The position numbers were made by a program, and so were the translations under genes. A stretch of DNA of 32,113 nucleotides from an uncultured Gammaproteobacteria bacterium (GTDB taxonomy: Bacteria; Patescibacteriota; Patescibacteriia; UBA11705; JABHMO01), in the NCBI GenBank assembly GCA_964486065.1, contig CAZAKN010000007.1:1-32113 (forward strand), read 5' to 3'. Under the pieces are notes generated by a model. It saw only the letters and a list, made by a program, of their open reading frames with translations. It was not told the DNA's origin and did no database searches. Position 1 is the stretch's first letter; each line of letters begins with the position of its first letter. This document shows, piece after piece, positions 1-32,113 of the stretch.

Positions 1-11
1 GATACGGGTTT

Positions 12-164
12 TGGAGTTCCCGCATCAAGTGCGGGATGACACATAGAAGTGTTTTACTTGAGATTCCTTTGCTAAGTCTTCTCTGTGAGTGCTACATCAA
101 ATCTCTGCTTCTTATCAACATCCCTAACAGGGATGTCATCCCGTTCTCCGAAACGAGACCTCCA
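12..164. repeat. Pair of inverted REP-like palindromic elements
   Basis: 12-41 TGGAGTTCCCGCATCAAGTGCGGGATGACA contains a TCCCGCA/TGCGGGA hairpin. The reverse complement of 134-164 is TGGAGGTCTCGTTTCGGAGAACGGGATGACA, with the same ends and architecture. Confidence 0.55.
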
Positions 165-340
165 GAACAGTTATTTAAATAACACCACTGCTTCATTCCC
201 CACCTCGGGAAAAAAGTATCTTGAAGAACCTTCGGTTATTCAAAACTGTAAATAAGATATTTTTAAAGGTCTTTCAGTAGAGATTCAATTTTTATAAATT
301 ACTAATATGAACTCGCATTTTTGGATTTAGAACTTAAAGC

Positions 341-1426
341 TTAGGATTTGTTTATACCTATCAACTCCAAAATCTCATCTTTATCCGAACCTTCAGCCGG
401 TCGTGGCTGAGCGTAATCTTCAATTATGACCGGCAAATATTCCACTTCCAAAACTTTTTCTTTATCAATTCTCAACATAACCGCCACCCCTTGACGCGTT
501 GCTTCCGACCACATTTGATCAAAAATAAAATTCCCTAAACTGTAAAAAATATATTTATCTTTGTAAATTTCCACTTCTTGAACCACATGAGGATGATGTC
601 CCACCACCATGTCCGCTCCATTATCAATCGCCAAACGAGCAAAACCTTGTTGATGCTCAGAGCTGTGATGTTCATATTCAATTCCATCATGCATGGACAC
701 GATCACCCAATCCGCCATTGTTTCAGCGACTTGTAAATCCTTAAGCAATTTTTCTTGTTCCATTAAATTCATACCACCTTTCAAATCAGTATATTTGTAA
801 TAATCCGGTCCGTAAGCATAGCACAAGAAAGCGAATTTAATATTGTTTTTTTCAATAATCTTTATTTCATCCGCGCCGGAAGAGTTTTCAAAAGCGCCAC
901 AGCCTTGCATATTATTTTCTTGCAAAAGTTCAAAAGTTTTATCAAGTCCCACTTGTCCTTTATTTAAAATATGATTATTGGCCAATGAAACAACATCAAA
1001 TCCGGCTGAAGCCAGAGCCGGCGCCACTTGTTCATCCGCGCGAAAAGTAAACGAACCCGTGAGGACAGCTTCTCCGTCCAGAAACGGCGCTTCCAAATTC
1101 GCGAAAGCGATATCCGCGGATTCAATGTATTGTCGCATTTCCTGAAACGGATAATCATACCCGTTTTTAAGCATTTTTTGCCCGACCGTGCGCGACAACA
1201 TAATATCTCCAGCCAGAAGCAAGGAAACTTGACTATTATCTTGCTCAATCGGCAAATCTTCAGTCGCTTCCGTGTTGGCATCTTGCACTCTATTCCAAGT
1301 ATATTGCGCCTGCATTTGTTCCACCTGCAAATCCCGCAAAAGATAATTGGCGTATTGAAAAAACAATCCCGCGGAAGCCACCGCGAAAAACAATGCCGTA
1401 ATTATAATTAAATATTTTCTTGTCAT
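341..1426 (-). CDS. CapA/PgsA-family (poly-gamma-glutamate synthesis-type) metallophosphoesterase with N-terminal membrane anchor
   Basis: Motifs AGDIML, ANLE, SLANNH, SMHDG, GHHPH, YSLGNF. Hydrophobic N-terminus. ATG at 1426 preferred over the GTG at 1450. Confidence 0.88.
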   Translation of the reverse strand: MTRKYLIIITALFFAVASAGLFFQYANYLLRDLQVEQMQAQYTWNRVQDANTEATEDLPIEQDNSQVSLLLAGDIMLSRTVGQKMLKNGYDYPFQEMRQYIESADIAFANLEAPFLDGEAVLTGSFTFRADEQVAPALASAGFDVVSLANNHILNKGQVGLDKTFELLQENNMQGCGAFENSSGADEIKIIEKNNIKFAFLCYAYGPDYYKYTDLKGGMNLMEQEKLLKDLQVAETMADWVIVSMHDGIEYEHHSSEHQQGFARLAIDNGADMVVGHHPHVVQEVEIYKDKYIFYSLGNFIFDQMWSEATRQGVAVMLRIDKEKVLEVEYLPVIIEDYAQPRPAEGSDKDEILELIGINKS

Positions 1427-1460
1427 AAAATATGCTAATCCAAGGAACACGGAAAAATCG

Positions 1461-2546
1461 CTAACTTCGCAAATACGCTTCCACGAACTCGGTTAAATCG
1501 CCATCCAAAACTTTATCAACTTCGTTGGTTTCAACGCCGGTGCGATGATCTTTCACCATTTTATATGGATGCAAAACATAAGACCGAGCTTGATTCCCCC
1601 AAGCCGCTTCGGTAAATTCACCGCGCAATCTTTGTTTTTCTTCCTCTTGCTCGGATTCATAATATTTTTGCAATTTGGCGATCAAAATACTCATGGCTTT
1701 TTGTTTATTTTGAATTTGAGATCTTTCATTTTGACAGCTGACAGTAATACCGGTCGGTAAATGCGTAATACGCACCGCCGAATCGGTGGTATTGACTCCT
1801 TGCCCGCCATGTCCTCCGGCGCGAAAAGTATCCACGCGCAAATCATCTGATTTGATATCAACCTTGTCCGATTCATCAATCAATGGCAGAATTTCCACCA
1901 ACGCGAATGAAGTATGACGCATTTTTTCCGCGTCAAACGGAGAAATCCTGACCAAACGATGCACACCTGCTTCGGATTTCAACCAGCCATAAGCATTGCG
2001 TCCTTTGATTTCAAACAATACGCTTTTCAAGCCCGCTTCTTGGCCGGCCGACAAATTGATAATTTGCGTTTTCCAGCCTCTTTGCTCGGCGAATCGCATG
2101 AGCATGCGCAACAGCATTTCCGCCCAATCTTGAGCATCCGTACCTCCCGCGCCGGCATGGATGGCCAAAACCGCGTCATATTTATCGTATTTGTCTTGGA
2201 ACAAAAGCGCGGTTTCCAATTCACGCAAGCGTTTTTCCAATTTAACAATTTCTTTTTCAGCGTCTTCGCGCAAATTCACGCTTTGATCATTTTTATCCAA
2301 CTCCACTATTTCTCGCAAATCTTCCAGCCTTTTTCCCAACTCTCGCCAATCGGTAAATTCTTTTTCCAATTCCGAGGCTTCAGCTGAAATTTTACTTGCT
2401 TTGGCTTGATCATCCCAAAAGCCGGGTTTATTCATAGCCGCCCGCAGGGCTTCCAATTCCTGTTTTTTTTCCGCGGTATCAACCAAAGCGAAAGATTTTT
2501 CAAATCGCTCACGCAACTCTTGTACTTTTTGCAAAATATCGTTCAT
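1461..2546 (-). CDS. prfB: Peptide chain release factor 2
   Basis: HAGAGGTDAQDW, RLVRISPFD (SPF anticodon motif of RF2), GGHGGQ, QNERSQ. Continuous ORF. Confidence 0.97.
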   Translation of the reverse strand: MNDILQKVQELRERFEKSFALVDTAEKKQELEALRAAMNKPGFWDDQAKASKISAEASELEKEFTDWRELGKRLEDLREIVELDKNDQSVNLREDAEKEIVKLEKRLRELETALLFQDKYDKYDAVLAIHAGAGGTDAQDWAEMLLRMLMRFAEQRGWKTQIINLSAGQEAGLKSVLFEIKGRNAYGWLKSEAGVHRLVRISPFDAEKMRHTSFALVEILPLIDESDKVDIKSDDLRVDTFRAGGHGGQGVNTTDSAVRITHLPTGITVSCQNERSQIQNKQKAMSILIAKLQKYYESEQEEEKQRLRGEFTEAAWGNQARSYVLHPYKMVKDHRTGVETNEVDKVLDGDLTEFVEAYLRS

Positions 2547-2548
2547 AA

Positions 2549-3772
2549 TTATTCTCGCTCCGCTAAAGTTAAATTAATGATTTTCTCTTCACCTTTTTGA
2601 AATACTTTCATTTCAATTTCATCACCAGGCAAATACTCGGCGATTTCATGAACAATGGAATGATCTTCGGTTAATTTCCGACCGTTGATCTCCAAAATAA
2701 TATCATTTTCCGTCAACCCCGCTTCGTCAGCCGGACTTCCGGGTACCACGGCGATGGGATTTTCCGGTCCGCCACCGACTATCAAGGCGCCGTAATCATA
2801 AGGCAAATCATTGAGTTCCGCCAAACGCGGATTGATTTGGATATAACGCACTCCGAGCCACGGTCGCACGATCCGACCATGCTCGCGCACGCTTTGAATC
2901 ACATTTTTAGCTTGATTGATGGGAATAGCGAACCCGATCGCTCGTCCTTGCACATTCATAGCGGTATTGATACCGATAACTTCGCCGGACAAATTCAATA
3001 ATGGTCCACCCGAATTGCCGGGATTGATCGCCGCGTCGGTTTGAATAATACCGTCCAGGGATAAAAGCCGACCGTTCTCATCATAAGCTTCAATTTTCCG
3101 ATTTAATCCGCTCACCACGCCTCGCGTAACCGTATTTTCATATTCGGTCAAGGCGTTACCGATAGCCACCACGGTCTGCCCCACTTGCAAAGCCGAAGAA
3201 TCACCGACTTCAATTACCGGCAAATCTTGCGCTTCTATTTTCAAAACCGCGATATCATTAACCAAATCACGCCCCAAAATCTCCGCTTCATAAGCCGTCC
3301 CGTCATTAAACACCACTGAATAATCCGCGGACTCGTCTTCCACCACATGCTTATTGGTCAAAATAATTCCATCGGTTGCAATTACAAAACCGGTTCCGCC
3401 ACCGATCTGCTGCTTGACCGTCTCTCCACCGGAACTCTCATCTTGCCGTGGCAAAACAAATTCAAAACCCCAAAAATTAAACACATCCGGTCCGGTCATA
3501 TCATAAGAAGAAAGCTCTTTGCTGACAACAATACTAACCACGGATGGTGAAACATTTTTCACAAGTTCAATGGTAGCCGAGCCTTCTTCCAATTCCAAAA
3601 TTTTTTCTCGTTCCACCACTTTTTCATAAACATTTTTTGACCAAAAATTTTTGGCCCAATCGTAATTTTCCAAGTAAGGAACCAAAAAAGCCGAGCTGAT
3701 CGCTCCTCCCAGAAGCCCGCCAAGCAAACAAACCACTAAAAGAATAATTAATGATGTGTTTTTGATCTGCAT
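2549..3772 (-). CDS. htrA: HtrA/DegP-family trypsin-like serine protease with one PDZ domain and N-terminal membrane anchor
   Basis: Catalytic triad motifs TNKHVV, NDIAV, IQTDAAINPGNSGGPL. C-terminal PDZ (RPWLGV...GSPADEAGL). Confidence 0.93.
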   Translation of the reverse strand: MQIKNTSLIILLVVCLLGGLLGGAISSAFLVPYLENYDWAKNFWSKNVYEKVVEREKILELEEGSATIELVKNVSPSVVSIVVSKELSSYDMTGPDVFNFWGFEFVLPRQDESSGGETVKQQIGGGTGFVIATDGIILTNKHVVEDESADYSVVFNDGTAYEAEILGRDLVNDIAVLKIEAQDLPVIEVGDSSALQVGQTVVAIGNALTEYENTVTRGVVSGLNRKIEAYDENGRLLSLDGIIQTDAAINPGNSGGPLLNLSGEVIGINTAMNVQGRAIGFAIPINQAKNVIQSVREHGRIVRPWLGVRYIQINPRLAELNDLPYDYGALIVGGGPENPIAVVPGSPADEAGLTENDIILEINGRKLTEDHSIVHEIAEYLPGDEIEMKVFQKGEEKIINLTLAERE

Positions 3773-3852
3773 ATGTTTTTCATTATTATTTTGAAATTAT
3801 TTGGAGTTTGGAATGCAAAGTTTTCAGTATTACCCCATGCTTATTCCAATTT

Positions 3853-4098
3853 CTAAAGTCCTCCAATACTTTTCACTTTATCTATCTCTCTCATCAAACT
3901 ACCGTATTTATCAAAAACATCTTGAAAAAACGGAATACCGTAAATTATTCCCAGAATAATCGGCACAATAATCAAAATAATTTTGGCCATATTAATAATT
4001 TCCAACCACATGATATACTTACGGGTTTTTTCCGTTGATTCCAAAATCATTTTTGAATAATCAATGTTTTTTATCAATAGTTTTTTTAATTCTTCCAT
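3853..4098 (-). CDS. Small hypothetical single-pass membrane protein
   Basis: 81-aa ORF co-oriented with neighbours, hydrophobic IILIIVPIILGIIYGIPFF segment, extended -10 element upstream. Confidence 0.7.
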   Translation of the reverse strand: MEELKKLLIKNIDYSKMILESTEKTRKYIMWLEIINMAKIILIIVPIILGIIYGIPFFQDVFDKYGSLMREIDKVKSIGGL

Positions 4099-4135
4099 AA
4101 ATTTTGTTTTTATTTAATAAAATCCTCACTTAGCC

Positions 4136-4144
4136 AGTATAACA
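4136..4144 (-). promoter_or_regulatory. Extended -10 promoter element (TG-T-TATACT)
   Basis: Plus-strand AGTATAACA, about 40 nt upstream of the 81-aa ORF. Confidence 0.4.
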
Positions 4145-4165
4145 CAAAATCAAGGCACATTAAAC

Positions 4166-4191
4166 CAAAAAACAGCCCCGCACGAGCCGTT
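4166..4191 (-). terminator. Putative intrinsic terminator after nrdG
   Basis: Minus strand AAACGGCTC-GTGCG-GGGCTGTTTTTTGG: a stem with G-U pairs followed by a U-tract. Confidence 0.5.
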
Positions 4192-4201
4192 TATTTCATT
4201 C

Positions 4202-4888
4202 TTATCTGATTCTGCTTTTTTTAAACCAAGGCTTGATTTGTTCGTAAATGGCTTTTATTTCCGCTTGCGTAAAAGGTCTTTCTTCAGTAAATTTTTGATT
4301 AACCAATTTTTCCGCCGGTTTAAATTGTTGCAAATAGTATTTTTCCGCTCCTTTTATTTGACGCGCCATTTCAACAATATCTTCAGCTGAGTGCAGCGCC
4401 GGCAAAATAGTGGAACGGAATTCCGCTTTATCTCCTTGTGCAATTAAAAGAGTGGCGCTTTTTTTTACATTTTCAATATTAACGGGCATTTGCGTCACTT
4501 GTTCATATTTTACCCAAGGCGCCTTGATATCCATGGCCGTATAATCAATCAATTTTTCATCAATCAATTTTTTCAACATTGCATAGTTGGTTCCATTGGT
4601 GTCCAATTTGACCGCCATGCCCAATTTTTTAAGCTCGGCGATAAACTCCGGCAAATCCGCTTGCATGGTCGGTTCACCACCGGTTAAACAAATCCCATCC
4701 AACAAATCTTTTCTATTTTCAATGTCTTGCAATATCTTTTCAACTTCAAACTCACCATCCCCACCCCAAACCAAATCCGGATTATGACAAAACGAACAGC
4801 GAAAATTACAGCCCACCGTAAAAATCGTGGCCGCCACTTTGCCGGAATAATCAATCAATGTGGTTTTTTGATAACCGCCTATTTTCAT
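4202..4888 (-). CDS. nrdG: Anaerobic ribonucleoside-triphosphate reductase activating enzyme (radical SAM)
   Basis: GCNFRCSFCHN (CxxxCxxC), TGGEPT, KLDTNG, MDIK. Lies downstream of nrdD. Confidence 0.92.
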   Translation of the reverse strand: MKIGGYQKTTLIDYSGKVAATIFTVGCNFRCSFCHNPDLVWGGDGEFEVEKILQDIENRKDLLDGICLTGGEPTMQADLPEFIAELKKLGMAVKLDTNGTNYAMLKKLIDEKLIDYTAMDIKAPWVKYEQVTQMPVNIENVKKSATLLIAQGDKAEFRSTILPALHSAEDIVEMARQIKGAEKYYLQQFKPAEKLVNQKFTEERPFTQAEIKAIYEQIKPWFKKSRIR

Positions 4889-4915
4889 ATAAGAATATTT
4901 TTGCTTGCCATTAAA

Positions 4916-4943
4916 GAAACTCTGAAATCGCTTTCAGAGTTTC
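4916..4943 (-). terminator. Perfect 12-bp stem-loop with GNRA loop between the glycyl-radical mini-gene and nrdG
   Basis: Minus strand GAAACTCTGAAA-GCGA-TTTCAGAGTTTC followed by TTT. Confidence 0.5.
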
Positions 4944-4984
4944 GTCATTAATTCTATTAACAAAAACCAATGGGAAAGAGTAAA

Positions 4985-5131
4985 CTAGTTTTCATTAACA
5001 GCTTGGTTAAACTCCTTGCGATCCGTCCATTCGGCTTTTTTCCCGTTGTTCCAACGAGAAACCGGGCTCAGATAACCGACTACGCGTGAGTAAATTTCAC
5101 ATTTTTGTCTTTCTAGCTTTTGAGAGGTCAT
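4985..5131 (-). CDS. Stand-alone NrdD C-terminal glycyl-radical domain (48 aa; not in the supplied ORF track)
   Basis: Hand translation MTSQKLERQKCEIYSRVVGYLSPVSRWNNGKKAEWTDRKEFNQAVNEN*. YSRVVGYL...WNxGKxxE..DR is the class III RNR glycyl-radical loop and C-terminus. A-rich leader like neighbouring genes. Confidence 0.92.
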   Translation of the reverse strand: MTSQKLERQKCEIYSRVVGYLSPVSRWNNGKKAEWTDRKEFNQAVNEN

Positions 5132-5251
5132 AGACTATTTTTTTATTTTATTATTTTTATTTTATATCAACGATTTAAAAATTGTAATTACGAACAATCT
5201 GGTGAAACGCTAACCTCGGAACGCGGAACATAACACGCGGAACGGGACGAC

Positions 5252-5498
5252 AACACTGCCCACAACGCACCACACTGCTCACAACGCACCACACTGCTCA
5301 CAACGCGCCACACTGCTCACAACGCGCCACACTGCTCACAACGCGCCACACTGTTCACAACGCACCACATTGACCACAACGCACCACACTGCTCACAACG
5401 CACCACACTGCCCACAACGCGCCACACTGCTCACAACGCACCACACTACTCACAACGCGCCACACTGCCCACAACGCGCCACACTGCTCACAACGCAC
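5252..5498. repeat. Tandem array of 13 x 19-bp units, consensus CACACTGCYCACAACGCRC
   Basis: Read directly: 247 nt = 13 abutting units, no spacers, few substitutions. Confidence 0.97.
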
Positions 5499-5542
5499 TG
5501 AACACGAAACCTTGACTACTTCATAATCCGTAAAATCACATT

Positions 5543-7615
5543 TTACTTTTGCGTCGCTTTTTCCATAATATTTTTTTCCGCATTGTCCATATACCCCATT
5601 TCTTCATCACATTGAGGACAATATTCATGCTCTCCGGCGATATAACCATGCTTGGGACAAATGCTAAAAGTCGGAGTTATGGTAAAATACGGTAATTTGA
5701 AATTTTCCGCGATTTTCTTGACCAAAGATTTGGTACTATCAGCGCTGGGCATTCGTTCTCCGATAAAACCATGCAATACGGTCCCTCCCGTATATCTGGT
5801 TTGCAAATCGTCTTGTAATTTCAAAGCTTCAAAAATATCATCAGTATAACCAACCGGCAATTGAGAAGAATTGGTATAGTAAGGATCAGCTTTAGTATTG
5901 CGATATGCTTCTTCATTGGCGCAAACAATAGCCGGATAGCTTTCTTTGTCCAACTTGGCGAATCTGTAAGAAGTCCCCTCGGCCGGGGTGGCTTCCAAAT
6001 TAAACAATTCATTGGTTTGATTTTGATAATCCATCATGCGTTCACGCATAAAATCAAGTGCTTGTCGGGCGAATTTATGGCCTTCCACGGTGGTAATATC
6101 ATGCCCGACCAGATTGATACAAGCTTCATTCAAACCGTTCAAACCGATAGTATTAAAATGATTTTTCCAATATTCACCGAATCTTTCTTTTATGGAAATC
6201 AAATAATATTTGGAATAAGGATAAAGTCCGCCTTCAGTGAATTTTTCCAAAATATCTCTTTTGATTTTTAAACTTTGTTTGGCAATATCCATCAGCTCGG
6301 CTAATCTTTCAAAAAACTCTTCTTTATCTTTTGAGACATAACCCAAACGAGGCATATTGATGGTTACCACGCCGATGGAACCGGTCAAAGGATTGGCGCC
6401 GAACAAACCGCCACCGCGTTTGCGTAATTCACGATTATCCAAGCGCAAACGGCAACACATGCTACGAGCGTCTTCCGGACTCATATCGCTATTGATGAAA
6501 TTGGAAAAATACGGAATGCCGTATTTGGCGGTCATTTCCATGATTTTATTGATAATTTCAGCGTCCCAATCCCAATCAGCCGTTACATTGTAAGTGGGGA
6601 TGGGGAAACCGAACACGCGACCGCTTCTGTCCCCTTCCAGCATAACTTCCACAAACGCTTTATTGAACAAATCCATTTCTTCTTGAAATTCTCCATAAGT
6701 TTCTTTTTGCGGTTGACCACCGATAACCACCGCTTCATTGGCGATATTACTCGGCACGAAAAGATCCAAAGTTATATTGGTAAACGGAGTTTGAAAACCG
6801 ACCCTTGTCGGCACATTCATATTAAAAACAAACTCTTGAATAGTTTGTTTGACTTCATCATAACTCAATTTGTCAAAACGGATAAAAGGCGCCAAATAAG
6901 TATCTAAACTGGAAACCGCTTGCGCGCCGGCTGATTCTCCTTGTAAAGTATAGAAAAAATTGGTCAACTGTCCCAAAGCCACGCGCAAATGTTTGGCCGG
7001 CGAACTGGAAACCTTGCCACGAACTCCGCCAAACCCGCGCAAAAGCAAATCTTTCAAATCCCAACCGCAACAATAAGCTGACAATAATTGCAAATCATGA
7101 ATATGCAAATCACCGTTTACATGAGCGTCTCTGATATTTTGCGGATAAATTTTATTAAGCCAATAATGCGAACTGATAGTGGAAGAGACATAATTGTTCA
7201 GCCCTTGCAAAGAATAATCCATGTTACTGTTTTCTTTTACTTTCCAATCCAACTGTTGCAAATATTTTTCCATGAGTTCATCGGAATTGATCATTTGCTC
7301 CACTTCTCTCATCTTGGCGCGTTGATCACGATAAATAATGTAGGCTTTGGCCACTTTGATCAATTTTGATTCAATCAAGATTTCTTCAACAATATCCTGA
7401 ATTTCTTCTACCGCGGGTATGGATCTTTCATGAAATTTGGCATTTAATCTTTCAATTACTCTATCCGACAATTCTTCTGATTTTTGCTTGTCCGGCTTGC
7501 CAACGGCTCTCATGGAATTAAAAATAGCCAGTTCAATCTTGTCCGGATCAAAGTCAACAATGCGGTCGTCCCTCTTTCTGATTTGAATGATTTTATTCCC
7601 CGAATATGCACTCAT
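5543..7615 (-). CDS. nrdD: Class III (anaerobic) ribonucleoside-triphosphate reductase large subunit, lacking the C-terminal glycyl-radical domain
   Basis: N-terminal ATP cone (IRKRDDRIVDFDPDKI), HIHDL, YCCGW, RSMCCRL finger loop, EATPAEG, YYTNS, YTGGT, CPKHG...CPQC zinc site. It then stops without the RVxGY motif. Confidence 0.95.
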   Translation of the reverse strand: MSAYSGNKIIQIRKRDDRIVDFDPDKIELAIFNSMRAVGKPDKQKSEELSDRVIERLNAKFHERSIPAVEEIQDIVEEILIESKLIKVAKAYIIYRDQRAKMREVEQMINSDELMEKYLQQLDWKVKENSNMDYSLQGLNNYVSSTISSHYWLNKIYPQNIRDAHVNGDLHIHDLQLLSAYCCGWDLKDLLLRGFGGVRGKVSSSPAKHLRVALGQLTNFFYTLQGESAGAQAVSSLDTYLAPFIRFDKLSYDEVKQTIQEFVFNMNVPTRVGFQTPFTNITLDLFVPSNIANEAVVIGGQPQKETYGEFQEEMDLFNKAFVEVMLEGDRSGRVFGFPIPTYNVTADWDWDAEIINKIMEMTAKYGIPYFSNFINSDMSPEDARSMCCRLRLDNRELRKRGGGLFGANPLTGSIGVVTINMPRLGYVSKDKEEFFERLAELMDIAKQSLKIKRDILEKFTEGGLYPYSKYYLISIKERFGEYWKNHFNTIGLNGLNEACINLVGHDITTVEGHKFARQALDFMRERMMDYQNQTNELFNLEATPAEGTSYRFAKLDKESYPAIVCANEEAYRNTKADPYYTNSSQLPVGYTDDIFEALKLQDDLQTRYTGGTVLHGFIGERMPSADSTKSLVKKIAENFKLPYFTITPTFSICPKHGYIAGEHEYCPQCDEEMGYMDNAEKNIMEKATQK

Positions 7616-7853
7616 AGTAATGTTGCCAATAAAGGTTATTTCTCTTTGTTACAAATGATTTTTGAAGCTAATTTTAGCGAAGAACTGATTTTTAGAGAGA
7701 TAAAAAAATAGCCCTTGTAAAATGCTTCACCACACTTGTTTTCTCCTCTATAATTATATAAAAATTTGACCAACCCAGCAATGGTCAACCAAACCCAGTA
7801 TAATTCCCAAAGTTTAGGCAAAATTAAGTGTCGCCAAATTTTCATTATTTTTC

Positions 7854-7862
7854 TGTGGATAA
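7854..7862 (-). promoter_or_regulatory. Consensus DnaA box TTATCCACA upstream of nrdD
   Basis: Plus strand TGTGGATAA, exact 9/9 match. Single copy, so it could be chance. Confidence 0.35.
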
Positions 7863-7918
7863 AAGTTCATAAAAAAATCGCCCCGCCGAGATACGGGACG
7901 ATAAAATATGAAATGAAT

Positions 7919-8695
7919 TTAGTCTTCCAGTGAAGAAAGAAACGGTTTCAGCACTTCCGGCGGATTCATGTATTGATAACCGCCAAAGGCAATCACATCT
8001 TTTCTTTCCGTCACAATGGGCCAACCTCGCTGATGAGCAACTTTCCACAACTCCATCTCGGGCTGAAAACAAATCGGCAAACTTACTTGCTCCAAAAAAT
8101 ATGAATCCGAGTAAGTGTCGCCAATCCCCCAAACATTTTCCATGGGAACGTCACGCGCTTCTTCCGAATCCAAGATTTCTCTGACCTTGTCGGCTTTTGA
8201 TTCACCATGGAACATTTCTCTCACTCCGGTGAAACAACGGCGATTATTGTGATACTTGTCTTCATTAACCAACGCTTTGGTGCCGTAATACTCGTCCACT
8301 TTCCATAATTCAGCAAATTCTCCCACCACATCATGCTGGGAAGTGCTCAGGAAAATCACGCGCCAGCCTTGTGCCAATTTATTGATAATAATTTCGCGAG
8401 TGAAGCGATAAACCTTTTTACCATGTTCTTGCACCACTTCGCGCATCACGGTCTCATACTCGGCCTGATTGACTCCGTCCAAATATTCTTCATACAAATG
8501 GACTATTTCCATCATATAATCATTATAATGACCGTTACGATGTTGCCAATCTTTTTTCAGCTTATGATAACGAACATTAAAGACCTTGGGAAAAACCCCC
8601 AATTCAACCAATTTGTCGCACATATAAAGAAACAACGACCAACGCACGAAAGTTCCGTCAATATCCGAAAACACGATCCCTTTTGCCTTTGCCAT
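7919..8695 (-). CDS. HAD-superfamily subfamily IB (SerB-like) phosphatase
   Basis: Motif I FSDIDGT, motif II FLSTS, motif III GESKAD, motif IV GIGDTYSD. ATG at 8695 is preceded by an AAGGAG RBS. Confidence 0.88.
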   Translation of the reverse strand: MAKAKGIVFSDIDGTFVRWSLFLYMCDKLVELGVFPKVFNVRYHKLKKDWQHRNGHYNDYMMEIVHLYEEYLDGVNQAEYETVMREVVQEHGKKVYRFTREIIINKLAQGWRVIFLSTSQHDVVGEFAELWKVDEYYGTKALVNEDKYHNNRRCFTGVREMFHGESKADKVREILDSEEARDVPMENVWGIGDTYSDSYFLEQVSLPICFQPEMELWKVAHQRGWPIVTERKDVIAFGGYQYMNPPEVLKPFLSSLED

Positions 8696-8735
8696 GATAA
8701 AACTCCTTGCCGGGTGAAAAGTATTAAACATTAAT

Positions 8736-8774
8736 CATGGGACACGGAACATGATTCACGCTCCGTGTTCCATG
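8736..8774. repeat. Intergenic 13-bp inverted repeat between the two HAD genes
   Basis: CATGGGACACGGA (8736-8748) ... TCCGTGTTCCATG (8762-8774), one mismatch. Confidence 0.6.
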
Positions 8775-8871
8775 AAATATGTTTAGAGCTTATTATTTTT
8801 TTAATATTTGAAACTTTGAGCTTATTTATAATCCGGAGCTTGGAATTTTAACCTTACCTGCCATTTTACGC

Positions 8872-9579
8872 TTAACGCGTAAATTCATATTCCACTCCGT
8901 CTTTTTCCACCACCACTTGCCAACCGTTCTTCCGAGCCGTGAGCAATAATGATTGTTTCGGATTGAAACAAATCGCCTTGCCGGCCAAATCCAAATAGTG
9001 CATATCCTTATTTAAAGAACCTATCGCCCATACATTATCTTTTATAATATGTCCGAATTCGGGACGACGCATAATGCTCATTAAGGTTGCTCCGGAATTA
9101 ATTGCTTCGGGAATCAAAGAGGTGAATATACCGTCAATGATTTCATAATCAGCGCTGATCACTTCTTGAATGTTAAACTGACGCGCTACTTTTTCGGCAA
9201 TAGCTCCGGGCAAAACGGATAATCCGATAATCTGCCAATCTTGAGCTGATTTTTCTTTGAGTAAATTATCCGTGTAAAAATATTTGCGATCATGATTTTT
9301 CAAAATGGTGATTTGAGCCACTTTTTCGTAATGCTTTATCTTTGTTCCCGCCAAAAATTCATCATGAGCTTTTTGAACAGCTGAAATATAATCCTCGTAA
9401 TCAAGTTGTTTTTTCCGCCAAGCTTCTTCGGCTTGTTTATAATCAAATAAGGCCAATTTCGGCCAAACTCCTTTTTCAACCAAAGCATCGCACATTAAGC
9501 CCTGCAAATTGCCAGGCAATAAGCATTCATCCAAATTAATGAATAAAATACCTTGTTTGTGCATAAATTTTTTATTCAA
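8872..9579 (-). CDS. Degenerate HAD-IB paralog, probably catalytically inactive
   Basis: Colinear with the downstream HAD (CDALVEKGVWPK vs CDKLVELGVFPK; ICFNP/ICFQP; GWQVVVEKD/GWPIVTERKD), but motif I reads FINLDEC and motif IV GSLNKD. Start may be the ATG at 9564. Confidence 0.8.
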   Translation of the reverse strand: MNKKFMHKQGILFINLDECLLPGNLQGLMCDALVEKGVWPKLALFDYKQAEEAWRKKQLDYEDYISAVQKAHDEFLAGTKIKHYEKVAQITILKNHDRKYFYTDNLLKEKSAQDWQIIGLSVLPGAIAEKVARQFNIQEVISADYEIIDGIFTSLIPEAINSGATLMSIMRRPEFGHIIKDNVWAIGSLNKDMHYLDLAGKAICFNPKQSLLLTARKNGWQVVVEKDGVEYEFTR

Positions 9580-9651
9580 TGCCGAAATTAACTCTATCGG
9601 ATAAGAACTTTAACGCAAATTCACAAAAAAATCAATTTTTCTTGTTTACGA

Positions 9652-9687
9652 ATAAAAACACGCGCTTAATTAAGCGCGTGTTTTTAT
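9652..9687. terminator. Perfect 36-bp palindrome, likely bidirectional intrinsic terminator after ftsZ
   Basis: ATAAAAACACGCGCTTAA|TTAAGCGCGTGTTTTTAT with T-tracts on both strands, 21 nt after the ftsZ stop. Confidence 0.8.
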
Positions 9688-9708
9688 AATATTTACATTA
9701 TATTTGAA

Positions 9709-10980
9709 TTACATCATCTTCCTGCGAATAAAGGCCGGGATTTCCAAATCATCTTCTTTTTTATAATCATTTTTATCTTCTTTATTATCTTCCAAAGCAG
9801 GATCTTGAGATGGCTGTTCTGTCTGAGCTTTTTCCGGCGCACTGAAATCGTCTTTATCTTTTGTCTTGTCTTCAGTTTCCGATGATTCTTCTTTTTGAGT
9901 GGCTTCTTTTTTATCCTCTTTTTCTTCCTCTTCATCCAGCGGATTTATAGGTTTGGCGGCAAAATAATTCGGCGCGCTTTTGGGTATTGATGATTTGGGA
10001 GCGGTTAAAACCGGACTGGTGGTAAAGTCTTCTTCAAAACCGGTAGCCACCACGGTTATTTTAATGCTGTCTTGCATATTTTCATCAATTACCGCACCGA
10101 AAATAATCTTAGCGTCATCATCCACCGCTTCCGTAATGGTCTTGGCCGCTTCACTGACTTCATACATAGCCAAATCAGGTCCACCGGTAATGGTGAAAAG
10201 CAAGCCTTTGGCTCCTTCCATGGACAATTCAAGAAGCGGACTGGCAATCGCCGCTTTGGCCGCTTCAATGGCCCGATTATCTCCGCTTGATTCACCTATC
10301 CCCATAAGTGCGGCGCCACTATCCGACATAATGGTTTTAACATCCGCGAAATCAACATTGATTAGACCCGGCAAAGTAATTAACTCGGCAATACCTTGCA
10401 CGCCTTGGCGTAAAACTTCATCCACCACACCGAAAGCCTCGGCCAAGGGCGTTTTCTTATCAATGATTTGCCAGATTCTGTCATTGGGAATGGTAATCAA
10501 AGTATCAACCTTACCTTTAAACTCTTTCATGGCATCTCCGGCGATCTTTTTTCTCGGCACTCCTTCAAAACTGAAAGGTTTGGTTACCACGGCAATGGTC
10601 AGAGCTCCCAATTCTTTGGCGATCTCAGCGACTTTCGGCCCGGCCCCCGAGCCGGTTCCACCTCCCAAACCGCAAGTGATAAACACCATATCCGCGCCTT
10701 TTAAAACTTCGCGCAATTCATTTTGCGATTCTTCCGCGGACTTTTTTCCCATTTCCGGATTCATACCCGAACCCAAGCCGCGAGTTGTGCTTTTGCCAAT
10801 ATGGACTTTTTCATCGGCCATTGACGATTGCAAGGCTTGCAAATCCGTATTTACGGCAATAAACTCAATCCCTTTAATATCGGATTGAGCCATTCTGTTG
10901 ATAGCTGATCCCCCTCCTCCGCCAACACCAATCACTTTGATCTTGGCAAAAGTTTGAATTTCTGGTTTGACTTCTGGCAT
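9709..10980 (-). CDS. ftsZ: Cell division protein FtsZ
   Basis: IKVIGVGGGG, GLGGGTGSG tubulin signature, INVDFAD, acidic linker, C-terminal DLEIPAFIR. Confidence 0.98.
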   Translation of the reverse strand: MPEVKPEIQTFAKIKVIGVGGGGGSAINRMAQSDIKGIEFIAVNTDLQALQSSMADEKVHIGKSTTRGLGSGMNPEMGKKSAEESQNELREVLKGADMVFITCGLGGGTGSGAGPKVAEIAKELGALTIAVVTKPFSFEGVPRKKIAGDAMKEFKGKVDTLITIPNDRIWQIIDKKTPLAEAFGVVDEVLRQGVQGIAELITLPGLINVDFADVKTIMSDSGAALMGIGESSGDNRAIEAAKAAIASPLLELSMEGAKGLLFTITGGPDLAMYEVSEAAKTITEAVDDDAKIIFGAVIDENMQDSIKITVVATGFEEDFTTSPVLTAPKSSIPKSAPNYFAAKPINPLDEEEEKEDKKEATQKEESSETEDKTKDKDDFSAPEKAQTEQPSQDPALEDNKEDKNDYKKEDDLEIPAFIRRKMM

Positions 10981-11017
10981 ATAAATATTTTTTCAATTGC
11001 TAATATATTTAAATTTA

Positions 11018-12274
11018 TTATGAAACCAAATTTTTAAGCCAATCTTTAACTTTGTCGGCGGTTTCTTTTACCGTTGAACCCACGCGTCCCGTGAAATTAC
11101 CAAAGCCTTTTTCACTCATAGCGTTATAACCCCATTGCACCAAACCGACAGCTACCGTGTACTCCAATTCTCCGGCTTTTTCCGCCGCTGAATTATATTT
11201 TTTACCAACACCGAGAGAAGCCGGTAGCATGGTTTTCTTTTTTGCCACTTCCGGTACTCCCGACAATTTGGCTCCTCCACCGATCAGAACCAACCCGGCC
11301 GGCAATAATCCGCTACGATTAATGCTTTGTAATTGTTCATCAACTTTTTCAAAAATTTCTTCCACTCTGGCTTCAATAATATCAGCCACATATTTTTTAG
11401 AAAAAGTCTGATCATCTCCTCCGAAATCTTTAAGATTTATTTCATCAGATCTTTCAAAATTTTCCGGCACCGCGTCGCCGACTTCCAATTTAACTTTTTC
11501 CGCCACATCCAAAGAAGTCTGCAAGCCGATAGCCAAATCCGCGGTAATATGATCGGCGCCGACAGGTAAAACCGACAAATGCACCATATTTCCTTCTTCA
11601 AAAACAATCAGCTTCGTGGTGGAAGCTCCCATGTCTACCAAAGCCACGCCCAATTCGCGCTGACGAAGTGATAAACATGATTCTCCCGCCGCCAAAACGG
11701 ACAAAACCAAATCATTAATATCCAAACCCGTGCGATAAATACTTTTAGTTAAATTTTTAACTTGCGCGGACAAACCTCGGACCACTTGCGTGGTTACTTC
11801 CAAGCGAATTCCGCTCATGCCGACGGGATCATTAACTCCGCTTTGAGAATCAACTGAAAATGTTTTGGGAATAACATGCAACACTTCGTAATTGACCGGC
11901 GCGGCCACCGCTCTGGCCGCTTCAACAACTCGTTCCACATCACTTTCCTGAATTTCTCCGTTGGTTCGGGCAATGGCGATAACTCCGTTGGTTTCCTGTG
12001 ATTGAATATGCGTCCCGCCTATTCCGACCCAGACAGTTTCAATCGGCATTCCGATCATTCGTTCCGCTTTTTCCAAACACGCGGAAATACTGGAAACCGC
12101 GTCTTCTATTCCCGCCACCGTGCCTTTGTTCACTCCTTGCGCAGGCACCTCCACCGCGCCTATAATGTTCAGGTTTTGCTCTCCGTTTTCTCCGGTTTTG
12201 GCTACCTGCCCCACCACCATGCGGATGACTGATGAACCGATATCCAAACCGGTGATAATTTTGTCTGAAGCCAT
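11018..12274 (-). CDS. ftsA: Cell division protein FtsA
   Basis: GLDIGSS, PVGMSGIRLE, VDMGASTT, IIEARVEEIFE, LIGGGAKL, amphipathic C-terminal helix. Immediately upstream of ftsZ. Confidence 0.96.
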   Translation of the reverse strand: MASDKIITGLDIGSSVIRMVVGQVAKTGENGEQNLNIIGAVEVPAQGVNKGTVAGIEDAVSSISACLEKAERMIGMPIETVWVGIGGTHIQSQETNGVIAIARTNGEIQESDVERVVEAARAVAAPVNYEVLHVIPKTFSVDSQSGVNDPVGMSGIRLEVTTQVVRGLSAQVKNLTKSIYRTGLDINDLVLSVLAAGESCLSLRQRELGVALVDMGASTTKLIVFEEGNMVHLSVLPVGADHITADLAIGLQTSLDVAEKVKLEVGDAVPENFERSDEINLKDFGGDDQTFSKKYVADIIEARVEEIFEKVDEQLQSINRSGLLPAGLVLIGGGAKLSGVPEVAKKKTMLPASLGVGKKYNSAAEKAGELEYTVAVGLVQWGYNAMSEKGFGNFTGRVGSTVKETADKVKDWLKNLVS

Positions 12275-12310
12275 ATGAATTTAAAAATAAATTTCATCTT
12301 TAATACCTTT

Positions 12311-12340
12311 ATTATAATACAAATATATTTTATTTGCCAA
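12311..12340 (-). promoter_or_regulatory. Putative sigma70 promoter for ftsA-ftsZ
   Basis: Minus strand TTGGCA - 18 nt - TATAAT. Confidence 0.45.
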
Positions 12341-12349
12341 CAGTACTAC

Positions 12350-12374
12350 AAAAACCCCTTATTCTAGGGGTTTT
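12350..12374 (-). terminator. Putative intrinsic terminator after dgkA
   Basis: AAAACCCCT-TATTCT-AGGGGTTTT inverted repeat with T-run on the minus strand. Confidence 0.65.
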
Positions 12375-12408
12375 CAGGAAATTTTGTACACATTTTTAGT
12401 TCAAGTAA

Positions 12409-12768
12409 TCAGGAAAAAATGTAAGGCCAAAATATTATCGCGCCAACAATCAAACTGACCAAAGTCGCTAAAAATACCATAGCTGACATAATATCCTTGA
12501 TTTCTTTAATGTAATCATGAACTCTCGGTTTCAAAACATCCGCCATCCGTTCAAAAACTGTGTTCAGCATTTCCAGCATCATAACCATGGTGATCAGAAA
12601 AATTACAATAATCCATTCATAAGCGGTAATGGAAAAATAAACACTGAAAAATATGGCTATAATACCCGCGATCACATGCACGCGAAAATTTTGCTCTTTA
12701 TGAATCAAAGACCCCAGCCCTTTAAAAGCGTACTTGAAACTTTTTAATAATCTTTTGAAATTAATCAT
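12409..12768 (-). CDS. dgkA: Prokaryotic diacylglycerol/undecaprenol kinase
   Basis: SFKYAFKGL, EQNFRVH, EMLNTVFERMAD, IKDIMSAMV, three TM segments. Adjacent to ybeY. Confidence 0.9.
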   Translation of the reverse strand: MINFKRLLKSFKYAFKGLGSLIHKEQNFRVHVIAGIIAIFFSVYFSITAYEWIIVIFLITMVMMLEMLNTVFERMADVLKPRVHDYIKEIKDIMSAMVFLATLVSLIVGAIIFWPYIFS

Positions 12769-12771
12769 AAC

Positions 12772-13194
12772 TTATATTGAATCCAATATTTTTTGTTCCA
12801 AATCTTCCATTTTTTCTGCTTCACTTTCCCGTTCATGATCATAACCCAGAATATGCAAATAACCATGTAAAACCAGTTTCATCATTTCCCGCGTATAACT
12901 GTTGCCGTATTGCTCGGCTTGTTTTCTCGCTTGCGACGGACAAATAATTATCTCGCCCGAAGCTTCGCGCGGCTGTCTATATTCACCCGCTTCAAAAGAC
13001 AATACATCGGTAACTTTATTCTTTCCTCTGTAAGTTTTGTTTAATTTACGCATTTCATTTTCTTTCACCAAAGCCAAGGAAATAACTTCCCTCCCTTTTC
13101 TCTTTAACTTTTTTTGAGCAGTGTTCAATATTGCTTCCAATTTTCTTTTCGGTGCGCGATTCTCGGTTTGATTATTGTATTCAAGTTTAACCAT
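12772..13194 (-). CDS. ybeY: rRNA maturation endoribonuclease YbeY
   Basis: LNKTYRGKNKVTDVLSF, GEIIIC, HGYLHILGYDH zinc motif. Confidence 0.95.
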   Translation of the reverse strand: MVKLEYNNQTENRAPKRKLEAILNTAQKKLKRKGREVISLALVKENEMRKLNKTYRGKNKVTDVLSFEAGEYRQPREASGEIIICPSQARKQAEQYGNSYTREMMKLVLHGYLHILGYDHERESEAEKMEDLEQKILDSI

Positions 13195-13197
13195 AAC

Positions 13198-14388
13198 TTA
13201 AAGCCCCACGCTCGGCGTCTCAATATTGCCATCTTGTCGCAAATAATCAAGTTCAAAACTATCCACGATTAAAGCGAACAAAGCCGGATAATCAGCTTTA
13301 TCTTTTAACCCGATATTATAATTAATGGTGTAAACTCTATCACCCTTGCCGATATACACGGTGAAACCGTCCGGACTTTCCAAAACATCCAAACCGCGAT
13401 AATTTTCATATTTACTCAATTCATCAACATCCACTCCGGGAGCCAAACTGGAATACCACTGCGTGGTGCTGACACTGGGCTGTTTTTCATAAACAATCAC
13501 ATTGATAAATTCCTCAGGACTTAAAGTAATCACCAATTCCCGCGGATCTTCGTCATTCATCGCTTCCACTCTCCATGCTTCCGGATAAATAAAGCTATAG
13601 CCGTAAACTCCGTTTTCATATTCGGTCATAAATGGCGCTTCCCACAAACGACCGGTTCCGGCTTGCAAAGGTGAATAATAATTTTCTATTTCTTCATGAT
13701 CTTGATAACCGTCTTTATCAGAATCAATCAACAGCTGATTGGTACCAAGCAAATCTTCCTCCATATCGGTTAAACCGTCATTGTCCCGATCCGTATTTTT
13801 CAATAAATCAATGGAAAACTCTTTAATATCGGTCGGATCAAATTCTTCCAGTTCCGCTACTTCAATTTCTTCAGGCTCCTCTTCCTCAGCCGGCTCTTCT
13901 TGCGCGGGCGGAGTAAATTCTTCTTCATCTTGTTCCTCTTGATTTTGCTCCTGTCCCAATTGTGTTTGATCGGTTTGATTTTGCCGTGCTACTTGCGTTT
14001 CTTCGGCTTGTCTGACATTTTCCGCCGGTGGAGCGATATAAACCTGCCAAAACAACCAAACCGCCACGGTGATAATGGCCAAGCCGGTCACAGTCACGAA
14101 AAGCAAAAAAAACTTTTTATTACCACTTTTATTTGCTTTAGCGGTTTTAACTTGCTCAGCCACTTTTTTGATTTTTTCATTACCGGGGACGGAAGTGGCC
14201 TTGGCCGCTTCTTTGGTTTGTTCTCCCAAATAATAATCCATGGGCATAGTATGAATCTCTTCTTTCGGTTGGGCGGATTGGTCAACCTGCCGATCCTTTG
14301 CCGGTTTTGCTTCTTGATTTTCCGGTTTTTTATCAGGCATTGGTTTTTTGTTTTCTTCAGGTTTATTATCTTTTACACTGTCAAACAT
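13198..14388 (-). CDS. Single-pass membrane protein with bacterial TSP3-like Ca-binding repeats and a C-terminal PsbP-like domain
   Basis: Low-complexity N-terminus, TM segment FFLLFVTVTGLAIITVAVWLFW, acidic stalk, DRDNDGLTDMEE...DSDKDGYQDHEE, then YENGVYGYSFIYPEAW...IVDSFE (PsbP-like pattern, by eye). Confidence 0.75.
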   Translation of the reverse strand: MFDSVKDNKPEENKKPMPDKKPENQEAKPAKDRQVDQSAQPKEEIHTMPMDYYLGEQTKEAAKATSVPGNEKIKKVAEQVKTAKANKSGNKKFFLLFVTVTGLAIITVAVWLFWQVYIAPPAENVRQAEETQVARQNQTDQTQLGQEQNQEEQDEEEFTPPAQEEPAEEEEPEEIEVAELEEFDPTDIKEFSIDLLKNTDRDNDGLTDMEEDLLGTNQLLIDSDKDGYQDHEEIENYYSPLQAGTGRLWEAPFMTEYENGVYGYSFIYPEAWRVEAMNDEDPRELVITLSPEEFINVIVYEKQPSVSTTQWYSSLAPGVDVDELSKYENYRGLDVLESPDGFTVYIGKGDRVYTINYNIGLKDKADYPALFALIVDSFELDYLRQDGNIETPSVGL

Positions 14389-14547
14389 ATTTTTTATATT
14401 TAAATATTTAATCTAGGAACGCAAAGATATGAATACGGAATACGAAACCGTAAACCCGCACCTCTACTGAGATATCTTTACAAAGATGTCTATCTTTGGA
14501 GACCCCGCATACAATTTAAGCTCTAAACAATTGCAAATTTCCAATTC

Positions 14548-15045
14548 CTAATTTTCAACATCAAAATTCAAAAGCCTGCCCGGACCTTTCGGATTGTAAC
14601 CGGACAACAATTCTTCTCCATCCAAATATCCGTCTCCGTCCGTATCCGCTCGCAAAGGATCGGTGCCGAATCTTTTCTCATCACCATCCGACAAACCGTC
14701 ATTATCCGTATCAAATTTTTCCGGGTTGGTTCTGTTTTTTATTTCTTCGGCATCGGTTACGCCGTCATGATCCGAATCTTTTGTCGCGACATCTCCTTTC
14801 CCTTCTTCCTCTGATTCAATCACTTCCGGCTCCATAGGTTCTTGATCTTCTTCTATCGCTACTTGTTCGTCCGGCAATACATTATCTTGAGCCGGCGTTG
14901 TCCCAAATCTGCTCAAAGCCACCATAGCGATAATGAAAAACAAAACCACAATCAAACCGCCACCCACCAAAAAAAACTTCTTATGCGCGCTTTCCTTTTG
15001 CGGTTGATAATTATATTCTTGATTGTGTAGAAAATCATTTTCCAT
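14548..15045 (-). CDS. Single-pass membrane protein with three TSP3-like DxDxDG Ca-binding repeats
   Basis: TM segment FFLVGGGLIVVLFFIIAMVAL; DSDHDGVTDAEE, DTDNDGLSDGDE, DTDGDGYLDGEE...GYNPKGPG. ATG at 15045 lies 1 nt after the giant gene stop. Confidence 0.8.
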   Translation of the reverse strand: MENDFLHNQEYNYQPQKESAHKKFFLVGGGLIVVLFFIIAMVALSRFGTTPAQDNVLPDEQVAIEEDQEPMEPEVIESEEEGKGDVATKDSDHDGVTDAEEIKNRTNPEKFDTDNDGLSDGDEKRFGTDPLRADTDGDGYLDGEELLSGYNPKGPGRLLNFDVEN

Positions 15046-15046
15046 A

Positions 15047-18000
15047 TTAATATCCTTCAATTACATTGCCTAAAATAGCATTAACCAATTGTGGCATTAA
15101 TTCTTCCAAGGTATCAGCACTGCCTTGCTGATATATACCATGGAAATCCTCGTTATCAGAATAATCGGTGGTATATGCCTGATAAAAATTTTGATATGGA
15201 TTTGTGCCTGATTTGTTGATAAATATCAAATTAACTCTGGCTTTTTTCCCGGCTTCAAGTTGAAGGGCAACCTTTTCCATATCACTATTTTGATATTCCC
15301 AACCTTCACCATCATCATCATTCGGATTGTCCGCGGCATCCGTAACAATAATATAGATTATATTCTGATAATCATTTATTTCTTCAGCGACTTGAAAGAA
15401 ATATTCATTTATCCATTTCGGCATGGGACCGCCTCCACGATACCATCTATTATCTGGCAAACTATATAAACTATCTAATAATTCTTTCACTTCCGTAGCA
15501 TCATCAAAAAATTTTGTTGGCTTGGTGTAATACGCATTATTAACTGGAGAATCCTTTATAGGATCACTAGTCCCTCCGTAAACACTGAAAAAAGTATTGT
15601 TATTATCAATAATCTCATCTGCTTTCTCGGCAATCTCCTCTATGAATGTTTTTTGGAAATTATTTAAATCATTATTAAATTTATCACTATTACCCGGCCC
15701 CATACTGCCGGACAAATCCAAGAAAAACGCAAATAAAGTCGGTTCTGATAAATTAATAAAATTATCTCCTTCAGTATTATCATAAGAATTACTGCAACCC
15801 GGATCTTTCGGATAATCAATCTGTCCGTCATTATCATCATCAACTCCATTCATACAAATCGGTAACCCGTTTTCAAACGCCGGCGTGCTGTCATAAACTA
15901 TGGCTTCTGACAAAACATTATCCAAATTGGGGAAAACTTGATAATCAACTTCTTCTTCTATTTCATCTGTCGGCGGTTCAAATTTCGCGCTCAAACGATA
16001 TCCCAGCCGGTAACTGTCGGTAACATTGGAAGTATAGTAATAAACATAATTTTCTTCCGGATGATTATATATCGGCGCGAACGGCTTATCTTCTCTTTCC
16101 GTTTCATCACGATTATAAAAACCAGCGTCATAACAAGTGCTTTTATCAAATGGTCGGCTACAAGCCACGCATTCATGTCCGGGAACCACGCATTGATTTC
16201 CGACCGAACAACGCAAAGTTTGCCCGTCTTGATCTTGACCGCACAATTCCCCCGCGTAAGCAGAATCGGGACCGTCAAGTCCGGGACTATTCCATTGCAG
16301 ATGATTATACGGATCCAAAGGCAAAAGCGTGCCAAGCGCTGAACCCAATTCATTTTGCCAGCTGGGCCAAATACTGAAGGTATCTCCGCGACTGTAGGTT
16401 CCGCCTTGCAAAAGTGGCACTTCATCATTATGCGATTTTTTGTATAAATCAAGATAATAACGGAGCATCACCATATCTGAAACTCTTTGCGTATTGCGGA
16501 TCAATTTATCTTTTTTAATGATTTCATTATCACCATCGCTGAGATTCAAATTGAATTTCATGAATTGTACCAGCTGAGAAACAATATTGCCGGTAGCTGA
16601 ATTACCATCTTGAGAATAACCCAGCAAATAAATATTATTGTAAACATTATTAACCTCGCCATCGGAATAAAGATTGGTAGCCGCTATATAGGTGGAAGTC
16701 CCATCCTGAATACCTTGATAACAATAGCGACCATAACGATCTTCCAAACAATCCGCTTCAAAAGAGCTTGGCGAACCGGAAACATTCGGAGCATAACGAG
16801 AATACCAAACTTCAGGTGGCAAAAATTCCGGATTCTCATAAACGCGCAAAGAAACCGCGTCCAAAGCTTCATCATTTTGTCTGGCTGAAGCGCGAGAATA
16901 TTCATCATCGCGAGTGAAAAAATATTGAGCCAAAAGCGCGGGTTCTTCCCAAGGATCACCGATTTCTTTGCATTTCGGATCATCCAAATCAATCAATCCG
17001 TTAAAATCATTATCTTCGCCATCATTACATTGATTGGCCCTGTCTTGACCGCTCGTGGCGGTCGCTTCTTCACTTAAGCCCAATGCCTCCGCCAAAGTAC
17101 CCAAATCAACGAACTCAAAATCTCCCACCGGAGTATTATTTTCCGTTCCACGGATATTGTCGCAACTAGAATTACTATCCTCCGCGGTACAATGAGTTAC
17201 CGCTGGCTCACTGATACCGGAAACATTATAATTATTATCAAAATTTACCTTGAAAAATTGTCGATATGTATTTGTACCACTTACATGTTTTCGTAAAATT
17301 AATTCATCAACATAACCGTTCAATGAAGTATTAGGAATATTGGTTTGTCCCATGCCTCCGATATAATAAGCATTATCACCGCTCCAATCATATAAATTTG
17401 TTACCAGCGGATTCATTCTAAATGATCTACTATTTATTGTTACCTCAAATAGATAATTTGGGTCACCTTCAAATCCCTCAGGGTAGTATGTTACCTTTAT
17501 ACGATTAAAACCAAATGGTATTTTTCCCAAACGATGCCCATCCGAGTGGAAGACTTTTTCTTCATCACCTCTTTTCATGCCAACTACTACAATGGCCTCA
17601 TTGGAGTTTCCGGCTTTTCGTAAAGCAATTTGCACATTTCCTCCCGGGAAATTTTTATAAAACAATCTGGCATAGCGATCTTCCGGCGTGTTTACATTCA
17701 AAACCCAAGCATCCAAACTCCATCCTTGGCTACCCATGTCAAAATTTGCCAAGTCCGGTATTTTTACATAATCAAAATTCTTATCAAAATATATACCACT
17801 TCTGGTTCCCCCTTCCAGTTCGTAAAAACTCGCGCTCTTCAAAGCCAGTTTCGGCAAATCATCATGCAAACCGTAAGGCGCACACATCTCATTACCGATT
17901 CCCAAGCAGGGAGAATCTTCCTTCGGCTTATTATATAAATCATAATCTGTACTCGGATCACACAGCGTGACGCCGTCTTGGCAAACATAAACCGGTCGGC

Positions 18001-21000
18001 ACAAACCATCGCCAATACCATCGCAAGGCGAATTGTCCGCGGGCGCGCTTCCATTATTATGAATTTCAGAATTACAAATCGTTTCCCTGTCATAACAAGT
18101 TTCAATCAAATTATCACCAAAATCACGACAATAGAACAAACCGATATTGTATTCCATTTCCCGCAAATAAGTCGGCTGTTCTTCCCCTTGATTGGTGGTA
18201 ATATCTCTCATGATAAATTTATTTTTATTATCTCCTCCCGGCGTGTATCTGTAGTCTTGCGCTATAGCACCATCCCATTCGCCATCAGCGGAATTATATT
18301 CAAACCAAGGATTATCACAAATCATCACTTCAACTTGTCCGCTTCCTTCATGTCGCTTGCCAACCGTGCTTCCGGTTTGTTCTCCGCCGATGGAGGCATT
18401 ATCCGCGGTAATCACGGCATTGGCGAAAACCAAAGCGATTCCGTCCTTGTCGCCGGTAGTGATCTCGGCCAAGCCTCGTCCGCCGAATCCCGAACCCGAA
18501 TCTTCATCTTCCCCAATATTTGTTACGATGGTCGTGTCATTCGTGTCCCAATGCCATTGCCAATCATAAACATTGGCAATGGAAATCAGTTCATCACCAT
18601 TGCGAGCATAAGCTACGGCTGAGTATGCTTCTTCATGATTTCTATCTATCACGAAATTATCCGATGGATCAACTTTTATTTCGTTTATTTTGCAAATATC
18701 CGCTCCGGTGGTGAATTGCCGCGACAAATTGACTCTATGCTCTTCATCAGCGCACAGATTTTCAATATCATTAAGTTCCACCAAATGCACTTTTTTACCT
18801 TGCAAAGCTTCCAATGGAACAATTCTTAAAACGCTTTGACCTAACTCATTTTCACTCAAATTAAGCCTCGTGGAAACTTCACACCATTCGTTTTCATCGG
18901 CAGCCAAACCGATTTTGAAAAGCAATTTTTTCACGAAAGCCACGGTTTTTTGCCACAAATCTCCCAACCAACTTACCTGATCATCGTAACGAGAATAAAG
19001 CGTTAAAATTTCTTTTTCCGATAACTTTTGATTATAAATCATGAATTCATCTATCAGCCCGTTGTAAGGCTTCATGTAATTAAAAGTACCAATATCCAAT
19101 ATTTGCCCATCCCGAACATCAGCACCCACGGACAAGGTGTCATAATCAGCATAAGGTATTTGGAAATTTTCGCTTCCCAATCTTCTTATTTTTTCACCAT
19201 TTAAATAAAATTTAACCGGCTCAGCTTCATCAGTTAAATCCAAACTCAAAACCGCGTTATGCCATGTATCAAAATCAATACTTGGTTTTGCTCTTTCAAT
19301 GGAGAATGAATCTGAGGCACTTGATTCATAAGCGAAAACAAAATTGAGCGAATTATTGCCGACAGTTGAACCGTAAACGGAAACCAACATTCGCGGATAT
19401 TCATTAGCTGAATTTTGTAAGACAAAAAGATTTTGTATATTATTAATTTTTTCATCATCCAATTTAATCAACATGGAAACAGTCATTGCTTCAGGCGCGA
19501 AATTAAAGTTTTGCAAACTGACGAAACCTTTGCCGGTAAACTTCAAAGCATTGCCGGATTTGCCGGGTTCCTGAGTGGCGCTGACTATTTTGCCGGTTAA
19601 ATTATTACCCATTTCATTTCCACCTTCATCAATATACAAATCACGCGCTTGCACCGCTCCCGCTTGCTCATCAAACTTCCAAGCAATAAAAGGTCGCGGC
19701 AAATAATCAGCCAAACATTGTTCTCCTTCCGCCAATTGGCGATATAAGCCGATATTATCTTGAGTTATGGACTCTTTGTTTACCGCTTTATCAAAAGTTA
19801 CTTTTACCAAAGAATTACGACAAACATTTTCATCGCCTTGATTCGGTTTGGTAGCGTTTTCATTGATTCCGACATTGTCAATAAAACATTGTTCACTGCG
19901 CAAAGTAACGGGAGTATTGGTGTCAACTTCGTTTACTTCGTTAGGTTCCAAACTTTCCGTAACTTCCAAATTGATTTGATCGCTTTTTTCCGAAAATCGG
20001 GTAACCGCGTTCCAGTCCAATTCACTCCATATAATATCCGCCAAACTTTTTATTTCAAATGTTTGATAAGGACTGACCCATCCCTCGCCAAACGGAACGC
20101 CTCCCGATTCACAGCCCTCGTCTTCACCTTGATCCAAATCTCTATCTCCGCAAACCGAACCGTATAAACCGGAAGAACCTTTGTTCAAACAAGTATCCGT
20201 GCAATATTCCGGCAACTCGCAAACACAACCGTCTTCATTTACCGGATCATCGCATGGCATCACGCGTAAACCATCCTCACAGCCTTCATCTATCGGCTTG
20301 CAAGCCACTTGTTTCACGCAATTAACATATTCACATTCTTCATCTTCTTCTCCATCCCAATCATAATCTTCTTTAAAACCATTACCGCAACACGCGCCAT
20401 CCGTTCCGTCGCAACTTGGAAATCCTTGCCATAAACATTTATCCGAACAATAGGGATTATTTTCAATCGCGCATTGATATTCATCATCAAGACAAGTCTC
20501 GTCTCCGTCGGGGTTACACTTTTCAACTCTATGCCAAGCCAAAGCTCCGCTCGCGTCGGTTCTGACCTGACAATCCGATTGTTCCGGACCGCAATTCTCA
20601 TCTTCGCTGTATTTTACGCAAATGGCTTCACATTCTTCACCGGCTTCAATTTCGCCATTACCGCAAATACTCGGCGCTTCACCTACCGCGTCAACTTTAT
20701 AAACCGCGCCTTTGTTCAAACATTTAGAGTCTAGCCAAGCCACTCTATTCCCCTCGGAAGTCAAAACATCAGCATCTTCCCCCGGCTCAAGAACACCGTT
20801 TCCGCATTTATATCCCTCCGTTGTTCCGGCGTTCAAACATTGCCCGGTACAAGCGCTGTTCAAGCCACGACAAACGCATTTGGCATTATCAGCTGAAGGT
20901 TGACATTCATCACCATTACTATCAAGCCAAACACAACCGAAATCACATTCTTCATCTTCAACTCCATCCTCATCATAATCTTCTTTAATACCATTACCGC

Positions 21001-24000
21001 AACAATTCACACCATTTTTCAAATCTTCACAATTGGCAAACGGTTCTTTCAAACAAATATCACTGCAACCGTCGCCATTATCTAAATCATCATCATCGCA
21101 CTCTTCACCGTCTTCTATTTCACCATTACCGCAAACCGCTCCGGGGGGCAAAGAACCTTTATTTAAACAATTATCCGTGCACCAATCAGGATTTTCTTGC
21201 TCCACGGTAACCGCAGTAAAATCTTTTAAAATATCATCTTCATCGGTTATAGACCAACCCCAAGTATAATCTTCATCAAACGGATTTAAAGCTTGTCCGC
21301 TGGCACGGCATTCATCAGGTTCGCTGTATGGCAAAGCCGAATAAGCGATTTTTTCATCATATTCTTGTGTTACATAATCATCAGGCAAAATCTCCAACCT
21401 ATTGATGCGACATTCGGTGTCATCATTTCTGGTTTTAAATATCCAGCTGAAAGCATTGAACCGACCTTGCGCACCGGCTTCATAATCTTCCGCCACACCG
21501 CAAATGCCGTTGTCCGAATAATAAACCTTGTCTGCAAAATCAGATATATCAGATATATCAAAAAAGCTTTGATAAGTGCTCGGATCGTCAACATTAAAAT
21601 TATCCGCGTCAGCAAGCAAATAACACAGCTTTTCATTTATACATTCAAAAATATAAGTATCATCTGCGTACTCCGCACCAAAAGCAAAATTATAACATCG
21701 GAAAGTTTCCGGATCTTGGCAGTTTAATGTTCCGGGTTCAGCTCCGTAACTCGCGAACGCGCCCGCTTCCGTGTCGTAACAACCACACACATAATCCAAT
21801 GCTTTGTAGCCTTCGTTGTTCGGTTCAGCTTCTCCATATCCGCCGGTTAAATCTATTTGATTATCAAAATTATTATCCAAACCGTCAGCGCAATCCCCAT
21901 TATTGCCGGAACCGTGAACATAATTCAAACCGGTTAATTTATCACCACCAAAACTTCGCGCCTCTTCAGTTATAACTACTCGGTAAAATTTATTGGGCAA
22001 TAAATTTTCAGCCGGAGAAATCAATAATTTACTGCTCAGCGGACTACCCCCGTCATAACTATTGTAATCATTAATTACAACTTCATCCAACACATTACAA
22101 TCAACGGATTGACAAGAAAATAATTTCACATTATCCGAAATCAATGTATCTCCATCCATTTGTGTATTAAAATTAGCTCCCACCGCGGCGTTTATACATG
22201 CTTCACGACAATCGGGAAAATAACCGACCACTCGCGGATCCACGAAATTTATATCCAGTTTAGCTCTTTGCGACACATCTATTCCATCAATAGTGGCTCC
22301 CGCTTGAATTATGGCAGGATCATTGGGCGCGGTTTCCGAATAAGACAGCAAACCAAATATTCCGATATCTTTTCTGTCTGCTGAAAAAAAGCTTTTGAAT
22401 TCAAGCTTGTCTTCGTGTCTCGCCACGGTCCAATTCCAATCTTTATCAGCCATGGAAATCATTTCGCATTCCGCTAGTCCCATGACCGTGTAAGCCTGTT
22501 CACCTTCGGGTGTGTCAATCAAACCTCTGGCCGGCGTTATTAACAAAGAAGTCGGTGAACAATCATCCGCTTTGGTACGAAAGCGCCATTTGTAATCAGA
22601 AGTCAAAGGTTGCGATGCCACTCCATCTTCATTTCCTTGACTTTGTATCCCAGGGATCAGATTTCCAGCCTCGTCAAAACGATCAGACAACAATTCAACT
22701 TGGTACCAGCTTTCGGCTGATAAATCATTCCATGTTTCATTTAAAAATATGGCGGTGGCTTGCTCCAATACTTCACATTCGCAACCGCCTTGTCCGTGTT
22801 GTCTTTCACTGCAAGAAGTGCCGTCTTCATAGCGACAATCAACCGCATTGTTTTCAGTGACATCATTTGAATTTGAATCAATCACTCCGGAAAACACAAT
22901 TTCACAACCGGCACCGCATTCATCCAAATCACAAGGTGGTTGACGATTTTCTTGAATCTCATCATCCGTAACGGTAGTATTACATTTTTTAACTATTACA
23001 TTATTGTTAAAACTTGCTTCATCCATCAATGTATTAAAAGTCGCGGAAATAATTCCGTTCGGACAAGCGTTGATTTCATTTTTTCGCGGTGAAACCGACT
23101 GTGTGATATTCAGCTCCGGAATACAATATCTTTCCACCACCCGTGGCACGATCGGCAAAGGTCCGGTGCTTAGAGCCCAAGCAAATTCAGATTCATAACT
23201 CATGGCGCGATCAAAACAAACCTCCTCTTTGGTTTGTCCCGAAGCCGGATCCAAAGCTCGGCAAACTCCATTACCGCAACAGACGCGCCCATCTCCGCAA
23301 TCTTCATCTTCTCCGCAAGATCCCACAGAGAACAAAATTCCGTTACTCCGCTTAAACGGCAATTGATCCGCTCCGGCGCAAATAACATCCGCGTCATCTT
23401 CTTTGCTCATGCCTTGAGGCACGGACAAACATTGACCACTCGGCTGACAACAGATATTTTCTTGCGGACAATAAAGATTTTGTCCCTCTGATATTTGACA
23501 AAGTTTTTGTTGTAAATAAACAGCGCCGGTTTGCGCTCCGGCCGGCACTCTGGCGCCGGCAATGGATTCTTCTTGCCAAGAATAATTGGCATTAAAACTC
23601 TCCACGGCCTGATCATCATCCGTTCCCGACTGTCCGGCGAAAACTATTTCCCACGGCGAAGCGTCATACACTCCGTATTCACCAAAATTAAATCCGGTTA
23701 ACCCGAAAATCGTCTGTTCCGGCCCATTGTCGGGATTTATTGAACAAATACCAGGTGCCGGCAATTCATTATTTATATTTAAAGCAACAGGATCGGATTC
23801 CACGCCCGCGGAATTGATGACTTTTACTTGGAAAGTTTCCGAAGCAACTTTGTCGGGAATATTAATTAAAATTCGCGAATTGGTCCAAGATCCTTCACCG
23901 CAAGTTAATTCTCCTTGCAAAGTTCCTTGTCCTCCCACAAATTCCACTGTTCCCACATTATTACCAAAAGCCGAACCTTGGATAGTGATCAATTGTCCGG

Positions 24001-26305
24001 CCGGCGCCGGTGAAGGTGAAATTTCATCAATTGTCGGCACGGTCTGAATGGTTTGAACTCTGAATCCCACCGGATTACTGTATAAATTTCTGCAATAACA
24101 ATCTTCCTCGGTTTCCGGATCACATAAGTCTCCGCCTTGGCAAAAGCAACCCAATTCTCCTTGATCACAAACTTGCCCCTCTTTACAAGAGCAATCTTCA
24201 GTTCCTTGTTCACATTCTTCACCTTCGGAAGTTTGACAAACCGTCTCCGTTGAACAATTAAGCGGTGTGCGACAAATTTCTCCTTTTTGCACCACCACAT
24301 TTACCATCTGTCCGTCCATGGCCGGCACTTGCGCGCCGGTAATGGTTTCATTGTCCCAATCTCCTCCCGCGCCGATAAGTGATGACATTTGCGCGAAAAA
24401 TATATTATCTTGAACATCTTTATCTTCACCAAAATAAATTCCTTGCAATCTGACCGTGTCATCCAAGGCTTCGCCTTTCATACATTTTTTCAAACAATCC
24501 TGATCATCACCACAGGAGGTAAAACATTCTTCTTCAAAAACACTACACAATCCGGGCGCGAACAAATCTTCATCCAAAATGAAATTGCCCTGCCAACCGC
24601 GATCGTTCAAAGTATCGTCATAACCGAATTCACCTTCAATTTTAATCGGACCGTTGATGGCGGTGTCCGGCACTTGCGCCACAGTCGCGTAATCGCGCCA
24701 AGACAAATTGGCATTACAGCCGAAATCAGCTTCCACGAATACAGGATTGCCCGACTCGTCATAACTTTCGGTAAAATATATTTTACTTATTTGTTCATTA
24801 AATTCGCCGAAATCTCGTCCCGCTACGGTAATTAAACTGCCGGGCGCGGCCGCGCTGGGAGCTATATCCTGAATAGTCGGCCAATCCACGCAAAATCCAA
24901 CCGTTTCTCCCTCGGGGATAAAACATTCAAATTCGCATTCCGCGTCATCCAAACAAGCATCTCCTCCGCAATTCGGGCATCCGGGAACTCCGCAAAGCAT
25001 TTCTTCCCCCGTACAACAATCTTCCGGCCAAACTTTAACGCGGATACTTCTCTCGCCTTCATTACCGTCCAAATCCTCAGCTTGCGCCATTAATTCCGCG
25101 GAACCGGTCGCCACATCTTCATCAATCGTCCAGACGAAAGACGCTTCCATTTGTTCAGGCGTTTCTTCTTCACCTGAACCCTCCAAACCAATCAGCGTTT
25201 CATTATGATACAAAGCAATATTACTGACACCGATATTATCTCTGGCACGCAAAATCACATCCGCCTGAGAATTACGACAAACACTGTCATAATTGGTCAA
25301 ACCGGGTGGCACGAAAGAAACACGAGGCGCTGAATTATCATAAATATTGCCCGTGGCAAAATCTTGCGCGCATTTGGCGCCAACCGGACAAGTTAAAGAT
25401 AAATTATTTCCCGTCGTATCGGTTTCCGTGGATTTTAAAGCACCGGCAAGCAAAGAAACACGATACAAAGAATCCTTGTCAAAACAACGATCCTCTTCGT
25501 TTTCTTCGCAAACCTTAGTCGGCTCAAAAACTATTTTCCGAGCATCATTTTCAAAAGTCAAAGTTCCGTCCACCGCCTCATAACAACGCGCGTCCGCCGA
25601 GCTCCATTCCGCGCTACAATCCGCTTGACCCGCCAAACAAAAACCACTTGTCCAATTGCCGTTTACGGCCAGACAATCTTCTTCGGTTTCCGCTTCCAGA
25701 GTTATGACTTTTTGAATTTTAATCGTGTCCGCGTCCGCGGTGGATTCCAGCACCGGCCGGTTAAACACGATTCTGACTTTTACATTATAAATTTTTTGCT
25801 TACCCGCCGGTGAAATGGAAGTCGCCACAAAATTCTTCTGACCGGACAAACAAAAACTACCGATACATCCGCCGTCACCATCGTCTCCGCCAACAATGCT
25901 TCCTCCCGTGGTCGCGTCGGTTAATCTACTGATAATAAAAGAAGTGATCGCGTATGCCGATAAAATTATCACCAACCCCACAATCGCGCTGATAATATAT
26001 TTTTTGGCTTTGGCCACTTTTTCCTGCTCACCACCGGAAGTCATGTATAAAAACCCGGCGTACAAGATCAAACCTAAAAATATTACGCCTAAAATACCGA
26101 GGAATGCATTAATAATCCGACCGACGATAATCCTCGGATCCGTGGCGCTCAGACCGGTTTGTTCACCCACCTGAGAAACACCCAGATCGCCCAAACCTTC
26201 ACTTTGCGCGAAAACCATTTCCACGCCCGAATTAAAAAAACCAACCATGAAACAAATCATCGCGATCGCGATAAATAAAAATTTTATTTTCTTGAACTCA
26301 ATCAT
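15047..26305 (-). CDS. Giant (3752 aa) multidomain surface protein/adhesin with N-terminal VirB2/TrbC-like pilin domain
   Basis: Signal peptide (VFA|Q); pilin-like two-TM domain (~25925-26150); Ig-like modules (SP...V.I.FN.PV type); IPT/TIG repeats (PTIQDIAP...ITVAGRDFG; PTIDEISP...ITIQGSAFG); Myxococcus-type Cys-rich CGNGxxExGEEC repeats (~20100-21135); two LamG-like domains (~19005-19690, ~17295-17800); CxDGxDNDxxGxxD repeats; GspG-like segment; C-terminal vWA (DLSGS MIDAS, IIVTD). Confidence 0.88.
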   Translation of the reverse strand: MIEFKKIKFLFIAIAMICFMVGFFNSGVEMVFAQSEGLGDLGVSQVGEQTGLSATDPRIIVGRIINAFLGILGVIFLGLILYAGFLYMTSGGEQEKVAKAKKYIISAIVGLVIILSAYAITSFIISRLTDATTGGSIVGGDDGDGGCIGSFCLSGQKNFVATSISPAGKQKIYNVKVRIVFNRPVLESTADADTIKIQKVITLEAETEEDCLAVNGNWTSGFCLAGQADCSAEWSSADARCYEAVDGTLTFENDARKIVFEPTKVCEENEEDRCFDKDSLYRVSLLAGALKSTETDTTGNNLSLTCPVGAKCAQDFATGNIYDNSAPRVSFVPPGLTNYDSVCRNSQADVILRARDNIGVSNIALYHNETLIGLEGSGEEETPEQMEASFVWTIDEDVATGSAELMAQAEDLDGNEGERSIRVKVWPEDCCTGEEMLCGVPGCPNCGGDACLDDAECEFECFIPEGETVGFCVDWPTIQDIAPSAAAPGSLITVAGRDFGEFNEQISKIYFTESYDESGNPVFVEADFGCNANLSWRDYATVAQVPDTAINGPIKIEGEFGYDDTLNDRGWQGNFILDEDLFAPGLCSVFEEECFTSCGDDQDCLKKCMKGEALDDTVRLQGIYFGEDKDVQDNIFFAQMSSLIGAGGDWDNETITGAQVPAMDGQMVNVVVQKGEICRTPLNCSTETVCQTSEGEECEQGTEDCSCKEGQVCDQGELGCFCQGGDLCDPETEEDCYCRNLYSNPVGFRVQTIQTVPTIDEISPSPAPAGQLITIQGSAFGNNVGTVEFVGGQGTLQGELTCGEGSWTNSRILINIPDKVASETFQVKVINSAGVESDPVALNINNELPAPGICSINPDNGPEQTIFGLTGFNFGEYGVYDASPWEIVFAGQSGTDDDQAVESFNANYSWQEESIAGARVPAGAQTGAVYLQQKLCQISEGQNLYCPQENICCQPSGQCLSVPQGMSKEDDADVICAGADQLPFKRSNGILFSVGSCGEDEDCGDGRVCCGNGVCRALDPASGQTKEEVCFDRAMSYESEFAWALSTGPLPIVPRVVERYCIPELNITQSVSPRKNEINACPNGIISATFNTLMDEASFNNNVIVKKCNTTVTDDEIQENRQPPCDLDECGAGCEIVFSGVIDSNSNDVTENNAVDCRYEDGTSCSERQHGQGGCECEVLEQATAIFLNETWNDLSAESWYQVELLSDRFDEAGNLIPGIQSQGNEDGVASQPLTSDYKWRFRTKADDCSPTSLLITPARGLIDTPEGEQAYTVMGLAECEMISMADKDWNWTVARHEDKLEFKSFFSADRKDIGIFGLLSYSETAPNDPAIIQAGATIDGIDVSQRAKLDINFVDPRVVGYFPDCREACINAAVGANFNTQMDGDTLISDNVKLFSCQSVDCNVLDEVVINDYNSYDGGSPLSSKLLISPAENLLPNKFYRVVITEEARSFGGDKLTGLNYVHGSGNNGDCADGLDNNFDNQIDLTGGYGEAEPNNEGYKALDYVCGCYDTEAGAFASYGAEPGTLNCQDPETFRCYNFAFGAEYADDTYIFECINEKLCYLLADADNFNVDDPSTYQSFFDISDISDFADKVYYSDNGICGVAEDYEAGAQGRFNAFSWIFKTRNDDTECRINRLEILPDDYVTQEYDEKIAYSALPYSEPDECRASGQALNPFDEDYTWGWSITDEDDILKDFTAVTVEQENPDWCTDNCLNKGSLPPGAVCGNGEIEDGEECDDDDLDNGDGCSDICLKEPFANCEDLKNGVNCCGNGIKEDYDEDGVEDEECDFGCVWLDSNGDECQPSADNAKCVCRGLNSACTGQCLNAGTTEGYKCGNGVLEPGEDADVLTSEGNRVAWLDSKCLNKGAVYKVDAVGEAPSICGNGEIEAGEECEAICVKYSEDENCGPEQSDCQVRTDASGALAWHRVEKCNPDGDETCLDDEYQCAIENNPYCSDKCLWQGFPSCDGTDGACCGNGFKEDYDWDGEEDEECEYVNCVKQVACKPIDEGCEDGLRVMPCDDPVNEDGCVCELPEYCTDTCLNKGSSGLYGSVCGDRDLDQGEDEGCESGGVPFGEGWVSPYQTFEIKSLADIIWSELDWNAVTRFSEKSDQINLEVTESLEPNEVNEVDTNTPVTLRSEQCFIDNVGINENATKPNQGDENVCRNSLVKVTFDKAVNKESITQDNIGLYRQLAEGEQCLADYLPRPFIAWKFDEQAGAVQARDLYIDEGGNEMGNNLTGKIVSATQEPGKSGNALKFTGKGFVSLQNFNFAPEAMTVSMLIKLDDEKINNIQNLFVLQNSANEYPRMLVSVYGSTVGNNSLNFVFAYESSASDSFSIERAKPSIDFDTWHNAVLSLDLTDEAEPVKFYLNGEKIRRLGSENFQIPYADYDTLSVGADVRDGQILDIGTFNYMKPYNGLIDEFMIYNQKLSEKEILTLYSRYDDQVSWLGDLWQKTVAFVKKLLFKIGLAADENEWCEVSTRLNLSENELGQSVLRIVPLEALQGKKVHLVELNDIENLCADEEHRVNLSRQFTTGADICKINEIKVDPSDNFVIDRNHEEAYSAVAYARNGDELISIANVYDWQWHWDTNDTTIVTNIGEDEDSGSGFGGRGLAEITTGDKDGIALVFANAVITADNASIGGEQTGSTVGKRHEGSGQVEVMICDNPWFEYNSADGEWDGAIAQDYRYTPGGDNKNKFIMRDITTNQGEEQPTYLREMEYNIGLFYCRDFGDNLIETCYDRETICNSEIHNNGSAPADNSPCDGIGDGLCRPVYVCQDGVTLCDPSTDYDLYNKPKEDSPCLGIGNEMCAPYGLHDDLPKLALKSASFYELEGGTRSGIYFDKNFDYVKIPDLANFDMGSQGWSLDAWVLNVNTPEDRYARLFYKNFPGGNVQIALRKAGNSNEAIVVVGMKRGDEEKVFHSDGHRLGKIPFGFNRIKVTYYPEGFEGDPNYLFEVTINSRSFRMNPLVTNLYDWSGDNAYYIGGMGQTNIPNTSLNGYVDELILRKHVSGTNTYRQFFKVNFDNNYNVSGISEPAVTHCTAEDSNSSCDNIRGTENNTPVGDFEFVDLGTLAEALGLSEEATATSGQDRANQCNDGEDNDFNGLIDLDDPKCKEIGDPWEEPALLAQYFFTRDDEYSRASARQNDEALDAVSLRVYENPEFLPPEVWYSRYAPNVSGSPSSFEADCLEDRYGRYCYQGIQDGTSTYIAATNLYSDGEVNNVYNNIYLLGYSQDGNSATGNIVSQLVQFMKFNLNLSDGDNEIIKKDKLIRNTQRVSDMVMLRYYLDLYKKSHNDEVPLLQGGTYSRGDTFSIWPSWQNELGSALGTLLPLDPYNHLQWNSPGLDGPDSAYAGELCGQDQDGQTLRCSVGNQCVVPGHECVACSRPFDKSTCYDAGFYNRDETEREDKPFAPIYNHPEENYVYYYTSNVTDSYRLGYRLSAKFEPPTDEIEEEVDYQVFPNLDNVLSEAIVYDSTPAFENGLPICMNGVDDDNDGQIDYPKDPGCSNSYDNTEGDNFINLSEPTLFAFFLDLSGSMGPGNSDKFNNDLNNFQKTFIEEIAEKADEIIDNNNTFFSVYGGTSDPIKDSPVNNAYYTKPTKFFDDATEVKELLDSLYSLPDNRWYRGGGPMPKWINEYFFQVAEEINDYQNIIYIIVTDAADNPNDDDGEGWEYQNSDMEKVALQLEAGKKARVNLIFINKSGTNPYQNFYQAYTTDYSDNEDFHGIYQQGSADTLEELMPQLVNAILGNVIEGY

Positions 26306-26330
26306 TCACTTTTAAACTATATGAACTTTT

Positions 26331-28925
26331 TTATTCTCTGGGGTCAGCGGCGCTTTCGCATTCCGGATCATCGGGATAATCAGTAAATTCATCTCCGTCA
26401 TTATCAATGTCGTCGCTACATTCCGGCAATTCTTCAGGGTTAATTTCGTCAGGATCGTCTTCGTTAAAACAACCGGGATCATTGGGAAAATCAACTTTGC
26501 CGTCTCCATCATTATCCAAACCATCCGAACAAGCCGGTGTCGGATCACCGGGCACTCCGCATCTGGCCGCTTCGCTGGACGATAACTTATATGAACCATT
26601 CAAATCCGGACAACAGGATATTCCGGCTCCGCCGGGAAAATCATCAATATTCGAGCAATCTGAATTGGCTACCCTTTCATCCTTGCTCGGCGTAAAACAA
26701 TTTTGTCTCAAATCTTTAACCAGATGTCTGACCACCGGCGTGTAAATCGGCGCGGGATCGGTTTCATTGATATCTTCTTCATTGTCACAACCGGGATCCT
26801 CCATATCGGTCAAACCATCTCCGTCATCATCAAAATTATTGGCGCAAGCATTATCAATATCATTCATCGGTTTATATTCGGTAAAAGGACCGTGCGTGAT
26901 TACCGCTTTGGTAAAGTCACTTTGTTTCTCATACACGGGATTACCCTCTTCATCGTAAACAGAATTTCCCCCTTCGGTTTTTGGAATTGAGAATTCCCCT
27001 ACATTGGGATCCCACCAACCCCTGAAATCAGCACCGTAAATTTTTATTTCATTATCAATGGATGCCGGAGCCATGTCTTCGCTAAACTCAATTTCAATTA
27101 AAATATTGGGCGAAACTCCCGCGTTAGCGCTTCCATCATTATCCGGTGAAACTGACACAATATAAGGCGGAATCAAATCCAGTTCATCACCGGTTTTAAA
27201 ATTCCACAAATAATTATCTTGAATGTGATTATCAAAAAGAGTTTTATCTTCGTCGGATAAATTCTCTCGCAAAGGGTAAGTCGGCAAAGTCAAACCCGAA
27301 ACATCGAAATTTTTCTCTCCCGGTCCTTCCGCTTCTTCATTCGCGTTCCCGTCCAAAGAATTTCCCGCGGAATCCGTAATACCGCTACCGATCACTCCGG
27401 CGGGTCCTCCACCGAGCAATTCCGCCGCGATCACCTTTGCGGTTAAAACTGATTCACTCGGCAAACAATAAGCCGGCTCTCCACAAGAATTCCTATCCAC
27501 GCCTTCACATTTAACCGCGCTGGTAAACTGAACAGTTTTATAACCGTTTAAACCGACTTGCCAATTGCCGGGCACATGGTTGGTGTCGCAAAGCGGATCG
27601 CAAGTACAATCATCTTCTCCTTGATTGCAAATATTGCCTGCCGCATCACGGCAAACCCTGATCTTCTCGTCATTTTCCAATTGTATTTCATTATCCGCGT
27701 CGCCCGCCGTGCAAAACTGAGCTTGTCCCAGTGGCGGAATAATCGGCTCATTAAAATTGACCACCACGATTTGATTTAAATAAACTTCTCCGTTCTCATC
27801 CAACCTGCGATCCTCTTCATTGGGATAAACTTGCGCTTTCGGGATAACTGACGAAACTCGTGGAGGAGTTAAATCAATGAAAGTTCCCGTAGTAAAACGC
27901 CAATAATACTCGGAATTGGCAAAATCAAACACACTACCTGTGCCATCTTCACGCATAATCTCGGGCGTAAGATGAACAATGTAGCTGACATTTTCTTCCG
28001 CTGTACCCAAGTGTTCATCAGTATCTCCGTATGGATTGAAAATAATGGTTTTATGATCCGCGGTCATCATGGCGTATCCGGGAACCAAAGAAGCGCGTCC
28101 CATCACATCCGTCCCGCCGAACTCGGGATCGTCAATCTGCACGGAAACACATTCATCCGGTTCGTTTTCCGCCGGCCAAACACCTTCTTCGCCTTCCAAA
28201 ACCGGCATGGAATCACAACGGAAAACTTTAATGGGCATATTTTCTTCGGTTAAAATCAAACCGCCACAAGCTTTTTGCCCGGCTCCCATGCCTTCATGTG
28301 TTCCTTCGGGACAAGAATATTCCTCGCTATCGGGATCAAGAATTGAAGCGGGGTCAACCGGCATTTTAAAAGTTACCATAATCATGGTATTGCGTGGCAC
28401 GCCTCGTTGCTCGGGGTTGGGAAAATGACTTTGGATAATACTACCAAAAGCTCCGCCGGACAAATTATAACCGGGGGGCAAACCGGTAATTTCCAAACCA
28501 CCTGTCGGTTCTTGCTCAAACATGCTGAACAAAAATCTGGTTATACCGTAAGCCGATAGAATTATCGCCAACCCGATAAATCCGTTGATTAAATATTTTT
28601 TGGCTTTGCCGACTTTTTCCGGCTCACCGCCGGAGGTCATATACAAAAAACCAGCATATAATACTATCCCGAGCGCCACCACTCCCAAAATGCTGAGAAA
28701 TATATTGATGATTCGGCCGGCAATACTGCGCGGATCTTCGGAACTTAATCCGGTTTGTTCGGCCACGGGTTGCATATTGCCGGAAATTTCTCTTTGCAAT
28801 TGAGAAGTCGCTCCGGGCACTTGCGCGTCAACTCGCGGAATAAATAAAAAACCGGCCAATATTAAAATCACCAAACCAGTTAGAATTGTTGAAAAAAATG
28901 AATTTTGTTTGAACTGTCCCCTCAT
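26331..28925 (-). CDS. VirB2/TrbC-like pilin-domain surface protein with Ig-like domains and Ca-binding CxDGxDNDGDG repeats
   Basis: Signal peptide (VDA|Q); pilin domain SEDPRSIAGRIINIFLSILG...YAGFLYMTSGGEPEKVGKAKK; Ig-like DLTPPRVSSVIP / DLIPPYIVSVSP modules; three C-terminal CxxxxDxDGDxxxD...DPxC repeats. ATG at 28925 preferred over the TTG at 28943. Confidence 0.88.
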   Translation of the reverse strand: MRGQFKQNSFFSTILTGLVILILAGFLFIPRVDAQVPGATSQLQREISGNMQPVAEQTGLSSEDPRSIAGRIINIFLSILGVVALGIVLYAGFLYMTSGGEPEKVGKAKKYLINGFIGLAIILSAYGITRFLFSMFEQEPTGGLEITGLPPGYNLSGGAFGSIIQSHFPNPEQRGVPRNTMIMVTFKMPVDPASILDPDSEEYSCPEGTHEGMGAGQKACGGLILTEENMPIKVFRCDSMPVLEGEEGVWPAENEPDECVSVQIDDPEFGGTDVMGRASLVPGYAMMTADHKTIIFNPYGDTDEHLGTAEENVSYIVHLTPEIMREDGTGSVFDFANSEYYWRFTTGTFIDLTPPRVSSVIPKAQVYPNEEDRRLDENGEVYLNQIVVVNFNEPIIPPLGQAQFCTAGDADNEIQLENDEKIRVCRDAAGNICNQGEDDCTCDPLCDTNHVPGNWQVGLNGYKTVQFTSAVKCEGVDRNSCGEPAYCLPSESVLTAKVIAAELLGGGPAGVIGSGITDSAGNSLDGNANEEAEGPGEKNFDVSGLTLPTYPLRENLSDEDKTLFDNHIQDNYLWNFKTGDELDLIPPYIVSVSPDNDGSANAGVSPNILIEIEFSEDMAPASIDNEIKIYGADFRGWWDPNVGEFSIPKTEGGNSVYDEEGNPVYEKQSDFTKAVITHGPFTEYKPMNDIDNACANNFDDDGDGLTDMEDPGCDNEEDINETDPAPIYTPVVRHLVKDLRQNCFTPSKDERVANSDCSNIDDFPGGAGISCCPDLNGSYKLSSSEAARCGVPGDPTPACSDGLDNDGDGKVDFPNDPGCFNEDDPDEINPEELPECSDDIDNDGDEFTDYPDDPECESAADPRE

Positions 28926-28960
28926 TTGCCTGAAGCCGATCAAATCGGCCGTTATTTTAT

Positions 28961-29404
28961 TTAAGAAACTAATTCTTTGACGATTTTCCCCACCAAGCCT
29001 CCATCGGCTTTGCCTTTCAGTTTGGCCATCACTTGCCCCATAACCGCGCCAAAATTATTTTTTTGTTCTTCCGTCAATTCGTCAATGATTTTTTTTGCTT
29101 CTTCTCTAACCTGATCTTCGCTCATTTGTTCGGGCAAATATTTTTCCAAAATCACTAATTCCGAAGTTTCTTTTTCCGCCAAATCTTCTCTGCCACCGTC
29201 TTTGAACGCTTCAATGGAATCGCGTCTTTTTTTTGCTTCACTTTTCAATACCGCCAAAGCCTCATCCGCGGTCAGATCTTTTTTCAATTCAATTGCCTTG
29301 TTTTTTAAAGCTGTCTTGAGCATCCGTAAAACTGAAAGTTCTGTTTCGCGTTTAGCTTTCATGGCCTCCACCAAATCTTTTTCCAACTGCTTGATAATTT
29401 CCAT
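28961..29404 (-). CDS. yqeY: GatB/YqeY domain protein
   Basis: AMKAK...LRMLKTALKN, KKRRDSIEAFKDGGREDLAEKE..E...L..YLPEQMSE, GAVMG, GKADG. Follows rpsU. Confidence 0.93.
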   Translation of the reverse strand: MEIIKQLEKDLVEAMKAKRETELSVLRMLKTALKNKAIELKKDLTADEALAVLKSEAKKRRDSIEAFKDGGREDLAEKETSELVILEKYLPEQMSEDQVREEAKKIIDELTEEQKNNFGAVMGQVMAKLKGKADGGLVGKIVKELVS

Positions 29405-29458
29405 ATAAAATAATCGGACAAAAATTTTTGCCTTATATTAAGTGTTTTTCACAATTAT

Positions 29459-29467
29459 ATTATACCA
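29459..29467 (-). promoter_or_regulatory. Extended -10 (TGGTATAAT) upstream of yqeY
   Basis: Plus strand ATTATACCA, abutting the rpsU terminator. Confidence 0.5.
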
Positions 29468-29500
29468 AAAAAGAAGCGTCTTATAAAGCGCTTCTTTTTT
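29467..29500. terminator. Intrinsic terminator after rpsU
   Basis: AAAAAAGAAGCG-10 nt-CGCTTCTTTTTT, perfect 12-bp inverted repeat. Confidence 0.75.
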
Positions 29501-29515
29501 GAGCCTGTGTATATT

Positions 29516-29764
29516 TTAGAACTTTCTTCTGCGGTAATTTTGCTCTTCCGGTAATTTACCCGTCTTCTTCAAGTACTCCTTTTTTTCTTTTTTCTTTTTT
29601 CTTTCCACCGCGGAAACTTTTTGCATATTACGACTTTTCGGATTTTCATAATAGCGAACTTTTTTATATTGCAATAAAACTCCGCTTTGCATGATTTTCT
29701 TATTGAATTTTCGCAAAAAAGATTCAAAAGTTTCTCCTTTTTTCCGCTTGTTTTCTATAGGCAT
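29516..29764 (-). CDS. rpsU: 30S ribosomal protein bS21
   Basis: Basic 82-aa protein KKGETFESFLRKFNKKIMQSGVL...RYYENPKS, rpsU-yqeY synteny, AAGGAG RBS. Confidence 0.85.
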   Translation of the reverse strand: MPIENKRKKGETFESFLRKFNKKIMQSGVLLQYKKVRYYENPKSRNMQKVSAVERKKKKEKKEYLKKTGKLPEEQNYRRRKF

Positions 29765-29804
29765 AATTTTTCCACTCCTTCATGGAATTAGTTATTTGAC
29801 TGAT

Positions 29805-29833
29805 ATTTTACATAAAAACCACTTGAATGTCAA
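29805..29833 (-). promoter_or_regulatory. sigma70 promoter for rpsU
   Basis: Minus strand TTGACA - 17 nt - TAAAAT. Confidence 0.7.
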
Positions 29834-29894
29834 GCTTCGCGAACAATCAGCGCGCGAATCTCGCTTCACTTGAATCTGCTTCTTCTTAGAACGC

Positions 29895-31223
29895 TTATGA
29901 TTTTTTATCAGCCAATCTTTTTTTGATTTCTTCCAAAGTTTTATCAATATTCACCACTTCTTGATTTCCACTTTCCATGTCTCGTAACAAAACCGTGCCT
30001 TCGGTAACTTCTTTTTGCCCCAGAATCAAAATCAATTTGGAGTCCAACTTTTTAGCCACATCCAGCTGAGCTTTTAGGCTGGCCTTGGAAAAATTACCTC
30101 TGACATTAAATCCTTGTTTGCGTAATTTTTCAAAAAAAGCAAAAGCTTTTTGTCTGGCCAATTCTCCGATCTGCGTAACATAAACATCAGGACTCTGTGC
30201 CGGTGGAATTTCCACTTTTTGATTTTTCATTTCATTGATCGCTCGTTCCAAACCAAAAGCAAAACCGGCCGCGGATGTCGGTTCACCGCCCAACATTTCC
30301 ATCATGGTGTCATAGCGACCACCGCCCGCCAAGGGCAATTTTTCCTCTTCGGGATTATCATTTTGAACACGAATTTCAAAAATTGTTTTAATATAATAAT
30401 CATAAGTTCTGGTAAAACGAGGATCCAATTCATAAGCGATTTTCAATTCATCAAGATATTCCAAAACGCGAAACAAATGCTGACGACAATCATCGCACAA
30501 ATAATCCAAGATAAGCGGAGCGTCTTCAAAAACTCGCTCGCAACGATTGGTATTGCAACGCAAAACACGCATGGGATCTTTGCTGATCATTTTACGCAAA
30601 TCCGCCGGAATGGCCGAGCGTTTTGATTTTAAAAACTGTGTAAGCACATTCATGTAATTGGGACGACAAGACGGACATCCCATGCTGTTAAGTTTAACTT
30701 GAATATTTAAACCGAGATTTTTGAACAAGTAATGAGCGGTAATAACCAATTCCGCGTCAATGGCCGGTGCCGGATCACCAATAATTTCAAAACCGACTTG
30801 CGTGAATTGGCGCAATTTGTGAGGTTCAATTTTCCCTTGCCTGAAAACCGGTCCCCAGTAATATATTTTCTGTGGCATCGGCTGATTGACCATATTGTGA
30901 TCAATGAAAGCACGCGCGATGGAAGCCGTAACTTCGGGACGCATGGCCAATTTTTCACCACGATCCACAAAACTGAAAACTTCATTATCCAATTTATTAC
31001 TTTGTTTAAATAAAGTGTGATTGAAAAGTTCGTATTTTTCCAAAACCGGCGTTACCATTCTGTTGTAACTGCTATCACGGATAGTACGCAAAACTTCGGC
31101 TTCCACGAAATCCCAATATTTACCGTCAGCCGGCAAAATATCCTTCATGCCTTTGACCAAAGGCGGAGTTTTTATAACTTTGATTTCCTCTTGAGGTTGT
31201 TCATCTTTTTTTCTTCTTGGCAT
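29895..31223 (-). CDS. hisS: Histidine--tRNA ligase
   Basis: KGMKDILP, MRPEVTASIAR, GPVFR, RQFTQVGFE, DYYIKTIFE, GGGRYD, GFAFGLER, C-terminal anticodon-binding domain. Confidence 0.95.
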   Translation of the reverse strand: MPRRKKDEQPQEEIKVIKTPPLVKGMKDILPADGKYWDFVEAEVLRTIRDSSYNRMVTPVLEKYELFNHTLFKQSNKLDNEVFSFVDRGEKLAMRPEVTASIARAFIDHNMVNQPMPQKIYYWGPVFRQGKIEPHKLRQFTQVGFEIIGDPAPAIDAELVITAHYLFKNLGLNIQVKLNSMGCPSCRPNYMNVLTQFLKSKRSAIPADLRKMISKDPMRVLRCNTNRCERVFEDAPLILDYLCDDCRQHLFRVLEYLDELKIAYELDPRFTRTYDYYIKTIFEIRVQNDNPEEEKLPLAGGGRYDTMMEMLGGEPTSAAGFAFGLERAINEMKNQKVEIPPAQSPDVYVTQIGELARQKAFAFFEKLRKQGFNVRGNFSKASLKAQLDVAKKLDSKLILILGQKEVTEGTVLLRDMESGNQEVVNIDKTLEEIKKRLADKKS

Positions 31224-31244
31224 ATTTTGTTTTTATTTTAAAAA

Positions 31245-31847
31245 TTAGTTTTGCGGTAAATCATATTCCACTTCGTTGAAAAATTTGGCGCGCCAAACCG
31301 GCCACCCCCTAAACCAAACCTTCCCCACGATCAACTCATCATGAACCGGACCGAAACTCCGTGAATCCAAACTATGATTGCGATTGTCGCCCATGACATA
31401 ATATTCTTCAGGTCCCAACTCCCATGATTTATCACCCGTGTCAATCATATCCTCCACCACATAATCGGTCTCGTCCAACATAAATTTCTTTCCATCTTCG
31501 GAATACACATAAACTCTTTTATCTTTTATCTCAATTTTTTCTCCGGGCAAACCGACCACTCTTTTGATAAAATATTGCGAAGGATCTTTGGGATATTTGA
31601 AAACCACGATATCTCCCCTTTCCGGACTGGAGAAACGATAAGAAATTTCATTGATAATCAAATATTCATGGTCATAAAAACTCGGTTCCATAGACGCGCC
31701 TTTAACATAAAAAGGCTGAATTAAAAAATAGCGCACCGGAATAATGACCGCCAAAGAGATGCAAACCACTTTAAACAAATCCCAAATAAAATACAGGATT
31801 TTTTGCCAAGCGGTTTGCTCATCGGCAAATTCTTGTTTTGAATTCAT
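31245..31847 (-). CDS. lepB: Signal peptidase I
   Basis: GASMEP (catalytic Ser), RGDIVVF, FIKRVVGLPGE (catalytic Lys), MGDNRNHSLDSR. Confidence 0.96.
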   Translation of the reverse strand: MNSKQEFADEQTAWQKILYFIWDLFKVVCISLAVIIPVRYFLIQPFYVKGASMEPSFYDHEYLIINEISYRFSSPERGDIVVFKYPKDPSQYFIKRVVGLPGEKIEIKDKRVYVYSEDGKKFMLDETDYVVEDMIDTGDKSWELGPEEYYVMGDNRNHSLDSRSFGPVHDELIVGKVWFRGWPVWRAKFFNEVEYDLPQN

Positions 31848-31874
31848 AATAAATATTTATTTTTAACGCTTTTC

Positions 31875-31903
31875 ATTATATCAAGCGGACAACTTTGCTT
31901 CAA
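31875..31903 (-). promoter_or_regulatory. Putative sigma70 promoter for lepB-hisS
   Basis: Minus strand TTGAAG - 17 nt - TATAAT with an extended TG motif. Confidence 0.55.
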
Positions 31904-32113
31904 CGCTGATTAATATGTAAATTTAAACAAAGCCTTCGGACTGTTAATAAATATTTTGTCACGAATGCAGATTGCCGATTATTTGTCAAACGGTTTTATT
32001 CGGTCATTTTTTTATAAGATATTCAATCTTTGATTTTGTTTTTTGCAATTTATTGTTACAATTGCAGCAATTAGGGTTACCTTTTGGAGTAAAAGAAGAG
32101 GTATTATGTAAGA

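What the first reader, a model, noticed from the sequence alone, without database searches (positions are those of the whole stretch)
4985..7615. Split class III ribonucleotide reductase with an autonomous 48-aa glycyl-radical subunit
Seen: NrdD (690 aa) is otherwise intact but ends 21 residues after CPQC and has no RVxGY motif. 411 nt downstream, an unannotated ORF with its own ATG encodes exactly the missing piece (CEIYSRVVGYLSPVSRWNNGKKAEWTDRK), followed by nrdG. Established: class III RNR needs the Gly radical in this loop, and O2 cleaves glycyl-radical enzymes at that Gly. For pyruvate formate-lyase, a small spare-part protein (YfiD/GrcA) supplies the domain in trans. Inference: here the radical domain is constitutively a separate, replaceable subunit, so oxygen damage would destroy only ~5 kDa rather than the whole enzyme. 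I cannot tell how widespread or previously reported this arrangement is.
Basis: partly seen in the sequence, partly recalled or inferred. Interest (0 to 1): 0.8.

Follow-up and report, generated by a model that had tools for sequence, protein, structure and literature searches.

The report
Two-piece anaerobic ribonucleotide reductase
This small-genome bacterium encodes its only enzyme for making DNA building blocks in two pieces, with the oxygen-sensitive radical-bearing tip on a separate 48-residue protein and a second copy of that tip elsewhere in the genome.

Summary
nrdD (5543..7615, -) covers the NRDD profile only to position 532 of 562. A 48-codon ORF (4985..5131, -) supplies positions 531-562, including the radical glycine. 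nrdG follows.

This is a conserved design, not a recent break. All 28 NrdD-bearing relatives of this type that I read have the same stop, a variable spacer (32-311 nt, 12 of 18 in another frame) and a small ORF with a conserved ATG. Synonymous sites are saturated and dN/dS is about 0.06. About 72 of 114 NrdD-bearing genomes in a phylum sample lack the loop on the large chain.

The same split occurs in cultured Halanaerobium, DPANN archaea and Lentisphaerota. The window's genome has no other RNR and one NrdG. It also has a second, unlinked small gene between rsmH and an ftsL-like gene.

A complex model scored 0.85 against 0.00 for the best control, though this may reflect memory of one-chain structures.

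I found no paper describing this; a 2026 review says spare-part proteins are known only for formate lyases. Earlier notes of this scan report the same layout on other DNA. The oxygen-economy rationale is untested.

The parts
5543..7615 (-). nrdD large chain, 690 aa. It has the ATP-cone, the catalytic barrel with finger loop S385-M-C-C-R-L, and a Zn ribbon (C653, H656, C666, C669). A 21-residue tail carries the invariant D670, G674 and Y675. There is no glycyl-radical loop.
   Evidence: Pfam NRDD 1-532/562 and ATP-cone. NF006126 3-656/684, 1056 bits. Invariant columns in 24 large chains. Aligns to T. maritima NrdD 4COI residues 102-610.
5132..5542 (.). Non-coding spacer of 411 nt between the two reading frames, with 9 in-frame stops. 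It is the longest spacer among the 26 loci measured.
   Evidence: Translation. Spacer lengths in 25 relatives are 32-311 nt. No Rfam family at E<=1 between 4000 and 8200 apart from two chance-level sRNA hits elsewhere.
5253..5498 (.). Tandem array of a 19-nt unit, 12.9 copies, 91% matches, GC 0.58-0.60 against about 0.38 around it. It lies inside the spacer, is specific to this genome, and is not part of the conserved design.
   Evidence: TRF. Composition. All 12 hits in the own genome lie in this array. Relatives have shorter spacers. Contigs of two runs break here.
4985..5131 (-). Small chain, 48 aa: the glycyl-radical loop of NrdD (R16-V-V-G19-Y20) with a conserved N-terminal strand R8-Q-K-C11-E-I-Y14.
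   Evidence: Pfam NRDD 531-562/562. 15 invariant columns in 45 small ORFs. Aligns to 4COI residues 615-646. dN/dS about 0.06. Complex model.
5150..5188 (-). Two overlapping promoter-like sites (9 of 12 matches each) just upstream of the small ORF. This is a consensus match only.
   Evidence: 18 such sites were found in the region against 9.9 expected from shuffles, so this is weak.
4202..4888 (-). nrdG, 228 aa, the radical-SAM activase of the NrdG2 type. It is the only one in the genome that scores above its family cut-off.
   Evidence: TIGR02495 204.7 bits, cut-off 131. Own-genome search. The order nrdD-small-nrdG holds in 24 of 28 linked loci.
4170..4192 (-). Terminator-like hairpin after nrdG.
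   Evidence: 9-pair stem followed by a T run. This is a consensus match only.

Best explanation
This is a working class III ribonucleotide reductase built from two polypeptides. The 690-aa chain carries the ATP-cone, the barrel with the finger-loop cysteines and the Zn ribbon. The 48-aa chain carries only the strand and loop that hold the radical glycine (Gly19). NrdG, encoded next to it, abstracts the hydrogen from Gly19. The N-terminal strand of the peptide (residues 9-14) docks as a beta-strand on the Zn ribbon of the large chain, and the loop inserts into the barrel, as the C-terminus does in one-chain NrdD. A second small-chain gene, unlinked and lying between rsmH and an ftsL-like gene, can feed the same barrel. 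Shown here: the anatomy, its conservation, purifying selection, and that this is the only RNR in the genome. Inferred: that the peptide is activated by NrdG, binds, and supports turnover. Also inferred, and more weakly, is that the separation pays off. After oxygen cleaves the chain at the radical glycine, only a 5-kDa part would need replacing. A free peptide may also be easier for NrdG to reach than a loop buried in the barrel.
For: (1) The Pfam profile is divided exactly between the two ORFs: 1-532 and 531-562. The same holds for NF006126: 3-656 and 649-683 of 684.
(2) Of 41 genomes (own plus relatives), 31 have NrdD. Of these, 28 are split at the same place, 2 in other families of the class are one-chain, and 1 is cut by a contig end.
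(3) All 28 have an ATG 13-21 codons before S-R-V-V-G-Y, at exactly 14 codons in 25 of them.
(4) Spacers are 32-411 nt, and in 12 of 18 loci the two frames differ.
(5) For the 31-codon core, median pS is 0.84 and pN 0.12 over 378 linked pairs. Median dN/dS is 0.064 in the 85 unsaturated pairs, with a maximum of 0.28. The 136 unlinked pairs give 0.078.
(6) The own genome is 99% complete. It has no PF02867 barrel of class I or II, no PFL-type PF01228, no deoxynucleoside kinase PF01712, and one NrdG2.
(7) 16 of the 28 split genomes have at least one unlinked extra copy, in two conserved contexts. One is mraZ-rsmH-[small]-ftsL-like. The other is upstream of a SpoIID-domain gene. Copies in the second context are nearest to each other, not to their genome's linked copy.
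(8) In the phylum sample, 114 of 401 genomes score above the cut-off. By my hand count, about 72 of these have a large chain that ends at profile position 540 or earlier, or has stops before the loop. All 19 such loci that I read have a small ORF.
(9) Cultured Halanaerobium saccharolyticum has nrdD (686 aa), then nrdG, then a small ORF.
(10) The complex model gave ipSAE 0.85, 0.85 and 0.83, against 0.00 for the best of 3 controls. That mark was reached by 58 of 80 solved complexes and 2 of 110 mismatched pairs. The runs share at least 96% of contacts and the partner's pLDDT is at least 77. I used my own alignments, so the calibration counts hold only roughly. In the model, small-chain residues 9-14 pair with large-chain residues 649-653 and 662-666, and the invariant tail 673-675 lies in the interface.
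Against: There is no biochemical or expression evidence. No run holding this DNA is on record as RNA. One run labelled metatranscriptomic has contigs at 5045-5133, 5170-5285 and 6178-6328, but its RNA status is a guess. The complex model can pass from memory, because one-chain NrdD structures are solved (4COI, 8P23, 1H78). It therefore shows likeness, not binding. Its confident-contact list does not name the finger-loop cysteines C387/C388, so the proximity of Gly19 to the thiyl site is not shown. I see no Shine-Dalgarno-like sequence before the small ORF by direct reading, but nrdD and nrdG also lack one. The adaptive rationale (cheap replacement, easier activation) has no test here. A GC-rich 246-nt repeat array between the genes is unexplained.
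Confidence: 0.8

Rival explanations
1. The enzyme works as two chains, but the fission is neutral. The gene broke once or a few times at a permissive loop after the Zn ribbon and the break was fixed, as in other genes-in-pieces. Extra copies are only dosage or regulatory variants. There is no repair or spare-part function.
For: Split RNR genes without an obvious benefit are known. Examples are class II NrdJa/NrdJb (passages of PMC9669993) and phage Aeh1 nrdA-a/nrdA-b, plus 6 split nrdD genes in phages (passages of PMC3653736). Small genomes under drift fix such changes. The tree needs about 10 changes of state between split and one-chain forms, which fits a permissive site.
Against: Unlinked second copies are kept in conserved gene contexts across genera and families, under purifying selection. 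Some genomes with a complete one-chain NrdD keep an extra stand-alone radical domain beside it: G116, and four named Minisyncoccales, Paceibacterota and Patescibacteria records. Plain fission does not predict that. The split recurs at two or more different cut points, after the Zn ribbon and inside it.
Confidence: 0.3
2. The small proteins are not the radical carrier. They would be decoys or regulators of NrdG or NrdD, while the large chain gets its radical in another way, for instance at the invariant G674-Y675 in its own tail.
For: G674 and Y675 are invariant in 24 large chains. In one of 63 tails (G017), the sequence after this G-Y resembles the loop of the small chain: 8.6 bits, E 7e-5 per sequence, about 0.005 after 63 tests.
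Against: The tail glycine lies 5 residues after the last Zn-ribbon cysteine, against 12 in one-chain relatives. It lacks the R-V-V context. In the model it sits in the docking interface with the small chain, not in the barrel. The small chain keeps every conserved loop position: R16, V18, G19, Y20, P23, W27, N28, G30, K31.
Confidence: 0.07
3. Recoding or splicing restores a single chain through an intron, an intein, stop-codon read-through or ribosomal bypassing of the spacer.
For: In this window the two ORFs happen to be in the same frame. RNR genes are frequent hosts of introns and inteins (PMC3653736 passages). Some relatives carry inteins elsewhere in nrdD.
Against: There are 9 in-frame stops in the spacer. 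The frames differ in 12 of 18 relatives. Spacers of 32-411 nt share no length. No Rfam intron family matches at E<=1. The small ORF has a conserved ATG at a fixed distance from the loop. Unlinked copies have no upstream exon at all.
Confidence: 0.03
4. This is a decaying pseudogene or an assembly artefact. nrdD would have been broken recently, perhaps by the repeat array, and the organism would live on scavenged deoxynucleosides.
For: The spacer holds an unusual GC-rich tandem array at which short-read contigs break. Organisms with such small genomes are often dependent on hosts.
Against: The same split exists without the array in all 27 split relatives. Both parts are under strong purifying selection. 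The stop codon and the ATG lie in unique sequence that is reproduced in a run of another study. No deoxynucleoside kinase and no other RNR was found in the 99%-complete genome.
Confidence: 0.02

Closest known systems
One-chain class III ribonucleotide reductase NrdD with activase NrdG (solved: Thermotoga maritima 4COI/4U3E, Prevotella copri 8P23, phage T4 1H78)
   Same: It has the same ATP-cone, barrel, finger loop, Zn ribbon and glycyl loop sequence, and the same NrdG2-type activase next to it. One-chain forms exist in the same class and phylum (G026, G037).
   Different: The chain is cut between the Zn ribbon and the glycyl loop, between 4COI residues 610 and 615. Each part has grown a short extension: a 21-aa tail with invariant D670/G674/Y675 on the large chain, and an 8-aa N-terminus on the small one. 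The small part is a gene of its own with its own start codon, and it is duplicated elsewhere in the genome.
GrcA/YfiD of E. coli (and Y06I of phage T4), the autonomous glycyl-radical 'spare part' of pyruvate formate-lyase
   Same: Both are small stand-alone proteins that carry the glycyl-radical loop of a large glycyl radical enzyme and are presumably activated by that enzyme's activase. The unlinked second copy here, and the stand-alone domains beside complete NrdD genes in other genomes, resemble a spare part.
   Different: It is not homologous to the PFL radical domain: no PF01228 match, only PF13597. GrcA supplements a parent enzyme that has its own loop. Here the parent has none, so the small chain is obligatory. 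At 48 aa it lacks any folded domain beyond the strand and loop. Passages of the 2026 review PMC13450708 state that formate lyases are the only GRE class with identified spare-part proteins. That Y06I belongs here is recalled; I read no paper on it.
Split class II RNR NrdJa/NrdJb (Pseudomonas aeruginosa; Thermus phage phiYS40)
   Same: An RNR catalytic chain is encoded as two consecutive genes, and the C-terminal functional module is on the second chain (passages of PMC9669993; PMC3653736).
   Different: It belongs to another RNR class. NrdJb carries IscU-like and Zn-finger domains for re-reduction of the active site, not the radical site, and it is a folded protein rather than a 48-aa peptide.
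Genes-in-pieces RNRs of phages (Aeh1 nrdA-a/nrdA-b split by mobE; 6 split nrdD genes listed by Dwivedi et al. 2013)
   Same: RNR genes are interrupted and, at least for Aeh1 nrdA, still functional as separate chains (PMC3653736 passages; PMC3045599 title and start of abstract only).
   Different: Those splits are tied to introns, inteins or homing-endonuclease genes, or are unexplained recent breaks. Here no mobile element lies in the spacer. The cut isolates the radical loop, and it is ancient and widespread. The word 'glycyl' does not occur in PMC3653736.

Membership tests
Class III RNR catalytic subunit NrdD (Pfam PF13597; NCBIfam NF006126/TIGR02487) | Catalytic barrel with finger-loop cysteine(s) | tested here: met
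   The large ORF matches PF13597 1-532/562, E 2.8e-185, and NF006126 at 1056 bits against a cut-off of 548. S385-M-C387-C388-R-L is invariant in 24 chains.
Class III RNR catalytic subunit NrdD (Pfam PF13597; NCBIfam NF006126/TIGR02487) | C-terminal Zn ribbon before the glycyl loop | tested here: met
   C653, H656, C666 and C669 sit on the large chain and are invariant or nearly so. Metal binding itself is not testable here.
Class III RNR catalytic subunit NrdD (Pfam PF13597; NCBIfam NF006126/TIGR02487) | Radical glycine loop on the same polypeptide as the barrel | tested here: not met
   The large chain ends at profile position 532. The loop (531-562) is on the 48-aa ORF, behind 9 stops. The feature is met only in trans.
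Class III RNR catalytic subunit NrdD (Pfam PF13597; NCBIfam NF006126/TIGR02487) | Dedicated radical-SAM activase NrdG | tested here: met
   TIGR02495 NrdG2 scores 204.7 bits against a cut-off of 131, and the gene starts 96 nt downstream of the small ORF. It is the only copy above the cut-off in the genome.
Class III RNR catalytic subunit NrdD (Pfam PF13597; NCBIfam NF006126/TIGR02487) | Glycyl radical formation and NTP reduction | not testable with these tools
   This needs anaerobic reconstitution, EPR and an activity assay.
[quoted passage not shown] | Homology to the PFL-type glycyl radical domain (PF01228) | tested here: not met
   The small ORF matches only PF13597. There is no PF01228 match anywhere in the own genome.
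[quoted passage not shown] | Small stand-alone protein that carries the radical glycine loop of a larger enzyme | tested here: met
   It is 48 aa with its own ATG. A second, unlinked 45-aa copy exists.
[quoted passage not shown] | Coexists with a parent enzyme that has its own glycyl loop | tested here: not met
   The only NrdD of this genome lacks the loop. The feature is met in other genomes: G116, L113, L114, L156 and L162 have a complete NrdD plus an adjacent stand-alone radical domain.
[quoted passage not shown] | Restores activity to the oxygen-cleaved parent enzyme | not testable with these tools
   This needs an experiment.
RNR genes split by mobile elements (group I intron, intein, free-standing homing endonuclease) | Intervening intron, intein or endonuclease gene at the break | tested here: not met
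   No Rfam intron at E<=1. The spacer holds only short repeat-derived ORFs of 36-47 aa. Spacers in relatives are 32-311 nt. Inteins occur in relatives, but at other sites in the barrel.

The most novel reading that the evidence does not exclude
NrdD-type stand-alone glycyl-radical proteins are a widespread, so far undescribed class of exchangeable protein cofactors. NrdG would charge the free 5-kDa peptide, which then plugs into a long-lived barrel and is discarded after oxygen damage. In this lineage two differently placed genes supply it, one in the nrd operon and one inside the cell-division (mraZ-rsmH-ftsL) cluster. The capacity to make dNTPs would then be tied to division and to recovery from oxygen exposure.
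Probability: 0.35. Interest if true: 0.85.

Novelty: new variant of a known kind. Interest (0 to 1): 0.7.

Why it matters
Glycyl radical enzymes are destroyed by oxygen at the radical glycine. The only known countermeasure of the spare-part kind is GrcA for pyruvate formate-lyase. A natural class III RNR whose radical site is a separate, duplicated 5-kDa peptide would extend that principle to the enzyme that makes DNA precursors in anaerobes.

It would also give a simple system for studying how an activase reaches its glycine, using a free peptide substrate instead of a loop buried in a barrel.

There is a practical point for annotation. About 72 of 114 NrdD-bearing genomes in my phylum sample carry the split. 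Pipelines that name the 690-aa chain 'NrdD' and drop or mislabel the peptide give an incomplete picture, and surveys that require the glycine motif would score these organisms as lacking a working RNR.

Halanaerobium saccharolyticum is cultured and has the same layout, so the idea is directly testable.

Tried and rejected
- **Intron or ribozyme in the spacer.** The Rfam scan at E<=1 over 4000-8200 gave only two chance-level sRNA hits elsewhere.
- **A false lead.** One search printed 'open_frame_aa ~780' for both pieces in 8 relatives, which I first read as fused genes with a linker. Reading the sequences showed stops between the pieces in all of them.
- **Large-chain tail as a decayed resident glycyl loop.** Only 1 of 63 tails (G017) gave a weak match, at 8.6 bits, and a second was marginal. 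I keep this as a hint only.
- **Expression.** No RNA holder is listed. One run labelled metatranscriptomic has three contigs on the stretch, but its RNA status is a guess.
- **Origin of the 19-nt repeat.** It occurs nowhere else in the genome and I found no function for it.
- **Single origin of the split.** The fasttree of 105 barrels needs 10 changes, of which at least 2 are forced by starred branches. 25 of 130 rows were left out: those longer than 830 aa or shorter than 580 aa, those scoring under 300 bits, and 3 duplicates of relatives. No rooted test or AU test was run, so direction (fission or re-fusion) is open.
- One search had a regex slip and returned nothing. It was corrected. In one search the automatic classes mislabel two Lentisphaerota loci (L148, L151), so its counts are approximate.
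- **Complex model.** Only the linked small chain was modelled, not the unlinked paralogue or NrdG with the peptide.
- **Papers.** Eight searches found no description of a separate NrdD glycyl-radical subunit. Supplements are closed, so the sequence tables of the RNR phylogeny papers (PMC9531940, PMC9669993) may list such proteins without my seeing them.
Full report
**The observation**

On the minus strand the window holds three consecutive reading frames:
- a 690-aa ORF at 5543..7615;
- a 48-aa ORF at 4985..5131;
- a 228-aa ORF at 4202..4888.

Pfam places an ATP-cone (10-100) and the NRDD family (128-672) on the first, but only positions 1-532 of the 562-position profile. The 48-aa ORF matches positions 531-562 (E 1.7e-9, 37.3 bits, cut-off 26.2). 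The third ORF is a radical-SAM protein.

NCBIfam agrees. The large ORF covers NF006126 positions 3-656 of 684 and the small one covers 649-683. The third ORF is NrdG2 (TIGR02495, 204.7 bits, cut-off 131).

The large chain ends 21 residues after C-P-Q-C. The 411-nt spacer has 9 in-frame stops. The ATG of the small ORF is the only start codon in its open frame.

Against solved structures, the large chain aligns to T. maritima NrdD 4COI residues 102-610 and the small-chain profile to residues 615-646. The cut therefore falls just after the Zn ribbon and just before the glycyl loop.

**Is it an artefact or a recent break?**

No. Contigs of a run from a different study cover 4340-5282 and 5429-5668 with 3 and 8 differences. 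That includes the small ORF and the nrdD stop.

The only insecure part is a 19-nt x 12.9 tandem array (5253..5498; GC about 0.6 against 0.38 around it). All short-read contigs break there. The unit occurs nowhere else in the genome, and relatives lack the extra length. The array is a local curiosity inside the spacer, not the cause of the split.

**Relatives**

I searched 41 genomes (own plus 40 relatives) with PF13597. 31 have NrdD. Reading the sequences gave:
- 28 have the same architecture;
- 2, in other families of the class (G026, G037), are ordinary one-chain proteins;
- 1 is cut by a contig end.

In the 28, the large chain stops 10-50 residues after the last Zn-ribbon cysteine. A small ORF begins with an ATG 13-21 codons before S-R-V-V-G-Y, at exactly 14 codons in 25 of them.

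Within the window's order, 24 of 25 other genomes have nrdD and all 24 are split.

Spacers measure 32-311 nt in 25 relatives. In 12 of 18 loci the two ORFs are in different frames. This excludes read-through, bypassing and splicing as a general mechanism.

nrdG follows the small ORF on the same strand in 24 of 28 loci.

Four relatives (G002, G006, G009, G018) carry large in-frame insertions elsewhere in the barrel. The one in G018 has LAGLIDADG and weak intein-splicing hits.

**Selection**

In an alignment of 45 small ORFs, 15 columns are invariant: R8, C11, E12, Y14, R16, V18, G19, Y20, P23, W27, N28, G30, K31, E34 and R38.

For the 31-codon core, synonymous sites are near saturation:

| Pair set | Pairs | Median pS | Median pN | Median dN/dS (unsaturated pairs) |
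|---|---|---|---|---|
| Linked | 378 | 0.84 | 0.12 | 0.064 (max 0.28) |
| Unlinked | 136 | 0.87 | 0.13 | 0.078 |

The 24 large chains are 77% identical on average. Their invariant columns include the finger loop and, in the tail, D670, G674 and Y675.

**A second gene for the small chain**

The own genome has another stand-alone match to the end of the NRDD profile, on contig C1. It is a 45-aa ORF that lies between rsmH and a 117-aa ftsL-like ORF. It is 73% identical to the linked copy, with pS 0.86 between them.

16 of the 28 split genomes have at least one such unlinked copy, 17 copies in all. They sit in two conserved contexts:
- mraZ-rsmH-[small]-ftsL-like, in 6 copies across two families;
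- directly beside a SpoIID-domain gene, often near a deoxynucleoside kinase, in 10 copies of one family.

One copy lies next to a flavodoxin-like gene. The copies in the second context are closest to each other, not to the linked copy of their own genome. That duplication is therefore old and retained.

**Is the enzyme needed?**

The genome is 965 kb, 99% complete, in 20 contigs. It has no PF02867 barrel (class I or II), no PFL-type glycyl radical domain and no deoxynucleoside kinase. It has a single NrdG2 above the cut-off.

As far as the assembly shows, the split enzyme is the only route to deoxynucleotides.

**Spread**

A sample of 401 genomes of the phylum (at least 80% complete) gave 116 with a match, 114 of them above the cut-off. 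My hand count of the printed table is:
- 43 genomes have a copy that reaches profile position 560-562 without stops;
- 62 have a copy that ends at position 540 or earlier;
- 10 have stops between barrel and loop.

One genome (G371) has both kinds. So about 72 of 114 carry a split copy. 49 further matches were not printed, so I did not see the small ORF for all of them.

I read 20 of these loci. All 19 split ones have a small ORF with the loop.

There are variants:
- G116 has a complete 772-aa NrdD plus an adjacent stand-alone radical domain of about 95 aa with its own Zn-ribbon-like cysteines.
- G104, G079 and G149 are cut inside the Zn ribbon.
- G090 is cut inside the second cysteine pair.
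- G091 is one chain with a linker where the others are cut.

Public protein collections hold 49 clusters of 42-81 aa like the window's peptide. They are named 'anaerobic ribonucleoside-triphosphate reductase' or 'hypothetical protein', from Patescibacteria, Falkowbacteria, Bacillota and Halanaerobium saccharolyticum.

I also looked at 80 loci of species-representative genomes fetched with the Halanaerobium peptide. This is a biased sample, the best 80 of 562. Automatic classification, which mislabels two loci (L148 and L151), gave:
- 33 ordinary one-chain genes;
- about 20 small ORFs after a truncated NrdD;
- 9 small ORFs without NrdD within 900 nt upstream;
- 11 stand-alone radical domains of about 100-200 aa, mostly in Desulfobacterales, Syntrophales and related records;
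- 4 complete NrdD genes with an extra domain beside them.

The small ORFs after a truncated NrdD come from Halanaerobiaceae, Dojkabacteria, Saccharibacteria, Micrarchaeota, Iainarchaeum, Woesearchaeota, Nanoarchaeia, and Lentisphaerota or Planctomycetota.

In H. saccharolyticum the order is nrdD (686 aa), nrdG, then the small ORF.

A fasttree of 105 barrels, built with the C-terminus removed, puts the window in an all-split clade of 21 rows (support 99) and 26 rows (support 82). It needs 10 changes of state overall, of which at least 2 are forced by well-supported branches. Shuffled labels need 35 on average. The layout therefore arose, was transferred or was reverted several times. Two different cut points argue for at least two origins.

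**How it probably works**

The complex model of the large chain (residues 105-690) with the small chain gave ipSAE 0.85, 0.85 and 0.83, against 0.00 for the best of three controls. That mark was reached by 58 of 80 solved complexes and 2 of 110 mismatched pairs. The runs share at least 96% of contacts and the partner's pLDDT is at least 77. I supplied my own alignments, so the calibration counts hold only roughly.

One-chain NrdD structures are solved, so this pass may come from memory. It shows that the two parts can be laid together like a normal NrdD, not that they bind.

In the model:
- residues 9-14 of the peptide pair with strands 649-653 and 662-666 of the Zn ribbon;
- Cys11 touches C653 and C666;
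- the invariant tail residues 673-675 of the large chain lie in the interface;
- the rest of the peptide contacts barrel residues.

The finger-loop cysteines are not in the confident-contact list.

My reading is that the conserved extensions on both sides of the cut (the D-E-E-M-G-Y tail, and the K-L-E-R-Q-K strand start) serve as docking elements. NrdG activates Gly19, and the loop inserts into the barrel as in one-chain enzymes.

Why keep it separate? Two ideas are consistent with the data: cheaper replacement after oxygen cleavage, and easier access for the activase. Neither is tested. The retained second copies, and the stand-alone domains beside complete NrdD genes, favour a spare-part logic over plain neutral fission. 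They do not prove it.

**Comparison with what is known**

It works like a class III RNR. It meets every family feature that I could test, except that the radical loop is not on the barrel's polypeptide.

It resembles GrcA/YfiD in principle but is not homologous to it. Here the small protein is obligatory rather than a supplement.

[quoted passage not shown] Split class II NrdJa/b is known (PMC9669993 passages). So are phage genes-in-pieces, including 6 split nrdD genes (PMC3653736 passages). Those accounts concern introns, inteins, endonucleases or unexplained breaks. The last paper never uses the word 'glycyl'.

Eight full-text searches found no description of a separate NrdD radical subunit. 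Subscription journals and supplements were not searchable.

Eight earlier notes of this scan describe the same layout on other DNA: phages, Asgard archaea, methanogens and their viruses, and Caldisericota. They also report finding no paper. They are unchecked AI notes and I did not test their loci.

**Verdict**

This is a real, ancient and widespread two-gene form of the anaerobic ribonucleotide reductase, here with two genes for the radical-bearing peptide. The separate-subunit reading is well supported. The oxygen-economy rationale is plausible and untested. I rate it a new variant of a known kind, with interest 0.7.

Noticed in passing
window 5253..5498: A GC-rich 19-nt tandem array (12.9 copies, 91% matches) lies in the AT-rich spacer between nrdD and the small ORF. 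It is unique in the genome and absent from relatives' shorter spacers. Short-read contigs of two runs break inside it, so its copy number is uncertain. Its function is unknown.
   Followed up: partly
own genome G000:C1:105417-105608 (locus L002 1489..1623, minus strand): A second, unlinked 45-aa glycyl-radical peptide gene lies between rsmH (MraW) and a 117-aa ftsL-like ORF, with tgt downstream. Five relatives (G004, G016, G019, G022, G025) have a copy at the same position in the cell-division cluster.
   Followed up: yes
L023, L024, L027-L034 (relatives G001, G002, G008-G015): Another conserved home of an extra small-chain gene is directly beside a SpoIID-domain gene of about 540 aa. In at least two genomes a deoxynucleoside kinase gene is close by.
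   Followed up: partly
L049 (G116) 2912..3208; L113, L114, L156, L162: Complete one-chain NrdD genes are followed by a stand-alone radical domain of about 95-105 aa that has its own C-x2-C...C-x2-C-like motifs. This is a layout closer to GrcA than the window's.
   Followed up: partly
L112, L123, L124, L126, L133, L137, L138, L153, L155, L159, L164: Stand-alone NrdD-type radical domains of about 100-200 aa occur without an NrdD gene within 900 nt upstream. They are mostly in records labelled Desulfobacterales, Syntrophales, Thermodesulfobacteriota or Deltaproteobacteria. I did not look at their contexts.
   Followed up: no
L127, L140, L148, L151, L163 (Lentisphaerota/Planctomycetota records); L050-L052, L056 (G104, G079, G149, G090): Some splits fall inside the Zn ribbon, so the metal site would be shared between the two chains. 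L148 shows the small ORF repeated three times in tandem.
   Followed up: no
L053 (G371): Two nrdD genes lie side by side. One is a 774-aa one-chain form in which the residue after the radical glycine is K instead of Y. The other is a 589-aa-frame split form with its own 46-aa small ORF.
   Followed up: no
L039, L041, L043, L046 (G002, G006, G009, G018): Large in-frame insertions (frames of 1039-1419 aa) lie at NRDD profile positions of about 157 and about 263. The one in G018 has LAGLIDADG and weak intein-splicing hits, so inteins coexist with the split.
   Followed up: partly
window 7919..8731 and 8872..9579 (minus strand): Two HAD-family hydrolase genes lie directly upstream of nrdD, followed by ftsZ and ftsA. 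Whether they act on nucleotides is unknown.
   Followed up: no
window 15047..26305 and 26331..28943 (minus strand): A 3752-aa ORF and an 870-aa ORF have T4SS-pilin-like N-termini plus Ig-like, TIG and laminin-G domains. They are probably giant surface proteins.
   Followed up: no

Follow-up and report, generated by a model that had tools for sequence, protein, structure and literature searches.

Neighbouring genes of a Patescibacteria bacterium join a VirB2-type pilin module to large adhesin-like ectodomains: candidate cargo-bearing pilins

A large share of all uncultured bacteria are Patescibacteria, for which a life attached to host cells is assumed, and to our knowledge the molecules that make this contact are known only from a few Saccharibacteria. 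In the genome of one such ultra-small bacterium, two neighbouring genes encode large proteins that both begin with a pilin-like helical hairpin, and this raises the question of whether the hairpin acts as a T4SS-linked carrier or serves merely as a membrane anchor. Within the window, namely the whole stretch of DNA analysed (32,113 nucleotides of contig CAZAKN010000007.1), the two genes and their hairpin modules map as follows:

26331..28943, minus strand: 870-aa pilin-headed protein, with a TTG start at 28943
28509..28763, minus strand: pilin module of the 870-aa protein, residues about 61-145 (PF18895 at 42.5 bits; alignments)
15047..26305, minus strand: 3752-aa pilin-headed giant protein
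25898..26188, minus strand: pilin module of the giant, residues about 40-136 (PF18895 at 36.8-44.9 bits; AF2 hairpin; profile match at 40-136)

Both open reading frames are present as the original prediction had described them, and the giant, for which about 410 kDa had been given, has a computed mass of 412.7 kDa, with a pI of 4.1 and 151 Cys (4.0%). The smaller protein has 94.3 kDa, a pI of 4.06 and 24 Cys; its database record places an ATG start at 28925 and counts 864 aa. A signal-peptide-like segment is found at the N-terminus of each protein, with predicted leader cleavage at VFA/Q and VDA/Q, and the hydropathy profile of the giant showed hydrophobic segments at residues 4-29, 58-90 and 102-129 and none past residue 130. 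A promoter scan of the DNA gave 63 against a shuffled expectation of 45.8 +/- 5.8, which is near chance, and a terminator scan gave 22 against 20; no transcription unit was defined by the two scans.

The N-termini of the two proteins share 43% identity over 194 residues (E 6e-35), and both matched the Pfam family PF18895 (T4SS_pilin) above its gathering cut-off of 26.6 bits: the giant over residues 63-124 with 36.8 bits, the 870-aa protein over residues 74-138 with 42.5 bits. The similar two-helix, pilin-like domain that had been read from the two sequences is thus borne out by a profile. Specifically, PF18895 was matched by 27/27 aligned modules and the TrbC/VirB2 family PF04956 by 19/27 at E<=0.01 (best 5.7e-7), while relative to the 27.9-bit cut-off of the latter the module of the giant reached 17 bits and the free pilins scanned at most 27.6 bits. 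The NCBIfam profile NF045849 (Mbov_0395 family) gave 35.5 and 29.6 bits, below its cut-off of 40; this family of Mycoplasma ICEs is likewise pilin-like and belongs to monoderm conjugation, but its members are small stand-alone proteins, unlike the fusions described here. No type IV pilin family appeared among the Pfam matches of the two proteins, whose N-terminus is a Sec-type leader followed by the hairpin.

In the 870-aa protein the elements of the module are a short helix, a TM helix, a basic loop and a second TM helix. The AF2 model of the giant's module shows a helical hairpin (H24-56 and H61-100) after a short helix, at a mean pLDDT of 78, and together with hydropathy and alignment it predicts the pattern of a leader, two hydrophobic helices and a short basic loop, with both ends outside. 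Foldseek with the hairpin model returned nothing at E<=0.001, the top VIA-align rows were generic helical hairpins (Z about 10) and hence non-specific, and a profile search of the module against PDB sequences gave no match (best E 0.17). At 870 and 3752 aa, the fused proteins fall outside the size of small stand-alone pilins (about 70-190 aa). Judged from their sequence features, the N-terminal domains represent a complete VirB2/TrbC-superfamily pilin module, not a degenerate anchor.

The two genes belong to a four-gene cassette, formed by the 870-aa gene, the giant and two genes for Ca-repeat membrane proteins. Its neighbours in the window are housekeeping genes only, and the T4SS genes lie on other contigs; in keeping with the original prediction of a window free of VirB4, VirB11 and VirD4 genes, no T4SS ATPase was found among the 18 other ORFs scanned. 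The prediction that free pilins are encoded elsewhere also held, and the genome-wide count proposed with it gave ten free pilins over the PF18895 cut-off, of which nine form a tandem array on contig C5, a T4SS core on contig C4 (PrgI/VirB3 and a P-loop_TraG/AAA_10 VirB4-like ATPase), and two coupling-protein (T4CP)-like ATPase genes on contigs C11 and C6. A 913-aa polytopic protein is proposed, from its topology, as a VirB6 candidate; the PF03135 and TrbL profiles had no match in the genome. By these profile matches, the genome holds the chromosomal T4SS set of Patescibacteria (MPF-FATA-like), that is VirB4, PrgI/VirB3, a coupling protein and a pilin array.

The free pilins align end to end with the fused module and terminate 5-15 residues past helix 2, where the Gly-rich linker of the fused forms starts. 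The nearest of them (C5:36561-36947) shows identities of 57.5% and 51.7% to the two modules, where the free pilins average 34% among themselves. VirB2-like pilins and pilin arrays of the PF18895 family have been described from Patescibacteria T4SS (Quinonero-Coronel et al. 2025, PMC12102498; Wang et al. 2023, PMC10633639), and the proteins studied here share with them the Pfam family and the leader plus two-helix hairpin; the genome also has the same kind of pilin array, with nine in tandem, and a VirB4/PrgI core of the Gram-positive type. In the accessible portions of these two papers, the pilins stand alone, measure about 120-190 aa and are often encoded close to virB4, and no cargo-bearing form is mentioned; those of the present cassette, in contrast, carry 730 and 3600 further residues and sit at a housekeeping site. 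The accessible part of the Southlakia supplement mentions PF18895 seven times, and SEML1_0014, 0015, 0018 and 0019 are small proteins there.

On these grounds we propose, with a confidence that falls just short of even, that the two genes encode cargo-bearing ('modular') VirB2-type pilins, in which the hairpin is a T4SS-linked carrier. This is supported by the completeness of the module (PF18895 in both proteins and in all aligned modules, with end-to-end alignment to the free pilins) and by the VirB4, PrgI, T4CP-like and free pilin genes of the same genome. A serious competitor, whose probability we put clearly below even, is that the hairpin was recruited merely as a stable two-helix membrane anchor, in which case the two proteins, along with the pair of Ca-repeat membrane proteins, would build a fibrous coat or an adhesin layer that is static, has its root in the cytoplasmic membrane and does not depend on the T4SS. 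A simple anchor would not need a full pilin including its pre-helix motif, and the pattern of conservation also bears on this point. Across 9 orthologues of the 870-aa family, no 30-residue stretch is better conserved than the hairpin block, which has 65% identity against about 48% in the Ig-like parts; the cytoplasmic loop is conserved like the TM helices, in fused modules (0.75) as in free pilins (0.78); and invariant Gly, Ala and Lys positions are common to both forms. Such a constraint would exceed anchoring and supports a carrier function. In the TM helices the conservation has a one-sided helical periodicity, as expected of a self-packed hairpin and thus agreeable to the anchor; as a test, this periodicity did not discriminate an anchor from a polymer. 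A complex prediction of the two modules scored 0.00 against a mark of 0.32, in runs made without controls.

A further argument comes from the matching of the two hairpins within genomes. The two modules of one genome are 64% identical (8 genomes), against 52-57% between genomes, so that the likeness within a genome exceeds that between orthologues, and three module pairs group by genome with bootstrap values of 90-97. Recent gene conversion was considered as the source of this likeness and rejected, because codon identity at shared residues is only 0.49 within genomes (0.37-0.39 between; totals over nine pairs, including one, of genome G013, cut out of register). A matched pair of this kind supports the carrier reading and speaks against a mere anchor.

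Relatives of the 870-aa protein were found in 148/301 sampled genomes of the class and in 0/191 genomes from other classes. VirB4 was found in 285/301 class genomes, and as it is nearly universal, phyletic coupling to it is uninformative. The N-terminal module of the giant is common to 52 other giant clusters, 192 clusters are of the 870-aa type at E<=1e-10, and the syntenic cassette recurs in 8-10 related genomes at a fixed housekeeping site; an adjacent PF18895 pair of different architecture (genome G017) was kept out of the alignments, in G002 the upstream gene is not a pilin, and G040 is without the mid-size partner. In the databases, some relatives of 640-710 aa bear automatic names such as 'pilin' and 'TrbC/VirB2 family protein', by which their adhesin-like parts are hidden. 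Sequence comparison therefore places the pair in a class-wide conserved cassette and not as an isolated find, and this conservation, too, supports a role as carrier.

Several observations weigh on the other side. Housekeeping genes surround the cassette, and virB4 and the pilin array are far away from it, as would suit an anchor independent of the T4SS. The counts of VirB4 and of the 870-aa family mean that a T4SS exists without this family, which is missing from about half of the VirB4-keeping class genomes; conversely, 8/16 class genomes without a VirB4 match still carry it, which is weak evidence, these being draft genomes. Related hairpins also head other ectoproteins of the genome, one of 462 aa and a VanY-like one of 354 aa, and many database proteins chain 2-14 pilin modules, both of which fit a general use as membrane anchor or platform. 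The fold searches with the hairpin were non-specific, and a cargo of 3600 aa cannot be borne by every subunit of a pilus shaft.

An improbable alternative is that the module is a tag for export and release, by which the T4SS would extract the protein from the membrane; a cut near the Gly-rich linker past helix 2 would then free the ectodomain or hand it over to the cell wall. C-terminal processing is known for TrbC/VirB2 pilins, and the coincidence of the free pilins' ends with the start of the linker would suit such a cut; against it, no cleavage motif or protease was identified and the linker is poorly conserved (0.37, compared to 0.75 for the helices). Finally, that the frame of the giant is a chimera or read-through of several genes, produced by annotation or assembly, has its size as the sole point in favour and next to no probability, given a frame open across 11.3 kb, collinear contigs of another sample from the study of the likely source (run X2, nearly identical over 14000-29000) and of a second study (X3, 95-99% likeness over 14000-24400), and collinearity with 62 related giants.

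What the hairpins would carry is shown by the parts that follow them, for which the features below were mapped:

27039..27173, minus strand: Big_5 Ig-like domain, best match in the 870-aa protein, residues 591-635 (Pfam)
26334..26855, minus strand: acidic double-disulfide (C-x-DG-x-DND-type) repeats of the 870-aa protein, residues 697-870 (NF033662)
23789..24037, minus strand: IPT/TIG domain of the giant, residues 757-839 (Pfam)
22967..23101, minus strand: Big_5 Ig-like match of the giant, residues 1069-1113, with a score exactly at the cut-off
20366..21133, minus strand: Cys-rich region of the giant, residues about 1725-1980, with five of six CGNG motifs
19007..19537, minus strand: Laminin_G_3 / concanavalin-A-like lectin domain of the giant, residues 2257-2433 (Pfam)
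15050..15808, minus strand: variable module at the C-terminus of the giant, residues 3500-3752; DxSxS motif at residue 3530

The predicted topology puts these ectodomains, made of Big_5, TIG, LamG, Cys-rich and acidic Ca-type repeats and adhesin-like in their domains, outside the cell. Most of their original description is recovered. The Ig-like, IPT/TIG and LamG domains are matched by Big_5 in both proteins, TIG and Laminin_G_3, and the giant tile 431-830 holds two TIG stretches, so that a further TIG lies upstream of residues 757-839. The CGNG motif occurs 6 times in the giant. The Cys-rich and acidic character is evident from the Cys counts and pI values given above and from the NF033662 match of the 870-aa protein (49.7 bits against a cut-off of 41, in 3 stretches); among 9 orthologues, the C-terminal part of these acidic repeats is present in this genome only. 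Laminin_G_3 is a variable module, its tile being matched by 1/62 related giants. Two of the family labels proposed from the sequence were not sustained, since DUF4215 (PF13948) had no match at E<=0.05 in twelve tiles over giant residues 131-3752, and VWA had none at E<=0.1 in Pfam, nor any among PDB sequences, in the C-terminal 273 aa of the giant. The leads to vWA are the DxSxS motif and ESM-Atlas neighbours with VWA (score 0.86), by which the C-terminal module is possibly vWA-like.

In addition, the giant has a conserved distal head, and two genes for membrane proteins follow it:

15806..17053, minus strand: conserved distal head of the giant, residues 3085-3500, starting with an acidic disulfide repeat
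16544..16945, minus strand: candidate PsbP/Mog1/DcrB-like alpha-beta domain in the head, residues about 3121-3254 (AF2 model; VIA-align; hhalign)
14548..15060, minus strand: 170-aa single-pass membrane protein with bacterial TSP3 Ca-binding repeats (PF18884, 63.9 bits)
13198..14388, minus strand: 396-aa membrane protein, single-pass, with TSP3-type repeats; its conserved C-terminal domain is a candidate PsbP-like one (alignment of 8 orthologues)

Tiles of the distal head were matched by 44-49 of 62 giants, and the head is present in 9/10 locus giants; a search for it in shorter proteins yielded 2 unnamed proteins among 6837 candidates. With the modelled head domain, VIA-align gave Z values of 6.0-8.1 over 91-111 residues, which are common by chance, and nearly all of the top 16 rows bore PsbP/Mog1/DcrB/LpqN/MTC28/Apa-type names; a Foldseek search with the head had no match at E<=0.001. 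The same domain was aligned by hhalign to the fourth cassette protein (396 aa) with a probability of 47% and an E of 1.9e-4, and that protein matched PsbP_2 at 23.9 bits, below the cut-off of 27. A PsbP/DcrB-like fold of the head is thus weakly suggested by the model, along with a remote similarity to the 396-aa protein. The start of the 170-aa gene overlaps the stop of the giant by 14 nt, and its orthologues sit downstream of the giant in 9 other loci.

If the two proteins are cargo-bearing pilins, a sequence of events may be envisaged. Sec would export each protein, and signal peptidase I would remove the leader. The hairpin would then lie in the membrane with both ends outside, as its sequence predicts, and stalks of 730 and 3600 aa, acidic, disulfide-rich and Ca-stabilised, would project from the cell. 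As a full pilin, the hairpin would be handled like the free pilins by the chromosomal Gram-positive-type T4SS, and such a carrier would place both proteins, probably as a matched pair, at the tip or base of a pilus or in a pilin platform; the link to the T4SS and its pilins is where this sequence of events is least secure. To a partner cell the giant would present its conserved head, a candidate PsbP/DcrB-like fold, and tips that can be swapped, lectin-like and possibly vWA-like, and the two downstream Ca-repeat membrane proteins would be accessory parts of the same surface structure.

A precedent for the carrier reading is offered by type IV pilins with grafted vWA or lectin modules that pili display, for example PilB (vWA) and PilC (ConA-like lectin) of Streptococcus sanguinis, for which the accessible text of Raynaud et al. 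2021 (PMC8179133) proposes a tip location on steric grounds. In both cases an N-terminal pilin carrier bears adhesive modules, lectin-like and possibly vWA-like, and the grafting is C-terminal to the pilin module, with Big_5, TIG and Laminin_G_3 following it here. The pilin classes are unrelated, PilB and PilC having a class III signal peptide, a single helix and the type IV pilus machinery, and according to the same text the cargo of modular type IV pilins amounts to a single module, the largest being an 860-aa protein, compared to a VirB2-type hairpin with up to 3600 aa in the present pair. Among T4SS surface adhesins, the portions available of a review (PMC12857230) place VirB5 at the pilus tip and PrgB-type proteins in Gram-positive systems; the role proposed for them, contact with a partner cell by a T4SS-associated surface protein, is the same, but they are not pilin fusions. 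PMC12102498 reports no detection of a PrgB-like adhesin in Patescibacteria. Giants of 1392-4163 aa, with predicted membrane localisation, adhesion domains and a proposed part in host attachment, are reported for Vampirococcus lugosii, a CPR bacterium of a different lineage, and the portion of that paper at hand (PMC8080830) mentions no pilin module in them. No published description of VirB2-type pilins with cargo was found in the literature searched.

According to the available part of PMC10633639, the T4SS and VirB2-like pilins of Patescibacteria are essential in the one species tested. A broader proposal, which we consider unlikely as a whole, is that the chromosomal T4SS builds a pilus or pilin platform whose tip complex is the co-evolving fusion pair, replacing the missing VirB5/PrgB adhesins and displaying an arm of 413 kDa whose conserved head is PsbP-like and whose lectin-type tips can be swapped, as the host-attachment organelle of these epibionts.

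In conclusion, a conserved pilin pair with giant adhesin-like cargo provides concrete candidates for the contact molecules of Patescibacteria, and the design of a pilin joined to a large adhesin-like part may be how these bacteria display their attachment proteins. Should the pilin module indeed be a carrier, conjugative-type pili would join type IV pili under the 'modular pilin' principle.

All the large ORFs of the window, which spans the whole of contig C7 (32 kb) in a genome of 965 kb with a completeness of 99%, lie on the minus strand. They include a cassette of four genes, two of which encode pilin-headed proteins:

26331-28943, minus strand: mid-size pilin-headed protein (870 aa from a TTG start; 864 aa from the ATG at 28925 in the database record)
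15047-26305, minus strand: giant pilin-headed protein (3752 aa)
14548-15060, minus strand: Ca-repeat membrane protein (170 aa; PF18884, 63.9 bits)
13198-14388, minus strand: second Ca-repeat membrane protein (396 aa; conserved C-terminal domain, weak PsbP_2 match)

A gap of 25 nt separates the stop of the 870-aa gene from the start of the giant gene, whose own stop is overlapped by 14 nt by the start of the next gene. The original prediction of large, acidic, Cys-rich proteins with closely similar T4SS pilin-like N-termini is borne out. Specifically, the giant (412.7 kDa) has a pI of 4.1 and 151 Cys, and the 870-aa protein (94.3 kDa) a pI of 4.06 and 24 Cys. The two N-termini are 43% identical across 194 aligned residues (E 6e-35), and both match the PF18895 T4SS_pilin profile, with 42.5 bits for the 870-aa protein and 36.8 bits for the giant against a cut-off of 26.6.

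Each protein begins with a hydrophobic leader that closes on an Ala-x-Ala-type site. Alignment and hydropathy then indicate two TM helices, preceded by a short amphipathic segment and joined by a conserved basic loop (GG-x-x-EKV-x-KAKK). Past residue 130 of the giant, no further hydrophobic segment appeared in the hydropathy profile. This topology puts all residues beyond helix 2 of both proteins in a predicted extracellular location. PF18895 matched all 27 aligned modules and the classical TrbC/VirB2 profile 19 of them (E<=0.01); the match to the NCBIfam Mycoplasma ICE pilin-like family fell below the family cut-off. The AF2 model of the module, built from these 27 sequences, is a helical hairpin (pLDDT 78); since ESCRT-III proteins and coiled coils match such a hairpin equally well in fold searches, structure searches are uninformative on its identity.

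When residues 1-140 of the giant were searched against proteins of 2063-6566 aa (285 candidates), 53 clusters of giants sharing the module were recovered, the query's own included, and 50 carry a precomputed PF18895 match. With the ectodomain of the 870-aa protein as query, 8000 candidates were scored and 192 clusters reached E<=1e-10, the names of their sources pointing to Falkowbacteria, Uhrbacteria, Magasanikbacteria and Komeilibacteria; PF18895 is present in 115 of the 120 clusters listed, some of which NCBI names 'pilin' or 'TrbC/VirB2 family protein'. Whole-genome searches detected the 870-aa family, mostly in frames of 540-760 aa, in 148 of the 301 genomes sampled from the class and in 126 of the 238 genera covered. 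In a phylum-wide sample it was detected in 7 of 201 genomes, namely our genome and 6 of 9 further genomes from its class, and in 0 of 191 from other classes. PF18895 matches number 4-17 in each of 41 relatives. Adjacent mid-size and giant genes occur in nine genomes among the 150 listed of 483 matches (G000, the genome under study, and its relatives G001, G003, G006, G008, G023, G027, G036 and G037), and locus comparison added G013.

The products of both downstream cassette genes cross the membrane once, with the N-terminus in the cytoplasm and bacterial TSP3 Ca-binding repeats on the outer side. The order signal peptidase I, HisRS, S21, YqeY, mid-size protein, giant, Ca-repeat protein (about 170-256 aa), a protein of about 360-397 aa, YbeY and DAGK recurs in G001, G003, G006, G008, G013 and G023, and partially in G037, G002 and G040. 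Elsewhere in the window, positions 4202-7615 encode the anaerobic ribonucleotide reductase NrdD, which has an ATP-cone, and a radical-SAM activase, in keeping with an anaerobic lifestyle; two minus-strand ORFs, 8872-9579 (235 aa) and 3853-4098 (81 aa), matched no Pfam family at E<=0.001.

Concerning the ectodomains, profile searches recovered most of the domains proposed: Big_5 (Ig-like) in both proteins, TIG at giant residues 757-839 and at least once more, and Laminin_G_3 at 2257-2433, a second and weak match to which covers 2842-2899. Of the CGNG repeats, six motifs are seen but PF13948/DUF4215 is unmatched at E<=0.05; the acidic double-disulfide repeat NF033662 scores above cut-off in the 870-aa protein. 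The proposed vWA domain found no match in Pfam or in a PDB sequence search; all that speaks for it is a DxSxS motif at residue 3530 and a set of ESM-Atlas neighbours (score 0.86, a lead by that tool's rating).

Tiling the giant against 62 related giants revealed a collinear conserved core, with tile 1-250 matched in 62, 751-1000 in 57, 1251-1750 in 54-56, 2501-2750 in 45 and 3001-3500 in 44-49. Variable inserts lie between the core blocks: the LamG tile (2251-2500) is matched in a single one of the 62 giants, the C-terminal tile (3501-3750) in 3. A conserved distal head (3085-3500) is present in 9 of 10 giants of the compared loci, forms the protein's end in four of these, and is nearly confined to giants (two shorter unnamed proteins among 6837 candidates). 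Directly ahead of it, at window positions 17253-17302 and 17408-17486 (about residues 2940-3020), aligned contigs from two other samples (X2 and X3) show clustered small deletions and a swapped stretch of 77-89 nt between near-identical flanks, which marks this spot as variable between strains.

The AF2 model of the head is middling (pLDDT 60, core 70-85), and Foldseek returned no match at E<=0.001. At about residues 3121-3254, nearly all of the 16 best VIA-align rows are named as PsbP/Mog1/DcrB/LpqN/MTC28/Apa-type proteins, over 91-111 residues with Z 6.0-8.1; because this Z range is common by chance, a PsbP/DcrB-like fold is a lead. In a profile-profile comparison the same stretch aligned over 94 columns with the domain that ends the 396-aa cassette protein (probability 47%, E 1.9e-4).

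The expectation that free pilins are encoded elsewhere proved correct: the genome has ten (128-153 aa), nine in tandem on C5 and one on C9. The window is indeed devoid of T4SS ATPases; genome-wide, a VirB4-like P-loop_TraG/AAA_10 ATPase and a PrgI/VirB3 gene lie on C4, and coupling-protein-like ATPases on C11 and C6. The corresponding loci, together with two other proteins carrying a second, more diverged pilin-like hairpin, are:

C5:35660-39625 (locus L015, 13661-17626): nine tandem free pilin genes, flanked by genes for a solute-binding protein and a bifunctional PGI-like protein; virB4 not adjacent
C4:49881-61491 (locus L023): T4SS core locus, with a Lamin-tail-domain surface protein (750 aa), a polytopic 913-aa protein, 529-aa and 416-aa proteins of unknown kind, PrgI, a 226-aa unknown, VirB4 and a bitopic 196-aa protein
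C3:76811-78199 (locus L027): 462-aa hairpin protein, PF18895 sub-threshold
C4:87243-88307 (locus L028): 354-aa hairpin protein, PF18895 sub-threshold, weak VanY match

By topology only, the 913-aa protein ahead of PrgI/VirB4 is a VirB6 candidate. The VanY-like protein could be a wall hydrolase tied to the T4SS, and the hairpin may serve ectoproteins as a general carrier. The single PilB-type T2SSE ATPase points to the probable presence of a type IV pilus system as well. The short contigs C13, C17 and C19 have a G+C of 0.26-0.30, versus 0.37-0.44 in the others, and may be a mobile element, phage or mis-binned DNA.

The full length of the free pilins can be aligned with the fused modules, and they stop 5-15 residues past helix 2; one of them (C5:36561-36947) shares 57.5% and 51.7% identity with the two fused modules, the mean among free pilins being 34%. 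Searched as a profile against 1.84 billion representatives, the module matched 83,847 proteins (E<=0.001). The top 150, ranked in a way that gives multi-domain proteins an advantage, comprise 115 proteins with 2-14 modules in a chain, 26 in which a single N-terminal module precedes a tail of at least 300 aa, 6 free-like proteins and 3 of another type. The multi-module 'polypilins' (within P0055-P0138 and others), for example one of 1775 aa with 14-17 modules in one chain, may be true fusions or read-through gene calls.

In the 870-aa family conservation peaks in the hairpin block (65%, versus about 48% in the Ig-like parts), and in both fused and free forms the cytoplasmic loop equals the TM helices in conservation. 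The modules of a pair share a mean identity of 64% within one genome (8 genomes), compared with 52-57% for orthologous modules between genomes; in the module tree, with only 87 columns and most forks unresolved, three pairs group by genome (support 90-97). Recent gene conversion is ruled out as the cause, since codon identity at shared residues is only 0.49 within genomes, against 0.37-0.39 between them, and part of this excess may come from shared codon bias. Taken together, these sequence comparisons argue for a module that acts as the free pilins do and for two proteins that form a matched pair. Several points speak against coupling to the T4SS: the cassette is located far from the T4SS genes, VirB4 is almost universal (285/301) whereas the pair is not, 8 of 16 genomes without a VirB4 match, all drafts, retain the 870-aa family, and other ectoproteins of the genome are also headed by hairpins.

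Free VirB2-like pilins of Patescibacteria, encoded in arrays of 2-11 genes (PMC12102498), essential in Southlakia epibionticum (PMC10633639) and reviewed (PMC12857230), are described in the available sections of these papers, where cargo-bearing pilins are not mentioned. Our search on Patescibacteria/CPR pilins, VirB2 adhesins and giant proteins, which covered a minority of subscription journals, found no cargo-bearing VirB2-type pilin and no published description of the pair; the nearest concept is the modular type IV pilin (PMC8179133). In conclusion, the pilin-headed pair is real and conserved, and represents a variant both on the VirB2-like pilins of Patescibacteria and on modular pilins, for which the proposed mechanism linked to the T4SS, whereby the fused module would be handled as free pilins are, is plausible.
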